DNA from: Candidatus Omnitrophota bacterium
GTDB taxonomy: Bacteria; Omnitrophota; Gorgyraeia; 2-02-FULL-51-18
Assembly: GCA_945877765.1 (NCBI GenBank)
Contig: CAMDWQ010000001.1
Location: 22,253 to 86,252, forward strand
Reading direction: 5' to 3'
Length of the DNA: 64,000 bases
In this document: piece after piece, positions 1 to 64,000 of the stretch
How the letters are laid out: each line of letters starts with the position of its first letter
How positions within the stretch are numbered: position 1 is the first letter of the stretch
Notes under the pieces: generated by a model
What the model saw: the letters and a program-made list of their open reading frames with translations, nothing else
Databases searched by the model: none
Told to the model about the DNA's origin: nothing
Made by a program: the position numbers and the translations under genes

Positions 1-940
1 CTCTTCTGAGGCTTTCACCACTGTTTTAAAATTTATCTTTTTGCTGTCACCACCGGCCAAACGATAAATCTTTGAATCCGCATGATCCTTTTGGTAAGCC
101 TCGGCACGAAGAGATACTCCCAGATCAATCGACCACCAAGGCCGGTCCTTGGCCCAAACTTCTAGGTCTGGACTTAAAATATCATCCGGTGTATTAAAAA
201 GCCATTCACCAGAGGCTCCGTTAGCACCACGGTAAACCTCGCCGTTGATTAATATCCCGCAACCATCCCCCGAATAAAAGTAAACGGCGTGTTTGAGGCC
301 TAATTTTGAACCGTACCAATTTTCGGCAAACATAGCCGTGTTGGCATCATTGTCTACAAAAGTGGAAATCCCAAGTTTCCCCTCAAACATTCCATGAATG
401 GAGAAATTGATGTGAAGATCTTGATCCACAAGTCCCGCTTCCCAGCGGACCGAGTTGGAGTCGCGGTTTAAGGGGCCAGGCATTCCAATTCCGATTCCGT
501 AAACCTTTGCAATATCTACGTTGGACTTTTGAATAAGTTCCTCCGCCAGCAACACCATCAGCGGAACCAATTCTTCGCCCGGTTTTAGTGAGCGCTCTTT
601 TTCGATGCGGTGAATCACCTCGCCTTTAAAATTTGTCAGCACTGCTATCATTTTTGTCAGACTGAGACCGATACCGATCGCGTACATCGCAAACGGATTT
701 AAATCTACCAGCGTCGGTTTGCGGCCGCCGGTCGATACATCAATACCCACTTCCTTGATGACGTTCTTTTTGATGTACTGGTCCACATAACTGGTTACGG
801 TAACAATATTCAGTCCAATCAAACGTGAAATTTCAGCGCGTGCGATAGGCCCTTTTTTGCGGATTGTATCCAGAATCTGAAGATTTTTCTTTTCGTGATC
901 CGAAAGGTCAACTTGGTCAAGAAGCCTTCTTTTGGCCATT
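1..940 (-). CDS. ROK family transcriptional regulator / sugar kinase. The N-terminal ~313 aa lie in the window and the C-terminus runs off the left edge.
   Basis: Reverse translation from the ATG at 938-940 gives MAKRRLLDQVDLSDHEKKNLQILDTIRKKGPIA..., a winged-HTH followed by a ROK sugar-kinase fold with GIGIG-type motifs. It is clearly paralogous to the adjacent ORF 948..2174. It is absent from the ORF track because no stop codon lies inside the window. Confidence 0.75.
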
Positions 941-947
941 AGCATAA

Positions 948-2174
948 TTAAATCTCCGCGAAAAGCTCTTGAGTGACAAGACAGATAGCCCCTAGCGCCA
1001 CCGCGTCTTCCCCAAGTCGTGACATGATAATCTTAACAATTCCCGCTGTTTCTTCCATTACCAATTGCTTGACAATGCGTCGAACCGTCGAAAGCATAAG
1101 ATCGCCACCGCGTTCCACGCCACCGCCTAGCACAACCACCTCAGGATTGAAAAAATTGGTTAAATAGGCGACTTTAAGACCCATGCGAGCTCCGGCCTCT
1201 TCCACGATACTTGTCGCCAACAAGTCCCCACGATTAGCTGCCTCATAAACAAGAGCGGCGTCAATTTTTTCAGGGTCCTTGGCAGCCATTTCCGATAGCT
1301 TAGACTGGGCGTCTTTTTTAATCGCCTCTTTAGCTCTACGCGCAATACCTAAATCAAGACCTTCAGATCTAAAAAAATCAGTTTTGTGCACCCAAGGTTC
1401 AATCGCCAGTCCTTCAAGGTTGTCCAGGTTCAACTGGATCTCTCCAGCGCTCCAGCTAGACCCCCAAAAAAGATCGTTATTGGCAATGATACCGCTGCCA
1501 ACATCGGAATAAAAAAATAGGACGTTTTCATCGTCAATACGAAGACTAAGTTTTTTTTCAGCCAGCGCTGCAAGACTTGCATCATTTCCCACGGACACAG
1601 GCACACGAAATTCTTTTTCAAGAATTCCTTTTGCTGTCGCAAAGCTTCCGACCGTCTTCCCACGCATGATATCGGTATCGCGAATCGTTCCCGCGCCACG
1701 ATCAATTACCCCAGAAATACCCAAACCAACACCCTTTAATTTCTCAGGCGAAATTTTTGATTCCTCGATAGCGCGCCGCACCAACTTTACCGCTTCCGCA
1801 ATGGCTACCTCCATGTGACCCATCGGGCGCTTAATCTTTAGCTTATGAATCACTTTGGCGCTCATATCTGAGATAATAGCCACCAAATTGACTGGGCCAA
1901 TCTCTACTCCAATCAAATTTCCCCATTCGCCATTCAATTCCACAAGCTCAGGCCGCCGGCCGCCGCTAGATATATCAAGCCCTTTTTCTACAACAAGTTT
2001 CTGGTCAATGTAATGCTCTACATAGTTAGAAACAGTGACAATATTAAACTGGGTAATACGGGAAATGTCAGTCTTGGCGATGGGGCCATTTCGACGAATA
2101 ACATCCAGCAGAATAATATTTTTTCTTTCACGATCGGTTAAATGATCGCTTTTATAAAGTGAACGATAGGCCAT
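948..2174 (-). CDS. ROK family transcriptional regulator (NagC/Mlc/XylR-like repressor with ROK kinase fold)
   Basis: 408 aa. N-terminal HTH (ILLDVIRRNGPIAKTDISRITQFNIVTVSNYV), then ROK motifs (LIGVEIGPVN, VGLGISGVID, VGNDASLAALAE, GSGIIANNDLFWG). It lies 7 bp upstream of a second ROK paralog, forming a tandem pair. Confidence 0.8.
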   Translation of the reverse strand: MAYRSLYKSDHLTDRERKNIILLDVIRRNGPIAKTDISRITQFNIVTVSNYVEHYIDQKLVVEKGLDISSGGRRPELVELNGEWGNLIGVEIGPVNLVAIISDMSAKVIHKLKIKRPMGHMEVAIAEAVKLVRRAIEESKISPEKLKGVGLGISGVIDRGAGTIRDTDIMRGKTVGSFATAKGILEKEFRVPVSVGNDASLAALAEKKLSLRIDDENVLFFYSDVGSGIIANNDLFWGSSWSAGEIQLNLDNLEGLAIEPWVHKTDFFRSEGLDLGIARRAKEAIKKDAQSKLSEMAAKDPEKIDAALVYEAANRGDLLATSIVEEAGARMGLKVAYLTNFFNPEVVVLGGGVERGGDLMLSTVRRIVKQLVMEETAGIVKIIMSRLGEDAVALGAICLVTQELFAEI

Positions 2175-2323
2175 TATTCCCTTTCCACATCAGCTAGCGT
2201 GATTCAATCGCTTAAATAAATTGCTATTCTTTAAAAAGTACTTAAGCGTGATTATAAATAAATAGAAATAAAATAAATATCGTTAGCTGAATTATAACTC
2301 AGATTACAAAAAAACAAAACAAC

Positions 2324-2360
2324 AAAAAAGACCTTTGTTGCTCAACAAAGGTCTTTTTTT
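2324..2360. terminator. Bidirectional rho-independent terminator (GC hairpin flanked by an A-run and a T-run), immediately downstream of glnN
   Basis: aaaaaagacctttgttgctcaacaaaggtcttttttt: an 11-12 bp perfect stem, with A7 on the 5' side and T7 on the 3' side. It sits 14 nt after the glnN stop on the minus strand. Confidence 0.7.
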
Positions 2361-2373
2361 AAATCTATCTAGA

Positions 2374-4554
2374 TTAAAGCTTAAACAACATGTCGGCGTA
2401 TGAAGGAACCGGCCAGCAGCAAGTAGGCAGCAGCGTCTCTAACGCGTCAATATCCTTACGCAGTTCATTGGCTGCAGGGACCACTTTATCACGGAACGCG
2501 GCAGCTTTTTGATGGGCCTCAGAAACGCTTTGGGCCTTTTTGGTTGCCGCTTCAAGCAGCTCAAGCTTCTTGGCAGAAGAGTCCAAGAGCACCGAAATCT
2601 CACTCAAGAGATCTTTTTGAACCGAGGAAGACACCCCCACCGCGCGCAAACCTGAAATGATCTGAGCCAGCTCTCCGGTGTAACGCATCACCGCAGGCAG
2701 GTACTGACGCTTGACCATCTCAATCGAAGCTCTCGCCTCAATATTAATGTCCTTGGAATATTTCTCCAAATACACTTCATAGCGGGAATGCAGCTCTCCC
2801 TTGGTCAGGACTTTATATTTTTCAAACAATTTAGCGGTTTCAGGCTTAGCCAATACTTCCAAAGCCTCAACCATTGAGCGGATATTGGGAAGCCCGCGCT
2901 TCTTGGCTTCCTTGACCCACTCTTCCGAATAGTTGTTTCCGTTAAATATGATACGGCCATGCTTATTGATCGTCTCTTTAATGATTGCGGCTGCTTCCTT
3001 GTTCACATCCTTGGCTTTTTCAAGGCGAGTGGCAATCTCATCCAAAGCTTCCGCGGTGATCGTATTCAGCACCGTGTTGGGCCCTGAAATTGAAATCGAT
3101 GACGGAACCATGCGAAACTCAAACTTATTCCCCGTAAAAGCAAACGGAGAGGTTCGGTTACGATCGGTATTGTCCTTGGGAAGCGCTGGTAGAGAATCGG
3201 CTCCGATATTGAGGTAGTGCTGGCCCTTGGATTCTGCCTTTTTGCCTTTGGCTAAATCAAAAAGGATGTCCGAAAGCTCCTCCCCCATAAACACGGAAAT
3301 AATCGCCGGCGGCGCCTCGTTGGCACCCAAGCGAAGATCGTTGCCCGTGTTGGCCGCTCCCGCTCTCAATAAATCCGCATGCACATCCACCGCTTTAATC
3401 ACGGCACTGGTAAATACCAAAAACTGCTCGTTGTCATGCGGTGTTTTGCCGGGCTCTAACAGGTTGTGTCCATCATCGGTTGCCAGAGACCAGTTGTTGT
3501 GCTTTCCTGATCCGTTGACTCCAGCAAACGGCTTTTCGTGCAAAAGACAAACCAACCCTAACCTCAACGCGACTTTCTGAAGCGTTTCCATGACCAGCTG
3601 ATTGTGGTCAGCGGCAATGTTGGTGGTAGTAAAAATCGGCGCCAATTCAAACTGCGCAGGTGCCACTTCATTGTGCTTGGTTTTAGCGGAAACACCCATT
3701 TTCCAAAGCTCGATATCCAAATCTTTCATAAAACGAGAAATACGGTCTTTGATAGAGCCAAAATACTGATCTTCGAGCTCCTGCCCTTTCGGGGAAGGTG
3801 CTCCGAAAAGAGTACGGCCAGACGACATCAAGTCAAGACGCTGATCATAAAACTTTTTATCAATCAAAAAGTATTCCTGCTCAGGCCCCACCGTTGCCGT
3901 TACGCGTGTCGACGTCTTGTTGCCCAGCGCACGAAGCACGCGCATCGCTTGCTTGGAAACTGCTTCCATCGAACGCAAAAGCGGCGTTTTTTTATCCAGC
4001 GCTTCGCCGGTATAAGAACAAAAAGCCGTCGGAATAAAAAGCGTCACATCCCCAGAAGAATCTTCTTTTAAAAATGCCGGTGAGGTGCAATCCCATGCCG
4101 TGTAGCCGCGAGCTTCAAAAGTCGCACGCAATCCGCCCGAAGGAAATGAAGAGGCATCCGGCTCGCCTTGAATCAACTGTTTCCCTGAAAATTCCATAAT
4201 GACGCTTCCGTCACCGGCAGGCGCAATAAACGAATCGTGCTTTTCCGCGGTAATACCCGTCAGCGGCTGGAACCAGTGCGTGTAATGTGAAGCGCCTCTC
4301 TCAATAGCCCAATCTTTCATCGCATTGGCCACGACATTTGCTACATCCAGCGAAAGCGGAGCGCCCTGCTCAATCGTTTTGCGCAAACCTTTGTAAGTTT
4401 CTTTTGGGAGACGCTCTCTCATGACTTTGTCATTAAAAACATTAGAACCAAAAATCTTGGTGATGTCTTTGGTGGATGAGGACCGCCCAGCGCTGTGTCC
4501 GTTGGTTCCTAGTACTTGCTTGATTTCATGCAGAGTCGCCATAACAATCTCCAT
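2374..4554 (-). CDS. glnN: Glutamine synthetase type III (GlnN)
   Basis: 726 aa matches the ~730-aa GSIII size class. Conserved blocks [34 protein letters not shown] and the C-terminal extension typical of Bacteroides/cyanobacterial GlnN. It is followed by a terminator. Confidence 0.85.
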
Positions 4555-4779
4555 TGGTTAACTGTGTTTACAAAAAACTATTTTTTAAAAAAACTTGGCC
4601 CAATACCGCTGGCTTAAATTACTTCAAGCGCTTCCAACTGTCAATCACTATCAGAAACCACCATTAAACTACCAGTCAATAGTAGCTCATGAAGATAACA
4701 GGTTATTTTCGGATAGGTTACAAATAGATTACGAGCCGCCTTATGGATACTTAAAATTAGCAACTCGTGACTATCGACG

Positions 4780-5547
4780 CTAATTTTTAAGTAAAATTCC
4801 GACTGGGCAGTGATCAGAGCCCATGACATCGGGCGTAATAAACGCATCCGCCAGCCGCGTCCGCAAATCCTCCGAAATAAAATGATAATCAATTCGCCAA
4901 CCGGCATTACGTTCACGCGCCCGGGTCCTCATGTCCCACCAACTGTATTGTTCCGCCGCTTGATTAAACTCACGAAACGTGTCCACAAAACCCGCCGCGA
5001 TCAATCGATCCAACCACGCGCGCTCCACCGGCATGAACCCCGATGTATTTTCATTCTCTTTTGGATTTTTTAAATCAATCGCTTGGTGCGCTGTGTTGTA
5101 GTCGCCGCTAATGACCAACTTCTTCCCTTTTTTCCTGAGTGCCAAAAAATATTTAAGCGCCTGATCATAAAAATCCAGTTTAAATTGAAGCCGTTCTGGG
5201 CCACGGCCGCCATTGGGGAAATAAATATTTAGGAGCGTGAAATCTTCAAACTCTGTTTCGAGCACCCTTCCCTCACAGTCAAAAACACCGACGCCAATTC
5301 CCCTTTTGACAACGAGCGGTTTTTTTCGTGAGAGCGTGGCGACACCGCTATAACCTGGGCGATCGGCGGAATTCCAACAAGAACTGTAACCGGGAAGAGA
5401 AATAATTTCAGCGGGGACCTGAATCTCCTGTGCTTTGATTTCTTGAAGACAGACAATGTCCGGGGATTCGCGGGATAGCCAATCCAGAAAACCCTTTTTA
5501 TGAACAGCGCGAATGCCGTTAATGTTCCAGGAAATAATTTTGATCAA
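4780..5547 (-). CDS. xthA: Exodeoxyribonuclease III (AP endonuclease, ExoIII/Xth family)
   Basis: 255 aa, full-length match to the xth family: MIKIISWNINGIRA, DIVCLQEIK, LLNIYFPNG, GDYNTAHQAIDL, SWWDMR, DYHFIS, GSDHCPV. Confidence 0.9.
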   Translation of the reverse strand: MIKIISWNINGIRAVHKKGFLDWLSRESPDIVCLQEIKAQEIQVPAEIISLPGYSSCWNSADRPGYSGVATLSRKKPLVVKRGIGVGVFDCEGRVLETEFEDFTLLNIYFPNGGRGPERLQFKLDFYDQALKYFLALRKKGKKLVISGDYNTAHQAIDLKNPKENENTSGFMPVERAWLDRLIAAGFVDTFREFNQAAEQYSWWDMRTRARERNAGWRIDYHFISEDLRTRLADAFITPDVMGSDHCPVGILLKN

Positions 5548-6140
5548 AGACTGGTGAGGCTTTTAAAAAGCTCGCCGTATTTTCGCGTTACTTTAAACTG
5601 TGGGTGCTGCTTTAGAATTTTATCGGGCGGGTTAAAAAAAATACCTCGATCAGCTGCCTTGAGCATGGAGACATCGTTGTAAGAATCCCCGGCGGCATGC
5701 ACCCTAAATCCAATACTCTGAAGGGCACGCACCGCCTTTTTTTTACCGTCGGGCTGACGTAAGCGATAGCCAACAACGTAACCGCTGCGGTCCACCTGAA
5801 GGCTGTTGCAAAAAATAGTGGGAAATAAAAGCTGCTTCATTAATGGCATAGCAAACTCATCAAATGTATCGGAAAGAATAATCACCTGATGGCGGGCTCT
5901 AAGCTGATTCAGAAAGGCGGCTGCTTGGGGCAGGGGCTTCATCGAGGCAATCACGCGCTGCACCTCTTTTAGCGGGATACGATTGCGCCGGAGAATCTCA
6001 ATCCTCCGACGCATCAATACATCGTAATCGGGAACATCTCTCGTCGTCAGAGCCAGTTCTTTGATTCCTGTCTTAAGAGAAACCTGTATCCAAATCTCAG
6101 GAACCAGGACTCCTTCCAAATCAAGACAAACAACAAGCAT
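5544..6140 (-). CDS. thrH: ThrH-like HAD phosphatase (bifunctional phosphoserine phosphatase / homoserine phosphotransferase family)
   Basis: 198 aa. CLDLEGVLVPEIWI (HAD motif I, DxD), TTRDVPDYDVLM, IILSDTFDEF, AAGDSYND. End-to-end similarity from memory to Pseudomonas ThrH. Its start overlaps the xthA stop by 4 nt, suggesting co-transcription. Confidence 0.75.
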   Translation of the reverse strand: MLVVCLDLEGVLVPEIWIQVSLKTGIKELALTTRDVPDYDVLMRRRIEILRRNRIPLKEVQRVIASMKPLPQAAAFLNQLRARHQVIILSDTFDEFAMPLMKQLLFPTIFCNSLQVDRSGYVVGYRLRQPDGKKKAVRALQSIGFRVHAAGDSYNDVSMLKAADRGIFFNPPDKILKQHPQFKVTRKYGELFKSLTSL

Positions 6141-6157
6141 TGGACGGCGTTGGCAGC

Positions 6158-6799
6158 TTAGAGACCGTAGAACTGCTTGATCTTCTTATCTTGGTCAGCC
6201 TTAAACACCTTGTACATTTGTTCGCGCTGGTCAAGCGGCATTTTATCCATCTTCTCCATCAACGCTTTTCTCTGACCCTCATAATCCTTGTCAAAGGCAG
6301 TCATTTTTTCTTCTTTTGGCCCAATTTTCATCAGCTTTAATTTGTCCGCTAGCTCCGCACGGTCTGTCTTTACTTTTTCCTGATAATCGCGAAGCACTTT
6401 TTCCTTCGGGTCCGGCGTAAAAGCCTGCAATTCCTTTTCCAATCCCTGACGTGCCGCTCTTACTTTATCGGCAAAATCACGCGCCATCTTCTCACGCTCA
6501 CCAATGGCCATAGAAAGGTATTTTTCCTGAAAAGCTGCTTTTTCTTTCTCAATCTTCTCTGTAAAAGTCCGGATTTCATCGGGTGACTTTTTGGCAAGAG
6601 CCTCCTGGACTTTTCTCTGGGTTTCTGCGTTACGCGCGGCTTCGTCCTTGCCAGACTTTTCCGCCGATGAAGCGAGCGATACTTTCTCGGGTTCAACGGG
6701 ATTTGGCTTTTTATCAGCCGCTCTTGCCTGCTCTGAACCAACGCCACCAACAATAACCAAAGTTGCTAAAACAAACCCCATAAAAAATCTTTTTTTCAT
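6158..6799 (-). CDS. Secreted Lys/Glu-rich coiled-coil protein (hypothetical; signal peptide)
   Basis: 213 aa. The N-terminus MKKRFFMGFVLATLVIVGGVGSEQARA is a Sec signal peptide. The rest is charged, heptad-like and low-complexity. No recognisable family. Confidence 0.5.
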   Translation of the reverse strand: MKKRFFMGFVLATLVIVGGVGSEQARAADKKPNPVEPEKVSLASSAEKSGKDEAARNAETQRKVQEALAKKSPDEIRTFTEKIEKEKAAFQEKYLSMAIGEREKMARDFADKVRAARQGLEKELQAFTPDPKEKVLRDYQEKVKTDRAELADKLKLMKIGPKEEKMTAFDKDYEGQRKALMEKMDKMPLDQREQMYKVFKADQDKKIKQFYGL

Positions 6800-6960
6800 T
6801 TTCTTTTACCCTTTTTGTTTAAAAAATTGGCTATGCTCTTACACTAAAAAGTTCGTGACCGACGAGTACCCTTTTTTAAAAGCAATCGAACGTTATTATG
6901 TCATCCTCGGCCAAAAACATCAATAAAAAACCCAAGTAATTTACCTATAAAATTAGAGAT

Positions 6961-7575
6961 TTATTTTTGCCTTTTAGACCGCAGCCACTCCACAAGGATG
7001 GGCGCGAATGAGAGGAGAATAACGACAAGGATTACCCAGTGAAGTTTTTTGTCGATACCCGGAACCAGGCGCCCCAAGTAGTAACCTACCGAGGTCATGC
7101 TCAAGACCCATAGAGTCCCGCCTATCACATTGAATAGCAAAAATTTTTTGTAGGACATTCGGCCTACTCCTGCAACGGTCGGCGCAAAGGTGCGCACAAT
7201 CGGCACAAAGCGGGCCAACACAATGGTCTTAGCGCCATGTCTTTCAAAAAATTCATGCGTGCGTTCAAGGTATTTTTTTTTGAAAAAAAAGGATTCTTCT
7301 TTTTTAAAAATTTTGGGGCCCGCGCAAGATCCGATCCAATACCCCAGGCTGTCCCCCAAGATCGCAGCGGCTATTAATAAAAGATTAAGCTGCAGAAAAT
7401 CAAATTTTCCCTGAGAAGCTATAAAACCCGCGGTTACCAAAAGCGAATCTCCTGGGAGAAAAAAACCAACCAATAAGCCGGTCTCACAAAAGACGATGGC
7501 CGCCATACCGGTGTAACCAGCCCACGCGATCAGCTGATCTAGATGGTGTAATTTGGAAAAAATTTCATGAATCAT
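6961..7575 (-). CDS. DedA/SNARE-associated (TVP38/TMEM64) family membrane protein
   Basis: 204 aa. The DedA signature GFFLPGDSLLVTAGF plus GAKTIVLARFVPIVRTFAPTVAGVGRMSYKKFLLFNVIGGTLWV, with multiple TM helices. Confidence 0.8.
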   Translation of the reverse strand: MIHEIFSKLHHLDQLIAWAGYTGMAAIVFCETGLLVGFFLPGDSLLVTAGFIASQGKFDFLQLNLLLIAAAILGDSLGYWIGSCAGPKIFKKEESFFFKKKYLERTHEFFERHGAKTIVLARFVPIVRTFAPTVAGVGRMSYKKFLLFNVIGGTLWVLSMTSVGYYLGRLVPGIDKKLHWVILVVILLSFAPILVEWLRSKRQK

Positions 7576-7596
7576 GGATTCCCTGGCAATTTGTCT

Positions 7597-8820
7597 TTAA
7601 TGAACGCGGCTAAAATCGTAGCTAGTGTATTCTCTCTTGGTAATTTTTCCATTGACGAAAGCCTCGTAAAACGCATCTACTACCTCGGGGTCAAATTGAG
7701 ATCCAGCGCAGCGCCTCAATTCCTCGAATGCCTGTTGGGGCGATGTGGCCTCTTTATAAGATCGGGCCGTCGTAATCGTGTCATAGGAATCCGCAACGTT
7801 TACGATTCGCCCGATAATCGGAATTTCATTTCCCTTTAAACCGCTAGGATAACCTTTACCGTCAAATCGTTCGTGATGGTACAGCACCCCGTCCGCCAGA
7901 TTGGTAAGACCTGTCACGGGTTTCATAATATTAGCACCAATAGTGACGTGACTTTTCATGATTTCAAATTCATCGGGATCTAATTTTGATGACTTGTTTA
8001 GAATCTGATCCTTGATACCGATCTTTCCAATGTCATGCAAGAGCGCCGACAGCTGCACCGTCTCCATGAAATCCCGGTCATATTCCAACGCCCCCCTATC
8101 AATCAACTGCTTGGCGATGACCAGACTGTAATGGGAAACACGCTCAGAATGACCATGAGTGTAGCGATCACGCGCATCAATTGCCGTTGCCAAGGCAATG
8201 GATGTATGAATTAAAAGGCTATGCTCCTTGTCGACGGCGGTTTTAAGATCTTGAATTAGCTCCGCGTTCTTAACGGCCATCGCCACATCATTGGCCAGGG
8301 TCACAAAAAGGCTGATTTCGGGCTCATAATAAACTTCACCTGACAATTTGTCCCCGAGAATTAGAATGGCAACCAGTTCATTCTTATAAAAGCTCGGAAC
8401 GCAAATGGCTGCCCGCAAAAAAGTCATGTGTTTGCGTATGTCATCATAGTGGGTCGCGCGGTCTTCTTTCTTATTCACCAGCATTTCAAAATTCTGTAAA
8501 TGGTCAAGCTCATTAAAGATCAAAGCTTCTTTTCGCGCGAAAGCACCGTTATCTCGGGAGTGAAAAAAGCTGACCAAGGGATTGTTTTTAAGGACTCGCA
8601 CATAACCCACGGGAATTTTAGTTCCCCCCTCGCCTTTGCTGTCGATGAGGACATAGGAGTTTCTCTTGCGGTCGTATAGAAGAACCGCGACATGGGTAAC
8701 ACCAATTTGGCGGTCAATAAACCGCGTGATCATGCGCAAGAGCGTGATGGGGTCCTTGACTCGGATCATGCCTTTGGAGGCATTAAGAAGGGCTTCTTGA
8801 TAATCTACGCGAGAATACAT
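7597..8820 (-). CDS. GAF-domain HD-GYP phosphodiesterase (c-di-GMP hydrolase family)
   Basis: 407 aa. N-terminal GAF-like region. C-terminal HD-GYP: HDIGKIGI, HHERFDGKGYPSGLKG, VADSYDTITTARSYK. Confidence 0.8.
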   Translation of the reverse strand: MYSRVDYQEALLNASKGMIRVKDPITLLRMITRFIDRQIGVTHVAVLLYDRKRNSYVLIDSKGEGGTKIPVGYVRVLKNNPLVSFFHSRDNGAFARKEALIFNELDHLQNFEMLVNKKEDRATHYDDIRKHMTFLRAAICVPSFYKNELVAILILGDKLSGEVYYEPEISLFVTLANDVAMAVKNAELIQDLKTAVDKEHSLLIHTSIALATAIDARDRYTHGHSERVSHYSLVIAKQLIDRGALEYDRDFMETVQLSALLHDIGKIGIKDQILNKSSKLDPDEFEIMKSHVTIGANIMKPVTGLTNLADGVLYHHERFDGKGYPSGLKGNEIPIIGRIVNVADSYDTITTARSYKEATSPQQAFEELRRCAGSQFDPEVVDAFYEAFVNGKITKREYTSYDFSRVH

Positions 8821-9222
8821 TTAGTTGGCTGTCAGACCAAGAGCTTTAATTTTTTGAAAGACTGTGGACTCAAGATACTCCAACACCAAAGGTTTGGTGA
8901 TGTAATCATCCGCCCCTAGCCGGCGGGCTTCCTCTATCGTTTCCTCATCTTCGATACCCGTTACCATAATGACTTTTATACCAGGAAACTGTTGCTTTAT
9001 TTGAGGTAGATACTCCATTCCTTCACGAGGCCGGCGCATCGACACATCCAAAATTACAAGGTCTGTCCTGTCTTGGGCTAATTTTGCCATTGCCTCATCC
9101 CCGTTGGCCGCTGTCACCACCTGATAGCCTCGCATTCCAAAAAAAGATTTAACAAAATTGCAAATATCCATTTCGTTATCAACGACCATCAATTTTGGAT
9201 TTGCGCGCATGAAGTTCCCCAT
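8821..9222 (-). CDS. Single-domain response regulator (CheY-like receiver)
   Basis: 133 aa. KLMVVDNE (acid pocket), LVILDVSM (phospho-acceptor Asp), VIMVTG, and a Lys near the conserved position in DDYITKP. Its stop abuts the start of the downstream HD-GYP gene with no gap (8821/8820), indicating an operon. Confidence 0.8.
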   Translation of the reverse strand: MGNFMRANPKLMVVDNEMDICNFVKSFFGMRGYQVVTAANGDEAMAKLAQDRTDLVILDVSMRRPREGMEYLPQIKQQFPGIKVIMVTGIEDEETIEEARRLGADDYITKPLVLEYLESTVFQKIKALGLTAN

Positions 9223-9345
9223 TAAAAATACAAATACTTTTTTCGGTATTATATTAACAAAAGTAACTATTTATTACAAACGATATTAGATTATATCTAT
9301 GGATTCAATTGTTTATATAGGTGTGTTTTGCTTGCGAAGGGAAAT

Positions 9346-10980
9346 TTATTTCTGTTTTAGGTGAGCCGAAAGATAGCCATTGGTAAGCCCATCGATGCCG
9401 GCAACGAGCTCTTCCAGGCGGAGTTGTTGTTCTAGCTGAGTACGCAATTCCTTGGCAGGATTGATCGCGAGCTGAACCTGAAGCCGACGACGCTCATAGT
9501 AGAGATGCGTGACCTCATTTAATACATCATCCCTAAGCTCTACCATAAGCCGTGAGCGCGTATCAATGGATGTCTGATCGTCGTTCCAAAGAAGATCTCC
9601 CAAATCCCAACTCATCCCCAAAGACCAATCGTTGCTCAAATCCTCGGGGCCCTCGATAAACCGGTCAACATCCGCGGTGCCTCCGCGGTCAAGATCAATA
9701 TTGTTGTTGCGATTTATTTTTTGACTTACCGAAACTGTCGGAAGCCACGCTTTTTTTTGCGCGGCTCGCCGCCATTCTTGAATTTTTCTTGGATGAACTT
9801 CGGCATACTCGATCGCCGCTTTTTGGATCTGGGCAATCGACGGCTCGCCTTCAAAAATTTTTAGAATATCCTCGGCTGCCGGTAAAAGCTTGGTAGGCTC
9901 TTTGCCTATTATTTGAGTTTTATTTTCGCTAGCGGAGCTACTCCCTTGAAGTCCGGCGTCCGGAGAGAGGTATTCGAAAATGCCTTTTTTTGTCGCCGCC
10001 AGAAGCCGGTCTCGGCCGGTGTCGTAGGTAATTTTGTAAGTTTGACGGCTTTCCAATCCCTCTGAAATATCCTCAAAAATAGACCTTTCGGGATTCCATC
10101 GATAAACGCCGCGTTCGGTTGCCGCATAAAAAAATTGGCCAGAAGACGCAAGGTGGTTGATCATCCCGCCGGTATCCGAGCCCAAGTGACGCCAAGACAG
10201 TTCCTCTGGCGCAGTCTGGTAAATCCTCCCAGCAGCGGCCGCAATCATTTGATTCGACTTTGGGTGGTAGATGAGACTGGCTGTGGCGGGACTCAAAACC
10301 ATTTCCTCTACCCCCAATTGTTGGAGTGAATCATTGGCCTTATCCTCATCGTTATCGCGCTGGACGGCAACTCTTTGCCAACGATCGCCGTCATCACCGC
10401 TACGGTAAATACCGTCCGCGGCGGCAACAAGAATAGTTTCTGAGCCGGCTCCATGAAAGAGAATGGAATAAACCGCGAGGTTCGGAAATGCTGCCTTTTT
10501 TAGCGTCTGGCCCGTCGAATCATCAACCACCACAATACCGGAGGCCGTACCTAACCAAAGACGGCCCTCCTTCGCCGGATTCATCGCCGCGCAGAATATA
10601 GTTTTAGAAGTTCCCCTGCCGCCCTGATAGAATAAATTCCAATTCTTTCCCGAATCGTTCGAGCGCCATACACCACTGCTGGATGCCAGGTAAAGTTTGC
10701 CCGGCGTTGAAGCGTCGATACCCACCCAGCGGATTTCCGCATCCGATCCGCGGAGGGTAAAAATCCTTGCCCACGAATCCCCGTTATTGACCGTCTTGTA
10801 CAGACGTTTTTGGGATGATGCGTAAAGAATATTGGGGTTGACGCTGTCCGCTGCAACCCACCGAACATCGCTTTCAGGAAGCGAGCTTGAGAGGGTGGTC
10901 CACTGGGCATACGCACGGCTCGACAAAAAACCACCCGATAGAGCGGCAACAAAACAGATAAGCAAAATTTTCTTTTTCAA
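9346..10980 (-). CDS. Secreted BNR/Asp-box (sortilin/Ycf48-like beta-propeller) repeat protein with an unassigned C-terminal half
   Basis: 544 aa. Signal peptide MKKKILLICFVAALSGGFLSSRAYA. Repeated S-x-D-x-G-x-x-W type motifs (TVNNGDSW, SNDSGKNW, SGDDGDRWQRV) are typical of BNR propellers. The C-terminal ~200 aa has no recognisable signature. Confidence 0.55.
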   Translation of the reverse strand: MKKKILLICFVAALSGGFLSSRAYAQWTTLSSSLPESDVRWVAADSVNPNILYASSQKRLYKTVNNGDSWARIFTLRGSDAEIRWVGIDASTPGKLYLASSSGVWRSNDSGKNWNLFYQGGRGTSKTIFCAAMNPAKEGRLWLGTASGIVVVDDSTGQTLKKAAFPNLAVYSILFHGAGSETILVAAADGIYRSGDDGDRWQRVAVQRDNDEDKANDSLQQLGVEEMVLSPATASLIYHPKSNQMIAAAAGRIYQTAPEELSWRHLGSDTGGMINHLASSGQFFYAATERGVYRWNPERSIFEDISEGLESRQTYKITYDTGRDRLLAATKKGIFEYLSPDAGLQGSSSASENKTQIIGKEPTKLLPAAEDILKIFEGEPSIAQIQKAAIEYAEVHPRKIQEWRRAAQKKAWLPTVSVSQKINRNNNIDLDRGGTADVDRFIEGPEDLSNDWSLGMSWDLGDLLWNDDQTSIDTRSRLMVELRDDVLNEVTHLYYERRRLQVQLAINPAKELRTQLEQQLRLEELVAGIDGLTNGYLSAHLKQK

Positions 10981-11076
10981 GAAATCCTCCGGTTTGGCAA
11001 AGTCCTACACCAAAAGGAAATGTACATGGTGATTTGTACTTTGTCAAATATTATTTGATTTAATATCATTAAGCGG

Positions 11077-12618
11077 TCATCTCTGCCATATATTTCGATC
11101 CAGCGTGCGGTAGTGAATAGCCTCGGAGACATGCGTCGCTTCTATAGTCTCACTGTCCTCTAGATCCGCAATCGTGCGAGCCACCTTGATCGACTTATGG
11201 TACGCCCGCGCTGAAAAACCCAGCTCCTGAATCGCCATTTTTAATAAGTTTTCTCCCTCTTGGGAAATCGCGCAATATTTTTCAAGCTGTCTTGGCTCAA
11301 GCTCCGCATTGGCCGAAATTTTTTCGGAAGTATACCGCTTTCTCTGGAGAACCCTGGCCTTTTCCACTCGTTGACGAATTGCAAGGGACCCCTCCCCTTT
11401 GCTTTTCTGAGTAATTTCTCCCACTTTCAGGCATGGCACCTCCAGCTGGATGTCAATACGATCAAGGAGCGGTCCTGAAATCTTGGACATATAATTTTTG
11501 ATCTGCACCGACGTGCAATTGCATTCCTTTTTGGGATCCGTAAAATACCCGCATGGACAGGGGTTCATCGCGGCTACCAGCATAAACCGAGCCGGAAAGG
11601 TATAGGTAGACGCGGCCCGAGAAATCGTGATCCTTCCCTCTTCCAGAGGCTGGCGAAGCACCTCCAGCGCATTTCTTTTAAATTCTGCAATTTCATCCAG
11701 AAACAAAACCCCGTGATGAGCGAGGCTGACTTCGCCCGGCTTGGGATTGGAACCACCGCCGACCATTGCAACGCCGGAGATGGTATGGTGAGGGTCACGA
11801 AAAGGCCGCGTGGACAAAAGCGCCGATTTCTGGGAAATAAGTCCGACAACGCTATGAATTTTGGTGGTCTCGATCGCTTCGTTGAACGTAATACTTGAGA
11901 GGATTCCGGGAATTCTTTTAGCGAGCATTGTTTTGCCAGCACCCGGGGGGCCAATCATGATGAGGTTGTGACCTCCTGCCGCCGCGATCTCAAGGCCTCG
12001 TTTCGCATGTAACTGTCCTTTGATATCAGAAAAATCAAGATACTTGGGACTGGCCACCGGATCCGGCAAGCTGGTCACAATCTCCTCGGAGGGTTTTAGG
12101 CTAAGCTCTCCTTTTAAAAACTGAACCAGTTGCAAAAGGTGGTTGACCGCATAAACTCGGATACCGCTCACACACAAAGCTTCTTTGGCATTGCTGGACG
12201 GGATGAAAAAATCCTTTTTTTGCGGCTCCTCCAAAATAGCCGCCGCCCGCGGAAGTATTCCTGGCACACCCCGCACCTTTCCGTCGAGAGACAACTCCCC
12301 GCAAAATATTTTCTCGCGGACAGCCTCCTGCCCAATCACCTCATTGGCCACGAGAATACCAATGGCGATCGCCAAATCAAACGCGGACCCCTCTTTTTTG
12401 ATATCGGCAGGCGCCAAATTGACCGTAATTTTTTTGGAAGGAAAAGGAAAGCCGCTATTTTTAATCGCCGCTCTCACGCGGTCCTGGCTTTCACGGCAGG
12501 CTGTATCGGGAAGCCCCACGATATTAAAAGCAGGCAGTCCGCTAGCAATATCTACCTCCACCTCGACATTGTAAGCTTCGATCCCAACAACGGCACTCGT
12601 TAATACCTTTGAAAACAT
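11077..12618 (-). CDS. comM: YifB/ComM family Mg-chelatase-like AAA+ ATPase
   Basis: 513 aa. Lon-protease-like N-domain (GLPDTACRESQDRVRAAIKNSGF), Walker A GPPGAGKTMLA, LFLDEIAEF, and the C-terminal Mg-chelatase ChlI-like domain. Confidence 0.85.
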   Translation of the reverse strand: MFSKVLTSAVVGIEAYNVEVEVDIASGLPAFNIVGLPDTACRESQDRVRAAIKNSGFPFPSKKITVNLAPADIKKEGSAFDLAIAIGILVANEVIGQEAVREKIFCGELSLDGKVRGVPGILPRAAAILEEPQKKDFFIPSSNAKEALCVSGIRVYAVNHLLQLVQFLKGELSLKPSEEIVTSLPDPVASPKYLDFSDIKGQLHAKRGLEIAAAGGHNLIMIGPPGAGKTMLAKRIPGILSSITFNEAIETTKIHSVVGLISQKSALLSTRPFRDPHHTISGVAMVGGGSNPKPGEVSLAHHGVLFLDEIAEFKRNALEVLRQPLEEGRITISRAASTYTFPARFMLVAAMNPCPCGYFTDPKKECNCTSVQIKNYMSKISGPLLDRIDIQLEVPCLKVGEITQKSKGEGSLAIRQRVEKARVLQRKRYTSEKISANAELEPRQLEKYCAISQEGENLLKMAIQELGFSARAYHKSIKVARTIADLEDSETIEATHVSEAIHYRTLDRNIWQR

Positions 12619-12619
12619 G

Positions 12620-12994
12620 TTAGCCTCCTGGGAATGCGTCTTGTATTAATTCAATGAGAGGTTTTCCATCTCTAGGAATTAAAATCGAAACCACATCGAA
12701 GCGGCAAGGCGTTTCTTGCATTCCGTAGCGGCCAAGATAAGACTGAGCCACTCTCACAATCTGCCTTCTTTTGGCAGGAGTGACACTCTCGGCGGGATCC
12801 CCCATCGCCAAGGAGCTACGAGTCTTTACCTCAATAAAAACCAACGTCTCCCCGTGGCGCGCTATCAGATCAATTTCGCCCAGTGAGTTTTCGTAGTTTT
12901 TAAGAAGCAGTTTATAGCCGCGCTGATGCAAAAAGGAAGAGGCTAGATTCTCTCCCAAAATTCCGAGCATCTTCGATGTGGTTGCTTGATTCAT
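12620..12994 (-). CDS. yraN: YraN family (UPF0102) PD-(D/E)xK endonuclease-like protein
   Basis: 124 aa. GEIDLIARHGETLVFIEVKTRSS is the YraN signature. The comM start follows its stop by 1 nt. Confidence 0.75.
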   Translation of the reverse strand: MNQATTSKMLGILGENLASSFLHQRGYKLLLKNYENSLGEIDLIARHGETLVFIEVKTRSSLAMGDPAESVTPAKRRQIVRVAQSYLGRYGMQETPCRFDVVSILIPRDGKPLIELIQDAFPGG

Positions 12995-13000
12995 GGATGC

Positions 13001-13270
13001 TTAGGAGTCCACGCCGTCTATTTCCTTATTGTAGGCTTCAAGCACTCTTGCCTCGACCTCATGCTTGAGTGAGCCTTCAATAGCAATCGTATCCATCCAC
13101 CGGCCATCCTTGGCGAGCTTGCTAGGGACTTTCACAAAGGCACCCTTGGGGCCATCCATCACCGAGAAACCACGAATCAGCAGATATTCCCCAAATTTCA
13201 CATTCGCAAATGCCTTTAACTTGCTGTCAAGATTAGATTTACGAATATCAACCACTTCTACTTCCATCAT
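13001..13270 (-). CDS. spoVG: SpoVG family protein
   Basis: From MMEVEVVDIRKSN, ~89 aa: KAFANVKFGEYLLIRGFSVMDGPKGAFVKVPSKLAKDGRWMDTIAIEGSLKHEVEARVLEAY aligns well to SpoVG. The ORF-track start at 13369 adds 33 unconserved residues. The ATG pair at 13265-13270 is preceded by a GGAGG Shine-Dalgarno, so 13270 was chosen as the start. Confidence 0.7.
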   Translation of the reverse strand: MMEVEVVDIRKSNLDSKLKAFANVKFGEYLLIRGFSVMDGPKGAFVKVPSKLAKDGRWMDTIAIEGSLKHEVEARVLEAYNKEIDGVDS

Positions 13271-13496
13271 ACCAGCCTCCTTTGGTTCGACGCGCTTGGC
13301 TTGCTCACCATTCATCCTGAGCAAGGCCGAAGGCCGCGTCGAATGGACTTGTTTTGGGTTTAAACACACGAAAGCATTCGTGCTCTCACCCTACAGGACG
13401 ACAAAGAGGGTCTTTTTCGTCAAAAATTTATTAACATTTTTTTTCGATTAACATCAACGAGCGTCACTCCCAAACAGCCACACAGTGTCACCCATC

Positions 13497-13625
13497 CCGT
13501 CATTCCCGAAAGTTTTAATCGGGAATCAAACCTACCTGTCGTCATTCCCGAAGGCTTCAATCGGGAATCAAACCTATACATGATCCCTGATAATGGATCT
13601 CGGGGATGACATGGGGGGGTGTGGG
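13497..13625 (+). repeat. Dispersed dual-hairpin repeat element, copy A. The first hairpin unit is tandemly duplicated. It ends in a G7 tract.
   Basis: gtcattcccgaaRgYttYaatcgggaatcaaacct occurs twice in tandem at 13497-13533 and 13539-13576. The second hairpin follows: atgatccctgataatggatctcggggatgac, then atgggggggtgtgg. Both hairpins are palindromic, with stems ATTCCCGA/TCGGGAAT and ATCCCYGA/TCGGGGAT. The same element recurs at 16224-16297 (inverted) and 60837-60950. Confidence 0.8.
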
Positions 13626-14462
13626 AGCAAGATAAGCAGTGGCACCGCATCGACGGTTTCTATGCATGACAGCGCAAGTGTTTCAGGGGACATGGATACT
13701 AAATCCAACGTCGATTTTGCGCCTCATCTCAGTTTTTATAGCCCTAGACTTAGCGGTCACGGTCGATCCTCTGGGAATCTTGTAGTAAAAAGTGGTCAGA
13801 CCGTGACGTGGGGTGACCCAAGTTATAGAGGCGGATATCGTGACTGGACTGCCTGCTACGTGGATAATCAGAAATCAGTTGTTATAGAACCCGGTGCCAC
13901 CGTCAACATTGTTGGAAATCTTGTTATACGTGTTGATGCCGTGAGCACTGTCACGGAAGTGAGTTCTGCGGTACTTACGGTTACAGATCCCGCTTTCGTT
14001 ATATGCCCCGGCGCGACCATCAACATCGCAAAAGACGTCGTTTTTAAAATATATGCCGCCGCTGGGGCTGTATCGATAAATTCGTTTATCAACCACAATA
14101 ATGATTCGACAGAAGCCCAAAATTTTCAAGTGGTTGGCTCAATTGACTGCCCCGTGATTGATCTTAGAAATCTCTATGACACCACTCAGGCTGATGGAGG
14201 GCATATGCCAATGCTTGTCACAGCAGCCAACGCCCAAGTGCTGCCTCCCGAAAAAGGTAATATTTACGGCGGGATAGTATGTAAACGCTTCGGTTGGGAT
14301 AATTACACAGAAGATTCAGTGACTGGCGATAGTAGTTCGATACTACGAATTCACTATGACGAAGAACTTAGAAGAACGGGACCTGTGGGTCAAACCGTGT
14401 ATGGAGCAGTACGACCCTGGAACCTTCCCGTCAAACTAGAGTGGGTAAGGGTAGTAGATTAA
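13593..14462 (+). CDS. Hypothetical protein; start uncertain because the annotated ATG lies inside the repeat element
   Basis: A 289-aa ORF with no recognisable family. Ser/Thr/Val-rich segments could indicate a beta-rich or secreted protein, but there is no clear signal peptide. Alternative in-frame starts lie at 13611 (MGGCGSK) and at a later M (MHDSASV). The G7 tract at 13614-13620 falls inside the 5' coding region. Confidence 0.45.
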   Translation: MDLGDDMGGCGSKISSGTASTVSMHDSASVSGDMDTKSNVDFAPHLSFYSPRLSGHGRSSGNLVVKSGQTVTWGDPSYRGGYRDWTACYVDNQKSVVIEPGATVNIVGNLVIRVDAVSTVTEVSSAVLTVTDPAFVICPGATINIAKDVVFKIYAAAGAVSINSFINHNNDSTEAQNFQVVGSIDCPVIDLRNLYDTTQADGGHMPMLVTAANAQVLPPEKGNIYGGIVCKRFGWDNYTEDSVTGDSSSILRIHYDEELRRTGPVGQTVYGAVRPWNLPVKLEWVRVVD

Positions 14463-14482
14463 ACAACACAAAGGAGGCTAAG

Positions 14483-14704
14483 ATGGTACATCTGAGAAAT
14501 AGGTTCGCACTTGCAATAGCGTTGGCGTTTGCTTTTTCGTCCTCGATGATGATCTCTCAAGAAGCAAATGCTGATGAGGAAGCACTTCAAGATTATACCC
14601 AAGAAAGTGAAAATGTCCGGTTCGTCAACCTAGAAGGAAGCCGTGCAACAAAGGATGTTACGCTTAATATCACTGCCGAAGGCACTGAGATTGTGGAAAG
14701 CTAG
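14483..14704 (+). CDS. Small secreted protein (hypothetical, ~73 aa)
   Basis: A strong AAAGGAGG Shine-Dalgarno sits 6 nt before the ATG at 14483. MVHLRNRFALAIALAFAFSSSMMISQEANA is a textbook Sec signal peptide with an AxA cleavage site, followed by an acidic mature peptide. The ORF-track start at 14441 is upstream of the SD and less likely. Confidence 0.55.
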   Translation: MVHLRNRFALAIALAFAFSSSMMISQEANADEEALQDYTQESENVRFVNLEGSRATKDVTLNITAEGTEIVES

Positions 14705-14928
14705 CAAACAGTGTCGGGCGAAGTCAAAGCGTAAACATGCCCTAGAGGTGTGGAGAACTAGCAAAGGTTAGCGGTTAAGGGGTCAAATCTCCCCTTGACT
14801 GCATGCCTGATAAAAGTTCCGGGGACACTATACTTAATTCAGTTCCATGCTCTCTATTTTTTCCTCCGCTCTAGCTTCGATTGACTTATTCAAATAGTCA
14901 TTTAATTTAGTTTGACTTTTTTAAATGA

Positions 14929-16179
14929 ATGCTGTATATTTTCAGCATGATGCAGAGGGCACTTTATTCGATTGTATTTTCACAGACTTGGGGCCGGCAG
15001 ATGCGTTTTATCACGGGCCCAAGACAGTCAGGCAAGACGACGCTGGCCAAACAGAAGCTTGAGATAGCAGGCTCGCCCGAGCTTTATTTTTTGTGGGATT
15101 TGCGCGAGGTGCGTAGGCGCTACAAAGAAAATCAGCTTTTTTTTACCGAAAACCACCCCCCCAGCAAAACTCCTCAGTGGGTTTGTTTTGATGAGATTCA
15201 TAAAATCCCGAAATGGAAAAATGGGCTAAAAGCAATTTTTGACGCAAGTCAAGAGGATTACCGGTTTATTGTCACGGGCTCCGCCAAGCTTGAGATTTTT
15301 AAAAAAGCGGGCGACAGCCTTTCCGGAAGATATTTTACGTTTCATCTTTTTCCTCTGGCCCTCTCGGAGTTATCAGGGTCCAAATCCGTTTTGACGGTTG
15401 AGGATTTAGCGCCTAAAACGGCCCATGACTGGATACAACAAATCCTTGATTTTCATGAACTAAAAAATACCCACCAGAATTTATCCGATTTGCTTGAGTA
15501 CGGCGGATTCCCCGAACCATTTTTAAAACAGTCCCATGCTTTCCATATGAAATGGAGAAAAGACTATGCGGATACAGTGATCCGTGAGGATATCGGAGCC
15601 CTGACAAGGATTATAGACAAGGAATACCTCTATGACCTGTATCAACTCCTGCCTGAAATGGTGGGAAGTCACATTTCCGAGTCATCCATTGCCTCTCATT
15701 TACAAATCAGCGGCCCGACAGTTAAAAGCTATCTCCGGCGGCTTGAGGATTTTTATTTGACGTTTAGAGTGCGCCCTTACTTTAAAAACATCAAACGGGC
15801 GCTGTTAAAAACTCCCAAGTGTTATCTTTATGATTACACAATGATCGGTGACGCAGGCAAGCGGTTTGAGAATTTCGTGGCTATAGAACTCATGAGCCGC
15901 ATTCATTTATGGATGGATGCTGGTAGTGAGGACTACTCGCTTTTTTACGTTCGCAACAAGGAAGGTCAAGAAACAGATTTTCTTATTTTAAAAAATTCAA
16001 AACCGTGGCTACTTCTAGAGGCTAAATTGTCTGATTCGAGAATTGACGGACATCATTACAAAACCCAAGCCATGCTGGGGGGCATCCCCTTGGTTCAGCT
16101 CTGCCGTAAAGACGGTGTTTGCCGAATGGAGGGCAAAAATATTTATCAGATTTCCGCCGCGCGGTTTTTTTCTTCTTAA
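14929..16179 (+). CDS. AAA+ ATPase, DUF4143-containing (COG1373-like) ATP-binding protein
   Basis: 416 aa. The Walker A ITGPRQSGKTTLAKQ near the N-terminus, FDEIHKIPKW (Walker B / sensor region), and a C-terminal region typical of the DUF4143 family. The true start may be at MMQRAL or MRFITG. Confidence 0.65.
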   Translation: MLYIFSMMQRALYSIVFSQTWGRQMRFITGPRQSGKTTLAKQKLEIAGSPELYFLWDLREVRRRYKENQLFFTENHPPSKTPQWVCFDEIHKIPKWKNGLKAIFDASQEDYRFIVTGSAKLEIFKKAGDSLSGRYFTFHLFPLALSELSGSKSVLTVEDLAPKTAHDWIQQILDFHELKNTHQNLSDLLEYGGFPEPFLKQSHAFHMKWRKDYADTVIREDIGALTRIIDKEYLYDLYQLLPEMVGSHISESSIASHLQISGPTVKSYLRRLEDFYLTFRVRPYFKNIKRALLKTPKCYLYDYTMIGDAGKRFENFVAIELMSRIHLWMDAGSEDYSLFYVRNKEGQETDFLILKNSKPWLLLEAKLSDSRIDGHHYKTQAMLGGIPLVQLCRKDGVCRMEGKNIYQISAARFFSS

Positions 16180-16223
16180 CCCAATTCAGGGAACCCCAGA
16201 ATTGACGATTAACTGTAATGGCG

Positions 16224-16297
16224 CGTCATCCCCGAGATTTCTTATCGGGGATCATACCGAGGTTTGATTCCCGATTAAAGCCTTCGGGAATGACAAC
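16224..16297 (-). repeat. Dispersed dual-hairpin repeat element, copy B, inverted relative to copies A and C
   Basis: The reverse complement reads ccgttgtcattcccgaaggctttaatcgggaatcaaacctcggtatgatccccgataagaaatctcggggatgacgcgc. It is near-identical to copies A and C apart from the variable linker and loop nucleotides. It lies in the convergent gap between the DUF4143 ATPase (+) and comEC (-). Confidence 0.8.
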
Positions 16298-16317
16298 GGG
16301 GTGGCACCAGCCTAAGA

Positions 16318-18633
16318 TTAAGCTTGGACGAAGATAGTAACCGTAAGATTTGTCCCATCAGAAACAACGCGGACGGCTCCCTGCTGATCCGTTCTAAAAA
16401 TTTGATTGCCTTTGATTGAAGAAAGTAGCTCCAGCGTTTCTTTACGCGGATGACCGTAAGAGTTTCTCTGGCCGACGCTGATAACACTGACCCTCGGAGC
16501 AACGCTTTGAAAAAATAGCTCTGCCTCTTTTCTTGGTTTAGCCCCATGATGAGGCACTTTCAAGACATCCGCGTGCAAATCAAGCCCGGACTCCATTAGG
16601 CTTCTCATGGCAGGATCCTCAATGTCTCCGGTCAATAGAAATGATGTCTTTCCATACGTAATTTTTAAAATAAGACAGTCATTGTTGATATTTTTGGAGG
16701 CCTCTTTCCCGGCCGGGGGACTAAAGATGTCCACTCGGACATCCGAAAATCCTTTCAAGCTAGATCCCCTTGCGGCCTGGCAATAATCAATCATTTTGCT
16801 GCGAATATTCTTTTGCAACAACTGGTAGATTCCCGAAAAATAAACTTTTTTGGCATCAATCACGTGAGCCACTGAAAAATCCTCCAGGAGTGCCGACATG
16901 CCTCCGATATGGTCTTCCTGAGGATGGCTGATCACTAGCGCATCCAATGAGCGGATTCCCCTAGACTTAAGATACGGCCCCACCACGTGACGGCCTTTGT
17001 CGTGCGGCTGGCCTTTGCCTGCGTCGATCAGCAGGTTCCCGCCCTTAGGAAATTCAAAATAAATAGCATCCCCTTGTCCCACATCAAGCACCGTCATCGC
17101 AAAGCGGCGGTCAAAATACCTTAGCGCCTCTTGAAAAAGAAAGACATTCATCGAAAAAATGATTAATAGGAGAGCTCGAAAAAATCGACTTTTTATTTTT
17201 TTTGAAAAAAGTAAATAGCTTAATCCTGCGATTAAAACAATTTCCACCGCCAAGTCCATTTTGCCGACAATCACTACGCTAAACGGCAATCGACTAATCC
17301 ATGAAAGCAAGCACGTAAAAATAAGCATCATTGATTTTAAAATCCACGGGATAAAAAATAAGAATGGGGGCACCCACCAAAAGCATAAAAAATAAACTAA
17401 GCCGCAAAAAAATAAGCAAAATGACAGCGGCACCGCAACCATGTTGGCCGCCAGCGACAGAGGGGTTACCATATAAAAATATTGCACCGTCAAAGGCAAT
17501 GTCGTCAATGTCGCCACAAAAGATACCCAGAAGAGCTCTTGGGCGCCGAAAGCAGATTTCTCCCAAAACGTCATTTTTTCATTGGGGAAGAGTTCTTTTT
17601 TGGGCATAAAAATTGGCATAAAAAGCGCCATTCCTGCCACGGCCGCAAAGGAAAGCTGGAAACCAATATCAAAAATATTTTTAGGATTCGAGGCTAGAAT
17701 CAGAAGAGCCGCCAATCCCAGTGAGTTTAAGAGATCTTGCTTTCGCCCCAGCAATTTAGCGACAATGAGAACCGTTGCCATGACAGAGGCGCGCACTAAA
17801 GGCGCTTGCCACCCCACCATCACGCAGTAGGCCCAAATAACCGCCAGCACAATCACCCACCGAATTTTTTTAGGTATCCTAAACGGGGATAAAATAAACA
17901 GGAGGGCCGCCGTTAAAAAACCGACATTAAACCCGCTAACCGCCAGAAGATGCATCGTGCCAGTGCGGACAAAAAGACTTTCAAATTCGTCAGACAATTC
18001 CCTTTTCTCACCCAGTAGTAGCGCTTTAAGAAAGGCGGCGTCATCCAGCTTGAATTCTTGTGCTAATTTCTGAGATAGAAAATTTCGAAACTTGATCGCG
18101 TATTCGGTAATAAAATGGGGCCGATGCCCCACCACCAACGTGCCGGCGCTATCTTTTTTGGCAAAAAAAAGCCCTCGTATTCCCTGTCGGTCAAGGTAGG
18201 CGCGCGCATCAAAGCCGCCGGGATTTCGCGGGCCATCAGGAAGAGCCAATTTTCCGGATAGACTAATCTGATCCCCATAACGCAACCACACCGCTGGATC
18301 TCTGACAGTGACTCTCACCTTCCCGCGTAAAGTTTTGAAGGCATCGCCTTCCCAGTCAACAGAGTCACACTCCAAGACAAACGAATCATATTTCTGATGG
18401 TAGTAATTTACTTTCCTTTCAACCTCAGAAATAATTCTTCCGCGAATAAGAACAGATTCCGGATCTTGCCGCGCTATCCAATAAACATCATTTTTGGGGA
18501 CTTGGTACAAATAGGCGGGAACAAAATAGCCGGTAAGTAAAATGAGGGTAGAAAATAGAATCGCCGCATAAAAAAGCGGACGACGGCCTATTTCGCGAAA
18601 TTGGAGCTTGCTTAGAATATCAAGCGCTGGCAT
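16318..18633 (-). CDS. comEC: DNA internalization-related competence protein ComEC/Rec2 (with C-terminal metallo-beta-lactamase domain)
   Basis: 771 aa. A polytopic competence-domain core, then MBL-fold motifs DVGQGDAIYFEFPKGGNLLIDAG, ISHPQEDHIGG and VPHHGA. Confidence 0.85.
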   Translation of the reverse strand: MPALDILSKLQFREIGRRPLFYAAILFSTLILLTGYFVPAYLYQVPKNDVYWIARQDPESVLIRGRIISEVERKVNYYHQKYDSFVLECDSVDWEGDAFKTLRGKVRVTVRDPAVWLRYGDQISLSGKLALPDGPRNPGGFDARAYLDRQGIRGLFFAKKDSAGTLVVGHRPHFITEYAIKFRNFLSQKLAQEFKLDDAAFLKALLLGEKRELSDEFESLFVRTGTMHLLAVSGFNVGFLTAALLFILSPFRIPKKIRWVIVLAVIWAYCVMVGWQAPLVRASVMATVLIVAKLLGRKQDLLNSLGLAALLILASNPKNIFDIGFQLSFAAVAGMALFMPIFMPKKELFPNEKMTFWEKSAFGAQELFWVSFVATLTTLPLTVQYFYMVTPLSLAANMVAVPLSFCLFFCGLVYFLCFWWVPPFLFFIPWILKSMMLIFTCLLSWISRLPFSVVIVGKMDLAVEIVLIAGLSYLLFSKKIKSRFFRALLLIIFSMNVFLFQEALRYFDRRFAMTVLDVGQGDAIYFEFPKGGNLLIDAGKGQPHDKGRHVVGPYLKSRGIRSLDALVISHPQEDHIGGMSALLEDFSVAHVIDAKKVYFSGIYQLLQKNIRSKMIDYCQAARGSSLKGFSDVRVDIFSPPAGKEASKNINNDCLILKITYGKTSFLLTGDIEDPAMRSLMESGLDLHADVLKVPHHGAKPRKEAELFFQSVAPRVSVISVGQRNSYGHPRKETLELLSSIKGNQIFRTDQQGAVRVVSDGTNLTVTIFVQA

Positions 18634-18762
18634 TTTTCTGGGGAGCTACCACGCGCAGAGTGACCTGATCCCTGACATTTAAAAAAATATTAACCACAAC
18701 CAGACACAAAGCAACGACCGAGAGGACAATCAAGATCTTTACTTCGTAAGCAATGTGTCTTT

Positions 18763-21219
18763 TCAAGAAACGGCGATGGTGTAGATCTTTTTGGGGACGT
18801 ACTTTTTCTGAGAAATTTTTAGGCCCCCAATGGCAGCGAGAACTTTCTCATCCTTCATTACCTGACTCTCCACTTGGGCCTCAGTAGCGGAGGCGGAAAT
18901 TGTAATTTTAGATTTTACCTTTCCGTTGACCATGATAGGGATCTCAAGCTCATCATCCTCGATGAGCGCTGGGTTGTAGATGGGCCAGGATTGATATGCA
19001 AGGCTTTCTTTATTTCCCAGGCGCTGCCAAAGCTCTTCGGCTAGGTGAGGCGCAAGCGGCGATAAAATGAGCGCAAAATCTCGCATCACCGACTTGGGCC
19101 GCACCGCTTCTTTGGACAGATCGTTGGAAAAAATCATAAGTGCTGAGATGGCGGTATTAAAAGAAAGTGTCTCAATGTCGTCACCCACTTTTTTAATCGT
19201 GCGGTGAAGCTGTTTTAAAATGGCTGGATTTGGCTCGATCTCCTGAATAGAGGTGTCAAGATTACCTTGGCGGTCAACAAAAAGACGCCAGATCCTGCCC
19301 AAAAAGCGGTAAACACCTTCCACGCCCTTCATCGACCAGGATTTCATCTGCGTCAGAGGGCCCATGAACATCTCGTACAACCTGAGACTGTCCGCACCGT
19401 ATTCGCGAACAACCTGGTCAGGATTGATTACGTTTCCTCTGGATTTGGACATTTTCTGTCCGTCCTCGCCTAAAATCATGCCTTGGTTTACTAGCTTCTT
19501 AAAGGGCTCTAAACCCGAAACTAGCTTTAAATCATAAAGCACTTTATGCCAAAAACGAGAGTAAAGCAGATGCAGCACCGCATGCTCCGCTCCGCCAACA
19601 TAAAGATCGACGGGCATCCAGTATTTTTCTTTGGCGGGGTCGCAAAAAGACTTCGAATTCTTGGGGTCGAGATAACGCAAATAATACCAGCAGGAACCAG
19701 CCCACTGGGGCATCGTATTGGTTTCCCGGTTCGCTGGTCCGGCGCATTTAGGACATTTTGTTTCCAACCACTCTTTAATCTTAGCTAGCGGCGGCTCTGC
19801 GTTGGCGCTAGGCTTAAAGTCGTTGGTTTCGGGCAAGCGAAGAGGTAAATCATTCTCATTAAGAGGCACAATGCCGCATTTGGCGCAATGAACCAGTGGA
19901 ATGGGTTCGCCCCAATAACGCTGCCGCGAAAAGAGCCAATCGCGTAGTTTGTAATTAACCATTTGCTTTCCTACGCCCTGTTTTTGGAGCCACTCGATCA
20001 TATTTTTTTTGGCTTCCGTCGTTGTCAGACCTGAAATAAAGCCGCTATTCACCGAAAGCCCCTCCCCCGTAAACGCTTTTTCGGCAACACTACCCCCGGA
20101 AACCACCTCGGTGATTTTCATCCCAAATTTTTTGGCAAATTCATAATCGCGCTCATCGTGAGCCGGCACTGCCATAATCGCACCCGTGCCATAGGTCAAT
20201 AAGACATAGTCCGCAACCCAGACAGGGATTTTTTCATCATTAACAGGATTCACCGCGTAGGCTCCGGTGAATACACCGGTCTTTTCCTTTGAAAGCTCCA
20301 TTCGTTCAAGCTCGCTTTTGGAGGCGGCTTGTTTTTGGTAGGCTTCCACCGATTTTTTTTGATCGGCCGTGGTAATTTTGGAAACTAGCGCATGTTCAGG
20401 CGAAAGAACCAAATAGGTTGCGCCAAAAAGGGTGTCTGGGCGAGTGGTAAAAACAGCCACGCCCTCCCCCCCGCCTTCAATTTTAAAACAAACCTCGGCA
20501 CCGACACTTCTACCGATCCAATTTTTTTGCATTTCCTTAACCGAGTCGGGCCAATCCACCAATTTTAAATCATCAAGCAACCGATCGGCATACGCGGTAA
20601 TCTTGAGCATCCACTGCCGCATGGGCCGCCGCACCACCGGATGACCGCCACGCTCACTCTTACCGTCAACCACCTCTTCGTTGGCAAGGACACAGCTAAG
20701 CGCCTCGCACCACCACACCGGCACCTCGGCAACATAAGCCAGCCCGCGGTGATAAAGCTGCAAAAAAATCCACTGCGTCCACCGCACATACTCCGGATCG
20801 GTAGTATCTACCTCTCGGTCCCAGTCGTAACTTAGCCCTATCGATTGGATTTGACGCCTAAAATTATCGATATTTTTCTTCGTGGTGACGGCCGGATGAG
20901 TGCCGGTCTCAATGGCGTACTGTTCGGCCGGAAGACCAAAAGCATCCCAGCCCATGGGATGCAGGACGTGATAGCCCTGCATACGCTTAAAACGGCAATA
21001 AATATCGGTCGCTGTATAGCCTTCTGGATGGCCCACATGCAAGCCAGCGCCTGACGGATACGGAAACATATCAAGCACATAAATCTTTTTAGCGGTTTGG
21101 GTAGGCGCTACGTCCGCGGTACAAAAAGTTTTGTTCTCGAGCCAGTGTTTTTGCCAGCGAGCTTCTATTTCAGAAAACGGGTAGAGTGAATCTGTCATCA
21201 TGGCGTCATTCTTCCCCAA
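18763..21219 (-). CDS. leuS: Leucine--tRNA ligase
   Basis: 818 aa. [12 protein letters not shown] (the HIGH motif), the editing CP1 domain and the KMSKS motif (QKMSKSRGN). The real start is probably M7/M8 ([17 protein letters not shown], around 21198-21201), which removes the apparent overlap with the upstream GGDEF gene. Confidence 0.9.
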
Positions 21220-22028
21220 ACTTTATTTTTTGTCTTTGGGGGATTCGCATTGGCGGAAGCGTCTTGAGAAAAGGCTCTATTTTTTCCCTGAGTTTTGGCT
21301 TGAAAAAGTGCCTTGTCGATTGTCTCAATAAATAAATTTTTATCGGTATCGGTGAGATCGTCAAAAAAATGCACTCCCATACTAACGGTGACTTTGATCG
21401 CCCGGTTCTTGACTTTAAACTCATGCTTAGCCATTGTTTTTTTAATGCGCTCAGCCACCACATGACCTGTCTCCAGTGTCGCTTCTGGCAACACGATCAA
21501 AAATTCATCCCCGCCGTACCTCCCCAAAATATCAATCGTGCGGATGCTGTGATCAAAAACTTTCGCTGACTCCTTGAGCACATAATCACCCAATAGATGC
21601 CCGTATTTGTCGTTGTACTTTTTAAAATCATCGATATCAATCATGATGCCAACGAGCGTGTGTTTGTACCGCCGGGCCCGCTCGATTTCTTTTTCAATTT
21701 CCTGGAGAATGTGACGCCGATTGTAAAAGCCGGTCAATTCATCAATGATGGATTGTTCCTTTAAAAATACATTTACTTCTTCGAGAGTTTGCTTCTGTTT
21801 GTAAAATTTGTCCAACAAGCCTCCCGAAAAAACCCCGAATAAGGCAAACACCGCTGGCGTTGATACGCCCATGTAGGCATAAAAAAAGAAATGGTGGCGA
21901 AGTTCATGGCTTAGCCACGCCAAGTTAAAAGGCGGATTCATTAGGGCATGCAAACACACCGCTCCCAGGGGCGCTCCCAGGCCCAAAAGAAAACCGCTAA
22001 CGGCGTAGTTGTGACGATGTAGACTCAT
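21198..22028 (-). CDS. Membrane-anchored diguanylate cyclase (GGDEF domain)
   Basis: 276 aa. N-terminal TM segments, then an intact GGDEF domain ([14 protein letters not shown] with a conserved upstream RxxD-like I-site region). It is transcribed divergently from the tRNA genes. Confidence 0.8.
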
Positions 22029-22071
22029 AAGATTGGCATAAAATTTATTTTATCATAAAACGAAATCATAC

Positions 22072-22100
22072 AAGACAGCCTGAAAGTATTCTGGTATATT
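22072..22100 (+). promoter_or_regulatory. Candidate sigma70-type promoter for the tRNA-Ala / tRNA-Leu pair
   Basis: aagaca (-35-like, 4/6), a 17-bp spacer, then tatatt (-10-like), ending 12 nt before the tRNA-Ala 5' end. Found by pattern only. Confidence 0.25.
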
Positions 22101-22112
22101 GTGTGACCTAGA

Positions 22113-22188
22113 GGGCCTGTAGCTCAGTTGGTAGAGCGCCTCCATGGCATGGAGGAGGCCAGCGGTTCGAGACCGCTCAGGTCCACCA
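22113..22188 (+). tRNA. tRNA-Ala (anticodon GGC)
   Basis: Cloverleaf GGGCCTGTAGCTCAGTTGGTAGAGCGCC(TCCATGGCATGGAGG)...GGTTCGAGACCGCTCAGGTCCACCA. The anticodon stem is CCTCC/GGAGG with loop ATGGCAT. The G3:U70 Ala identity pair is present, as is the TPsiC arm GGTTCGAGACC, and CCA is encoded. Confidence 0.85.
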
Positions 22189-22207
22189 AATTCTTTATTA
22201 CCCTCTT

Positions 22208-22291
22208 GCCGAAGTGGCGGAACTGGCATACGCGTCGGTCTCAAAATCCGATCCCCTTACGGGGTTGTGGGTTCAACTCCCACCTTCGGTA
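22208..22291 (+). tRNA. tRNA-Leu (anticodon CAA), class II with a long variable arm
   Basis: GCCGAAGTGGCGGAACTGGCATACGCGTCGGTCTCAAAATCCGAT...GGGTTCAACTCCCACCTTCGGTA closely resembles E. coli tRNA-Leu(CAA) (GCCGAAGTGGCGAAATCGG...TTCAAAATC). The anticodon loop CTCAAAA has U33 and A37. A long extra arm CCCCTTACGGGG is present, and no CCA is encoded. Confidence 0.75.
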
Positions 22292-22300
22292 CTCTTTTTT

Positions 22301-23071
22301 TTAAATACCACCTATCAGAGCTCCCACAAGCCCGATAGATAGAGCACCCGCCAATGCCGCAAAAATGGTGTTGCGCGGGTGATGCTTAAGCACCTCACTT
22401 AAAAGCGCATGCGTTACCAAAAATATAAAGCCCCCTCCCACATGCCCAAGCACATAACCAATCCAGCGAGAGGAAGACGGCAGTAAAAATAGGATCCCCA
22501 CAATACCGCCGGCAACTGTGGTTAATGTCTCCAGAAGAAAACTTAAGAAAAAAGCCCGCAGACGTCTCATCCCCGATCCGATGGCTACCAGCGTCAGCGC
22601 TAGACCCTCCGGAAGCTTATGAAAAGCTACCGCCAAAAGAACAAAAACGCCGACTTTTGATCCGCTGAGATAACCACTGTAAATGGCTAGCCCATCCATA
22701 AAACTGTGAACCGAGAGTGCCACCACCATCGAAAGGGTAATGGCTTTAAAATTTACCTCGGTATGGGTGGCTGAGCAAGCCGGGCAAACGTGAAAAACAA
22801 ATTTTGTGATCCCCCAAAATAAAAGATAGCCCGTCAAAAAACTAACAGCGGCACTCGCGGCACCCACAAGCTCCACGGTCTCCGGCCAGAGCTCTAGAAT
22901 TGCCACTGCCAGAAGCGCTCCAGCGGCAAATGAAATCAATAGGCATAATCGTTGATGGCTTATTTTTTTAAAACTAACGGCAATGATGGCACCGAGCGTC
23001 GCCATGAAGCAGGCAAGAACCAGTCTTAAGCCGATAAGCTGCCACACATCCATTCCAAATAAATTTCTCAT
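22301..23071 (-). CDS. ZIP family (ZupT-like) zinc/iron permease
   Basis: 256 aa, eight predicted TM helices. Conserved HSFMDGLAIYSG and HKLPEGLALT motifs typical of ZIP transporters. Confidence 0.75.
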   Translation of the reverse strand: MRNLFGMDVWQLIGLRLVLACFMATLGAIIAVSFKKISHQRLCLLISFAAGALLAVAILELWPETVELVGAASAAVSFLTGYLLFWGITKFVFHVCPACSATHTEVNFKAITLSMVVALSVHSFMDGLAIYSGYLSGSKVGVFVLLAVAFHKLPEGLALTLVAIGSGMRRLRAFFLSFLLETLTTVAGGIVGILFLLPSSSRWIGYVLGHVGGGFIFLVTHALLSEVLKHHPRNTIFAALAGALSIGLVGALIGGI

Positions 23072-23154
23072 TAAATTAATAGTTTCATCCGATAGGTTTT
23101 AAAAAGTGGGCAAAAAAATGACGTGCTAAACTTTCCTTAAGAAAGAAACAAGAC

Positions 23155-23340
23155 TTATTTTTTCTTATTCTTAATAGTGGCTTCAGCCCGAAGCCAGTCT
23201 TCTGCATCAAAACCATCTTGGCATCCACGATCGACAAAAAATTGATAAGCTAGCGCCGCAATCTGCGCTTGATCATTTTCCTGAGAAGCCAGGTTCACTT
23301 TAGATGCATTTTTTAATTGTGGGGAAGCAATTTTAGCCAT
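23155..23340 (-). CDS. DUF2934-like small protein
   Basis: 61 aa. IAALAYQFFVDRGCQDGFDAEDWLRAE matches the DUF2934 core pattern A-Y-x-x-W-x-x-x-G-x-x-x-G-x-x-x-x-D-W-x-x-A-E. Confidence 0.5.
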   Translation of the reverse strand: MAKIASPQLKNASKVNLASQENDQAQIAALAYQFFVDRGCQDGFDAEDWLRAEATIKNKKK

Positions 23341-23492
23341 TGTTTGATCTCCATTTGATAATTGATTCTACTCCAAAAGAGCGGGAGGTGACAATATTAT
23401 TTTGTTGGCAAAATAATAACGTATTGGAAAATTTTTATGTGGGGCCATATTCTTTGACTTGTTTATTTAATTTATATCTCGTCCTTTAGGTT

Positions 23493-24530
23493 CTAATTTC
23501 TTACTTTTTTTGACGGCAATTTCGACTCTAATTCACTTTCCATCTCTTCAACCGTAGGTAATTTTGACAATAACTTTCCCTTTATCTTCTGAGTCAAAAT
23601 ATAATTGCTTATGCCCATCGGCTTTTTAATATCTCTCAGGGAATACTCCGCTTCGATTTTATCTTTATACCTGCACAGTATCAGCCCTATTGACGGATTA
23701 TCATCTGGGCGTTTCAACAAAGAATCAACCGCAGATAAATAAAAATTGAGCTTTCCCGCGTACTCCGGCTTAAATCTTCCGGCCTTTAATTCAATAACCA
23801 CATAACAACGCAAATCCAAATGATAGAACAACAGGTCAATAAAATACTCGTTGCCAGATATCTCCAGCCTATACTGCCTGCCCACAAAAGCAAATCCCTT
23901 GCCAAGCTCAAGCAGGAAAGACGTTATTTGTTTAGTCAGATTCTGTTCGATCTCTCTTTCCTGGGCACTGTCTCCAAGTTCCAAAAAATCAAATAAATAT
24001 GGATCCTTAACAGCCTGTCGCGCAAGATCCGATTGAGGCGGCGGTAATGTCCGGGAGAAATTATTCAGCGCTTTGCCTCTTCTATCACAATACCCATTTT
24101 CTATCTGCATCTCAAGTATGTCCCTTGACCATCCATTCTGCAAAGCCGCGGAAGCATACGCAAGAGCGGTATCAACTTTACGCATTTTAGCCAAAATTAC
24201 ACGATTGTGCCCCCATGGTATTTGTGCCACAGGCTGTGGCACAATTTCAAACTTTGAAGAATAGAATAGATACCACTGCCTTATGGCGTAAAGGTTCCTA
24301 CGGGAAAAACCTTTCATCCCGGAAAAGTCTTTTTTAAGATCGGCTGCCAGCCGCTCAACAAGCCCATCGCCCCAGGAAGCCTCGGACTGTTTCTTGATTA
24401 TTTCTTTGCCTATATCCCAGTAAAGTTCCATAAGCGTCTGCGAAAGCCCCTGAGCAGCCCTTAAGCGAGCGGAAATAATCTTCTGCTTTAAATCAGCAAG
24501 CCATTTTATATAATCGCGTGATATCTTCAC
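23493..24530 (-). CDS. DUF1016 / YhcG-like PDDEXK-fold nuclease domain protein
   Basis: 345 aa. The C-terminal restriction-endonuclease-like core (FIDLLFYHLDLRCYVVIELKAGRFKPEYAGKLNFY: the D...E-x-K arrangement) and the N-terminal helical domain are typical of YhcG/DUF1016. The segment is visibly AT-rich (by eye) compared with its neighbours. Confidence 0.65.
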   Translation of the reverse strand: MKISRDYIKWLADLKQKIISARLRAAQGLSQTLMELYWDIGKEIIKKQSEASWGDGLVERLAADLKKDFSGMKGFSRRNLYAIRQWYLFYSSKFEIVPQPVAQIPWGHNRVILAKMRKVDTALAYASAALQNGWSRDILEMQIENGYCDRRGKALNNFSRTLPPPQSDLARQAVKDPYLFDFLELGDSAQEREIEQNLTKQITSFLLELGKGFAFVGRQYRLEISGNEYFIDLLFYHLDLRCYVVIELKAGRFKPEYAGKLNFYLSAVDSLLKRPDDNPSIGLILCRYKDKIEAEYSLRDIKKPMGISNYILTQKIKGKLLSKLPTVEEMESELESKLPSKKVRN

Positions 24531-24807
24531 AAATCACCCCTATAGAAATCCTATACATTAACCTCTATCACTCGCGTCGTATCATTCTCAAAAGTACCCA
24601 CCACCTTCACAGCGATCTTCCGTCGACCAAAAGCGATACCATTGGCGCATTAGCTCCAGATTACATAAGATGATTCTACAAAGAGGTGGAAGAAAAGCAA
24701 AGATAAACAATTGTCTCTTAAAAAATTGAAGCCGAAAAAGAGCCTAAAAAAAAGCCAGCCACAGGAGGGTGTGGAGTTTAAATTAAATCAAAAATTAACG
24801 GTGTGTC

Positions 24808-27800
24808 TTACGCCGCCTGCAATGCCATTTTGATCATCAAGCTATAGGTCTGTATCATTTCCTCGACCGCAAGCTTCATGACGGGTGGGAGGGCAAATTG
24901 CTGGAGGATTTTTAAGTCTTCCAGAAGACCCTTTAAGGCATTGATGAAATCAGGCAGGTCTTTGGGTTTAAATTCACGTCCTAATTGTTTTTGGTAGGCT
25001 TGGTAGAATTGGACAAAATAAGGATTGCTGATGCTTAGCTCTTCCAGACGGGCTTCGAAGCTAGCGAGAGTGAGAGTGGCGGGATTAAGTACGCCTCTTT
25101 CGCCAAGATCAAGAAGATAGAGAAAGCGTGTCTTGCTATTGGGCTGGTGTCTTCTGGTAGATGAGGTGACATAGACTCGCTCTGCTTTTTGATAGGTTAC
25201 TTGTAGTTCACTAAAATTTAGAACCATGAGATCTTTTTCTGTGGGGTAAAGCCTCTTTGCCTCTTTAAGCATCGCGCGGGCCTGATGACCCACGACGACA
25301 TACCTGACAAATTTGCCCCCGGGAGTGCGTCTTTCATTGTGAAGCTGGGCCACTAGAAGCTGGATGGCTAATTGAGTTACGTTTCCTTGGGGAAGCACGG
25401 CATTGGTGTTTAAAATGACCACTGCGGGCTCATTGATGAAGGATTCGGGCACATTCGCATAGAGCGTGCGGGCTTCGCGGGCGGCTTCTTCCATGATGAG
25501 CCTATAGTCGGCCAGCGACATGGTGGCGGTGGTTTGGTTGCCTTTGCGCCTTATTTTGATTTTTCTAGCGCCAATGGCTATGCCCCTGTCGGCCAAGCCA
25601 TAAAGAATTGCCTTTCCATCATCCCGGAAGACTATTTGAATGACGGAGGAGCCGATGGCGATTTGTTTATTTTCATGGACGTTTTGGGTGGTAATGACTT
25701 GGGCGATGAAGGTAATGACTTCGCCTTTTTGAATATTCACCACGGGATGGCCTTGGGTTAGCTCTAAGTTGAGTGGTCTGGGACGCCGAGCAGGGACTCT
25801 GGAAGTGGGAACGCGTTCTAGGGTTGTGGTGGCGAGGCGGGCGGCATTGGGCTTCGCCAGTCTCGCGCCATCCAACACTGTACCCCCCGTACTGTTTTTT
25901 TCTCTGATCACGTGGGCTGCGGGACTCCCAATAATATTCTTCCCCCGCTCAATGGATTCGCGAATGGTTGTAATCGGTCGGACCTGTAGAACAACAATTC
26001 GGTCATCTGCGTCCAAAGACCACTCCATGTCGATCTGAGTCCCAAAATATTCAGATAGCTTGTAAACCACTTCGGCAACCGCTTGAAGTTGTTGTTCATT
26101 GAGTGCTGGCTCAAGAGCTTGTGCGTTAGGTTCCACCTTATAGCCTCCCTGCGGCCCCAGATCTAGCAGAACCTGTTCGGTTTTAACACCTACATGAGAG
26201 TCAAGAAGTTCATATCTTCCCGAAGCGCTTGTTGTTTTTGAAAATAGATACGAATCCGGATCCTTGACAGTTTGATCCACCAGCCCTTTGGCTAACCCAT
26301 GGGCCGCATCCACTCGTATGTGATCGGCTCTCTGTTGGGCAGGATCAGCGCTGAAAGCAACGCCGGACGCTTTTGGGTTAATCATCTCATCCACCAAAAT
26401 ACTCTCAGCCCCGGATAACCAAACATCGACAACAGCTCTTGAAAGGGCCTGAATTCCGAATACGTTAAGTTTGGTCTCCTTCATTCCCGCCATCGCTTCA
26501 TCAACGCTATCTTCTTTCAATCCCGAAGAGCGCACAGCAACCGCCCCAAGCACTTTCATAGAATTCCCGATGGAACGAGAAACATCACTTGTTTCATACT
26601 TAAGTAGCAACAACTCCACTGAATCTCGCAGACTTAAAATTAAGCCATCGATAGAATGAAGCTCCTGGCTTCTTTGAAGATTTTGCTTAAACTTTAAAAT
26701 TTTAGTCTTAACTTCTGTTTTAAATTTAACTGACGTTCTTTCGTCAATGGCTATCAACCTCTCAAGATTGTTTAATTGCTTCACTGTCAAATCGCGGTAG
26801 GCAAAAGCTAGGTTGGCTTGAAGCTTAAGATCAATGCCTTTGCTTTCTTCGATTTTTTCTTGCAAGGCAGCGGAGATCTTCCAAGATTTTTCAGCTAGAT
26901 TTCCGGTATCGATTAAAGCATTTAATGATTGGTTTGCCTTTGACGTTAGTTCAAAAATATCGGCCGGGCCTTTCGCGTCTCTCACCTTGTCTACAAAACC
27001 ACTAATGGCCTGGTGGATATCAATCCTAAGATCCGCGGAAGTCTCTTCATCTGTTTTAATTAATTCCAGAATACCTGAAAAAATCGTATTCAACTGCCGC
27101 TGCCAATCATTGGCATATTCATCAATCCCTGTCATGCCCTCAAGAGAATTTAGTTCTTCAGGGTGCTCGCGAACCCTCCAAAGAAAATACTCAGTTGGCT
27201 GAATGACGAATCCTTCGGGAGTCGCGACTTGCACCGAGGAATCTATCAAGCCCCTTTCTTGAAGTTGTTTTACCGCGTAGGTTGTCTCGGCAGAATTACT
27301 ACCTTTCCCCCCTGCGATGGGCCTTGAAAAACGGTCTTTTAAATTTTCTTTCCAGACAACACCGCGGCCTTGAAGTTCTTTGATTTCGTCTTCGCGCGCT
27401 TTTTTGAGAGCGTCAATTTTAAGTTTTATTACCAAGATTTTTTCTTTGATGGTGGAGTCGCCTTCCTCACCGGTCATACCGGCAAGCTCTAACTTATTCC
27501 AAAAACTTAGAAGCACCGGCAGTTCAGATCCGCTTAACTCGACGACTGCACTTTCAACCTCAGCCGATATCTCTTTTCTGGCCGCACCAAGCCATTCCCG
27601 GCCCTTTTCGATCATCTCTGCCCTGGAGGATTGCAGCATCATCGCGGTAAATGGGTGCTTCCAATCTCCGTTTGCCGCCAGCATCGTCCGGTCAAGACGC
27701 TCTGCTTGCTTCATTAGTTTATCGGCTTCCAAAAATACTTGCTCAAAATCGTATCGTCTGGCATATTTTTTTTGTTCTATATATTGATGAAATTTTTTCA

Positions 27801-30800
27801 AATCTGCCTGAAATTGGTCGATCAATTCTCCCGCCTGACTTCTCACAAATTCCAAAATTGTGCTTCTTATGACTGGGTTTTCTGAAAGTTGGGTCAATAA
27901 GGACTCGATGCTATCGGACGGAAGTACCGCGCCTCCCAAAATTTGATCCAACAGCGCTCTCACCAGGTTCTGATTTGAGATCCTAGAAATAATATTCCCC
28001 AGAATATTCACGTCTTTGGGTAGAATCTCATAGGATGCTTTCGTTTCCATTCTTTCCTTCCACATCAAGTACTCCGTATACTTTATGACCGTTTCACCAC
28101 TCAAGTCATCGGCTCCCGCAATAAAATAAAGGGTGCCTTGATTAGCGTCTAAATAGACCAAATCTCCATCATGAACCTCACAGGTAGTTTGTTTTGCGTC
28201 AGCTATCGCATGAAATACTATTTCTTTTCCACCAACCTCTATCTTCATCTCTGTTGTATCGGCGGTATAAGTCTTAAAGCGCAGGACTTGGTTATGCACT
28301 GAAGCTCCATTAAAAATAACAGCGGGCTTTCGATTTTCACGCGCCCGTATAGCCGCATGAGATAATGAGCCGCCTGTAGTAATCGCAACTCCGTTTGCGG
28401 CGGCAATGCTCGGATCATCCTCATTGTCGGTATAGTCGGCAATCAAAATTCCGTTTTTAAACTCGTCCGCACTTCTTCCTGTTTGCTTAAATCGGGCAAA
28501 ACCGATCGCCTTGCCAAGATTCAAACGCACTCCACCCAAAGAAACTGCGCTGATACCACGCCTTTGATTTGGTCTTTCCAATAATTGCTTTTTTTTAAAT
28601 GGTCCCGTCATACGATTTAATAGATGCTCATTAGAAATAGCAGAAAAAATACCCCGTGCCCCGTCAGGACTATTGGCTGCTCCAGCCAAACGAGCCCCGC
28701 TCATCTGGACGGCAAGCGACTCAAACCATTCCCGAAATGCGCTAGTGGAGGCAAAGCCTTGCGGCAACAAGAGCTCTTCTAAGTCATAGGGACTAAGCTT
28801 GTTATTAACTAATTCTCTTTTCCGGAATAAATCATATCTCCGTTGATTCATAAAAAATTCTCCCAAAATTGCCGTACCCAGAACAAACTGGGAAGATTTC
28901 GTGTCTTTCAAGACATAAAACGTGATCTGATCTCCTAAAGCAGCAAGCTTCAATTCTTCGACAAGATAAGGACCGACTTCTCCGATGGTCGTGCGAGAAC
29001 AAAAAGATTGGAGTGATCGAGCAATCGCCGCCACCTGACGCATGTAAATAATCTGAAGTTGGTCGGCTTTGTAGGCGGCCTCGATTAGCCGAGCGACTGG
29101 GAAGTTACGAGCCGAAGCTTCTTGGTAAGCAGCATCAAATTTATAATTCCCATCATCAATCACAACTAACGCTCCTCTAGAAATGAGAGTCTGGATGCCG
29201 TGACTGATAAAATCCATCATCCTTTGACCGCTTGGCATACCATCAGGCACTTCTATCCCAAGAGCCACGGCCAGTGCTTCTACTTGTTTGACAGCGGCCG
29301 GCAGTGGCGTCGGCACCATCACCGAATCTTTATCGCTTCGCAAGAGATAACCATTGGCGACGAATTCAGAAGTTAGGTCCGAAGCATTTACATGGGGGGA
29401 GCGATTAATAGCGAGGTCAAGATCGAGAGTTGAAGTAACCACTTGTACTGCAAAATTCAGCTTCTCGGGAAGATCCGCTATAGAGGATGCGCCATGATCT
29501 TTATCAAAAACTGCTTCCATATGATATCCATCCCTGCTGACCATAAAACCAGCCGCTTCAAACGCATCACAAATACTTCTAAAACGCGTGCTGTTACCAG
29601 GCTCATAGATTTTCTCGATATTATCCATATAGCTCACCAAAATTCGGCCCTCCTCCTGGACAGGCAGAAGCGAAAAATGGATGGCCGCGCTATGAAGACC
29701 CAGCTTAAGACCGATCAACGCTGTATTTTCATCCGCCATGACAAGAGCGTTGGAGGGATCGAAAAAACGTGAATTCTTATGCCTTAATTGATTCAGCGAA
29801 AAAGCCTGGGTAACAGCAAGAACCGCTATTGAGTGCTCTTGCTGTGGTTTTTGTCGAGCGTCGAGATATTTGACATTGACCTGGGTCCTCGAGTCAGCAG
29901 AGCTGACCATACACGTAGACACTCTCTGGCTCCCACCGGAGGGCATAACACCTCCCAGATTTCTCACACCTTTTTGATGGACAATGTTGATTAGTTCGGC
30001 GAAGGAAACGGCTTCATCACTAATCGGCGTTCCACTACCGATAAAAGCTATGTAGTCACCCAAATTGATACTCCTAACTCGGGTCTCGTAACCCTCGGCA
30101 GGGGCAACCGTCAGCCGAGAGGATTTTTTAGAATCAAACAACTGCATCATTGCTTCAATGGATGGTTGGATAGCGTGTGCTTTTCCAGGAAGCGACCGAA
30201 GACTGTCCATAGCACCCTCTACTTCATGCCGGATATTTAAAAATAACTTTGCGATGGACCTCCCCCCTTGAAGATCTGACGATTCCTTGGCAATAGAATC
30301 CAAACTTTTCCCAGGAGGCTGCCCCTTGAAAAGCACCTCGTAAGACAGCACCATCAACTGCATGGTATCTAACAAAGCTAAAATATCCTCCGGAGACTTG
30401 TTGGGCTTGCCAAGTTTTTGCAGGACCTCAGAATTTAGTTTTTCAAAATCGCGGTACATGGCCATGACTCGTTGCGCCTCAGGGTTAGCCGTCGGGGTAT
30501 CTACCATTGGCACAAAAGCGTATTCGACGGGTATAACACGTCCCGTATGGTAGTCAATTTCCCGATGTAAAAAAGAACTCAATTGTTTGAAATCTGGTTT
30601 TCCATAAACCTGTGGAACGGGAACATTTCTATTTAACTTGCCGTAAATTTCTGAAAGAGCCAAGAGGGCTTGTTCGCTTCCGTTGTTAACTTTTGTCTTT
30701 AGAATTAGATAGATTTCAGCTTGTTGAGGAGAATTTAAAAAGACGTAGGCGGCGCCTAGGGCTAGGAGGACGACTCCATTCCCGCTGTTAACTTGTGCCT

Positions 30801-33800
30801 TTAGAATTGGATAGATTGCAGATTGTTGGGAGAGAGTTAAAGAGGCGTAGATAGGGCCTAGGGCCCGGAGGGCATATTGATTTCCGTTTTCAGCTTGTGT
30901 CTTTAGAATCGGGTAGACTTCAGATTGTTGGGAAGAAGTTAGAGAAGCGTAGGCGGAGCCTAGGGCTTGGAGGGCAATTTCCTGCCCAGTTTTAGCCTCT
31001 GTCCTGAAGAGCGTATAGATTTCGGATTGTTGGGAAGAAGTTAGAGAAGCGTAGGCGGAGCCTAGGGCTAGGAGGGCGCGCCCACTTCCACTTTCAGCTT
31101 TTGTCTTTAGAATTATAAAGATTTCAGATTGTTGGGAAAGGGTTAAAGAGGCGTAGGCGAGTCCTAGGGCCCGGAGGACTACTTCGCTTCCTTTATCAAC
31201 TATTGTCTTTAGAGTTGCATAGATGTCGACTTGTTGGGCAGAGGTTAAAGAGGCGTAGGCGAGTCCTAGGTCCCAGAGGGCGAATTCATTTTCTTCGTCT
31301 GCTCCTGTCTTTAAAGTTGCGTAGATGTCAAGTTGTTGGGCAGAGGTTAAAGAGGTGTAGGCAGAGCCCAGAGCTAGGAGCGACGAACTGTATTTAAGAT
31401 CAACGGCATTTGTTTTCAAAAAGTCATAAAGCTTTTGAAAATCCGCCATCACTTCATCAGGATTTGAGATCTGTGGGGTTGCTTTGGTTTCCACAGGTGT
31501 GACCGGGGTCATGGTATTTAACTTGCCGTAAATCTTTGAAAGGGCCCAGAGGGCATCTCCATCACCTTTGTCAGCTTTTGTTCTTAGAATTGTGTAAATA
31601 TCAGATTGTTGGGAAGAAGTTAAAGAGGTATAGGCGAATCCTAGGGCTACGTCGGCGCCAGAATTTCCTTTTTCAGCTCCTGTCTTTAAAATTGGGTAGA
31701 TTTCAGATTGTTGCGAAGTAGTTAAAGAGGCGTAAGCGGCTCCTAGGGCTCGAAGGGCAGTTCCATAACCTTTACCAGCTTCTGTCTTTAGAATTGCATA
31801 GATTTCAGATTTTTGAGAAGGGGTTAAAGAGGCGTGGGCGAAGCCTAGGGCTTCGTGGGAAAATACACTTTTATTGTCAGCTTCTGTTTTTAGAATTGGA
31901 TAGATTTCGGATTGTTGGGAAAATGCTAAAGAGGCGTAGGCAAGGCCTAGGGCCCAGAAGGCATCTCCACTTCCACTGCCAGCTTCTGTCTTTAGAATTG
32001 GATAGATTTCGGATTGTTGGGAAGGAGTTAAAGAAGCGTAGGCGGAGCCTAGGGCTAGGAGGGCGTCTCCATTTCCTTTATCAACTTCTGCCTTTAGAAT
32101 TGGATAGATTTCGGATTGTTGGAAAAGAGTTAATGAAGCGTAGGCGGGGCCCATGGCTAGGACGGCATCTTTATTTTCTTTGTCAGCTTTTGTCTTTAGA
32201 ATCAGGTAGACTTCGGATTTTTGGGAAGGGGTTAATGAGGCGTAGGCGCAGGCTATTCCAGTGCCAGGGTTTGCCTTTAAAATTGGATAGATTTCGGATT
32301 GTTGGAAAAGAGTTAAAGAAGCGTAGGCGGAGCCTAGGGCATACAGGCCATTTGAATTTCCATTTTTAGCTTGCGTCTTTAGAATCAGATAGACTTCAGA
32401 TTTTTGGGAAGGAGTTAAAGAAGTGTAGGCGGAGCCTAGGGCTAGGAGGGCGTGTCCATTTCCGTCTTCAACAGCAGCTTTTTTCAAAGAGTCATAATGC
32501 TTTTGAAAATCCTCCCTCACTTCATCAGGGTTTGAGATCTGTGGGGTTGCTTTGGTTTCCACAGGTGCAGCCGAGGTTATGGTATCTAGCTGGCCGCCAA
32601 TCCCTGAAAGAGCCAAGAGAGTTTGTTCATATCCACTGTCAGCTAGTTGCTTTAGAATCGGAAAGGCTTCGGATTGTTGGGAAGGGGTTAAAGAGGTGTA
32701 GACAGATCTTAGGGCTTCGAGAGCATTTAAATTTCCTTTTTCAGCTTGTGTCTTTAGAATTAGGTAGACTTCAGATTGTTGAGAAAGAGTTAAAGATGCG
32801 TAGGCGGAGCCTAGGGCTTGGAGATTGGAAGCACTGGGCGGTTTCATGATGACAGACGGCCGAATCATCTTATAAAGCCCCCAAATAGTTGCACAAGTGG
32901 CAAACAAAACAGCGATAGAAAAGAACATGTAGTTGGCAACTGTCATTAAAACATTTTCTTCTTTTGGCTTTTCCAGTTTGGCTTCTTTGTCGGATGTAAT
33001 ATTTTCATTGGGCTGAGAATTCGATTCTTTATCAGACTGAATATTTTTTCCGGTTTGAGGATAGCTGACTATCTGATCCACCGCTTCTCCTTGCGCTTTG
33101 GTATCGCCAAAATACTTTTTAATGCTGGGGGAAGGCTTGGTTTTTTCATCGGCTGACGGTTGAGATGAATCCTGCTGCGCTAAAGATTGGGACGCAAGCG
33201 GCACAGAGAAGCCCAGCAAAACAGCACCCGATAAAATCAGGTGCCTAAACATTTCTCCGGCTGAATTTTTAGGGTGGTTTGTCTTCGCAACACGTGCGTC
33301 GCCATTCGACGATCCCCCATTATCTGCCAGCCGGGCAGCATTCATCGAATAGACTGCTCCCGCCAAAATATCTTTTTTGATATTTTGAGCTTTTGCCGTA
33401 GCAGCCATCCTACCCTGTCCCATAACATAGGCAGTCATATCCATTTTAGCGGCCACAGTGCTTACCACTGGCTGTTTTACATTCACGGATATCTGACCCA
33501 AAAGTATTTCCTCATACCTCTTAATATTCGTCTCATGCGTCACCTCGGGAATAATAGAGATGTAGGAAATGTTCCTTTGTTTTAAAAGATACTTAAGATT
33601 GGGTGTGTGATAGCCGCCGGTGATGAGGATAGCGCCTGCCTGCCGGCTAGGCAGGGATTTTGAATCTTGGATGGCGGATATATTTTTCAGAAAAACTTTA
33701 TCTCTCTCATAAGTTAGCTCATAGAATTTTTTACAGAGATTCGCCATATCTGTGAAATCTTCCTTAAGAAAAATCGCTTTTTCATAATGACCTTTTAAAA

Positions 33801-35076
33801 CCATGAGCTTTTGATTTAGAAAACCTGAGAGAGTTTTAATATCCGCAAAATCCTCTTTTTTGAATTCTTCATATTCTTCGGGAGTCAGGGACAGGTGAAA
33901 TAGTTTTTTATAAAACTCTAAAACTTTGATAGAAAGAAGAAGCTTGGACTCATCCTCATTGGTAGTGAAATTCTTAAAAATCTGGTCTTCCAGAGCTTTC
34001 TTTTCCGATAGGAGGTCTTTGGGGCTCAGAGAATTTGATTTTTCAAGGTATGCGAAATATTTAAATAACTCAGGGTATTTTGTTGTGCCTTTTAATTTTT
34101 CTTTCAAATATAGAAAAAATCCTTTTTGTGAATCTTTCATGGACAGCTTTGAGGCGGATTGGCCGCTTAACTCCCTTTGATCCTCCGCACCTAAAGATTC
34201 AATCGCTTTTTGTTGCTCTAGGCTTGCATCTTTAAAGTCAATTTTGGATTCAAAATTTTTAAGTTCTTTTAATTTCAGAAGATTCGGGAAATGGTTCAAA
34301 TCAATATTTAAAACATTAGCTTGGAGAAAAAGTGCATCGACATAGTCGGAGAAACTGGTTTCATCCTTTTTTGCTTTGTTATACTTCTCAAGGAATGACA
34401 AAAGAAATGGGTTTAGAAGCTTTGGTTTTAGGACTTCAATCGTAGATTCGATTTCCTGCAGATAGCTTTCGAAACGGTCCCTTTTTTTGATGCTTTGTTT
34501 ATAAACTTGTAGAGACTTAAAATAAAGATTCGGATCTTCAACTCCCACAACTTTAAAATTGTGATCGCTGGTCAGATCGAGATATTCAATTCCATGAAGA
34601 AGCCCTTTCTGTAAATATTCTTTGGCAATATTCTGTCTTTTGGACAAAGAAGCTCTGTCTCTTAAAAAAGTAAGATTGGCATTGCCATTGGCAGCCTCGG
34701 TGAAGACGGTATCTGCTATTCCGTTTTGGAATAATAGATCGAAGAGTTTGGCTTCGTTTAACTGGCATGAGGAATTGGTGTGAGCGTCTTGGATGAGGAT
34801 GATGGTTTCGGAGGGGCTAGACCCCTGTGGTATCTGGTAGGCGTCTTCGATGGTCGCTACTGATTCAGGGATTGGAGGAAGTAGCTTTTTAGCCCATTCC
34901 AGATTCTTTTGTTTTTCCCCCCTATCCTCCGTCCTCCATCCTAAATCCATCTTTCGAAGCTCAGGTGCCGAATAAGAAAACTCTTGAATTATTAGGCATA
35001 AAATTAGCGTGAGCGAGAGGCTCTTAAGAAAGACCGTTCGTGTCGTCTTTTTGACGATGCGGGGGCTATTTATCAT
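24808..35076 (-). CDS. Giant (3422 aa) membrane-anchored multidomain protein: TIKI/TraB-like N-domain, ~20 HEAT/PBS-lyase-like 35-aa repeats, PEP-utilizing-enzyme phosphohistidine swivel domain, and PEP-synthase/rifampin-phosphotransferase-like ATP-grasp domain
   Basis: A single uninterrupted 10,269-nt ORF. The N-terminus has a signal peptide/TM (VFLKSLSLTLILCLIIQEF), and a second TM lies at ~aa 712-738 (MFFSIAVLFATCATIWGLY). About aa 748-1480 are tandem ~35-aa repeats (ALGSAYASLTPSQQSEIYPILKTEAxKGNxxAL). At ~aa 2225-2320 TTGGSLSHAAIRARENRKPAVIF...HDGDLVYLDANQGTLYF is a strong match to the PEP-utilizers mobile domain with the catalytic His. At ~aa 2575-3036 AGGKGSNSAE, AVRSSGLKEDSVDEAMAGMKETKLNV, IDMEWSLD and VLQVRPIT give a PPDK_N/PpsA ATP-grasp nucleotide-binding domain. 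No PEP/pyruvate TIM-barrel domain is present. Domain assignments are from motif recognition only. Confidence 0.8.
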   Translation of the reverse strand: MINSPRIVKKTTRTVFLKSLSLTLILCLIIQEFSYSAPELRKMDLGWRTEDRGEKQKNLEWAKKLLPPIPESVATIEDAYQIPQGSSPSETIILIQDAHTNSSCQLNEAKLFDLLFQNGIADTVFTEAANGNANLTFLRDRASLSKRQNIAKEYLQKGLLHGIEYLDLTSDHNFKVVGVEDPNLYFKSLQVYKQSIKKRDRFESYLQEIESTIEVLKPKLLNPFLLSFLEKYNKAKKDETSFSDYVDALFLQANVLNIDLNHFPNLLKLKELKNFESKIDFKDASLEQQKAIESLGAEDQRELSGQSASKLSMKDSQKGFFLYLKEKLKGTTKYPELFKYFAYLEKSNSLSPKDLLSEKKALEDQIFKNFTTNEDESKLLLSIKVLEFYKKLFHLSLTPEEYEEFKKEDFADIKTLSGFLNQKLMVLKGHYEKAIFLKEDFTDMANLCKKFYELTYERDKVFLKNISAIQDSKSLPSRQAGAILITGGYHTPNLKYLLKQRNISYISIIPEVTHETNIKRYEEILLGQISVNVKQPVVSTVAAKMDMTAYVMGQGRMAATAKAQNIKKDILAGAVYSMNAARLADNGGSSNGDARVAKTNHPKNSAGEMFRHLILSGAVLLGFSVPLASQSLAQQDSSQPSADEKTKPSPSIKKYFGDTKAQGEAVDQIVSYPQTGKNIQSDKESNSQPNENITSDKEAKLEKPKEENVLMTVANYMFFSIAVLFATCATIWGLYKMIRPSVIMKPPSASNLQALGSAYASLTLSQQSEVYLILKTQAEKGNLNALEALRSVYTSLTPSQQSEAFPILKQLADSGYEQTLLALSGIGGQLDTITSAAPVETKATPQISNPDEVREDFQKHYDSLKKAAVEDGNGHALLALGSAYTSLTPSQKSEVYLILKTQAKNGNSNGLYALGSAYASLTLFQQSEIYPILKANPGTGIACAYASLTPSQKSEVYLILKTKADKENKDAVLAMGPAYASLTLFQQSEIYPILKAEVDKGNGDALLALGSAYASLTPSQQSEIYPILKTEAGSGSGDAFWALGLAYASLAFSQQSEIYPILKTEADNKSVFSHEALGFAHASLTPSQKSEIYAILKTEAGKGYGTALRALGAAYASLTTSQQSEIYPILKTGAEKGNSGADVALGFAYTSLTSSQQSDIYTILRTKADKGDGDALWALSKIYGKLNTMTPVTPVETKATPQISNPDEVMADFQKLYDFLKTNAVDLKYSSSLLALGSAYTSLTSAQQLDIYATLKTGADEENEFALWDLGLAYASLTSAQQVDIYATLKTIVDKGSEVVLRALGLAYASLTLSQQSEIFIILKTKAESGSGRALLALGSAYASLTSSQQSEIYTLFRTEAKTGQEIALQALGSAYASLTSSQQSEVYPILKTQAENGNQYALRALGPIYASLTLSQQSAIYPILKAQVNSGNGVVLLALGAAYVFLNSPQQAEIYLILKTKVNNGSEQALLALSEIYGKLNRNVPVPQVYGKPDFKQLSSFLHREIDYHTGRVIPVEYAFVPMVDTPTANPEAQRVMAMYRDFEKLNSEVLQKLGKPNKSPEDILALLDTMQLMVLSYEVLFKGQPPGKSLDSIAKESSDLQGGRSIAKLFLNIRHEVEGAMDSLRSLPGKAHAIQPSIEAMMQLFDSKKSSRLTVAPAEGYETRVRSINLGDYIAFIGSGTPISDEAVSFAELINIVHQKGVRNLGGVMPSGGSQRVSTCMVSSADSRTQVNVKYLDARQKPQQEHSIAVLAVTQAFSLNQLRHKNSRFFDPSNALVMADENTALIGLKLGLHSAAIHFSLLPVQEEGRILVSYMDNIEKIYEPGNSTRFRSICDAFEAAGFMVSRDGYHMEAVFDKDHGASSIADLPEKLNFAVQVVTSTLDLDLAINRSPHVNASDLTSEFVANGYLLRSDKDSVMVPTPLPAAVKQVEALAVALGIEVPDGMPSGQRMMDFISHGIQTLISRGALVVIDDGNYKFDAAYQEASARNFPVARLIEAAYKADQLQIIYMRQVAAIARSLQSFCSRTTIGEVGPYLVEELKLAALGDQITFYVLKDTKSSQFVLGTAILGEFFMNQRRYDLFRKRELVNNKLSPYDLEELLLPQGFASTSAFREWFESLAVQMSGARLAGAANSPDGARGIFSAISNEHLLNRMTGPFKKKQLLERPNQRRGISAVSLGGVRLNLGKAIGFARFKQTGRSADEFKNGILIADYTDNEDDPSIAAANGVAITTGGSLSHAAIRARENRKPAVIFNGASVHNQVLRFKTYTADTTEMKIEVGGKEIVFHAIADAKQTTCEVHDGDLVYLDANQGTLYFIAGADDLSGETVIKYTEYLMWKERMETKASYEILPKDVNILGNIISRISNQNLVRALLDQILGGAVLPSDSIESLLTQLSENPVIRSTILEFVRSQAGELIDQFQADLKKFHQYIEQKKYARRYDFEQVFLEADKLMKQAERLDRTMLAANGDWKHPFTAMMLQSSRAEMIEKGREWLGAARKEISAEVESAVVELSGSELPVLLSFWNKLELAGMTGEEGDSTIKEKILVIKLKIDALKKAREDEIKELQGRGVVWKENLKDRFSRPIAGGKGSNSAETTYAVKQLQERGLIDSSVQVATPEGFVIQPTEYFLWRVREHPEELNSLEGMTGIDEYANDWQRQLNTIFSGILELIKTDEETSADLRIDIHQAISGFVDKVRDAKGPADIFELTSKANQSLNALIDTGNLAEKSWKISAALQEKIEESKGIDLKLQANLAFAYRDLTVKQLNNLERLIAIDERTSVKFKTEVKTKILKFKQNLQRSQELHSIDGLILSLRDSVELLLLKYETSDVSRSIGNSMKVLGAVAVRSSGLKEDSVDEAMAGMKETKLNVFGIQALSRAVVDVWLSGAESILVDEMINPKASGVAFSADPAQQRADHIRVDAAHGLAKGLVDQTVKDPDSYLFSKTTSASGRYELLDSHVGVKTEQVLLDLGPQGGYKVEPNAQALEPALNEQQLQAVAEVVYKLSEYFGTQIDMEWSLDADDRIVVLQVRPITTIRESIERGKNIIGSPAAHVIREKNSTGGTVLDGARLAKPNAARLATTTLERVPTSRVPARRPRPLNLELTQGHPVVNIQKGEVITFIAQVITTQNVHENKQIAIGSSVIQIVFRDDGKAILYGLADRGIAIGARKIKIRRKGNQTTATMSLADYRLIMEEAAREARTLYANVPESFINEPAVVILNTNAVLPQGNVTQLAIQLLVAQLHNERRTPGGKFVRYVVVGHQARAMLKEAKRLYPTEKDLMVLNFSELQVTYQKAERVYVTSSTRRHQPNSKTRFLYLLDLGERGVLNPATLTLASFEARLEELSISNPYFVQFYQAYQKQLGREFKPKDLPDFINALKGLLEDLKILQQFALPPVMKLAVEEMIQTYSLMIKMALQAA
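30636..32835 (-). repeat. Intragenic tandem repeat array (~105-bp unit, ~20 copies) encoding the HEAT-like repeats of the giant protein; it contains a higher-order duplication
   Basis: The plus strand shows recurring blocks such as ctttagaattggatagatttcggattgttgggaaRgagttaaagaRgcgtaggcggagcctagggct with 105-nt periodicity. The larger protein segment PVETKATPQISNPDEV occurs twice (aa ~838 and ~1193), indicating block duplication. The many spurious plus-strand ORFs at 31203-32849 are antisense artefacts of this periodicity. Confidence 0.8.
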
Positions 35077-35154
35077 AGGTCTATGTATTACATATAGATA
35101 CGTGGAGTATGCCCAATAACTACCGATATTGCAAATTTTTTACAAGCTTGGGTT

Positions 35155-35961
35155 TTGGGGGCAATAAAACTCAATCAGAATTGCCAAACAAGCTCATCCA
35201 TGTTAGCATCATCGACTATGATCACAAATTTCTCCACACAAGAAGAAATTATCAAAAAACTACGCTCCATTGCAAAAATTCACAGCTTTGACGTAGTGCA
35301 TCGTATTTCGTCTGTTTTCTACGATGTTCTCAAGATTTCCTTTTACGCTTTGCAAAGAAAAATCGAAGGTCTCAGGGAACGCCCCACTGGTCCGGTGGTC
35401 TTGTCTACAAACGAGATTACTAAGCTTTTTAAGCTAATCCACTATCACCATTCTCAAAACCATATCCATCTTGTGAGCAATGAGTTAACTGAGTGCTTCG
35501 GTCGTAACTTCATCGAGGCCGATGCATTGAGTTACTTTGAGAAAAAAGTTGAGGGCAATATCTCCGACAAATTTGGGAGACAAATATTCGTTAGTTTGGA
35601 CGATGGGATAAAATTTATGTACAAAAACCAAGATACCGGCAAACATGAAATTGACTCAAAATACTACCTGCCTTATAGGGGTAAGCGCTTACCATGGATT
35701 CAGCATACTTTGAAAAATTCTAAAAATATTTATACAAGGACTGATGGTTCTGATCAAGAACTCATGTATGTGAATCAATATGATTTACCTGATTATGATG
35801 GGCAGGGTAGCAAATGTTTCTGGATTGTAATTTTGAGGCGGTACAAAAAAGACCGTGTCGGCCCTTTTAAATTTAAAACTGCCTTTGCAATTTTTAAATA
35901 TAATAATTTTCTAAAAAGAATCGAAAGATACCGACCCATCACGGAAACCAAGCAAAACTAA
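35155..35961 (+). CDS. Hypothetical protein (AT-rich orphan; start uncertain, possibly at MLASSTMITNF or MITNF)
   Basis: 268-aa ORF on the otherwise almost empty plus strand, divergent from the giant gene. The region is ~35-40% GC by eye against ~50% for the surroundings. No recognisable motif (HYHHSQNHIH, KCFWIVILRRYKK). It may be a foreign or toxin-like gene. Confidence 0.4.
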   Translation: MGAIKLNQNCQTSSSMLASSTMITNFSTQEEIIKKLRSIAKIHSFDVVHRISSVFYDVLKISFYALQRKIEGLRERPTGPVVLSTNEITKLFKLIHYHHSQNHIHLVSNELTECFGRNFIEADALSYFEKKVEGNISDKFGRQIFVSLDDGIKFMYKNQDTGKHEIDSKYYLPYRGKRLPWIQHTLKNSKNIYTRTDGSDQELMYVNQYDLPDYDGQGSKCFWIVILRRYKKDRVGPFKFKTAFAIFKYNNFLKRIERYRPITETKQN

Positions 35962-36146
35962 AGCCCGCTTTTGGATGTCTATAAATCTCCAAAAGCGGGC
36001 AAAAATTTGTTGCTGGTGCAAGAAAACGAACACTCGTGATCACCAATCCCACCAGCCAGACTCGGCGAATAGACTGTTCGTTATTAGGATGACCAAATAG
36101 TACTTGAAAAGTCTATCCCTGTCAATTTCTTCTTAATACAATGCTC

Positions 36147-39100
36147 TTAATACAAACGAAAATCAGCGGCCTGCTGAAAGCATGCCAAAAGGCGTTCACG
36201 GACCTTTTCCAGGCTCTCCGGCGAATAAACAAATTCGTGAGTTTGATTGAGTGTTGAAAAATAAAGCATCCCGCGGACGGGCGCCTCTCCGTAAAGCTCG
36301 CGAAATACAAAAGCGTACAAACCCAGCTGAAATTCATACTCCTGCGCTGTTTTTTTGGACTCAAGGGAGGTGATCTGGTTGGTTTTATAATCCAAGATCA
36401 CCCACTGCCCTGCCTCACGGTAGACTAAATCAATCTGGCCCTTCAGAATGCCGTGCGGTGTCTTAAAAATAAACGGAAGCTCCGGATGGCAGGCGGGTGA
36501 TTTTTTCACCGATGTTCCGAGAGGGCTTTTCCAGAAAGCCGCACTGCTCTCGCGGATCTCGTCTTTTTCAGCAGAGGTGAGTGGCGAAAGAATTTTCATC
36601 AAGAAATCCTCGCGAATGAAACCTCGCGGTGAGCCCAGCGTCATCATTTCCATCACGCGGTGATAGATCGTTCCATACTCATTTCGCGGCGACCTCTCGA
36701 GATCCTCGGGGTCGATGGTTTCTGGTTCTTCTAAATAAACCGGCGGTTTTGGCGACGCTTGCGCCAAAAGATCGCTCACGCTTAAATCGGTTGCCGCATC
36801 GTACGGCTTTTGAGGTAGGTGCAGGCGCTCAAGGATTTTTGCAACGTCCGGCATCACCGGCTCGACGGTTGTCACGGAAGGCTCACGTGACTCTCCGGAA
36901 ATGGACGAAGAGGAAAGCGCTTTCTCGCGGCCCAAAAGATTTAGCACGCGCTCCATCCAAGTGGCATTTTTATTCCCAGAGACGGTTTCACGAGGCGCTG
37001 CGCCACACAAGAGAAGATGTTCACGCGCGCGTGTGACCGCCACGTACAAAATGCGATCCTCTTCTTCCTCTTCTTTTTCATCCATGCGGTTGGCAGCGAC
37101 TTCATAGGCCTCATCGTTTAGTTTTTTACGTTCATCCAGAGGATCCTGCCAGGACCAGCCCAAACCTCCCTCGGTAGACGCGATCGCCAAGCCGCGGTCC
37201 TTAGGCTTTTTCTGACCTCCCAAGTTCGCGATCGCCACAACCGGAAACTCAAGGCCCTTCGCCGCGTGAATGCTTGACAGAAATACCGCGTCGCTTCCAT
37301 CGGTTGCGATTCGCGCTTCCTCCGTCTCATCTCTCTCGGCCATGCCTTTGGCGTAACGCACAAATTCGGCCGCATCCAAGGACATTTTTTCTTCCAGAGA
37401 ACGCGCGATCTCCACGAGTTTTCGCCCATTGGCGACGCGCTGAATCCCATCGGGACCAGCCAGAGCAAAACATTCGTAGTCGCTCCAGCGCAGTATTTTT
37501 TCCAAAATCGACGAAACGGTAAAACTGTTTTTGACGCTTCGTAAAGATTCTAAAAACTCTACAAATACCTGGACGCGGAGGCGGTCTTTTTCCGACAAGC
37601 CTTCCACCGTGGATAAATTATCGAGCGCACGTGAAAGCGACCGTCGCCGGGAATCATCTTTTTTGGCCGCGCGGGCCAGCCAAAAAAGACCGTCATCAGA
37701 AACGCTGGCCAGCGGCGAGCGAAGAGCCGCCGCCAAAGCAACGTCATCGTCCGGATGATCCAGAAGAGCCAGCAAAGACACCAGGTCCTTGATTTCTGTT
37801 TTTTCAAAAAAAGATTTCGATTTCGGAGAATAAAACGGGACGCCCAGGCGCGAGAGCGCACGCTCGTAAGTCTGCGCTTTTTTGGCGCTGCGCATCAGGA
37901 TCGCCACATCGCCCCATTTCATCGGCCGACCAGACAGAGTCCCGTCCTCAACACAAACACCTGAACGAACCAACGATAAAATGCGCTCGGCCAAAAGCCG
38001 GGCCTCATCCTCACGGCCCTCGTCAAGATCTTTCAATTTTTCGTCCGGGCCATAAAACGCGCAGAGAGGCTCGATAGTCCCCTTAACCTCAAGCAAGAAT
38101 TTTTTTCCGGGAACCAACGCCTTAAAAACACCATGGGCGTCTACCGCAAAAAAATGGTTCACAAAATCCAGCACCTCGAATCGAGAGCGGTAGTTCTCAT
38201 CCAGAGTTATTTTTTTTCCGGCCAAAGCCTCATAGTGCCCGAAAAGAGCAGGCTCGGCATGCCGAAACGCGTAGATCGATTGTTGCGGATCTCCCACGAG
38301 AAATAGGTTGTTCTTGCTCCTCAAAAGATCGATAAGCTTTGCCTGTAACGGGCTCGTATCCTGGAACTCATCCACCAATAGATGACAAAAACGATTCCGA
38401 TAACGCTCGCGGACCGCTTTTTTCGCGGGAGTCTCGCCTTTCAAAAGCTTCCACGCTAAGAGCGTCAGATCCTCGAAATCCAGCGCGGCCATTAATCTTT
38501 TTTCATTTTCATAGTTTTCCATAAATACGTGCATGATTTTCAAGAACTCTTCTTTAAAAGGAAAAAATAATTCCCCAAGCGCCGCCAGCTTCCAGGCACC
38601 GGCGTCTTTCCGGAAGGATTCGACCCACTCCTTGAAAGTCTCTGAGCCTCTTTTTTGAATGGAACGCTCGATCACCCGAAACGCCTCGAAATTCCGCCAG
38701 TCTAGAAATGCGGCGGAAAAAATTTTAGGGATATGTCTAGCGCCTTCAATAGCAGCAGCTTCATTGGCGGTTATTTTTTTATTCTTTCCGGCTATTTCTA
38801 TCACCTCAAGAAAAGCTTGGGAGATCTTCGCCTCTAGAGGTTTGCGGTCAAGACCGCTGCGGATCGTCAAAATATTTTCGTCTTCCCCGGTCGCGCGAAA
38901 ATGAGCATACAAACGCAGCGCCGCCAGGCGCACAGAGACTTCACCGCGCTCCGTCAGCATTTCCAGCGCCACAGCGCTATCGGCATGCGCCTCAAATGCG
39001 GCATCCAACGCTTTGGTCATCAAAATATCTGATTCAGCCTTGGATAAAACTTTGAAATATGGATCCACAGCAGCTTCGATTGGATTTTCACGCAAAAGCC

Positions 39101-39383
39101 TCGCGCAGAAGCCATGGATCGTGCCGATATAAGCCGTCTCGAGCGCCCGACGGTCCTCTTCGCGGCCGGCCTGAATGAATTCTTTTACCAGCTGGCGCTT
39201 CATGTGGTTGGCGGCCGGCTCAGTGAATGTCAACGCCAGAATTCGATCGGGCGCCTGCTTAAGATCGATGACCGCATACTTAAAGCGGTTCACGAGCACC
39301 GACGTTTTTCCTGAGCCTGCACCCGCGCTGACGCAGATATCGGCGCCAAACGATGCGGCCGCTTCCTGCTGCTTAGAATTCAT
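36147..39383 (-). CDS. addA: ATP-dependent helicase/nuclease AddA (UvrD/PcrA-like SF1 helicase with C-terminal RecB-type nuclease)
   Basis: 1078 aa. Walker A SAGAGSGKTSVLVNRF and SF1 motifs (LTFTEPAANHMKRQL, LLVDEFQDTSPLQ, GDPQQSIYAFRHA, RSR). The C-terminal PD-(D/E)xK nuclease has GQIDLVYREAGQWVILDYKTNQ. It overlaps addB by 11 nt. Confidence 0.85.
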   Translation of the reverse strand: MNSKQQEAAASFGADICVSAGAGSGKTSVLVNRFKYAVIDLKQAPDRILALTFTEPAANHMKRQLVKEFIQAGREEDRRALETAYIGTIHGFCARLLRENPIEAAVDPYFKVLSKAESDILMTKALDAAFEAHADSAVALEMLTERGEVSVRLAALRLYAHFRATGEDENILTIRSGLDRKPLEAKISQAFLEVIEIAGKNKKITANEAAAIEGARHIPKIFSAAFLDWRNFEAFRVIERSIQKRGSETFKEWVESFRKDAGAWKLAALGELFFPFKEEFLKIMHVFMENYENEKRLMAALDFEDLTLLAWKLLKGETPAKKAVRERYRNRFCHLLVDEFQDTSPLQAKLIDLLRSKNNLFLVGDPQQSIYAFRHAEPALFGHYEALAGKKITLDENYRSRFEVLDFVNHFFAVDAHGVFKALVPGKKFLLEVKGTIEPLCAFYGPDEKLKDLDEGREDEARLLAERILSLVRSGVCVEDGTLSGRPMKWGDVAILMRSAKKAQTYERALSRLGVPFYSPKSKSFFEKTEIKDLVSLLALLDHPDDDVALAAALRSPLASVSDDGLFWLARAAKKDDSRRRSLSRALDNLSTVEGLSEKDRLRVQVFVEFLESLRSVKNSFTVSSILEKILRWSDYECFALAGPDGIQRVANGRKLVEIARSLEEKMSLDAAEFVRYAKGMAERDETEEARIATDGSDAVFLSSIHAAKGLEFPVVAIANLGGQKKPKDRGLAIASTEGGLGWSWQDPLDERKKLNDEAYEVAANRMDEKEEEEEDRILYVAVTRAREHLLLCGAAPRETVSGNKNATWMERVLNLLGREKALSSSSISGESREPSVTTVEPVMPDVAKILERLHLPQKPYDAATDLSVSDLLAQASPKPPVYLEEPETIDPEDLERSPRNEYGTIYHRVMEMMTLGSPRGFIREDFLMKILSPLTSAEKDEIRESSAAFWKSPLGTSVKKSPACHPELPFIFKTPHGILKGQIDLVYREAGQWVILDYKTNQITSLESKKTAQEYEFQLGLYAFVFRELYGEAPVRGMLYFSTLNQTHEFVYSPESLEKVRERLLACFQQAADFRLY

Positions 39384-42375
39384 GGCCCCTCTTAGTTTCT
39401 ACGCGGCAAACCGCATCAAACTCGCAAAAAGTGCAGTCTTTCGGCTCCACAGCAATCTCGCCCGAACGAATCCGGCGCACCGCCAGCCGTACGCGCTCTT
39501 CGGTTTCATCCAGAAGCGTTTCGATCGCTTCCGGCGAAAGCTCGGGATTTTCCCGGCGTCCGCTTTTTAAAATACGATGTTCCAGGCCCGCCGGCTCAAG
39601 AGCCAAGAGACGGCGGATCGCTAGAAGATATAAAGGCAGTTGGATTTCTTCCCCGTTTTTAATTTTTTTTGCCAAGTTCCGGCTTGAGCGTTTGTAATCG
39701 ATCACCAGCGCTTTTTTTCCAGAGACATCCACATCCACTCGGTCGACGGAGCCGCGAATAAGAATCTCTCCGCTTTTATCAGACAGCCGCAGGTAGTCCG
39801 ATTTTCCTTTTCCAAAATCATATTCAAAATATTTTGGCCGCAGCTCACTCTCAGCTCCAAGCTCAAGCTTCACATATTTTTTCAGCATACGCCGCATCGA
39901 TTCACGCCAGGCAATCTGGCGGTAACGCGGCTGATCACGAAAAGGTCCGCCTTCAAAGTGGCGCAAAAATATTTTTTCAAGCTCCGTCTCCATGCGTTCG
40001 GGTTCCCGCAAATAGCGGCCCGAGGCGCGGTCTGTGGCAGAGAGATTCTCAAAATATTCACGCAACGTTTCATGCAAAAGTGTCCCCATCTGGGCATTTT
40101 CTCGCCCTTCGAGCGGCCCGTTCAATCCAAGCGCCTGCTCGGCAAAATAACGGAAGGGACAAAGCAGAAATGCCTCGAGCCCCGTCGCGCTAAACGGCAC
40201 AGCGGCCGAGGCCATTGCCTTGCGAACATCCGGATCTTTAAGACCCATCGTCTCTTGGGCTGCATACTCAACAGCCCTCTGTAGCATGGCCCGCGCTTTC
40301 CAACCCGTGGGCACAAGCTGTGCGAAATCATAGCGGGATCCTCCGCGAAAAAGAAGTGCTGCCAGGCCGCGTGCGACATCAGTTTCGGATTCCCACTCTT
40401 CCTGTTGGGGTAAAAAATTGGCAACGCCGCGCGTCTGCCGCTTCACGGTGTTTTCACCGAAACACGCCAGCACCTCCCCAATAAAAAAAGATTCAAGCGA
40501 CGGATTTCCATCGGAGTCATGCGTCGAATGCGTCAGGTAGAGTCTCTGCTTGGCGCGTGTAAGCGCCATGTAGAAAAAATAGCGCTCCCCCGACAAGCGC
40601 CAGGCGCGCTCATCTAGGACCGTGCCGCTGGCATTGATCACTCGTCTCTCGGCATCCTTAAATAGGGGGTCTTCGGTCACCGGCTGCGGAAATTTTTTTT
40701 CGACAAGATCGCATATAAACACAGCTTTATATTCTTTGGGCAGCGCCATCACCACATCGTATACCTGCACACGGTTACGACCACGAATCTTTGGGGAAAA
40801 AAGACTATTTTCGATCGCGGATAGAATCTCACGCGCGTATCGCGGCGGCTCAAACGGCGTGCCGGATTCCAAGTGTCTCTTGCGGCCCGTCATCAGAATC
40901 GATACCAGCGATCGCAAAGCCGCTTCATCAAGGGCCGAGCCGTCGTTGACCCTCAAGGAGGAAGCAAAAGACGTCGCCAACGCGCCAAAAACATGCGCGC
41001 TCGGTGCGGTTAGCAATTGATCTTCCAATTGAAGAAGCCAGTCGAGAAATTGACTGCCGGGTTTCGGTGTCTCGACGGACTGCGCCAGGCGTATCCAGTT
41101 TTCGCGGCCCTCGCGAATTCCTTCCCTTAAAGCCGCGCGTTCAAGCTCGAGTGAGTCCGCCAAGGGCAATCGCCCGCGCAAATAGCTGGATTTGGCTAGA
41201 TGCAGAACGTCCTCGCGTTTCCAGCCTTCGACGGCCAGCCGCAATAAGCGGTGAAACGAAACGGCCAAGCCGCTCTCCGAATATCGGCTTCTCTCATGAA
41301 TTTCTACCGGGACTTCATATTCGCCAAAAACGGTTTCGATCAACGCTTTTTGCCCGCTAACAGCGCGAAGAATCAAACAAATATCGCTGAAATGAAAGGA
41401 CTCTTCACGGTAAAGCCGGCGAATTTCCGCGGCAATCATCTCGTATTCGGTACGTAAAAAAGGGGCCGAGATCACGCTCAGAGGCGTTTCTTTTTCATAT
41501 TTTTCGGGACTTGGCGCAAATACACAACCAGCCAGGTGCCGCAATGCCGGATGGGAGGAGCGGTGATTTTCGGTAAAATCCGCCCTCTCTTTGAAGCCAA
41601 GGGCGGTCAGTGTACGACGAGTACGCTCAGGATAACTAAAAAGAACGGAGCCTGCCCGGTGCGCCTTATCCAGCGTGAGCGTCGCCACGGTATGCCCCGC
41701 CCAGCCAGCGACAAGCTTCAAGAGCTTTGTCTGGTAACGCGTGAAATGATAAAATCCATCAAAAATGACAAGCTCCGGCGCGCCGCCTGTCTCCTCAAAT
41801 GTCTCAAACGCCGCTAGGTCATCCTCCACTTCGGATAATCCAAGCTCCTTAAGCCGCGCGTCATACCGCTTGATCAACACCGAAAAATCCCTAAATTTTG
41901 ATCGAAAGACAGGATCTTTTAAAAGCGGCTGCGCGCGCTTTTCAAATTCAGCGACCGATAAAAGACCGGCTTTGAATTCGCGGATAGCCTCCAACGCTAA
42001 TTCTTGAAATCCACGTAGTTTCAGCGAATCGCGAAAATAACCATAAATGCTATCCCCTTTGTCATCTTGAGCTGACAAAACTTCCTCCAAAACCAAACGG
42101 CGGGTCGAGTCGGTGGGCCGCCCTCCGGCGGAGGCACGCAAAACACGGTCGGCCAGGTCAGCAATCGTGATAATGTGGGCATTAAACAAACCTGGTACAT
42201 CTTTTTTCAAGACTAAGCTCTGGATACGTTCCGCGTGCTCGCGGCTGGGCAGGATAAAAAAAGACCGGCTATCGATGCCGGCGCCTGACTTGGAAACTTG
42301 CTCACGGAAGAGATCGATGCAGTAAGTGGTTTTGCCAGTGCCGGGAGGCGACACAAGAAGCTCAAGCTTAGGCAT
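39373..42375 (-). CDS. addB: ATP-dependent helicase/nuclease AddB (RexB-like; C-terminal nuclease with Fe-S cluster cysteines)
   Basis: 1000 aa. N-terminal degenerate helicase with Walker A SPPGTGKTTYCI. The C-terminal nuclease has the four-Cys arrangement CPFRYFAEQ...CTFCEFDAVC characteristic of AddB. It lies immediately upstream of and overlapping addA. Confidence 0.8.
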   Translation of the reverse strand: MPKLELLVSPPGTGKTTYCIDLFREQVSKSGAGIDSRSFFILPSREHAERIQSLVLKKDVPGLFNAHIITIADLADRVLRASAGGRPTDSTRRLVLEEVLSAQDDKGDSIYGYFRDSLKLRGFQELALEAIREFKAGLLSVAEFEKRAQPLLKDPVFRSKFRDFSVLIKRYDARLKELGLSEVEDDLAAFETFEETGGAPELVIFDGFYHFTRYQTKLLKLVAGWAGHTVATLTLDKAHRAGSVLFSYPERTRRTLTALGFKERADFTENHRSSHPALRHLAGCVFAPSPEKYEKETPLSVISAPFLRTEYEMIAAEIRRLYREESFHFSDICLILRAVSGQKALIETVFGEYEVPVEIHERSRYSESGLAVSFHRLLRLAVEGWKREDVLHLAKSSYLRGRLPLADSLELERAALREGIREGRENWIRLAQSVETPKPGSQFLDWLLQLEDQLLTAPSAHVFGALATSFASSLRVNDGSALDEAALRSLVSILMTGRKRHLESGTPFEPPRYAREILSAIENSLFSPKIRGRNRVQVYDVVMALPKEYKAVFICDLVEKKFPQPVTEDPLFKDAERRVINASGTVLDERAWRLSGERYFFYMALTRAKQRLYLTHSTHDSDGNPSLESFFIGEVLACFGENTVKRQTRGVANFLPQQEEWESETDVARGLAALLFRGGSRYDFAQLVPTGWKARAMLQRAVEYAAQETMGLKDPDVRKAMASAAVPFSATGLEAFLLCPFRYFAEQALGLNGPLEGRENAQMGTLLHETLREYFENLSATDRASGRYLREPERMETELEKIFLRHFEGGPFRDQPRYRQIAWRESMRRMLKKYVKLELGAESELRPKYFEYDFGKGKSDYLRLSDKSGEILIRGSVDRVDVDVSGKKALVIDYKRSSRNLAKKIKNGEEIQLPLYLLAIRRLLALEPAGLEHRILKSGRRENPELSPEAIETLLDETEERVRLAVRRIRSGEIAVEPKDCTFCEFDAVCRVETKRGHEF

Positions 42376-42427
42376 TAGAAACTCCCCTTTGGATCAAAAT
42401 TATACTTGGAAATGAGAAGGCGGGAAA

Positions 42428-42462
42428 CAAAAAAGAAGCCTTAAAAAAAGGCTTCTTTGGGA
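42428..42462 (-). terminator. Rho-independent terminator downstream of comFB, separating the signalling operon from addBA
   Basis: Minus-strand reading: aagaagcctt-ttttttt-aaggcttctt followed by ttttgttt, a 10-bp stem followed by a U-run. It lies 20-55 nt after the comFB stop. Confidence 0.6.
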
Positions 42463-42481
42463 AAAATAGTAGCGGTTAAAT

Positions 42482-42772
42482 TTACTTACGGGGGTGAGAC
42501 TTAACGATATCAATCGCCGCACGCAGTTCTCGCACGACATCTTTTTCAACCTTATCTTCCACAACAATTTTACGCACAAAATTTTTGCCAGTAGCACTGG
42601 TGACATACATAGGCCAGAGACGATTGAGCGCCAAAGCCTTAACATCTTCAATGGCATCGGCAGAAAGACGCGCACGGTCCTTGGCAAGCAAATCATCCAG
42701 GACGCTTCCGGCCAGCTCTTCCATATAATTAGTCAGGCGAGTATTTTTTTGTTTTTTAGCGTTGGCTAGCAT
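42482..42772 (-). CDS. comFB: ComFB family protein (late competence development protein ComFB-like; cysteine-less variant)
   Basis: 96 aa. NYMEELAGSVLDDLL...DVKALALNRLWPMYVTSATG fits the ComFB core (NY-EE-V...D-AL-LN-LPP-Y-). The Cys pairs found in Bacillus ComFB are absent. Confidence 0.6.
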   Translation of the reverse strand: MLANAKKQKNTRLTNYMEELAGSVLDDLLAKDRARLSADAIEDVKALALNRLWPMYVTSATGKNFVRKIVVEDKVEKDVVRELRAAIDIVKSHPRK

Positions 42773-42836
42773 TGTGTTTTTCCTTTTCGATGTGAGTATA
42801 CACTATCTTTTATGAAAATACAAATAAGCCTAAAAA

Positions 42837-44591
42837 TTAATTTTTCCAAGAGGTAAGAGCAACAGGAAAAGGCTCTCCTGGCCGGGCCAAGTAATACCCC
42901 TGCCCAAGATTGATGCCGCACATACGGGCCGCCTCACACTCTTCCCGGCTCTCAATCCCCTCCGCTACCGTGGTCGCGCCAATTCCTTTGGCAAATAAAA
43001 TTAGCGACATAAGAATCTGCTGTTTTGTTGTACTAACATCAATCTGACGAATCAATGAGCGGTCAAACTTAATGTAATCAGGCTTGAGTTGAGCAACATC
43101 CCTTAAACTTACTGCCCCGCCACCGACATCATCAATGGCAACCGAAACACCCTGCTCCTTAAGTTCTGCCAGCGCAACACGAATCTTATCAAATGAACGC
43201 AAAATGCTCTGTTCGGTAATCTCAATGACAATATTCTTAAAACCAATCGCCCCTTTGTCCTTAAAAAGCTTGCTCATTTCTGCACGATCCAGGAGCGTTT
43301 CATGATTAAGATTTAGAAATAACTTCAGGTTCTGCGCCATCGCTTGGGCTCGCTTCAGAGCAAACTCTACGCACATGCAATCCAGCTCTTTGACATGGTT
43401 CGTTTGCCGGGCCATCCCGAAAAGTGTGGAAGCTTCGTTGGACGGGTAATGAAGGATGGGTCTTGAAAGCGCTTCATAACCCACCACGCACTTCTGCTTA
43501 AAATCCACCAGCGGCTGATAAAGCGTCTGTATTTTTTTTTCTTTTAAAATCGCATAAAAAAAAGCCGCGTACTGATCGGGATTGGTGGTCGATCCGGGAA
43601 TAACCACGCTCTTCATATTTCCAGGAAAATGAACTTCGTGGGTATTTTCGGGGGTCGCTTTTACGGATTTTTTTTGAATCGGACGGTACAGCGAATAACA
43701 ACTCCCGGGCATCGTACGCATGGTTTTGGCAAGCTCCCCGGCGATACAGCTTATTTCTGACGCCTCCTTGAAACTAATTTTGGCGTTATCTACGACAGCC
43801 GCTGAAAGACTCATAATTGGAAACCGCTTGAGCTCACCCTCTGAGTTACGCTGCACTAGGTGACCGCGCTCACGATCCTCGGTATCATAGAAGCCTGCAA
43901 CCTCCGAGTCAAAATTTTGAATCACCGCTTCGCATAGGGGCACTGAACATTCCGGCGTTGTCAAAATAATAAAATCATCTCCCCCTAGATGGCCCAAAAA
44001 ATTCTTGGGCTCCCCATAAAGACGGATCGCTTTTTTTAGGATTTCACTGGTACGGATAATGATTTCATCGCCGCGAGAGTCGCCGTAGGCCTTATTAAAG
44101 GCGGCCAGGCCCGTCAGATCAATACAAACAACGGAGTATTTTTTTTTCGATTCAATCGCCTGCTCTAAACGTAGAATCGTGGAGCGCGTTCCTGGTAAAT
44201 GGGTAAGAGGATTGACATCCATCTCGTTAGAACTTTTTTTAAGAACTTGGCGAATAGATCCAGCCAGGAACTTAACGTCATTACTTTTTTCAAAAAAATC
44301 CTCAATCACCATCATTTCTTTAATTAAAAGCGTTTCCTTCTTCTCTAATACAAGCACAATTGGAATGTATTTGAGCACGATGTCTTGTTTGAAACTAAGA
44401 GCTAACTGTTTTCCCTTGAGTCCATCATGAGCTTCATCCACAACAATCAGATGGGGCACTTCATCAAATACTGCCTGAAGAATCCCTTCTTTTTTGGGAT
44501 TAAAAATCTCAAAAACCGTCTTGCCAAGATTTTTGACAAGCGATTTAAGCAGTCCCTTGTCGTCTGTGACGACCAAAATCTTAGTTTTCAT
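42837..44591 (-). CDS. REC - degenerate GGDEF - EAL protein (likely c-di-GMP phosphodiesterase with regulatory GGDEF)
   Basis: 584 aa. N-terminal receiver-like domain (KILVVTDD, LIVVDE). The GGDEF domain signature reads HLGGDDF (Arg to His and Glu to Asp replacements), so it is probably catalytically impaired. The EAL domain has GYEALSRP and DDVGGG, with the catalytic Glu present. Confidence 0.75.
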   Translation of the reverse strand: MKTKILVVTDDKGLLKSLVKNLGKTVFEIFNPKKEGILQAVFDEVPHLIVVDEAHDGLKGKQLALSFKQDIVLKYIPIVLVLEKKETLLIKEMMVIEDFFEKSNDVKFLAGSIRQVLKKSSNEMDVNPLTHLPGTRSTILRLEQAIESKKKYSVVCIDLTGLAAFNKAYGDSRGDEIIIRTSEILKKAIRLYGEPKNFLGHLGGDDFIILTTPECSVPLCEAVIQNFDSEVAGFYDTEDRERGHLVQRNSEGELKRFPIMSLSAAVVDNAKISFKEASEISCIAGELAKTMRTMPGSCYSLYRPIQKKSVKATPENTHEVHFPGNMKSVVIPGSTTNPDQYAAFFYAILKEKKIQTLYQPLVDFKQKCVVGYEALSRPILHYPSNEASTLFGMARQTNHVKELDCMCVEFALKRAQAMAQNLKLFLNLNHETLLDRAEMSKLFKDKGAIGFKNIVIEITEQSILRSFDKIRVALAELKEQGVSVAIDDVGGGAVSLRDVAQLKPDYIKFDRSLIRQIDVSTTKQQILMSLILFAKGIGATTVAEGIESREECEAARMCGINLGQGYYLARPGEPFPVALTSWKN

Positions 44592-46519
44592 ATCGCCTCA
44601 TCTATTTTTACAATAATCAATGTAATGTCATCATGTTGCTCGGCTTTCCCCATAAATTGATCGAGGTCCTCCACGACCCGCTTGGCAATATTTTCTGCCG
44701 TCTCTGAGCGTCCAATAGCCAGAACCTTCTGAAGTCTCTGCACATCGTATTCTTCCTTACGACGATTTCTTGCCTCGCTAACCCCATCCGAATAGAAAGC
44801 AAATGCATCGCCCGCATGGAGCGGATAGGTGGAATTAGCAAAGGCGACTCCCTCCATCACCCCAATGGGCATCCCCTCTTCGGCGCTCAGAAGCTGGCTA
44901 ACACCAGAAATACTCACAGCCGCTACCGGCAAGTGGCCTCCATTAGAAAGCATCATTTTTTTGTCCACTAGGTCAAATATCGCATAACTCATCGTCACAA
45001 ACAAGCCCCCCGTTGTTTCGGAGGCGATGGCATTGTTCACCTGCTCTAGAGCACCGGCTGGTTCCTGACGGTCACGCGCAGAAAACTTAAATTCAGAGAC
45101 TGTTTTTGCCATAAAAAGAGCAGCGGGAGTGCCCTTACCGGAAACATCGCCCACCATGACACCAATCTTGCCTTCGGGTGCTAGATTTACAAACGAGTAT
45201 AAATCGCCGCCAACAGCCTTGGCGGGTCTAAAATGCACAGCGATCGAGAGGCCTTTGACTTGCGGCATGGACTCAGGCAAAAAACTCTTTTGTATTTGGC
45301 TGGCAATTTTAAGCTCGCTTTCTATCAGCTCTCGTTTTTTCATTTCTAAAAGAACGCGTGAGAGCGTGGTGCTGGCATAGAGCGCCGCAAACACCACCAT
45401 TGGATAAAAAAGATCGATCCACCAACCCGCCGTGCAAAACAATATAACGGACACTACGGCAAAAAAGCTCATGACACTCAACGCGCCTAAAAGCGCTCGG
45501 GCAGGCTTAAAACCAGCGGAGATACGATTGATTAAAAAACCAACCAAAACTAGAAGCGCTAAATTAATCCCGCGGCTAGCTCGATGGATAAAATCCCTTT
45601 GAAGGATATCGTTTAAAATATTGGCATAGGAACCTACCATGGGATAAACCGATTGAATCGGTATCGGGCTGGTATCGTGCGAACCTTGTGACGTCAAACC
45701 CACGATACAAATTTTTCCTTTTAACAAATTCAAATCAATGCGGGGTTTCCGGCCCTCTGCCGCCTGAGCATAGGAATAAATAACGTCCAGATAGGAATAA
45801 TGCTGAAATGTCGTTTCCCAGGATCCGGCATAAGTGATGATAAAGCAGCTATCTTCATCTAAGGGAATACGGTGAGCGGGTGAAAGCTCAATGCATTGCC
45901 CCGGTTTGAATATTATGCTTTCCTCACCCTGGCCCACTAAATCGGCAGCCGCGCGAAAAGCTAATTGAAAATAATTTTTTCCTTCAAAGGAGATGACCGG
46001 TACCGTACGGCGTCGCTTACCGTCTATATCCGCCTTGGCATTCACGAATCCCACGCCTTTTGCCGCCTGCCGATACCCGGGCACAAGATCGGATTCTAAA
46101 CGCGTGGCTGTAAAAATATTTTTGCGGCGCTTAGGGTCTGCAAACGCGAAAGCAAAGTAAATATTTTGAGCTTTTTTGGCGGCATCAATCACCGCCTGAT
46201 CGTGCTCCCGCGGGTCGGCAAATAGAATATCAAATAGGACAGCTTTGGCACCGGACTGCTCAAGCACTTGAATTAAATTTGCATGATATTCGCGGTCAAA
46301 CGGCCAAGCACCCAGTTCTTTCAATGAATCATTCCATATATCAATCAGGATTATTTCGCTGCTTACAGGGCGAGGCCCGCGAAGTTGGCAGCGCCAATCA
46401 AAAGTCTGAAGCTCGTAAAGCTCAAAGCTGCGAAAATAAGACCCAAGCGCTGCCAATAGCAAGGCAAATACAACAAGGACATACCACGTATATTTTCTAG
46501 AAAACGACAGGAATCCCAA
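44588..46519 (-). CDS. CHASE2 sensor domain - PP2C/SpoIIE-type serine phosphatase (RsbU-like input phosphatase)
   Basis: 643 aa. N-terminal TM plus a periplasmic CHASE2-like region, then TM helices. The C-terminal PPM phosphatase has VGDVSGKG, LFVTMSYAIFD and YSDGVSEA. Its start overlaps the downstream REC-GGDEF-EAL gene by 4 nt. Confidence 0.75.
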   Translation of the reverse strand: MGFLSFSRKYTWYVLVVFALLLAALGSYFRSFELYELQTFDWRCQLRGPRPVSSEIILIDIWNDSLKELGAWPFDREYHANLIQVLEQSGAKAVLFDILFADPREHDQAVIDAAKKAQNIYFAFAFADPKRRKNIFTATRLESDLVPGYRQAAKGVGFVNAKADIDGKRRRTVPVISFEGKNYFQLAFRAAADLVGQGEESIIFKPGQCIELSPAHRIPLDEDSCFIITYAGSWETTFQHYSYLDVIYSYAQAAEGRKPRIDLNLLKGKICIVGLTSQGSHDTSPIPIQSVYPMVGSYANILNDILQRDFIHRASRGINLALLVLVGFLINRISAGFKPARALLGALSVMSFFAVVSVILFCTAGWWIDLFYPMVVFAALYASTTLSRVLLEMKKRELIESELKIASQIQKSFLPESMPQVKGLSIAVHFRPAKAVGGDLYSFVNLAPEGKIGVMVGDVSGKGTPAALFMAKTVSEFKFSARDRQEPAGALEQVNNAIASETTGGLFVTMSYAIFDLVDKKMMLSNGGHLPVAAVSISGVSQLLSAEEGMPIGVMEGVAFANSTYPLHAGDAFAFYSDGVSEARNRRKEEYDVQRLQKVLAIGRSETAENIAKRVVEDLDQFMGKAEQHDDITLIIVKIDEAI

Positions 46520-46541
46520 GGTGATTTAGGTTTTCTTTTGG

Positions 46542-47327
46542 CTAAGTTTTTTTGCCGGGTATAAAATTTTGTTTGGTGCTGGACGCGGCGATGGTTGTCT
46601 CTGCCGCCGAAAGCTCTGGGGTTTCCAGTTGGGTAGCAGCGAGTGATTTCTTGTGCGCTAAAAGCCGCTGGGCGCGCTCTCGATCCATCTCTTCCCGGCT
46701 CATTTCTTTTCCTTTGAGAAGCACTTTCCACGGATGGTGTTTGACGTCATCGCTAAAATCGCGGAAATTGCTGGAGGTTTCATCAAAATTTTCCATCATG
46801 CTGTTAATTCTGGGGCGGTTTTCGACCACAATCTCATCGACATGCTTGGCAACCAAACCGATATCCTGAGTTGTTTTGCTAATATCACCGGCAACTTTTT
46901 TTCCAATCTCCACCAATTCTTCCATGCGGAATGGTTCCGTACTTCCAATCGCATCCCCTTCTTTGGCGTATTCAGGAGAGGTCGTGCCTGATTTAATCTC
47001 GATATACTTTTCACCCATCAATCCGAAGGTAGATGCCATCGCAGAAGAATCGAGGCGGATATTAACCCCCTCCCGAATCCAAAGATCCAGTTCCACCAGC
47101 GTTTCCTGACCATACAAAAGACGGATATCCTTGACTTCCCCAACCTCGACTCCCGACAAACAGACGGGCGCGTGTTTTTTGACCCCTCCGGTATAGTGAA
47201 ATTGAGTTTTTAATAGATAACCTTTTTTGACCCAGGTAATCTTTCCTACGCGAATCGCCAGCGCGCCAAACGCGACAACGCAAACAACAACAAAAATACC
47301 CGTTTTGAGCTCATTACTTATTTTCAT
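46542..47327 (-). CDS. mlaD: MlaD-like MCE-domain protein (phospholipid ABC transport, periplasmic substrate-binding component)
   Basis: 261 aa. N-terminal TM anchor (IFVVVCVVAFGALAI), an MCE domain, and a C-terminal extension. Confidence 0.75.
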   Translation of the reverse strand: MKISNELKTGIFVVVCVVAFGALAIRVGKITWVKKGYLLKTQFHYTGGVKKHAPVCLSGVEVGEVKDIRLLYGQETLVELDLWIREGVNIRLDSSAMASTFGLMGEKYIEIKSGTTSPEYAKEGDAIGSTEPFRMEELVEIGKKVAGDISKTTQDIGLVAKHVDEIVVENRPRINSMMENFDETSSNFRDFSDDVKHHPWKVLLKGKEMSREEMDRERAQRLLAHKKSLAATQLETPELSAAETTIAASSTKQNFIPGKKT

Positions 47328-47361
47328 TCCCTCGCCCCTCCGGTTTAATCCTATAGAAAAA

Positions 47362-48186
47362 TTAAGACTGCTTCAACTCCGTTGTTAGTTGCTCCAAATA
47401 ATCATCACCCTTTTGCACAAACGATATCGGTCCCTCTGCTTCTCCGGTAATAAATTGTTCAACGATTGGATTTTTCGAGTTCCTTATCTCCTGGGGAGTC
47501 CCAATTTGAATGATGTTGCCCTCGTGCAACATGACGATACGATCCGCGATACGAAACACGCTATTCATGTCATGGGTGACCACGACCGACGTCATGTGAA
47601 GCTTCTTGGTCAAATCCATCGTTAACTTGTCGACGACACCGGTCATCACCGGGTCCAAGCCCGCCGTCGGCTCATCATAAAACACAATCGTCGGATCAAG
47701 GACGATCGCGCGCGCCAACCCTACCCTTTTTTTCATGCCGCCCGAAAGCTGTGAAGGCATCAGGTTCTCAAATCCGCGTAGGCCGACAAGCTCAAGCTTC
47801 ATTTTTACCACGATGCTGATAACGCTGTTGTCTAGCTTGGTGTGCTCGCGCAGCGGCAACGCAATATTCTCCCCTACCGATAGGGAATCAAATAAAGCGC
47901 CGGACTGAAAAAGCATGCCGAATTTTTTACGAATCTCATCCATCTGGTCTTCGCTGGCTTTGGCGATATTTTTCCCAAACATCCAAACCTCACCCGAATC
48001 AGGGCGAATAGACCCAATCAAATGCCGCAAAAAAGTACTTTTCCCACAACCCGAACCGCCCATGATGACTATCGTCTCTCCCTGAAAAATATCCAAGGAG
48101 ACATCATTAAGAATACGGCGCGAACCAAAATTTTTAATTACATTCTTGACGCTGATGACGATTTCTTTTTTTTGGGGTGTGGTCAT
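47362..48186 (-). CDS. mlaF: MlaF-like ABC transporter ATP-binding protein
   Basis: 274 aa. Walker A GGSGCGKST, Q-loop, ABC signature LSGGMKKRVGLARA, Walker B IVFYDEPTAGLD and the H-loop. Confidence 0.85.
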   Translation of the reverse strand: MTTPQKKEIVISVKNVIKNFGSRRILNDVSLDIFQGETIVIMGGSGCGKSTFLRHLIGSIRPDSGEVWMFGKNIAKASEDQMDEIRKKFGMLFQSGALFDSLSVGENIALPLREHTKLDNSVISIVVKMKLELVGLRGFENLMPSQLSGGMKKRVGLARAIVLDPTIVFYDEPTAGLDPVMTGVVDKLTMDLTKKLHMTSVVVTHDMNSVFRIADRIVMLHEGNIIQIGTPQEIRNSKNPIVEQFITGEAEGPISFVQKGDDYLEQLTTELKQS

Positions 48187-48983
48187 GACTTGGCGAAGTA
48201 GAAAATGAGGGTTAAGACCGCATCCGCTAGAATGATAAGAATGAACGAGGTGACTACACTCTGAGTGGTGGATCGCCCGACTCCCTCAGCCCCACCCTCT
48301 GTAGAAATGCCTTTGTGACAAGCGATCAAGGAAATGATCATGCTAAAAACCGCGCTTTTAAGCAGCCCTGTGTTGATGTCTTTTAATGTTAAAAAGCGAA
48401 TCGTTGTATCAAAGTAGAGGCCTGGAGTAATGTGAAGCTGGGTCGTACCGATAAGGTACCCGCCATACATACCGACAATATTTCCTAAGATCACAAGACA
48501 CGGAAGCATAAATAGAAGCGCTAAAAAACGGGGCGCCACCAAATACCGTACGGGATTGAGGCTTAGCGTTTCCAATGCCTCCATCTGCTCGGTAACTTTC
48601 ATCGTCGCAAGCTCAGCCGTGATCGCCGCTCCCACACGACCCGCGATGACAAGCGATGTCAGAACCGGGCCTATTTCACGCGTCATTGAAACAGCCACAA
48701 GTGCCGCGACATAAATAGTGGCCCCCATTTGCTCTAGCTGATAGGCCGATTGCATCGCAAGAACCATGCCGATAAAAAGATTCACAAAGAACACAATCAC
48801 CATCGAATCCAGTCCCGCAAAAACAGTTTGCGCAAAAAAACTTTTGCGTGAAACTGCTTTTTTCTTAAAAGGACCGGCAAAAATCCAATACAACGTCTGA
48901 AAGAAAAGCTTTATAACCAGAGCGGTTTCTTTGAGAAGTGAGAGAGTGCCGCCCCCAATGGATTCAAAAAGGGAGAGGTTCAT
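48183..48983 (-). CDS. mlaE: MlaE-like ABC transporter permease
   Basis: 266 aa polytopic permease of the MlaE/YrbE family. It overlaps mlaF by 4 nt. Confidence 0.8.
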   Translation of the reverse strand: MNLSLFESIGGGTLSLLKETALVIKLFFQTLYWIFAGPFKKKAVSRKSFFAQTVFAGLDSMVIVFFVNLFIGMVLAMQSAYQLEQMGATIYVAALVAVSMTREIGPVLTSLVIAGRVGAAITAELATMKVTEQMEALETLSLNPVRYLVAPRFLALLFMLPCLVILGNIVGMYGGYLIGTTQLHITPGLYFDTTIRFLTLKDINTGLLKSAVFSMIISLIACHKGISTEGGAEGVGRSTTQSVVTSFILIILADAVLTLIFYFAKS

Positions 48984-49306
48984 TTAATTTTTGCGATGGC
49001 CTCGTCTTGAGCGGCAAAAATTGAAAAAAGCTTATCCAATTTTGTAATTTCAAAAAGGCTCTTCACTTTTTCAGACATACCCGCCAGGCCTAAAGCACCT
49101 CCCTGAGAACGTGTTTTTTTGAGAATCTCAACGAGCGTTGCCAGTCCTGAGCTGTCGATATACGATACTTTTTCAAGATTGACGACAATTTTTTTAGAAG
49201 AGATTTTCTCAAAATGATTTTTTAGGGCAGGGGAGGTGCTAATATTAATCTCGCCATTGACCTGAAATACCGCGATTTCTTCGATTTGTAGAACCTTTAC
49301 ATCCAT
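48980..49306 (-). CDS. STAS-domain anti-sigma-factor antagonist (SpoIIAA/RsbV-like; also occupies the MlaB position)
   Basis: 108 aa. The conserved phosphorylatable-serine motif YIDSSGLATLVEIL (DSSG). It overlaps mlaE by 4 nt. Confidence 0.75.
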   Translation of the reverse strand: MDVKVLQIEEIAVFQVNGEINISTSPALKNHFEKISSKKIVVNLEKVSYIDSSGLATLVEILKKTRSQGGALGLAGMSEKVKSLFEITKLDKLFSIFAAQDEAIAKIK

Positions 49307-49343
49307 AAAATCTCCCCCTTTTTAAGAAATAAAAACGTTTATT

Positions 49344-49817
49344 TTAAAGCGGTCCTTGAATCGATTTTTCCATCCTAATGGAATTCCCTTTGGCATTAAA
49401 CTGAACGCTATCCATCAATTGATAAATAAGATATATCCCGCGCCCGCCGCCCTTGAAAAGATTGTCCTGGTGCGTGCAATCGCTTAAATTAGCCGCCTTA
49501 AAACCCTTCCCGCGGTCCTCAAGATTTAACCATATTTTTTTTTCATTGAAACCGGCCTCCAGCGATACCGGAATCTCTTTCTTTAGGCAATTTCCGTACT
49601 TCATCGCGTTAATCAATGCCTCTTCCAGGCACAGACGGATATCAAAACGGTACGCATCGCTTAGTCCCAACGGCTTAAAAAAAGACAAAACTCGACTGCT
49701 CGTCTTTTGGACTTCAGATAAGCTACTTGGCACTAGCCATTTTTTTACGGCTGCGCTTTTTTTCGCTTTTGACAAAAATTTTTTCAATGGTTTCAAGCTG
49801 TGCCTCCTGGTACACAC
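49344..49817 (-). CDS. Anti-sigma regulatory factor, Ser/Thr protein kinase of the HATPase_c (RsbW/SpoIIAB) type
   Basis: 157 aa as given. N-box LCLEEALINAMKYGN, G1 box DRGKGF and G2 box GGRGIYLI. The annotated ATG overlaps accA by 95 nt, so the real start is probably a downstream GTG/TTG. Confidence 0.65.
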   Translation of the reverse strand: MCTRRHSLKPLKKFLSKAKKSAAVKKWLVPSSLSEVQKTSSRVLSFFKPLGLSDAYRFDIRLCLEEALINAMKYGNCLKKEIPVSLEAGFNEKKIWLNLEDRGKGFKAANLSDCTHQDNLFKGGGRGIYLIYQLMDSVQFNAKGNSIRMEKSIQGPL

Positions 49818-50754
49818 CGATGGTACGAAACTTCTGATAGCGCGCTTCTACAAGATCGCGACCACCTATCCCTTCAAGCTCTTTCAAATATTGATGGATC
49901 GCTTGACGCGTGGTTTCGGTAATTTCCTGAAAATTTTTATGCGCTCCCCCCAAAGGCTCTTTAACGATGCCATCAATCAGTTTCATCTCCAAGAGGTCCT
50001 TGGCGGTAAGCTTTAGAGCGGCGGCAGCCTCCGGCGCCTTCGTGCGATCTTTCCAAAGAATCGCGGCGCATCCTTCGGGTGAGATAACAGAATAATAGGC
50101 GTTTTCCATGACCAGCACGCGATCACCGACTCCAATTCCCAAAGCACCGCCGGAACCTCCCTCGCCAATAACACAAACAATGATCGGTACTTCGATGCGC
50201 GCCATCTCGCGAATATTGACGGCAATCGTGTAAGCCTGCCCACGCTCTTCGGCGCCAATGCCCGGATAAGCGCCAGGCGTATCCACAAAAGCGATGATGG
50301 GCAGTCCAAATTTTTGGGCCATATACATTAGACGAAGCGCCTTACGATAACCCTCCGGGTGAGCGCTTCCAAAATTCCTCATAATATTTTCTTTAGCGTC
50401 GCGACCTTTTTGGTGCCCCATCACTAAGCATGGCCGGCCTTCAAAGAGAGCAAACCCGCCAACCAGCGCCTTGTCATCCGCAAACGTCCGGTCCCCGTGA
50501 AATTCAACAAAATCGGTAAAAATCCCCTGAATATAATCTAGGGTATACGGGCGTCGAGGGTGTCTTGCAATTTGAACGCGCTGCCAAGGTGTTAGATTGT
50601 GGTAGATCTCTTTTTTGGCGACTTCAAGCCGTGATTCGAGCTTCTTAACCTCTGAGTCCAGATTCAAACTGCCGTCCGCAGAAAGGTTTTTTAGCTCCGC
50701 GATTTTCTTTTCAAGCTCAAGAATTGGTTTTTCAAAATCCAAGGCAATCATCAT
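49723..50754 (-). CDS. accA: Acetyl-CoA carboxylase carboxyltransferase subunit alpha
   Basis: 343 aa. RHPRRPYTLDYI, GRPCLVMGHQKGRD, FGLPIIAFVDTPGAYPGIGAEERGQ, IGEGGSGGALGIGVGD. It carries a Lys/Arg-rich C-terminal tail extension. Confidence 0.9.
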   Translation of the reverse strand: MMIALDFEKPILELEKKIAELKNLSADGSLNLDSEVKKLESRLEVAKKEIYHNLTPWQRVQIARHPRRPYTLDYIQGIFTDFVEFHGDRTFADDKALVGGFALFEGRPCLVMGHQKGRDAKENIMRNFGSAHPEGYRKALRLMYMAQKFGLPIIAFVDTPGAYPGIGAEERGQAYTIAVNIREMARIEVPIIVCVIGEGGSGGALGIGVGDRVLVMENAYYSVISPEGCAAILWKDRTKAPEAAAALKLTAKDLLEMKLIDGIVKEPLGGAHKNFQEITETTRQAIHQYLKELEGIGGRDLVEARYQKFRTIGVYQEAQLETIEKIFVKSEKKRSRKKMASAK

Positions 50755-51410
50755 TAAATTTTATCCACAATAGTCACGACGGCTCCCGGAGGAATCATCC
50801 GGTAAAGCTCTTCGACTTCTTCATTTTTCATGCGCACACAACCCGCCGTCACTTGCTGCCCCAACGTCTGCGGCTCAATCGTTCCGTGAATCCCATAACT
50901 GGGCTTAGAGATTCCCATCCAGCGTGTTCCCAGCTGATTTTCGGGGCTGCCAGGCTTAATCGCATGATTGTCCTTATACCAGGTGGGGTTGACTAATTTG
51001 TCGGTGATCGTAAAAGACCCAACGGGCGTTGAGTTGTTGGTGCCGGTGGAAACCACATAAAGTTTAAGAATTTCTTCATCTCCCTTGAGCGCCATACGAT
51101 TTTTTGATTTATCCACTACTAGAGAGAATTTGTAAGTGGGGATTTTAAGTTTCATGCCAGGCCGAAGCTTTTTCTCTTCAATGCCGTTCACCATCATCAA
51201 AAGGTCGGCGGTCACGTGATTTTTTCGAGAAATTTTTGTATAATTATCGCCGGGCATGACGGTATACATCACCGAATGCGCATCAGGCTTTGGTGATAAG
51301 AGAATGGGGAATGCTGGTCCGGGCTCAGATTGGGGAACCTCGGAGGCTGCCCACGCTTGTGGAAGCGCTAAAAAGCAAAGCAGAATAATTAAAATAAGTT
51401 TTCGGCTCAA
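50754..51410 (-). CDS. L,D-transpeptidase (YkuD family) with N-terminal LysM domain
   Basis: 218 aa. Signal peptide. LysM (YTVMPGDNYTKISRKN...LKIP). The catalytic domain has HGT and the GCVRM active-site Cys motif. Confidence 0.8.
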   Translation of the reverse strand: MSRKLILIILLCFLALPQAWAASEVPQSEPGPAFPILLSPKPDAHSVMYTVMPGDNYTKISRKNHVTADLLMMVNGIEEKKLRPGMKLKIPTYKFSLVVDKSKNRMALKGDEEILKLYVVSTGTNNSTPVGSFTITDKLVNPTWYKDNHAIKPGSPENQLGTRWMGISKPSYGIHGTIEPQTLGQQVTAGCVRMKNEEVEELYRMIPPGAVVTIVDKI

Positions 51411-51880
51411 ACGGTCCCCCGATAAAATAAAATGGCGATTAAAATTCCCAAAGCCCCGCCCGCATACACTTCCACAGGGGTATGCCCGACAAATTCTTTC
51501 AAGCGGTTTTCCTGAACCCCTTTATGCTCATAAATATCCTCAATAATTTGATTGAGAATTATCGCCTGACGGCCGCTATGCCGGCGCACGCCTTGAGCAT
51601 CAAACATGGTAATCACCGCAAAACCCAAAGCCAGCGCAAACAGACCAGAATCAAAACCGTATTGGAGACCGATGGAAGCCGCCAGACACATCGATAGCGC
51701 CACGTGAGAGCTCGGCATTCCCCCTGATCGAGCCAGCCAGCGAAAATCAAATTTTTTTGTGCGTAAAAGCCCTAAAAAAACCTTCATGGCCTGCGCCACA
51801 AACCAAGCGGCAAACGAGGCTGTGATTGCAGGATTGTGACCTAGTTGACTCAGAATGCTGCCAGAAGCTGTTGAAATCAT
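51407..51880 (-). CDS. Divergent PAP2 family membrane protein (YuiD/DUF212-like)
   Basis: 157 aa. GGMPSSHVA and FDAQGVRRHSGRQA motifs characteristic of the acid-phosphatase / vanadium-haloperoxidase-related divergent PAP2 family. Confidence 0.7.
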   Translation of the reverse strand: MISTASGSILSQLGHNPAITASFAAWFVAQAMKVFLGLLRTKKFDFRWLARSGGMPSSHVALSMCLAASIGLQYGFDSGLFALALGFAVITMFDAQGVRRHSGRQAIILNQIIEDIYEHKGVQENRLKEFVGHTPVEVYAGGALGILIAILFYRGTV

Positions 51881-51972
51881 ATTTAAAAAATTGTTTATCT
51901 CCGAAGATTGGTCATATTATATAAATTTTGCTTAATCCCGGCAAGGAGATTACCGTAATCTATTTTTTTATA

Positions 51973-53382
51973 TTATTTACCAATACAAAATTTTCCGAAT
52001 AGAACATCAAGCATTTCGTCGTTTACTATTTCACCAAGAAGCTCTCCTAAACAATCCAGAGACAGACGCACATCCACAGCCACAAGTTCCGGCGAAAGAC
52101 GATCGCGGCAAGCGTCTTGCGCGCTCACAACCGCCTCTAGCATTTTCTGCAACACATCTCTTTGACGAACCGAGCTTATCACGCTCTCGCCCGCGTCCTG
52201 AGCCTTGCCCAGCCCTAGCCACTCCAGTATCTTTTTTTCAAGATTCACTATTCCCATTGCTTTCTGGCACGAAGTTTCAATGACGGCTGAATCAAAACCG
52301 GCATTCTCTAAAAGAGACTGGCTTATTTTCTTAGGAAGATCCGACTTATTTAATACGATCATCTTGGGTTTTGATTCTATTTCTTTGTATAGAGCGATAT
52401 CCTCCGCATCAAGCTCAGCGCCCGCATCTAGCACAAAAAGAACCAAATCGGACCCCGCGGCGGCAAGTCGCGAGCGAAAAACGCCTTCTTTTTCAATCGG
52501 ATGCGTCGTTTCCTGAATGCCCGCTGTATCGAAAAGTCTTACAGGAAATCCCTCAAGCTGAATCTCTTCCTCCACCACATCCCGCGTTGTCCCCGGGATC
52601 GGGGTCACAATCACACGATCATGATGCGCTAGGCGGTTCATTAAGCTAGACTTTCCCGCATTAGGACGGCCCCAGAGAACGACACGCGCGCCCCGCTTAG
52701 CCAAAAGACCAAGCTCTGAGCTGCGAAGAAGACTTTGTATTTTGGTTTTGATTTCAAAAATTCTATTTTCTATTCCCGAATATTCCCCAAGCTCCAGATC
52801 ATCTTCCGGAAAATCAATGGAGGCTTCAAGAAAAACTAAAATTTCAAGAAGCGTCTTTTTCATTTCGGCAATTTTTTTAGAAAGCTCCCCTTCAAGTTGG
52901 GCGCTGGCCCATTGGCGGCTTTTTTCAGTTTTGGCCTGGATCAGGTCCAGTACCGCTTCGGCCTGCAGCAAATCGATGCGGCCATTTAAAAAAGCGCGCT
53001 TGGTAAATTCTCCGCCAGCCGCAAGCCGAGCACCTTCTTGAACTGCCAGCGCCAGCACTTCCTGCAAAACGATACTGCCTCCATGAACTTGGATTTCCAC
53101 GACATCTTGAGCGGTGTAGCTTTTAGGGGCTCTCATGACCAATAAGATGGCCTCATCGATGATCCTTGAACCTCCCAACACAGAGCTTTTGGCAATCACG
53201 TGACCATACTGCGCGGTAAAACCTTTTTGATCAGCTACCAATTTTTTGCTGCCAGACACAAATATTTTTTCCGCAATCGCAAGTGACTCCCTTCCTGATA
53301 GGCGCACAATGCCCACGCCACCCTCGCCCACAGCCGTCGCGATTGCCGCAATCGTATCCTGGTCCGATTCTCTTCTCGTCAT
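51973..53382 (-). CDS. mnmE: tRNA modification GTPase MnmE (TrmE)
   Basis: N-terminal DTIAAIATAVGEGGVGIVRLSG. G-domain GRPNAGKSSL, DTAG, NKSD. The C-terminal FCIGK motif. The start was moved to MTRRESDQDT (53382) because the ORF-track start at 53415 overlaps folC and adds non-conserved residues. Confidence 0.85.
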   Translation of the reverse strand: MTRRESDQDTIAAIATAVGEGGVGIVRLSGRESLAIAEKIFVSGSKKLVADQKGFTAQYGHVIAKSSVLGGSRIIDEAILLVMRAPKSYTAQDVVEIQVHGGSIVLQEVLALAVQEGARLAAGGEFTKRAFLNGRIDLLQAEAVLDLIQAKTEKSRQWASAQLEGELSKKIAEMKKTLLEILVFLEASIDFPEDDLELGEYSGIENRIFEIKTKIQSLLRSSELGLLAKRGARVVLWGRPNAGKSSLMNRLAHHDRVIVTPIPGTTRDVVEEEIQLEGFPVRLFDTAGIQETTHPIEKEGVFRSRLAAAGSDLVLFVLDAGAELDAEDIALYKEIESKPKMIVLNKSDLPKKISQSLLENAGFDSAVIETSCQKAMGIVNLEKKILEWLGLGKAQDAGESVISSVRQRDVLQKMLEAVVSAQDACRDRLSPELVAVDVRLSLDCLGELLGEIVNDEMLDVLFGKFCIGK

Positions 53383-53386
53383 GATA

Positions 53387-54703
53387 TTAATTTTCCACCA
53401 TTTTTTTGCGGGCAAGCGCCACTAAATAGAGCGAGCCTGTAACCAACACCAGATCGTCGTCGCCCGCGTCATGACAGGCTTGAGAGAATAAGGTTTGAAA
53501 ATCACGATCCATCACGGATTTTTTGCCCAGTCCCTCAATCGCCTCGGAAATTTTTTCGCATGCCAGAGAGCGATCGTGCCCCGACTGAGTCACATAAAAT
53601 TGATCGGTTTCCGGTAAAAGCTCTTCAAGTATTCCTGCCAAATCCTTGTCTTGGGAAACCCCCAATACCACCAAGAGCCGGGTAAAATGAAAATGCCTTC
53701 GCAATCCCAGAAGCATACGCCGCATACTTTCGCGGTTATGCGCTCCATCCACAACAATCTGCGGGTGATCAGAAATTTTTTCAAGCCTCCCAGGCCAGCG
53801 CGCATCGCGCACACCCTGCTTGACGGCTTCGGGACTGATCTTGATACGCGTCTTATCTTCGAAACAACCCGCCATTGCTATCGCCTGCGCCGCATTTTCC
53901 ATTTGATGTTCACCTAAAAGATGGAGCGTTAAATCATAATAGCTTCCAAATGGCGTTTTGACATCCAGCTTTTGGAAATCGGGTCCATGATTGCGCTCCA
54001 TGAGCTTCACTTCACGTCCCAGCCAAAATAATTTGGCCTCGCGCTCTAGCGCTGTTTCCGTGATGACGCCCTCCGCCTCCCGGGATTGCGCCGCAGATAC
54101 CACGTGTTCGCGGCCCTTAATCACCCCGCATTTTTGGACAGCGATTTTTGAAATTGTCTTTCCCAGCTTATCGGTGTGCTCAAGACTGATCGGTGTCATC
54201 CCAACGACCTTTGCTTCCGCAATATTGGTCGAATCATACAACCCCCCAAGACCTACTTCCAAAATAGCTACTTGGACCTTCATTTCCTTAAAATGAACAA
54301 AAGCAAGAGCTGTTAACACTTCGAAATAGGTTGGCATGTCCTTTCGCCACGAATATTCATCGAGCATTTTTGAAAGGGGTGTCAAATACTCAGCAAAACG
54401 GGTTTCGCTAATCTCAAGCCCGTTCACTCGAATCCGTTCCCGCACATCCGAAAGGTGGGGCGAAGTATAGAGCCCTACTTTTAAGTTTTCCATGCGTAAG
54501 ATCGAACTTAAAATCGCGGCGACTGAGCCCTTCCCTTTGGATCCGGCGATGATGATTGACGGATACGCCTTCTGAGGATTCCCCAGTGATTTGACCAATC
54601 GACGCATGCGATCCAAACTCATCGCTTCGGGATATTCAAACGACTTTTCTTTTTCTAGATTGGTGAGGGTCTCTAGATACTCCAAAGAGTCAGGATAATT
54701 CAT
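53387..54703 (-). CDS. folC: Bifunctional folylpolyglutamate synthase / dihydrofolate synthase (Mur ligase family)
   Basis: 438 aa. P-loop IIIAGSKGKGSVAA and the Mur-ligase middle and C-terminal domains (DGAHN). Confidence 0.85.
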   Translation of the reverse strand: MNYPDSLEYLETLTNLEKEKSFEYPEAMSLDRMRRLVKSLGNPQKAYPSIIIAGSKGKGSVAAILSSILRMENLKVGLYTSPHLSDVRERIRVNGLEISETRFAEYLTPLSKMLDEYSWRKDMPTYFEVLTALAFVHFKEMKVQVAILEVGLGGLYDSTNIAEAKVVGMTPISLEHTDKLGKTISKIAVQKCGVIKGREHVVSAAQSREAEGVITETALEREAKLFWLGREVKLMERNHGPDFQKLDVKTPFGSYYDLTLHLLGEHQMENAAQAIAMAGCFEDKTRIKISPEAVKQGVRDARWPGRLEKISDHPQIVVDGAHNRESMRRMLLGLRRHFHFTRLLVVLGVSQDKDLAGILEELLPETDQFYVTQSGHDRSLACEKISEAIEGLGKKSVMDRDFQTLFSQACHDAGDDDLVLVTGSLYLVALARKKMVEN

Positions 54704-54731
54704 AAGGATTGCTCGATTGCTTTAGGGAAAA

Positions 54732-55280
54732 CTACGCTTGTCCAGCGTCCGCCGCCGGAGTCGCCAAAATTACCGCGGGAGCAGCGGGGACAGCGGGAGC
54801 GGGGACATCGGGGACAGTGGCTGCCGAAACCGGAGCCGATGCGCTGCTCAACCGTTTTTTTGCTTCTTCGAGGAGCGTCATCAGACCCTCCTCGCGCTGG
54901 GCCTGCTTTTCTATTTCCGCCGTAAGTTCAGAAATTTTTTTTTCTTTTTGATCGTTGTCTGCAACGAGCGTTTCATTCACGTACTGCAAAACTTTGTCCT
55001 TGCCCAACAGATCATCCATGGCCTGTTTATTTTTTTGTACTAACTCACTAAGCTTTTTCTCGATCTCCCCATTCTCACGAAGCAGTGCTTCGTTTTGCTT
55101 TTGTAAAAAATTTAGAGGTGCCTTTGCCTCGGCCAGCTGCCGCTCTAAATCTTCAATTATCGATTGCTCGTAAACGTAGAGGGCAATCAATCCTAAAAAA
55201 AGGCCGACAAAAACTGCTGACGCCAAAAAAAAACGGCGCGGGGATTCTTGTTTCTTGATGGCGTCAGCGGCTAGATTCAT
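54732..55280 (-). CDS. Membrane-anchored coiled-coil protein with Ala/Pro-rich C-terminus (hypothetical; possibly division or envelope-associated)
   Basis: 182 aa. One N-terminal TM (FFLASAVFVGLFLGLIALYVY), a long coiled-coil and an APAVPAAPAV tail. Confidence 0.45.
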   Translation of the reverse strand: MNLAADAIKKQESPRRFFLASAVFVGLFLGLIALYVYEQSIIEDLERQLAEAKAPLNFLQKQNEALLRENGEIEKKLSELVQKNKQAMDDLLGKDKVLQYVNETLVADNDQKEKKISELTAEIEKQAQREEGLMTLLEEAKKRLSSASAPVSAATVPDVPAPAVPAAPAVILATPAADAGQA

Positions 55281-55519
55281 TTTTTACAGGAATCTCCATC
55301 CGTTTTGCAACCAGGACACTTCATGCAGCAAGACACTAACTTTAGAATACCGGCTACACCAATCAGACCATACACAATCTTAGCACCCGTAGTTCCGCTT
55401 CCAAGAGCCATTGCCACTAAATCCATGTTGAAAATGCCGTAAAGGCCCCAATTAATAGCGCCTACAACGACAAGAAGCCCCGCCACCTTACAACCTGGAC
55501 AAACTCCGTTTTTCATCAT
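55277..55519 (-). CDS. DUF378-like small membrane protein with Cys-rich termini
   Basis: 80 aa. GAINWGLYGIFNMDLVAMALG...KIVYGLIGVAGI matches the DUF378 core. It is flanked by CPGCK (N-terminal) and CCMKCPGCKTDGDSC (C-terminal). Confidence 0.55.
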   Translation of the reverse strand: MMKNGVCPGCKVAGLLVVVGAINWGLYGIFNMDLVAMALGSGTTGAKIVYGLIGVAGILKLVSCCMKCPGCKTDGDSCKK

Positions 55520-55580
55520 ACGCCCTCCTTGGTATTGCGTTGAACTACCGGACTAAAAAAATCTGACCTGGACACGTCTT

Positions 55581-57131
55581 TTAGTGTTTGAAGTGCCGCA
55601 CCCCGGTAAAAACCATACAAATTTTTGCTTTGTCGCAAGCATCAATGATCGCCTGGTCCTGAATAGATCCACCCGGCTGAATCACCGCACTGATTCCATG
55701 TTTGCGGGCAAGCGCAATGGAATCGGGCTTGGGGAAAAAGCCATCAGATGCAAGCACAGCCCCTTTAGATTTTTTTCCTGCTTTACGAAAGGCGGTCTCG
55801 GCTGAATCCACGCGGGATGTCTGCCCCATGCCCAAGCCTAATGTAGCACCATTTTTGGCGATGACGATTGCGTTTGATTTTAAATAGCGCGAAACCTTAA
55901 ACGCAAACAAAAGATCTGGGATTTGATTTTTTTTAGGTTTTAACTTCGTCACACATTGAAGATCTCCGGCAACAGGGTCTTTGGTATCGCCCTCCTGCAG
56001 CAGAAGCCCGCCGGAAACTTTTTTAAAATCATATTTCGCATCCGTATCCGCTTTGGTATCCATGACCAGAAGTCTTAGGTTTTTTTTCTGCGTCAAAATG
56101 GCAAGAGCGCCTTTTGAAAAACCGGCCGCAACGATGCACTCCAAGAAACCGCTTTTTGAAATTTCAGCCGCCGTCTTTTCATCCACTGGGCCGTTAAAAC
56201 CGACGATGCCTCCAAACGCTGACAACGAATCGCAGGCAAACGCGCTTTTAAACGCTTGAGCACTGTCGCGCCCCACGGCAAAGCCGCACGGGTTGGTGTG
56301 TTTGGTGATCACACACGCGGGTTCTTTAAAATCCGCCACCACATTCCAAGCTGCGTCTAAGTCCAGAAGGTTGTTAAATGAAAGCTCCTTGCCATGAAGC
56401 TGCTTAGCGTTAACAATTCCCTCGGACGCCGGAACCTCTTGGTAAAGCGTCCCCTTTTGATGCGGATTTTCTCCGTAACGCAAATCAGCCGATTTTTTAA
56501 AAGAAAGGTTGAAGGTTTCCGGAAAGTCTGTCGAAGAGGTCTTGTGCTCCTTATGGAAATAATCCGAAATCAGGCTGTCATAGGAAGCGGTTAACTTAAA
56601 TACTTTTCCGGCAAGTTGGCGGCCTGTGGACTCACTCAAAGAGCCGCCGTTTTGACGAAGTTCGGTGATAATCCTCTGGTAATCCGATGGATCGGACACC
56701 GAGGCCACGAAACGAAAATTTTTAGCGGCACTGCGCAGCATCGAAGGCCCGCCGATGTCGATCATTTCGATAATTTCCTGCTCTTTGGTCTTGCTGCGCG
56801 CCGCCTCCGCAAAGGGATAGAGATTAACCGCCAAAAGATCGATGGTGCCGATTTGATGCTCGAGCAGTGTTTGCATGTGCTTGGGATCATCCCGTAAAGC
56901 CAGAATGCCCGCATGCAAACGCGGGTGCAATGTTTTCACGCGGCCGCTAAGCATTTCCGGAAACTGGGTAATCTCCGCTACTTCTTTGACGGGGACTTTC
57001 TCTTTCCGTAAAAGCTCGGCCGTGCCTCCCGTCGAAATTAGCACAACGCCCAATGCGTGCAATGCCCTGGCAAAATCCAAAATCCCCGTTTTATCGTAAA
57101 CACTCAAAAGAGCCCGCTTTACCTTAATCAT
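55581..57131 (-). CDS. purH: Bifunctional AICAR transformylase / IMP cyclohydrolase
   Basis: 516 aa. N-terminal MGS-like IMPCH domain (RALLSVYDKTGI, ISTGGTA) and the C-terminal AICARFT domain. Confidence 0.9.
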   Translation of the reverse strand: MIKVKRALLSVYDKTGILDFARALHALGVVLISTGGTAELLRKEKVPVKEVAEITQFPEMLSGRVKTLHPRLHAGILALRDDPKHMQTLLEHQIGTIDLLAVNLYPFAEAARSKTKEQEIIEMIDIGGPSMLRSAAKNFRFVASVSDPSDYQRIITELRQNGGSLSESTGRQLAGKVFKLTASYDSLISDYFHKEHKTSSTDFPETFNLSFKKSADLRYGENPHQKGTLYQEVPASEGIVNAKQLHGKELSFNNLLDLDAAWNVVADFKEPACVITKHTNPCGFAVGRDSAQAFKSAFACDSLSAFGGIVGFNGPVDEKTAAEISKSGFLECIVAAGFSKGALAILTQKKNLRLLVMDTKADTDAKYDFKKVSGGLLLQEGDTKDPVAGDLQCVTKLKPKKNQIPDLLFAFKVSRYLKSNAIVIAKNGATLGLGMGQTSRVDSAETAFRKAGKKSKGAVLASDGFFPKPDSIALARKHGISAVIQPGGSIQDQAIIDACDKAKICMVFTGVRHFKH

Positions 57132-58002
57132 TTATTTCACCTTTTGTTTGCATCCTGACGCGTTGGAAATCGTCGGCTAAAATTTTAGTCACGGGACCGG
57201 GCAAGCCCGGCCCGATGAGCCGTCCGTCAAGCTTGACCACCGGTAGAATCTCCGAGGAGGTATTGGTCATAAAACACTCATCGGCATTGTAAATCTCGTG
57301 GCGTGTAAAAAAAGTTTCAAGCACTTCCAATCCCCGCTGGCGGCACAATTCAATCACAAACGCGCGTGTTACCCCACTTAAAATACCCGAACCTACCGAG
57401 GGTGTCAAAACCCTTTTTTTCTTAATAATAAAAAGATTGGACACAGTGCCTTCCGCGATATATCCCCCATCGCCCAAAAAGAGAAGCTCGTGTGCTTTTT
57501 GGCCGCTCTCATCCAAAGTGGCTAGCACCCCGCCGGCGTACTGAGAGCATTTGATCTGTGGATTATCCGCTTTTAAGCTCGGGCGGCGCAATACGGCAGT
57601 CTTCATCGCGACACCGGCTTGATACCACTCCTTTGGGTAAGACTTAAATTCTCTGACCAGGGCAGCAATCACACCTTCGCCCTCGCGGTCCCAGTGAATC
57701 GAAACTCGCACCATCGCGTCCGAATACCCGCTGGCTTGGAGAACTTCATCAATCCATGCACTCATCGCGTCCGCCTCCAGCGGAAGATGCTGCCCGAGGC
57801 CCGCACACGATTCTTCCAGCCGCTGCCAATGCTCGGCCAAATGAAAAAAGACACCCCCGTAAGCTCGAACCGTCTCAAAAACCGAAAGCCGATTTAAAAA
57901 AGAGAGGCTAAGGTTTTCGGAGTTGCTGCAAGATGGCTCGGGTGCCCCCTGCTCCAAAGAGAGCCGTGAGAACCGCCTCTGCCTTATAAAGGGTTTCGTC
58001 AT
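57124..58002 (-). CDS. pabC: Aminodeoxychorismate lyase (PLP-dependent fold-type IV aminotransferase family)
   Basis: Class IV aminotransferase motifs (ETVRAYGG, LFLGDGGYIAEGTVSNLFII). The ORF-track start at 58059 overlaps pabB by 150 nt. The true start is probably an internal Met (58002) or a TTG/GTG near 57910. Confidence 0.65.
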   Translation of the reverse strand: MTKPFIRQRRFSRLSLEQGAPEPSCSNSENLSLSFLNRLSVFETVRAYGGVFFHLAEHWQRLEESCAGLGQHLPLEADAMSAWIDEVLQASGYSDAMVRVSIHWDREGEGVIAALVREFKSYPKEWYQAGVAMKTAVLRRPSLKADNPQIKCSQYAGGVLATLDESGQKAHELLFLGDGGYIAEGTVSNLFIIKKKRVLTPSVGSGILSGVTRAFVIELCRQRGLEVLETFFTRHEIYNADECFMTNTSSEILPVVKLDGRLIGPGLPGPVTKILADDFQRVRMQTKGEIND

Positions 58003-59359
58003 ATTCTTTTTCCGGATCTGAATCCGCCACAATGCCGGCCCCCACCTGCAGATGGGCAACGCCGTCTTTGACCACTAAACTACGAATGATGATATTAAAA
58101 TCCATGTCCCCGGTAAAGCTAAAATACCCTAGCGACCCCGTATAAGGGCCGCGCGCTACCGGCTCCAACTGATCGATGATTTGCATCGACCGGATTTTCG
58201 GCGCACCGGTAATCGTTCCTCCTGGGAAAAAAGCTGAAAACGCATCCACCGCGTCGAGCCCTGTTTTTAGATCCGCGCTTATCGCCGAAACTAGATGTTT
58301 TACATGGGAATAATTTTCAATCGTCATGAGCTCATCCACGCGCACGCTTCCATATTCGGCGACGCGCCCAAGATCATTACGTTCTAAATCCACGAGCATA
58401 ATATGCTCCGCCCGCTCTTTTTCATTGATTAAAAGCTCTAGAGAAACCGCTCTGTCCTTTTGGGGGCCCCTGCCGCGAGCCCGCGTGCCGGCGATGGGAC
58501 GAGTTTGAAGACGGTCCCCTTCCAGCTTGAGCAAGCGCTCAGGCGAGCCCGAAAGAATCTGAAAATGACCCGCATCTAAAATTCCAAAAAAAGAAGAGGG
58601 GTTTACTTTTTTTAATTTTTCGTACACCGTTTCGACCGGCTCATTGAGCGAAAAACTAAGCCTCTGAGAAAGATTGGCCTGAAAAATATCCCCCTGGCGG
58701 ATAAAGCTTTTGGCGCGCTGGACCATCGAAATAAATTCGCGCCGGTTAACCGAAGCGCTTATTTTTGGCAGGGACGGCGTCCTTTTTGGCTGAGTCTTTT
58801 TTTTAGCGCGTTTTCTTTTTTTAGAAAAAAAACTTAAGATCTTTTTTTCTAAAATAGATAGCCGTCTCCCTGCAAGCCCTGCCTTGCGATGAACACAAAA
58901 AAGAAGTGCTTGTTTCTTTTGGTGATCAAACAAAACACCCTCATCAATCAAAAGAAAATACATCCAAGGAAGCCCCAAATCTTCTCTGGCGCTAGTAGAC
59001 AGGGACGGCTCCATTATTTTTTTGGCCTCATACCCGGCAAAACCAACAGCTCCCCCGCAAAAAGAAAGATCACCCGGCTTGCGCGTCACACGGCGGCTCG
59101 CCAGCAGTCGCTTTAGATGCAAAAGCGGCCTTCCGCGGACAACCTTGTTTTTTTTGCCTCTCACCTTAATGGTTGTTTGGCCCTGGCAATACTGGAAGAT
59201 GTGGGAGGGGTTCCCAGCCGCCAGCGAGTAGCGGCCCTGCCCCGGAAGAACGCGCGCGCTTTCCAAAAGAACCGCCGGTGGGCGCGCTCCCAGCGCCTGA
59301 TAGGCTTCCAGGGGGGTGATTTTGTTTTTAATTTTTTTAAAGAAAATGGAATATTTCAA
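57908..59359 (-). CDS. pabB: Aminodeoxychorismate synthase component I (chorismate-binding enzyme, PabB/TrpE family)
   Basis: 483 aa. Chorismate-binding domain motifs (GGAVGFAGYE, PIAGTRARG, ERAEHIMLVDLERNDLGRV, GGTITGAPK). The adjacent pabC supports PabB over TrpE. Confidence 0.8.
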   Translation of the reverse strand: MKYSIFFKKIKNKITPLEAYQALGARPPAVLLESARVLPGQGRYSLAAGNPSHIFQYCQGQTTIKVRGKKNKVVRGRPLLHLKRLLASRRVTRKPGDLSFCGGAVGFAGYEAKKIMEPSLSTSAREDLGLPWMYFLLIDEGVLFDHQKKQALLFCVHRKAGLAGRRLSILEKKILSFFSKKRKRAKKKTQPKRTPSLPKISASVNRREFISMVQRAKSFIRQGDIFQANLSQRLSFSLNEPVETVYEKLKKVNPSSFFGILDAGHFQILSGSPERLLKLEGDRLQTRPIAGTRARGRGPQKDRAVSLELLINEKERAEHIMLVDLERNDLGRVAEYGSVRVDELMTIENYSHVKHLVSAISADLKTGLDAVDAFSAFFPGGTITGAPKIRSMQIIDQLEPVARGPYTGSLGYFSFTGDMDFNIIIRSLVVKDGVAHLQVGAGIVADSDPEKEYDETLYKAEAVLTALFGAGGTRAILQQLRKP

Positions 59360-59369
59360 ATCGAATCAG

Positions 59370-59927
59370 CTACAGGTAGCCGATTTTTTGTTTTTTTAGA
59401 CTAATTTGAAGCTTTAAATCTTGAATCTCTTCGCTTAAGGGGCGTATTTTTTCATTGAGCATAAGAACCCGCTCCTCCCATTTCTTTTTTTCCTGGGATG
59501 AGAGAGAAATCCCTTTGGATTCTTTTAAAACATGCACGACATCGACGAGCGTTTTTTGATAACCTTCAAGCTCCGCCTGTTTTTTTTCAATGCTAGCCTC
59601 CGCTAGCTCGATCTCACCTTTAAGTCGAGAGCGGTTCACCTCGATAGCGACGCGAAATTGCTCAATTTTTCGGTTCTGCGCCTTGGCATAAAGATCATAC
59701 TGGCCGCGAAGCCTTTCAACTTCAGCATCCAGCACTTTTTTCCTGGATAAAAGATCTTCTTTGATGCGCGCGATTTGTGCGTGGGCCGCATCACGCTGGA
59801 GCATCATCTGTTTGAAGGCGGGGTCTTCTTTCGTCAAGCGCCCAAGCTCATCAGGATTACGATTCCACTGACAGCCAGCGGCAAAAAAACAAAGCAAAAA
59901 AAGACTAAGTAGAATTTTTTTCATCAA
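59370..59927 (-). CDS. Putative coiled-coil lipoprotein (hypothetical)
   Basis: 185 aa. MMKKILLSLFLLCFFAAGC is a signal peptide with a lipobox-like AAGC. The rest is a charged coiled-coil. Confidence 0.45.
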   Translation of the reverse strand: MMKKILLSLFLLCFFAAGCQWNRNPDELGRLTKEDPAFKQMMLQRDAAHAQIARIKEDLLSRKKVLDAEVERLRGQYDLYAKAQNRKIEQFRVAIEVNRSRLKGEIELAEASIEKKQAELEGYQKTLVDVVHVLKESKGISLSSQEKKKWEERVLMLNEKIRPLSEEIQDLKLQISLKKQKIGYL

Positions 59928-59969
59928 GTTGACTATATCATAAATGGGCTGGAATTCTCAACTTGCGGC

Positions 59970-60003
59970 AAATAAAAAAAAGGCGGGAGCAGCGCTCCCG
60001 CCT
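59970..60003. terminator. Rho-independent terminator (GC-rich hairpin flanked by A/T runs)
   Basis: aaaaaaaaggcgggagcagcgctcccgcctttt. On the minus strand the stem is followed by T8, and it lies 20 nt downstream of the 60024..60701 gene. Confidence 0.7.
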
Positions 60004-60023
60004 TTTCCTTCAACAGCCTAAGG

Positions 60024-60701
60024 TTATTTTTTGGCCTTAAAGCTGTCAATGAGACTGCCCACATACCGGGCGGCCATATCTTTACAGCCAAGTCCTATTG
60101 CTAAACCAATACCAAGCGCCAAAGCCGCAAGAGTGGCCTTAATCAGCAGCTCGATAATGGAAGTATCGATGCGCAGTTGTTTGAGCGCTTCGACAATCGT
60201 AAATATCACCACAATGACCTGACTAAATTGGCCCAGTGAGCGTGCTTGAGGAATACCGGCGTTAGCCGCCGCTGTCCGCACCGTATTAGCCATGATGCTG
60301 GCAAAGAAAATACCCAGCACCAAAATAAACACACTGGCAATCACGTTTGGCACGTACAGAATCACCTGGTTCAACAGCTCTGCTGCTACGGTGAGTTGTA
60401 GCGCATTGACCGCCGCAAGGAGCACCACCAGCATCAAAAGCCAATAAATGATCACTCCCATGATTTCGGAGAGCGTGTAATTGATGTCTCCTTTGGTGAG
60501 GATGTTGGCGATCCCAATTTTCTCACTGACCGTATCTAGACGTGCAAGCTTAAGAAAACGCGTGATGACTTTCTTGGCAATAGCCGCCAAGATCCACCCA
60601 ATGATTAAAATCAATAAAACACTCACCAGCGTGGGTATAAAACCAAGCACTCGTGTCCACATCGCTTCCACAGGCTGCATAATTGTCGCTTCCCAGTCCA
60701 T
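60024..60701 (-). CDS. Small membrane protein with tandem conserved TM-helix repeats (MscS-associated TM_helix family-like)
   Basis: 225 aa, four or five TM segments. Two internal repeats resemble the conserved TM-helix module found N-terminal in MscS-type channels. Confidence 0.45.
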   Translation of the reverse strand: MDWEATIMQPVEAMWTRVLGFIPTLVSVLLILIIGWILAAIAKKVITRFLKLARLDTVSEKIGIANILTKGDINYTLSEIMGVIIYWLLMLVVLLAAVNALQLTVAAELLNQVILYVPNVIASVFILVLGIFFASIMANTVRTAAANAGIPQARSLGQFSQVIVVIFTIVEALKQLRIDTSIIELLIKATLAALALGIGLAIGLGCKDMAARYVGSLIDSFKAKK

Positions 60702-60836
60702 AGGGCCCTCCCTCAGTAAGAACTACAAATTTTAACCAAGTATACTTAAGTTACATTTATAATACTAAAATACTATCTGATTGTCAACTTAAATAGGCAA
60801 TTTATGGCAAAATTTAGCAGAATGAAAGATAAGTGT

Positions 60837-60950
60837 CCCCTTGTCATTCCCGAATTGTTTGATCGGGAATCAAACCTTAAAGTTAGACATGATCCCCGAT
60901 TAGAGATCTCGGGGATGACGCTGGGGGGGTGTTCGTGGATGACGCTGGAC
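60837..60950 (+). repeat. Dispersed dual-hairpin repeat element, copy C
   Basis: ccccttgtcattcccgaattgtttgatcgggaatcaaacctt...catgatccccgattagagatctcggggatgacgctgggggggtg. Same orientation and same G7 tail as copy A. It lies in the intergenic gap between gpmA and the TM-helix-repeat protein. Confidence 0.8.
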
Positions 60951-60965
60951 GGATTATGGCGAGAG

Positions 60966-61580
60966 TTAAGCGATTTCTTTTTTAGAAACAATGTTCATGT
61001 TTGAATCGAAAACGTAGATTCTCGGCACAGCCGTCCCTAAATTAAGTTCAAGGACTTGCTCCTTGGTCAACTTTTCTATTTCCATGACGATCGACCGCAG
61101 GCTATTGCCATGGGCGGCCACAATGACGTTATTACCGCCTTTCAAGTCGCGCACAATGTTGTTGTTAAAATACGGCAGGGTCCGAGCGGCGGTATCCTTA
61201 AGACTCTCCCCATTGGGCGGTGCAATATCGTAGGACCTTCTCCATATCTTAACTTGCTCGTCTCCAAACTTTTTGGCAGTCTCAGCCTTATCCAGACCCT
61301 GAAGATCTCCGTAATGTCTCTCGTTAAGCGCTTGATCTTTTTGGATGGGGATGTTCTGCTGGCCAAGCTTTTCAAGAATAGATGCTAACGTTTCCTGAGC
61401 ACGTTTAAGTAAAGAGGTGTAGGCTAAATCAAACCGAATATTTTCTTTCTTTAGCTTCTCCCCCGCCGCGGCGGCTTCTTCGATGCCTAAGGGGCTAAGC
61501 GGCACGTCCACCCATCCGGTAAAACGGTTTTCAAGATTCCACTGCGACTGCCCATGACGAACCAAAACGAGTATCGACAT
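60966..61580 (-). CDS. gpmA: 2,3-bisphosphoglycerate-dependent phosphoglycerate mutase (short-form dPGM)
   Basis: 204 aa. LVRHGQSQWN (catalytic His), RFTGWVD, ERHYGDLQG, AHGNSLR. Confidence 0.85.
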   Translation of the reverse strand: MSILVLVRHGQSQWNLENRFTGWVDVPLSPLGIEEAAAAGEKLKKENIRFDLAYTSLLKRAQETLASILEKLGQQNIPIQKDQALNERHYGDLQGLDKAETAKKFGDEQVKIWRRSYDIAPPNGESLKDTAARTLPYFNNNIVRDLKGGNNVIVAAHGNSLRSIVMEIEKLTKEQVLELNLGTAVPRIYVFDSNMNIVSKKEIA

Positions 61581-61605
61581 TCTTATCTCCTATGTTAAAA
61601 GTCAT

Positions 61606-61645
61606 TCAAAAAAAGAAGGAGTCTCGCTTGAAAAGCAAGACTCCC
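61606..61645 (-). terminator. Rho-independent terminator downstream of the BI-1 family gene
   Basis: Minus-strand reading: ggagtcttgc-tttt-caagcgagactcc followed by ttctttttttg. Confidence 0.6.
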
Positions 61646-61674
61646 TCGATCAACAGTCTTTGATTAAACGATTA

Positions 61675-62370
61675 CTATCGTCTTTTTCCGAAAAGTCTCA
61701 GAAGCAACATAAATAAATTAATAAAATCAAGATACAGCATCAGAGCGCCCATGACCACGTACTTATTTTCTGCATCGGCATTCTCAAAGCCCATCGCGTA
61801 CATTTTCTTTAGTTTCTGTGTGTCGTACGCAACAAGGATGACAAATACCGCAATCCCCACAAACGTGATCACCCACATCAACCCCGAGCTCTTAAGAAAT
61901 ATATTCACGACGCTGGCAAGGATGACTCCGATAAGTGACATCATCGCCAAGCCGCCTATCGAGGTAAGGTCTTTTTTAGTGGTCAAGCCGTAAGCACTAA
62001 AGAAAAAGAACGTCCCTGCGGTAATGGCAAACGTCTGCATCACCGAAGCGCCTGTATAGGCCAACAAAATCACGCTCACCGTCACCCCATTTAAAATCGA
62101 ATAAACGCAAAATATAGTCGATGCCAGACTGGCGCTCATCGTTTGGATTCTGGCGGATAGCCAGACAACCAGCGCAATTTCGGCAATGAAGATACCGATA
62201 AACGCCCATTGATTGCCAAGAATAGCTCGAAGCGCTTGCGGCTGTGACAAGAGTGCAAACGAAGCCCCTGTCGAAAGAATTAGCCCAAAAGACATCCACA
62301 GAAACACCTTGGATATAAAGCTTGATTCTGATAGTTGGGCGGATGAACCGCTGACAATTCTATTTTGCAT
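61675..62370 (-). CDS. Bax inhibitor-1 / YccA family membrane protein
   Basis: 231 aa, seven TM helices. The family-typical C-terminal LYLDFINLFMLLLRLFG. Confidence 0.8.
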   Translation of the reverse strand: MQNRIVSGSSAQLSESSFISKVFLWMSFGLILSTGASFALLSQPQALRAILGNQWAFIGIFIAEIALVVWLSARIQTMSASLASTIFCVYSILNGVTVSVILLAYTGASVMQTFAITAGTFFFFSAYGLTTKKDLTSIGGLAMMSLIGVILASVVNIFLKSSGLMWVITFVGIAVFVILVAYDTQKLKKMYAMGFENADAENKYVVMGALMLYLDFINLFMLLLRLFGKRR

Positions 62371-62406
62371 GACTACCTCCTCTTTAAAAAATGGGTTGTT
62401 GCGCGA

Positions 62407-63387
62407 TTACTCAATCGGGATCCTGATCCGTGTTCCCTTGCGAGGGCGGTTAGGATTAGAGATCACGTCTTTATTAAACTCATAAATCCGGTTCCACTGC
62501 GTGCCGTCGCCGTACTCCTTCTTGGCAATTCCCCAGAGCGTGTCTCCGCTTTTGATAACGTATTCTTTGACATCCACTTTCACAGCGCTCTCAAATTGCT
62601 TATTTTCCTCGACCACTTGCTGACCTTGCGAGGTTTCACCGAACAGTGACGCTTTATCAGCAGGAATCTGCACTTCTTCAACTTCAGCGATCATGAACTG
62701 AGCGTTACGATCCTTCTGCATTCCCACCAGATCCCCTTTAGAGGCTAAAGCATCCAGCTTTCCACGGCTTAAAATTTTAATGCGGTCTTCCGGGAGCCCT
62801 TGAGAAGTCAGGTAAGCCTTCACGTTGTCCGCCCGGCGCTCACCAAGCTTCATGTTGTACTTCTCAGAACCACGAGTATCCGCATTTCCTGTGATAAGAA
62901 TATCGGCGTTGGGATTGCGGTCCAGAGTGCCGATCGCCTGATTCAGCGTGTCCGCCGCATCGTCACGAATATCCGCTTTGTCGTAATCAAAATAAACTTT
63001 CACATTTTTAATAATTTTTTTGATAACCAGCGATGATTTCATCGGGCCCGCTTCGGACTTGTAATCAAAAATAACTTTGCGGACATAAACCCAACCCTGG
63101 TTTCCCCACGCATCTAGCGTAGGATTGGCCTGACCAGGGGCCGTCGGCCACCACCAGTAACCGCTTCGGGACGGATCCGGATCTTTAAAAGGCGCCGGCT
63201 TAGCATCGGAAGGCCACCAAGAAAAACGGTTGGCCATCTCCTCATCCTGGGAATTTTGAACCTTCGGAAAATCAATCTTGACCAAGGCTGTTTCGGGGGT
63301 TTGAGAATTCTCGGCAGCGGCTGGGATTGCCACGAATATCATGCTAAAAATTAGAGCCGAAAAAACCACTCGAATATGACGCGTCAT
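62407..63387 (-). CDS. OmpA-family peptidoglycan-binding protein with C-terminal LysM domain
   Basis: 326 aa. Signal peptide. OmpA_C-like (VYFDYDKADIRDDAADTLNQ...NADTRGSEKYNMKLGERRADNV). C-terminal LysM (YVIKSGDTLWGIAKKEYGDGTQWNRIYEFN). Confidence 0.75.
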   Translation of the reverse strand: MTRHIRVVFSALIFSMIFVAIPAAAENSQTPETALVKIDFPKVQNSQDEEMANRFSWWPSDAKPAPFKDPDPSRSGYWWWPTAPGQANPTLDAWGNQGWVYVRKVIFDYKSEAGPMKSSLVIKKIIKNVKVYFDYDKADIRDDAADTLNQAIGTLDRNPNADILITGNADTRGSEKYNMKLGERRADNVKAYLTSQGLPEDRIKILSRGKLDALASKGDLVGMQKDRNAQFMIAEVEEVQIPADKASLFGETSQGQQVVEENKQFESAVKVDVKEYVIKSGDTLWGIAKKEYGDGTQWNRIYEFNKDVISNPNRPRKGTRIRIPIE

Positions 63388-63470
63388 AGAGAAAACCTTT
63401 TTTGTTAATTTCTAATCAATAGTTGGGGGTGATTTCAATTTATTTAGGATACTAAAAGCATTTGCCTTCG

Positions 63471-64000
63471 TCAAGCTAAAGAGGGCAGCGCATTCAAAGC
63501 ATCGATCATTCCATGCAGACGGCTGTAGCTGGTTCGGTTAAAATAAAACACAAGCCGTTCTAGCGAGGGGTCCTGATTGTCGTCTTCGGCGATATCTTTC
63601 AAGCGTTCGATCCCCCCTTTGGCACAAATATCCTTAAACCCAGCGGCTATTTCTCGCAGTTCTATATCAGAAAGAGGCCTTTTTAAACGGATCAAATACT
63701 TATCCTTTAAAAATCTTGAGGAATCATAATTTTTATAAAAAACCACAAGATCGTTGACCGCGCTGGCGTTGTCTTGATAATGCCGCACTAGCATCAGGTC
63801 GTGGGGCGAAATCAATCCCTCATCCAAAAGATTTTTCTTTAAAAGCCGTAAGAGTGATTTCCAATAATCACTGCCCGGCGCATCCACCATGACAATAGGC
63901 CTAGGCTTGGCTTTTCCCGTTTGCACGAGCGTCATTGATTCAAACCCCTCATCAAACGTCCCAAATCCTCCCGGAAAAAGAACCGTCGCTTCCGATTCTT
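63471..64000 (-). CDS. LOG family protein (cytokinin riboside 5'-monophosphate phosphoribohydrolase-like), partial. The N-terminus lies beyond the window edge.
   Basis: The reading frame is open to position 64000. Translation of the last nucleotides gives ...PGGFGTFDEGFESMTLVQTGKAKPRPIVMV, the LOG-family PGGxGTxxE / LxQTxK motif. The ORF-track Met at 63935 is therefore internal. Confidence 0.7.
   Translation of the reverse strand, partial: ESEATVLFPGGFGTFDEGFESMTLVQTGKAKPRPIVMVDAPGSDYWKSLLRLLKKNLLDEGLISPHDLMLVRHYQDNASAVNDLVVFYKNYDSSRFLKDKYLIRLKRPLSDIELREIAAGFKDICAKGGIERLKDIAEDDNQDPSLERLVFYFNRTSYSRLHGMIDALNALPSLA

Follow-up and report, generated by a model that had tools for sequence, protein, structure and literature searches.

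Diverged tandem arrays of a 34-residue helical repeat in a giant Omnitrophota protein and their probable origin by early amplification

A giant gene and its three repeat arrays

The DNA analysed here, a stretch of 64,000 nucleotides from a Candidatus Omnitrophota bacterium (contig CAMDWQ010000001.1; hereafter the window), carries on its minus strand a giant open reading frame (24808–35076; 10.3 kb) that, according to the list of open reading frames and the translation, continues for 3,422 codons without interruption and bears the repeat arrays described below. Its product, P0001 (3,422 aa), has two hydrophobic segments by hydropathy. The first 550 or so residues (33427–35076, minus strand) form an N-terminal domain with a hydrophobic anchor at its head (residues 15–33); this domain is common to 119 other proteins of 2–6 kaa, at 30–62% identity, and yields no match in Pfam, NCBIfam or PDB sequences. 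All of its hits with a named source are Omnitrophota or Omnitrophica, except for one Auribacterota and one Elusimicrobia. A transmembrane helix is predicted at residues 709–735 (32872–32952, minus strand; Kyte-Doolittle value of 1.86 in a 19-residue window), directly upstream of the arrays, and is followed by a K/R-rich stretch.

After the arrays come a conserved middle domain and a phosphotransfer module, the latter comprising a PEP-utilizers mobile His domain (residues 2208–2312, motif GGSLSHAAIRARE; 28141–28455, minus strand; Pfam E = 2.2e-10) and a PPDK_N-type ATP-grasp domain (residues about 2750–3060; 25903–26835, minus strand; Pfam E = 5.5e-34). The ATP-grasp region matches the PEP synthase, PigC and Rph families of NCBIfam, in every case far under the cutoff (for example, 112 against 598). 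In phosphotransferases of the PEP synthase, PPDK and Rph type the ATP-grasp domain is followed by the swivelling His domain; the giant protein has both domains, but in reversed order, with the His domain first.

Eighteen copies of a 34-residue two-helix repeat occupy some 2.2 kb of the gene, in three arrays of 2 + 9 + 7 units. The first-pass annotation had placed a tandem array at 30636–32835 within the giant gene, which is borne out by TRF (30686–32824) and by the in-register units (30664–32820), but both the TRF period and spacing counts give a unit of 102 bp (34 aa) rather than 105 bp, with 16 in-register copies by spacing and 16–18 overall. Array A (32572–32820, minus strand, as are all three) consists of two 34-aa units and a degenerate capping unit, delimited from the unit table, HMM matches and the helices of a structure model; array B (31507–32445) has nine units, one of them only 27 aa long, and the capping unit ALWALSKIYGKLN, as read from the unit table and the AlphaFold model; array C (30622–31377; unit table) has seven units and the capping unit ALLALSEIYGKLN, after which comes a degenerate third linker, PDFKQLSSFL.

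Two short proline/threonine-rich linkers divide the arrays (copy 1, …PVETKATPQISNPDEV…DFQK.YD.LK, at 32481–32567 and disordered in the model; copy 2 at 31413–31499; both minus strand). They are identical at 82 of 87 nucleotides (94%), amid flanks of 50–80% identity, and share an exact match of 37 nucleotides at a spacing of 1068. A higher-order duplication had been proposed for the block containing PVETKATPQISNPDEV, and this sequence does occur twice, at residues 838 and 1194 (356 aa or 1068 bp apart); however, what is repeated is the 87-nt linker and not a block of roughly 1 kb, and no colinearity is seen between the units of arrays B and C. Array B also contains an out-of-register, two-unit tandem duplication (32089–32431, minus strand; TRF period 183, 83% matches), in which 32089–32248 and 32272–32431 agree at 134 of 160 positions (84%), with an 81-bp spacing also detected. 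This 183-bp duplication gave rise to the 27-aa unit.

Long antisense reading frames had been noted across the array and are present on the plus strand, with lengths of 191 (the longest, 31794–32369), 105 (32532–32849), 64 and 61 aa. We judge them spurious: the sense frame is the one with homologs and a confident fold, and across the array one frame of the plus strand, in which the longest lies, is interrupted by just 10 stops over 719 codons.

Predicted fold and repeat family

The AlphaFold model of array B (pLDDT 91.9, pTM 0.84), a prediction whose five-row input alignment was built from the repeats themselves, is helix-turn-helix throughout. In the modelled unit a 13-residue helix is joined by a two-residue turn (L-T) to a 16-residue helix, which ends in a three-residue G-N-x loop, and T-P-S-Q serves as a helix cap; the hydrophobic core and the helix caps are conserved, while exposed positions vary freely between units. 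The units are predicted to stack as alpha-solenoid rods. Foldseek's top matches in the PDB are alpha-solenoids (the PP2A A subunit, importins and CAND1, with E values of 1e-5 to 1e-3 but low TM-scores of 0.2–0.44).

The repeat had been called HEAT-like, a description that stands only in the generic sense of an alpha-solenoid fold. None of the Pfam HEAT models (HEAT, HEAT_2, HEAT_PBS, HEAT_EZ), nor the TPR or Sel1 models, matches arrays B and C at E values up to 10, and no HEAT-clan model matches the whole protein at E values up to 0.1; hhalign of the unit profile against HEAT_2 units from paralogs gives a probability of 1.6%, with only six columns (ALG) aligned. The unit is predicted to be a helical hairpin in a solenoid and has, like HEAT repeats, an A..ALG motif in its first helix, but it is 34 residues long, compared with about 35–38 in the HEAT_2 paralogs. 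Profile matches in the PDB are instead to Sel1 and TPR proteins: the SEL-1 repeat protein 8sxq (2.2e-7), the Sel1 protein 6ork (1.6e-4), SEL1L (0.06), the designed consensus TPR CTPR-rv4 (7obi, 3.2e-7, aligned in register and without gaps across four 34-aa units) and GPSM2 (2.6e-3).

With TPRs the repeat shares two antiparallel helices, a 34-residue period and an A..LG..Y pattern in helix A that corresponds to L7-G8-Y11; in the full TPR signature (W4 L7 G8 Y11 A20 F24 A27 P32), L-G-x-x-Y is present, but A20, F24, A27 and P32 are not recognisable. Its A-x-x-G-x-x-x-A-L-x-x-L-G-x-x-Y junction resembles the consensus of Sel1-like repeats, whose units, at 36–44 residues, are longer. The polar motif T-P-S-Q-Q-S-E, conserved in helix B, is absent from both families. 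Not all comparisons agree on Sel1/TPR, since Foldseek places HEAT proteins such as the PP2A A subunit ahead of TPR ones; judged by sequence profile, the repeat is nearest to Sel1/TPR, yet appears to belong to no curated repeat family.

Descent and divergence of the units

The units form an in-register, head-to-tail tandem, and similarity between them extends to the DNA. Pairwise nucleotide identity ranges from 63% to 88% with a mean of 72.5% (TRF matches for period 102, 71–77%), far above the 26.4% found when unrelated in-frame segments of 102 nt from this gene are compared. Where two units share a residue they use the same codon in 77% of cases, compared with 33% expected from codon usage; because likeness of the proteins would not by itself produce so high a value, the 102-bp units clearly have common DNA ancestry. 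They are not near-identical, as the first-pass annotation had them: copies of about 95% identity and long exact tracts are not seen in the window array, the longest exact tract being 45 bp. The three codon positions have diverged about equally (third-position identity 0.71), and pairwise pS is 0.32, dS about 0.42 and dN/dS about 0.7 (0.70 overall). Since the units are only about 73% alike, they point to an older, diverged amplification rather than a fresh one. Identity hardly changes with lag (from 0.74 to 0.72) and differs little within arrays (0.730) and between them (0.722), a pattern in keeping with one early round of amplification and subsequent divergence.

When 1.84 billion proteins were searched exhaustively with a profile of the unit, only three besides P0001 proved to contain it. 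One of these, the ortholog-like P0121, has about 37 units in five arrays between the same flanking domains and is 35–45% identical outside the repeats (45% in the ATP-grasp domain). For all 18 units in the window the nearest neighbour lies in their own protein, amino-acid identity being 57% within the protein and 44% to P0121. As the units cluster by protein and not by position, the array grew by lineage-specific tandem amplification. The family also includes a locus (L004) with 3.1 copies at 95% DNA identity and another (L002) with a 204-bp higher-order unit at 84%; the many units of P0121 and the 95% copies indicate that the family amplifies lineage by lineage. At the array position a further relative has WD40-like beta-propeller repeats, and paralogs sharing the N-terminal domain bear Pfam HEAT_2 arrays at the equivalent position (P0035, P0092 and P0028 match HEAT).

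We therefore favour, with a probability of roughly 0.7 for the explanation as a whole, an early tandem amplification followed by divergence, the resulting three arrays, predicted to be solenoids, probably acting as a membrane-proximal spacer and scaffold. One ancestral 102-bp unit was amplified in tandem after the split from the nearest known relative, probably through unequal recombination or replication slippage, and substantial divergence (dS about 0.4) followed, with a few later local events, namely the 183-bp duplication and a copying or conversion of the linker over roughly 90 bp. Exchange between units is probably rare at present, since identical tracts reach at most 45 bp. The amplification of beta-propeller blades (Pereira and Lupas 2022, cited in bioRxiv 10.1101/2023.11.21.568195) offers a parallel: units are likewise closer within a protein than between orthologs and copy number depends on lineage, as with the 18 units here and about 37 in P0121, but the array in the window is built of helical units that have already diverged a good deal.

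The alternative that survives best, though we consider it unlikely, is ongoing concerted evolution, whereby old units are held at an intermediate equilibrium identity by short-tract gene conversion, which would also explain why they resemble each other more than they do the units of the ortholog-like protein. The linker, far better conserved than its flanks, looks like a conversion tract; synonymous codons are strikingly uniform in conserved columns (for example, CAA in 18 of 18 units and GCC in 15 of 16); and identical runs of at least 25 nt number 10 against 5.4 expected (P about 0.03; P = 0.03–0.05 for the excess test). The longest-run test, however, is not significant (P = 0.18), and identity is independent of distance, whereas conversion usually favours neighbours. 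Homeologous exchange should be strongly suppressed at 27% divergence, which is that of these units, and the flat identity matrix is accounted for just as well by one burst with divergence after it. The excess of long identical tracts, weak as it is, and the 94% linker leave room for some continuing gene conversion.

A very recent expansion, with copy-number polymorphism, assembly collapse or expansion and an unreliable displayed length, was the original reading, and we now regard it as improbable. Its premise of tandem amplification in this lineage holds, and the DNA-level similarity is genuine, but a dS of about 0.42 and equal divergence at all codon positions do not fit "recent", even though near-identical arrays occur elsewhere in the family. 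In about ten pairs of units 25 nt or more are exactly alike in one run, and RecA-dependent exchange in Escherichia coli needs a minimum of approximately that length, yet mean identity is low and no pair exceeds 88%. P0001 is not reported from Logan assemblies, while its neighbours are; the gene may fragment at low k. The risk of collapse had been overstated and is low, because the longest exact tract is shorter than both read length and k=141, and because a 96-kb ENA contig with a k141 name (MEGAHIT, k=141) matches the window exactly over 14,143 bp. The identical protein is also encoded on a longer, 167-kb NCBI contig, although the two concordant assemblies may stem from the same reads, so that their agreement is not independent proof of copy number.

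That the array is chimeric or inflated and the giant frame not real as displayed is very improbable: metagenome assemblies, of which this is one, are notoriously prone to fail at repeats, but the frame is open throughout, each unit is distinct, the protein is identical on two contigs of different length, and the architecture recurs, with a larger number of units, in an ortholog-like protein from another genome. Least probable of all is an ancient repeat kept alike by selection on the protein, its DNA signal gone, as the conserved core, the variable surface and the report that most Omnitrophota nucleotide tandems are "dissolved" (available text of bioRxiv 10.64898/2026.06.07.730766) might suggest, for nucleotide identity exceeds amino-acid identity, TRF detects the array directly, and the codon-identity test refutes it.

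The arrays in the setting of Omnitrophota long proteins

In the available parts of two preprints, helical-repeat scaffolds beside enzymes are described as common in Omnitrophota long proteins (bioRxiv 10.64898/2026.06.07.730766; bioRxiv 10.1101/2023.11.21.568195), HEAT repeats and PPDK_N being among the frequent domains of the giant ones (bioRxiv 10.1101/2023.11.21.568195), and the nucleotide tandems, for the most part, are not exact but "fuzzy" (bioRxiv 10.64898/2026.06.07.730766). The protein described here, a membrane-anchored polypeptide joining a helical repeat scaffold to enzyme domains (PEP-utilizers, PPDK_N) and having Omnitrophota-named homologs, resembles the long proteins of West-Roberts et al. 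(2023) and Nielsen and Lui (2026), as far as their available text describes them, and its tandem, which covers about 21% of the coding sequence, is likewise fuzzy in the sense of the latter. At 3,422 aa and 10.3 kb it lies under the threshold of the catalogues of giant Omnitrophota proteins, which, in the same text, start at 10,000 aa or more or at reading frames above 20 kb; that text contains no description of the 550-aa N-terminal domain or the 34-aa unit.

Crude hydropathy and a positive-inside reading suggest that the arrays are cytoplasmic. This topology runs against that of the HEAT repeats of Archaeovorins, which the available text of bioRxiv 10.1101/2023.11.21.568195 predicts to be extracellular. 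Lying between the transmembrane helix on one side and the conserved middle domain and phosphotransfer module on the other, the arrays most likely serve both to space the protein out close to the membrane and as a protein-binding scaffold. The arrays are ordinary biology, and their repeat is a new subfamily.

Arrangement of the repeat arrays

The giant open reading frame at 24808..35076 on the minus strand, a single very long ORF, encodes a protein of 3,422 aa that carries three arrays of a short repeated unit. Tandem Repeats Finder (TRF) placed tandem arrays at 30686-32824, with a period of 102 bp (also 204 and 306 bp), matches of 71-77% and few indels, and an ungapped repeat search recovered 16 in-register copies at the 102-bp spacing, interrupted by breaks of 273, 375 and 81 bp. 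The translated unit has 34 residues, with the consensus xALGxAYASLTxSQQSEIYxILKTxAxxGxxxAL, and 18 clear units could be placed between 30664 and 32820: two in array A, nine in array B (one of them cut to 27 aa) and seven in array C. Each array is closed by a degenerate capping unit (…ALS.IYGKLN), and a linker with PVETKATPQISNPDEV joins A to B and B to C, its copies at aa 838 and 1194 lying 356 aa (1068 bp) apart.

The first-pass annotation had described near-identical HEAT-like tandems of 105 bp extending over about 2.2 kb. Both TRF and the placement of units uphold this location and extent, and the duplication of a linker block, put at about 355 aa, is likewise recovered; the period is corrected to 102 bp (34 aa). 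The long antisense ORFs that it attributed to the array are also present (191, 105, 64 and 61 aa; one plus-strand frame has 10 stops in 719 codons). Apart from one local duplication of 183 bp, a higher-order repeat was rejected, as the TRF periods of 204 and 306 bp are no better than 102 bp and arrays B and C lack colinearity, with no diagonal offset standing out when their units are compared offset by offset. Plus-strand GC skew is positive (+0.12 to +0.14) only at 30001-34000, almost all of the remaining window being negative; the positive stretch probably reflects C-rich repeat codons such as GCC, TCC, TCT, CTA and CAA.

Divergence, descent and assembly of the units

Pairs of units are 63-88% identical in nucleotides (mean 72.5%) and on average 57% identical in amino acids; the nucleotide similarity greatly exceeds chance, as unrelated in-frame 102-nt pieces from the giant gene are 26% identical (maximum 39%). 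Exact matches between different places in the region reach 45 bp, the next longest being 37 (in the linker), 36, 34 and 33 bp. Such units are not near-identical, and with 102-bp units about 73% identical the array is a diverged one and not the recent expansion first proposed. Codons coincide in 77% of the cases in which two units share an amino acid, versus 33% predicted from codon usage in the rest of the gene; the similarity therefore extends to the DNA and is not confined to the protein.

By the Nei-Gojobori method, the units give pS of 0.32, dS of ~0.42, dN of ~0.30 and dN/dS of ~0.70, and their identity is nearly equal at the three codon positions (0.725, 0.742 and 0.708). In the ten most variable columns dN/dS is 1.39, versus 0.41 in the 24 conserved ones, a comparison that is no valid test of positive selection since the columns were picked for their variability. 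Identity is flat with distance along the gene (0.74 at lag 1, 0.72-0.75 at lags 2-6) and almost the same within arrays (0.730) as between them (0.722). This near-equidistance fits a single early burst, in which the 102-bp units would have been amplified, followed by independent divergence, a few younger local events being added later.

Among the younger events is an out-of-register duplication of two units, 183 bp long (32089-32248 vs 32272-32431, minus strand; 84% identical), which accounts for the unit of 27 residues as well as for the 81-bp spacing. Another is found in the linker, where two segments of 87 nt (31413-31499 vs 32481-32567, minus strand) are 94% identical between flanks at 50-80% and differ, as read from the alignment, by one synonymous and four non-synonymous changes; identity of 94% amid units at ~73% may reflect either a recent conversion tract or constraint at the nucleotide level. 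Gene conversion among the units themselves was assessed by a simulation keeping column- and pair-specific identity, in which identical runs of >=25 nt were only modestly more numerous than expected (10 observed, 5.4 expected; P ~0.03) and the longest identical run was not significant (P = 0.18). Some conversion is possible, though the data do not require it.

The array had also been regarded as prone to collapse or expansion during assembly. No exact repeat exceeds 45 bp and no two units are the same, so collapse is unlikely with reads of ordinary length or with k = 141, as read from the name of ENA contig k141_169049 (96 kb; analysis ERZ27280294). Across the 14,143 bases compared (window 22808-36950), which include the whole array, that contig does not differ from the window, and an identical giant protein is found on a 167-kb NCBI contig. 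The assembled copy number and displayed length are probably right, the concordant assemblies, which may share reads, counting as support and not as proof, and a genome scan need not treat the array as a serious hazard for assembly. Records of the giant protein come from NCBI and ENA; those from the Logan assemblies include its neighbours AddA and YhcG without it, and the giant gene may be fragmented there.

Predicted fold and architecture of the host protein

No Pfam or NCBIfam model matches the arrays at its cutoff. On array B, Pfam LTXXQ (CpxP/Spy) falls short of its cutoff (23.3 versus 24.3 bits), matching only the short SLTxxQ motif, and was set aside as a motif coincidence. An AlphaFold prediction of the whole 761-residue region, made with no alignment, has a pLDDT of 71 and comprises three helical arrays with disordered linkers between them; for array B, given a five-row alignment of arrays from the window protein and its ortholog-like relative P0121, pLDDT rises to 91.9 and pTM is 0.84. 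The predicted unit consists of helix A of 13 residues (columns 31-9), a turn at L10-T11, helix B of 16 residues (columns 12-27) and a three-residue loop, and the conserved T-P-S-Q that starts helix B may be a helix-capping box.

Foldseek comparison with the PDB returned alpha-solenoids, ranking the PP2A A subunit and other HEAT proteins first and also matching ARM, PUF, PC-repeat and designed TPR proteins (E ~1e-3; TM-scores 0.26-0.55). Sequence-profile matches in the PDB were instead a SEL-1 repeat protein (2.2e-7), a Sel1 protein (1.6e-4), SEL1L, the consensus TPR CTPR-rv4 (3.2e-7; in register over four gap-free 34-residue units) and the TPR domain of GPSM2, with no HEAT protein among them. 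Membership of HEAT_2 was rejected, as profile-profile comparison (hhalign) with the HEAT_2 units of paralogs aligns 'A..ALG' alone, at a probability of 1.6%. The earlier label of HEAT-like accordingly holds loosely, for a helical-hairpin solenoid, and fails at the level of sequence families. Because the PDB profile matches are Sel1 and TPR proteins and the HEAT_2 comparison fails, we describe the unit, on its sequence, as a putative new Sel1/TPR-like 34-residue repeat; at sequence level it forms a new subfamily within a well-known kind of repeat, and its host is a kind of protein familiar in this phylum.

Hydropathy marks two strong hydrophobic segments in the host protein (aa 15-33 and aa 709-735), with basic residues preceding the N-terminal segment and following the other. 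By the positive-inside rule, a crude method, the N-terminal domain would lie outside the cytoplasm, and everything after residue 735 (the arrays, a conserved middle domain, the His domain and the ATP-grasp) would be cytoplasmic, a placement that suits an ATP-using module. Pfam identifies this module as a PEP-utilizers His domain (aa 2208-2312) and a PPDK_N ATP-grasp (aa ~2750-3060), at 25903-28455 on the minus strand. The His domain precedes the ATP-grasp, whereas in PEP synthase, PPDK and rifampicin phosphotransferase the order is reversed, and against NCBIfam families all scores of the module are far under the family cutoffs. The most likely role for the arrays would be that of a membrane-proximal spacer and binding scaffold; their core is conserved and their exposed positions vary freely.

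The N-terminal domain (33427-35076, minus strand; aa 1 to ~550) has no match in Pfam, NCBIfam or PDB sequences, and is common to 119 other proteins of 2-6 kaa at 30-62% identity. Sources are named for 28 of these homologs (about 20 Omnitrophota/Omnitrophica, one Auribacterota, one Elusimicrobia, the rest bearing a JGI function label only), and several share one contig, indicating a multi-copy family within a genome. The names of these homologs make an Omnitrophota genome the most likely source of the window. Their middles often carry Pfam HEAT_2 arrays and hold varied enzymes, including phosphoglucomutase, PGI, PFK, aldolase, PEPCK, hexokinase, adenylate kinase, methyltransferases and kinases. 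The C-terminal domain (24808-25780, minus strand; aa ~3100-3422, ~300 aa), which is without family annotation, is common to only 12 of the 119. The only sizeable plus-strand ORF adjoining the giant gene, at 35155-35961, encodes 268 aa (247 aa as called in the matching ENA contig) with no Pfam match.

Relatives and lineage-specific amplification

When 1.84 billion representative proteins were searched exhaustively with a profile of the 18 aligned units, the unit was found in the window protein, in P0121 (618 bits, 32 stretches), in a protein designated P0122 (3 stretches) and in a 42-aa fragment; the remaining matches were dismissed as unrelated low-complexity proteins. Searches of genome contigs with array C, and of metagenome contigs with a two-sequence alignment (A2) of the middle domain, found no relatives. 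P0121 (3,984 aa; GCA_041294365.1) has the layout of the window protein, from the N-terminal domain through arrays of the 34-aa unit and the middle domain to PEP-utilizers and PPDK_N, at 30-45% identity outside the repeats. Its ~37 units form five arrays, encoded by 102-bp tandems at 69-70% and including a higher-order repeat of two units (204 bp, 84% matches; 10495-11460 of its locus). For all 18 window units the nearest neighbour lies within the window protein (amino-acid identity 57% within, 44% to P0121); since units cluster by protein, growth or homogenisation of the arrays postdates the divergence of the two lineages.

Members of this repeat family do undergo fresh amplification, though not in the window: a JGI 3300005235 contig carries, at 2460-2776, 3.1 copies of the 102-bp/34-aa unit with 95% nucleotide matches, encoding part of P0122, a protein of 1,290 aa that is otherwise unrelated to the window protein and without Pfam domains. 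On Candidatus Omnitrophota MAG contig JBGAJA010000002.1, a 3,448-aa protein (4118-14464, plus strand) shares only the middle domain and the His-domain/ATP-grasp module with the window protein, at 30-36% identity, and has WD40-like beta-propeller repeats and a different N-terminus where the window protein has its 34-aa arrays. The scaffolds between N-terminal domain and enzymes, whether 34-aa arrays, HEAT_2 arrays or beta-propellers, appear to be interchangeable.

A more far-reaching reading, which we consider unlikely, is that the unit represents a previously undescribed and very rare Sel1/TPR-like family that amplifies repeatedly and independently (18 units in the window, ~37 in P0121, 3 at 95% for P0122), its exposed positions evolving at or above the neutral rate (dN/dS ~1.4, in columns chosen post hoc) so that a membrane-anchored phosphotransfer enzyme would carry a rapidly evolving surface for binding, perhaps adjusted to partner or host molecules as these change. 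For the phylum, the literature proposes a host-dependent lifestyle. A diversity-generating retroelement was considered as the source of the variable positions and is not favoured, as variation affects all units and not one target copy; no reverse transcriptase was found among the 11 window proteins put through Pfam.

In preprints on Omnitrophota long proteins, membrane-anchored polypeptides are described that mix enzymes with HEAT, TPR or WD scaffolds, with HEAT_2 and PPDK_N among the frequent domains (bioRxiv 10.1101/2023.11.21.568195) and with nucleotide tandems that are mostly 'fuzzy' and not exact (bioRxiv 10.64898/2026.06.07.730766). Those catalogues begin at 10,000 aa, whereas the window protein has 3,422 aa, so that the design of a repeat scaffold plus enzymes known from far larger Omnitrophota proteins is also found in a protein of 3.4 kaa. 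The array itself contributes a helical-repeat subfamily that lacks annotation and in which stepwise tandem growth is clearly recorded. The more interesting lead is the N-terminal domain of ~550 residues, found in more than 100 large Omnitrophota proteins with very different enzymes.

Follow-up and report, generated by a model that had tools for sequence, protein, structure and literature searches.

A partner-switching module interleaved with mlaEFD in Omnitrophota, with a possible role in phosphorylation control of an Mla transporter

Results and Discussion

The 64,000-nucleotide stretch of Omnitrophota DNA analysed here (the window) encodes the three components of a partner-switching system, a serine kinase, a STAS protein and a CHASE2-PP2C phosphatase, interleaved with the Mla transporter genes mlaE, mlaF and mlaD (Table 1). 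Judged by its motifs the triad is intact, and it is predicted to be catalytically competent. Since these genes are encoded around the Mla genes and since a core of kinase, partner and permease is found in two phyla, the Mla transporter is probably under reversible phosphorylation control. The more specific reading, in which the phospho-relay is dedicated to MlaEFD and the unphosphorylated STAS protein acts on MlaF in the manner of MlaB, has in our view an even chance of being correct. The interleaving had been recognized in an initial annotation of this DNA, which also took the STAS protein to be MlaB-like. The first part of that description stands, but the STAS protein is not an MlaB by family or by operon position.

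Table 1. Features of the locus, in window coordinates.
Feature	Position	Strand	Evidence
Promoter-like site TTGCCG-17-TATAAT, 5' of DUF212	51916..51944	-	10/12 match
accA, acetyl-CoA carboxylase carboxyltransferase alpha	49723..50754	-	ACCA 2e-146; NCBIfam equivalog above cutoff
RsbW/SpoIIAB-like serine kinase (HATPase_c_2), ~129 aa, start uncertain	49344..49733	-	Pfam 5e-21
STAS protein, SpoIIAA/RsbV-type, 108 aa	48980..49306	-	PF01740 3e-22; TIGR00377 81 bits
mlaE, permease	48183..48983	-	PF02405 7e-79; TIGR00056 above cutoff
mlaF, ABC ATPase	47362..48186	-	Best NCBIfam match MlaF PRK11831, 1e-79
mlaD, transmembrane segment and MCE domain	46542..47327	-	PF02470 1e-14; TIGR04430 partial
CHASE2 and SpoIIE-type PP2C membrane phosphatase	44588..46519	-	CHASE2 6e-45; SpoIIE 4e-46
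REC-like/degenerate GGDEF (GGDDF)/EAL protein	42837..44591	-	EAL 7e-48; partial GGDEF 2e-10
Terminator-like hairpin, 11-bp stem and T-run, after ComFB	42432..42458	-	Motif scan

Organization of the Locus

Pfam and NCBIfam assignments bore out the gene order first proposed for the minus strand, which runs from accA through the kinase, STAS, mlaE, mlaF and mlaD genes to the phosphatase gene. Most of these genes had been described as sharing 4-nt overlaps, which holds for only two of the six junctions: the start of mlaE overlaps the stop of the STAS gene and mlaF overlaps mlaE, and the other gaps are 22–37 nt. Translational coupling links the STAS gene to mlaE. A third 4-nt overlap lies just outside these seven genes, between the phosphatase gene and the REC-like/GGDEF/EAL gene. 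The tightly spaced string is in fact longer than initially described and comprises DUF212, YkuD, accA, kinase, STAS, mlaEFD, PP2C, REC-like/GGDEF/EAL and ComFB, extending from ~51.9 kb to the terminator-like hairpin. We tentatively read this hairpin as the probable 3' end of the transcription unit, with scan counts for such motifs not above chance, and the promoter-like site may mark its 5' end, sites of this kind likewise being no more frequent than by chance.

The HATPase_c_2 domain of the kinase lies inside a longest ORF of 49817..49344, for which three starts come into consideration: the ORF start itself at 49817, a GTG at 49733 (129 aa) that overlaps the accA stop by 11 nt, and the start at 49688 chosen by gene callers (114 aa). 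We favour the GTG because the ortholog alignment shows a conserved N-terminus 'VPSSLSEVQK...'; the N-terminal 'VPSSLSEVQKTSS' is kept among the aligned orthologs. The N-box EEALINAMKYGN and the G1 (DRGKGF) and G2 (GGGRG) motifs can be read directly and are conserved in orthologs as well. The NCBIfam equivalog models for RsbW and SpoIIAB match only weakly and far below their cutoffs, and the kinase is therefore an ortholog of neither.

The phosphatase consists of a transmembrane segment, a periplasmic CHASE2 domain (residues 20–325), three transmembrane segments and a cytoplasmic SpoIIE-type PP2C domain (residues 448–639), with the hydrophobic segments read from the translation. This is the layout of CHASE2 transmembrane sensors with a cytoplasmic output domain, the output here being PP2C. 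It has the metal-binding motifs GDVSGKG, SDGV and DDIT, which orthologs conserve as GDVSGKG, [ST]DG and DD[IM]T. The protein encoded next is probably a c-di-GMP phosphodiesterase; its REC-like part is a weak PhoB-type REC match (residues 1–124).

The transporter core is complete within the cluster, with the MlaE permease, an MlaF-type ATPase and an MCE-domain MlaD. The best PDB matches of MlaF are MlaF chains (7e-76), and it aligns with the MlaF proteins of A. baumannii, P. aeruginosa and E. coli through the C-terminal extension (..GPISFVQKGDDYLEQL..), whose motif with Tyr and Leu is kept in all orthologs. This extension is not diagnostic, since MlaF of V. parvula carries a C-terminal extension without MlaB, and in most phyla MlaEFD functions without any MlaB (PMC10665443). 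MlaD has a tail of ~130 aa without a beta-barrel. MlaC and MlaA domains were not found in any window ORF scanned, which is in line with most phyla having MlaEFD-only systems (PMC10665443).

The STAS Protein Is of the Anti-Sigma Antagonist Type

Several lines of evidence place the STAS protein firmly with the anti-sigma antagonists and not with MlaB. Firstly, the anti-sigma antagonist model TIGR00377 scores 81 bits against a cutoff of 53, and membership of the MlaB family (NF033618) was rejected, as the score of 42.8 bits is below the NCBIfam cutoff of 90. Secondly, a profile search against PDB sequences gave TM1442 at 1e-19 and MlaB at 6e-6, the latter being a partial match over residues 39–89 only. 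Lastly, the AF2 model (pLDDT 87) shows a full b1-b2-a1-b3-a2-b4-a3-b5-a4 fold, for which Foldseek gave TM scores of 0.85–0.93 to the top-ranked anti-sigma antagonist structures, 0.82–0.90 when superposed on SpoIIAA and RsbV, and 0.58–0.65 to MlaB. The minimal STAS fold of MlaB lacks b5 and a4 (PMC7367683). A minimal MlaB fold of four strands and three helices was likewise rejected, as the model carries b5 (residues 95–97) and a4 (100–107).

The position of the gene differs as well. The STAS gene had been said to sit where mlaB would be, but it precedes mlaE here, and proteobacterial mlaB is the last gene of mlaFEDCB. What it does share with mlaB is an operon with mlaF, mlaE and mlaD, and Supplementary Dataset 1 of PMC10665443 lists the STAS proteins of two Omnitrophica genomes as 'MlaB_Cluster' by synteny.

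The DSSG motif reported for the STAS protein is intact (residues 51–54, within YIDSSG), and the alignment pairs Ser52 with Ser58 of B. subtilis SpoIIAA, the residue that is phosphorylated there. Ser52 (codon 49151..49153) is the predicted phospho-acceptor. Loss of the serine in orthologs had been named as an observation that would refute phosphorylation control; all 80 of 80 orthologs retain Y[VIM]DSSG.

Conservation in Omnitrophota and in a Second Phylum

Conservation of the gene order in relatives, a check proposed in the initial annotation, turned out to be strong across 79 Omnitrophota-like species-level loci (denominators below vary with the available flank). The kinase gene is directly 5' of the STAS gene in 77 of 78 loci and mlaE directly 3' of it in 74 of 75; mlaD follows mlaF in all cases (68/68), and a CHASE2-PP2C gene lies within 4 kb after mlaD wherever the flank sufficed (45/45). 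The upstream neighbour is conserved too, accA being found 5' of the kinase gene in 64/70 loci. The order from kinase to PP2C persists despite insertions of FecR and barrel genes and despite differing downstream flanks. Of 45 relatives with sufficient flank, 18 have insert genes between mlaD and the phosphatase gene, and the inserts of the seven loci sampled encode FecR-domain proteins directly 5' of the CHASE2 gene. Many relatives have genes for FecR-like periplasmic proteins and for an outer-membrane barrel just 5' of the sensor gene. These inserts mirror the FecR-CHASE2 gene pairs of Burkholderia and Pseudomonas (PMC5192318), although the output here is PP2C and not a histidine kinase and the window itself is without FecR genes. 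The EAL gene is an accessory part confined to closer relatives: after PP2C, the 54 loci with enough flank have the EAL gene in 22 cases and a GAF-HD-GYP gene in eight, and c-di-GMP genes are absent in 24.

The core is also found outside this context. Marine contigs contain a four-gene operon of an unknown gene, kinase, STAS and MlaE, with 4-nt overlaps at all three junctions, after which the operon ends. Their assignment to Phycisphaerae (Planctomycetota) comes from the STAS cluster, which includes NCBI members with that label. The flanks are unrelated, with guaA and dnaA upstream and Metallophos and DprA downstream on the opposite strand. In addition, kinase::STAS fusion proteins exist with mlaE-mlaF-mlaD downstream, and a fusion variant has two PilZ genes after the cluster. 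That the core recurs in Phycisphaerae between unrelated flanks speaks for a genuine functional connection with the transporter, and together with the fusions encoded before mlaEFD it indicates that the link does not reflect synteny inertia. Mere coincidental adjacency, preserved by slow rearrangement within one phylum, is therefore close to refuted and extremely improbable: the block from DUF212 to AddB is syntenic as a whole in closer relatives, so some adjacency is simply inherited, but the core persists where genes are inserted between mlaD and PP2C, where the downstream flank changes, where genes are fused and after transfer to another phylum and context, in which the STAS/mlaE 4-nt overlap recurs.

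Some loci count against a transporter output. One locus (L036) keeps kinase, STAS and PP2C without mlaEFD between them, and no PP2C was found in 1.8–5.4 kb of downstream sequence at three others (L028, L079, L085). The kinase also retains the full SpoIIAB-like N-terminal region in the ortholog alignment, which points in the same direction.

A Possible Mechanism

We propose that STAS would alternate between the kinase and the transporter, rather than the kinase alternating between STAS and a sigma factor. In the default state the kinase would keep STAS phosphorylated on Ser52. An envelope cue at CHASE2, whose sensing may be assisted by the FecR-like proteins or outer-membrane barrel in relatives, would activate PP2C and lead to dephosphorylation of STAS. 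Unphosphorylated STAS would then use its alpha1-alpha3 face to bind the MlaF helical subdomain, as E. coli MlaB does, and stabilise the MlaF dimer on MlaE, so that lipid transport is switched on. Rephosphorylation would place a charge at the centre of the STAS-MlaF interface and release STAS.

This proposal fits what is known of MlaFEDB. MlaB uses its helical face, on which Thr52 is central, to bind MlaF, and the phosphomimetic T52E weakens binding; phosphoregulation of E. coli MlaB at this residue was hypothesised in two eLife papers, with no kinase named (PMC7367683, PMC5016091). As in E. coli and in A. baumannii, one operon contains the STAS gene together with mlaF, mlaE and mlaD, the STAS protein has a Ser/Thr at the position of MlaB Thr52, and MlaF has the same C-terminal extension. 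Unlike in those systems, the STAS protein is not MlaB-type and is encoded before mlaE, mlaC and mlaA were not found, and a kinase and a phosphatase are dedicated to the system, a feature of no Mla system described so far. The additional b5-a4 element need not clash, since it would pack opposite the MlaF-binding helices according to the AF2 model and the description of MlaB (PMC7367683). In our literature search no paper was found that links partner switching to Mla.

Rate covariation between STAS and MlaF gave conflicting results. In a distance-matrix analysis it was the top edge (0.39) and 22 independent sister pairs gave r=0.39 (p=0.07), but 28 pairs gave r=-0.15. In the 28-pair test MlaE, MlaF and MlaD co-varied strongly with each other (0.55–0.69) to the exclusion of STAS. 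Furthermore, the Phycisphaerae core is linked to MlaE and not to MlaF, which counts against the STAS-MlaF contact.

Alternative Targets of the Switch

The triad could be a partner switch of the classical kind whose target is distant, in which the kinase is an anti-sigma or other anti-X factor and STAS only antagonises the kinase without ever touching the transporter. The mla genes would then be co-transcribed because both the signal and the response concern the envelope. The canonical SpoIIAA/SpoIIAB type of STAS and kinase fits this, as do L036 and the co-evolution of MlaE, MlaF and MlaD without STAS in the larger independent-contrast test. The Rsb modules of Chlamydiae, also in the PVC group, are without sigB and have a debated target, which favours it too. 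Most MlaEFD systems moreover need no STAS subunit (PMC10665443). However, in agreement with the reported lack of a cognate sigma factor in the window, no Sigma70-family domain was detected by Pfam in the ~45 window ORFs scanned, and no gene with this domain was found in the sampled flanks of relatives either. A distant target would also leave unexplained why kinase, STAS and MlaE are translationally coupled in Phycisphaerae, with unrelated flanks and one other small gene in the operon, and why fusion variants hold the same position before mlaE. We consider it unlikely.

Alternatively, the transporter could be the sensor, with MlaE or MlaF capturing or releasing STAS or the kinase and in this way reporting on lipid flux or occupancy; the output would lie elsewhere, for instance in transcription or c-di-GMP turnover. 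Such an arrangement is that of a 'trigger transporter' and corresponds to the earlier idea of a switch that moonlights. Some STAS proteins are known to control c-di-GMP enzymes, as in Pseudomonas HsbA-HsbD, and c-di-GMP genes recur after the cluster, with the PilZ pair after the fusion; in Phycisphaerae only the permease is coupled to the module, and no phosphatase sensor lies next to it. In Omnitrophota, though, a dedicated periplasmic CHASE2, often with FecR partners, already provides an input, c-di-GMP genes are missing from nearly half of the loci with enough flank, and no output protein was identified. We consider a sensor role of the transporter rather improbable.

It is more doubtful still that the kinase is the effector, with free kinase binding and inhibiting or phosphorylating MlaF or MlaE until unphosphorylated STAS captures it. 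The genetic evidence for a link to Mla is the same as for the STAS-MlaF reading, the logic of the classical switch is preserved with the transporter in the place of the sigma factor, and the kinase::STAS fusions hold both proteins at the transporter locus. But an RsbW-type kinase binding an ABC transporter subunit is without known precedent, whereas a STAS-NBD contact has been solved in MlaB-MlaF (PMC7367683). Covariation of the kinase with MlaE, MlaF and MlaD was also weak or absent and non-significant in the independent-contrast tests (22 and 28 pairs), although the distance-matrix analysis gave a kinase-MlaE partial correlation of 0.30.

Comparison With Known Partner Switches and Implications

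The same three protein families make up SpoIIAA-SpoIIAB-SpoIIE and RsbV-RsbW-RsbU of Bacillus, and the phosphatase is membrane-anchored like SpoIIE. In contrast to Bacillus, no sigma factor gene follows the kinase gene, the kinase-then-STAS order is reversed, mlaEFD comes next and the input is a periplasmic CHASE2. Switches with a non-sigma output inside the regulated locus are represented by Vibrio SypE-SypA, Bordetella BtrU-BtrW-BtrV and Pseudomonas HsbR-HsbA, which share with this locus a phosphorylatable STAS protein and the placement of regulators inside the gene cluster of the target. These switches act on polysaccharide synthesis, type III secretion, and flagellar or c-di-GMP control; we know of none that involves an ABC transporter or the trafficking of lipids. 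The RsbU-RsbV-RsbW module of Chlamydia resembles the triad in belonging to the PVC lineage, in having a membrane PP2C with a periplasmic sensor and in having no obvious alternative sigma factor, and to our knowledge it has no Mla linkage.

If the switch controls transcription instead, the locus would be an Rsb-like module of the ordinary kind, set in an envelope operon. In this natural system the genes for a STAS protein, its kinase and a periplasm-sensing phosphatase are firmly tied to mlaEFD throughout a phylum, with a reduced form in a second one. We consider it possible, at slightly less than an even chance, that here a kinase-phosphatase pair toggles a lipid ABC transporter by phosphorylating and dephosphorylating a STAS subunit whose partner is the ATPase or permease, that this arrangement is ancient in the PVC group (Omnitrophota and Phycisphaerae), and that it represents the enzymology missing from the MlaB Thr52 hypothesis. 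If so, ABC transporters would join the outputs of partner switches, and CHASE2, which has no known ligand, would gain a physiological context in envelope lipid homeostasis. It would also suggest where to seek the targets of the sigma-less Rsb modules in other PVC bacteria.

Gene String and Junctions

Genes in the window were called from an ORF listing and from Pfam and NCBIfam profile searches, which recovered the minus-strand gene string of the initial annotation (see table). Its statement that most junctions are 4-nt overlaps did not hold, as within this string such overlaps occur at STAS/mlaE and mlaE/mlaF and the rest are gaps of 22–37 nt. The start of the kinase gene is ambiguous. We favour the GTG at 49733 as its probable start (129 aa, 11-nt overlap with the accA stop), because the conserved N-terminus in a translated ortholog alignment opens at ‘VPSSLSEVQK’; this N-terminus resembles the start of SpoIIAB. 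Tight spacing extends upstream of the module through genes for a DUF212 protein and a LysM-YkuD L,D-transpeptidase, and downstream of the phosphatase gene through a REC-like/GGDDF/EAL gene (4-nt overlap) and then ComFB. A promoter/terminator scan gave two weak hints, a promoter-like sequence and a strong hairpin with a T-run; the counts for the window were not above shuffled expectation. Profile searches and precomputed domains gave zero Sigma70-family domains in the ~45 window ORFs examined.

Genes of the module and candidate transcription signals in the window
Feature	Position	Strand	Evidence
accA	50754..49723	minus	ACCA 2e-146
Kinase	within 49817..49344	minus	HATPase_c_2 5e-21
STAS, 108 aa	49306..48980	minus	PF01740 3e-22
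mlaE	48983..48183	minus	PF02405 7e-79
mlaF	48186..47362	minus	top NCBIfam match MlaF, 1e-79
mlaD	47327..46542	minus	MCE domain, 1e-14
CHASE2 + PP2C, 643 aa	46519..44588	minus	CHASE2 residues 20-325; SpoIIE-type PP2C residues 448-639
Promoter-like sequence	51944..51916	minus	TTGCCG-17-TATAAT
Hairpin + T-run	42458..42432	minus	promoter/terminator scan

The Signalling Proteins

The STAS protein had been proposed to be an MlaB-like subunit; the membership tests did not place it in the MlaB family. When a profile built from 25 members of the family (alignment A1) was compared with PDB sequences, it matched T. maritima TM1442 (1e-19), RsbV (2e-13) and SpoIIAA (2e-12) over the full length, and E. coli MlaB over residues 39-87 only (6e-6). 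With NCBIfam, the protein scored 81 bits for the antagonist superfamily model, above the cutoff, and 42.8 bits for the MlaB model against a cutoff of 90. Its AlphaFold2 model (pLDDT 87) has the full b1-b2-a1-b3-a2-b4-a3-b5-a4 topology, and Foldseek with this model placed antagonists on top (TM 0.85–0.93) and MlaB chains from rank 38 down (TMq 0.58–0.65). MlaB is a minimal STAS protein without b5 and a4 (Kolich et al., PMC7367683), whereas both are present in the model of the window protein. Judged by profiles and predicted fold, the protein is a canonical anti-sigma-factor antagonist and not MlaB. MlaB-like behaviour would still be compatible with this fold, because helices a1-a3 of MlaB form the contact with MlaF, and in SpoIIAA-type proteins the extra b5-a4 lies against the face opposite to them (PMC7367683).

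Ser52 of the STAS motif Y-I-D-S52-S-G aligns with Ser58 of B. subtilis SpoIIAA, the residue that is phosphorylated there. Loss of this serine in orthologs, which the initial annotation had named as evidence against its proposal, was not seen; Y[VIM]DSSG is present in 80 of 80 STAS proteins. The kinase contains an N box (EEALINAMKYGN), G1 (DRGKGF) and G2 (GGGRG), the PP2C domain contains GDVSGKG, SDGV and DDIT, and the motifs of both proteins are conserved among relatives. From their motifs, all three signalling proteins (STAS, kinase and PP2C) look active. The top solved-structure match of the kinase was 9QIH_A ‘SenB’ (304 aa; 3.7e-8, C-terminal 70 residues), with RsbW weaker at 5e-4. The SenB papers retrieved deal with an unrelated selenoneine enzyme (selenium glycosyltransferase).

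Conservation Across Related Loci

Identical copies of the STAS protein are encoded on 14 contigs, MAG assembly GCA_947444795.1 among them, and the gene order is the same on each. When one genome of each species was scanned using the STAS family alignment, at least 555 loci were retrieved; of these, the top 80 are labelled Candidatus Omnitrophota, ‘uncultured Planctomycetia’ MAGs and one Eisenbacteria. When the window proteins were mapped by tblastn, giving 79 distinct loci, the gene order was found to be kept in relatives: the kinase gene lies immediately 5' of STAS in 77 of 78 loci and mlaE immediately 3' in 74 of 75, mlaF follows mlaE in 67 of 68, and mlaD follows mlaF in all 68. A CHASE2-PP2C gene was present within 4 kb after mlaD in all 45 loci whose flank reached 5.5 kb or more, straight after mlaD in 27 and behind one to three inserted genes in 18. 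Within the 1.8–5.4 kb of downstream sequence at loci L028, L079 and L085 the phosphatase was not seen. Two arrangements stand apart: in L036 (5473-8053) CHASE2-PP2C comes straight after kinase-STAS, mlaEFD being cleanly missing between them, and in L028 (897-5494) kinase-STAS-mlaEFD is followed directly by GGDEF/EAL.

The inserts between mlaD and the phosphatase gene encode FecR-domain proteins in seven of seven sampled loci, one of which also encodes a putative BBP2_2 beta-barrel porin. Such inserts occur in L011, L013, L041, L043, L047, L072 and others; the window has none. In Burkholderia and Pseudomonas, FecR and CHASE2 genes are known to occur in pairs (PMC5192318), and the FecR inserts therefore belong with the sensor. 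The FecR proteins and the BBP2_2 outer-membrane beta-barrel may provide a trans-envelope input to CHASE2.

Close relatives share synteny over much of the stretch between DUF212 and AddB, and adjacency alone is therefore weak evidence. The kinase-STAS-mlaEFD core is intact where the flanks differ: what follows the phosphatase gene is of REC/GGDEF/EAL type at 22 loci and of GAF-HD-GYP type at 8, encodes a TPR-barrel protein at 3 and is something else at 21. A search of the STAS representative library also revealed fusions of kinase (N-terminal) and STAS (C-terminal) of 246-257 aa on low-GC contigs (proteins P0138, P0141, P0197 and P0285; loci L088, L089 and L101), which retain the position before mlaE; behind one of them come mlaE, mlaF and mlaD and then two PilZ genes. 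STAS-MlaE fusions of the right length were not found among the best 150 of 40,311 STAS representatives; STAS_2-MlaE fusions are mentioned in PMC5016091. Lastly, the core is found again in a second phylum: a STAS protein 39% identical to that of the window falls into a cluster in which the NCBI members bear the labels Phycisphaeraceae or Phycisphaerae. On four marine contigs the operon consists of genes for a 146-aa unknown protein, a 161-aa kinase, a 117-aa STAS and a 277-aa MlaE, with a 4-nt overlap at every junction, a strand switch after MlaE and unrelated flanks (guaA and dnaA upstream, metallophosphatase and DprA downstream). On a second 65%-GC contig STAS overlaps mlaE, with no kinase gene beside it. 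The unit conserved between the two PVC phyla is therefore kinase-STAS-MlaE. Mla linkage does not extend to every distant STAS relative: P0194, on a 69% GC contig, is one of two STAS genes in tandem close to an ECF-type sigma fragment, without Mla genes. Because the core outlasts its flanks, the fusions keep their position and the core reappears in a second phylum, these data argue for selection on the kinase-STAS-Mla link beyond inherited synteny.

The 146-aa protein before the Phycisphaerae-type kinase (L097-L100, 9082-9522; L094, 367-807) had zero Pfam matches and by eye is lipoprotein-like with HEAT-like repeats. In L093 (2-640) the upstream gene ends in a region homologous to it.

Possible Contact Between STAS Protein and Transporter

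The window MlaF could be aligned to solved MlaF chains through the C-terminal extension (GPISFVQKGDDYLEQL versus GPVPFHYPARDYRADL), whose motif every ortholog retains. In E. coli, the terminal helix of the extension places Tyr261, Leu265 and Leu266 in the groove between MlaF and MlaB. As a marker of an MlaB-like partner the extension was ruled out, because V. parvula MlaF carries a shorter one without any MlaB (PMC10665443).

Rate covariation gave conflicting answers across three tests. In distance-matrix partial correlations, STAS-MlaF (0.39) came next after the CHASE2-PP2C same-polypeptide control (0.66). Over 22 independent sister pairs STAS-MlaF gave r=0.39 (p=0.07), and a 28-pair test on six families gave r=-0.15, with MlaE, MlaF and MlaD mutually at 0.55-0.69. 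Together the tests speak neither for nor against a contact, with a slight lean against STAS as a tightly co-evolving structural subunit.

Other Genes in the Window

Genes related to c-di-GMP cluster around the module, both in the window (42837-44591, 42482-42772, 7597-9222 and 21198-22028) and in loci L048, L063 and L101. The window also contains a GAF-HD_5 gene with a stand-alone REC beside it and, apart from these, a GGDEF gene. ComFB proteins have been reported to be cyclic-dinucleotide receptors. Genes for DNA uptake and recombination encode a ComM-like Mg-chelatase ATPase, ComEC (Competence and metallo-beta-lactamase domains), AddA/AddB and ComFB (11077-12618, 16318-18633, 36147-42375 and 42482-42772). 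A giant minus-strand ORF of 3,422 aa (24808-35076) has tandem repeats from 30630 to 32820 (~74-80% mutual identity) and, in its C-terminal third, PEP-utilizers (residues 2208-2312) and PPDK_N (residues 2892-3042) as the only recognised domains. Two short, spurious-looking ORFs at 13420-13650 and 60773-60991 (minus) encode similar peptides (..RFDSRLK.SGMT.. and ..RFDSRSNNSGMTRG..), which suggests that a short DNA element is repeated in intergenic regions.

Proposed Mechanism and Alternatives

Gene content, intact motifs, translational coupling and cross-phylum conservation were observed, and a partner switch with the Mla transporter as output is the best-supported reading of the locus. We infer every protein contact in it. 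The CHASE2 phosphatase would sense an envelope cue and dephosphorylate the STAS protein, which would then engage MlaF (or MlaE) as MlaB does and promote transport; the kinase would reverse the state of the STAS protein. Thr52 sits at the centre of the MlaB-MlaF interface; binding is weakened by T52E, and ATPase activity is lost with T52A (PMC7367683, PMC5016091). That the switch controls Mla, whether through STAS as MlaB analogue or through the kinase as effector, we consider probable; for the version with STAS as MlaB analogue we put the chances at about even.

The alternative that survives best is a classical partner switch with its target encoded elsewhere. The canonical antagonist features of the STAS protein agree with it. 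Against it stands the selection argued for on the link to Mla, and we regard it as unlikely. The transporter could also be a flux sensor for the switch; this seems a little less likely still. Action of the kinase, and not of the STAS protein, on the transporter is improbable. Coincidental gene adjacency, for which block synteny could speak, is very improbable given the fusions and the second phylum.

Relation to Known Systems

From their Mla gene survey of 1,083 genomes, Grasekamp et al. (PMC10665443) conclude that MlaB is sparse and mostly proteobacterial. In Supplementary Dataset 1 of the survey, a STAS protein adjoining mlaE, mlaF and mlaD is entered under ‘MlaB_Cluster’ for two genomes of Omnitrophica (KJJ84113.1 and KPK42235.1), and on one page of the dataset Omnitrophica alone among candidate phyla has this entry. 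A text search did not find ‘anti-sigma’ in the main text of that paper. Phosphoregulation of MlaB was hypothesised and called an open question by Thong et al. and Kolich et al. (PMC5016091, PMC7367683). A full-text literature search, outside of which most subscription journals fall, found no report combining partner switching or Rsb with Mla, although such absence is not proof. The locus can therefore be described as a partner-switching module in which a transporter replaces the sigma factor or, equivalently, as an Mla system that has its own kinase and phosphatase and, as an accessory, a phosphorylatable STAS protein of the antagonist type.
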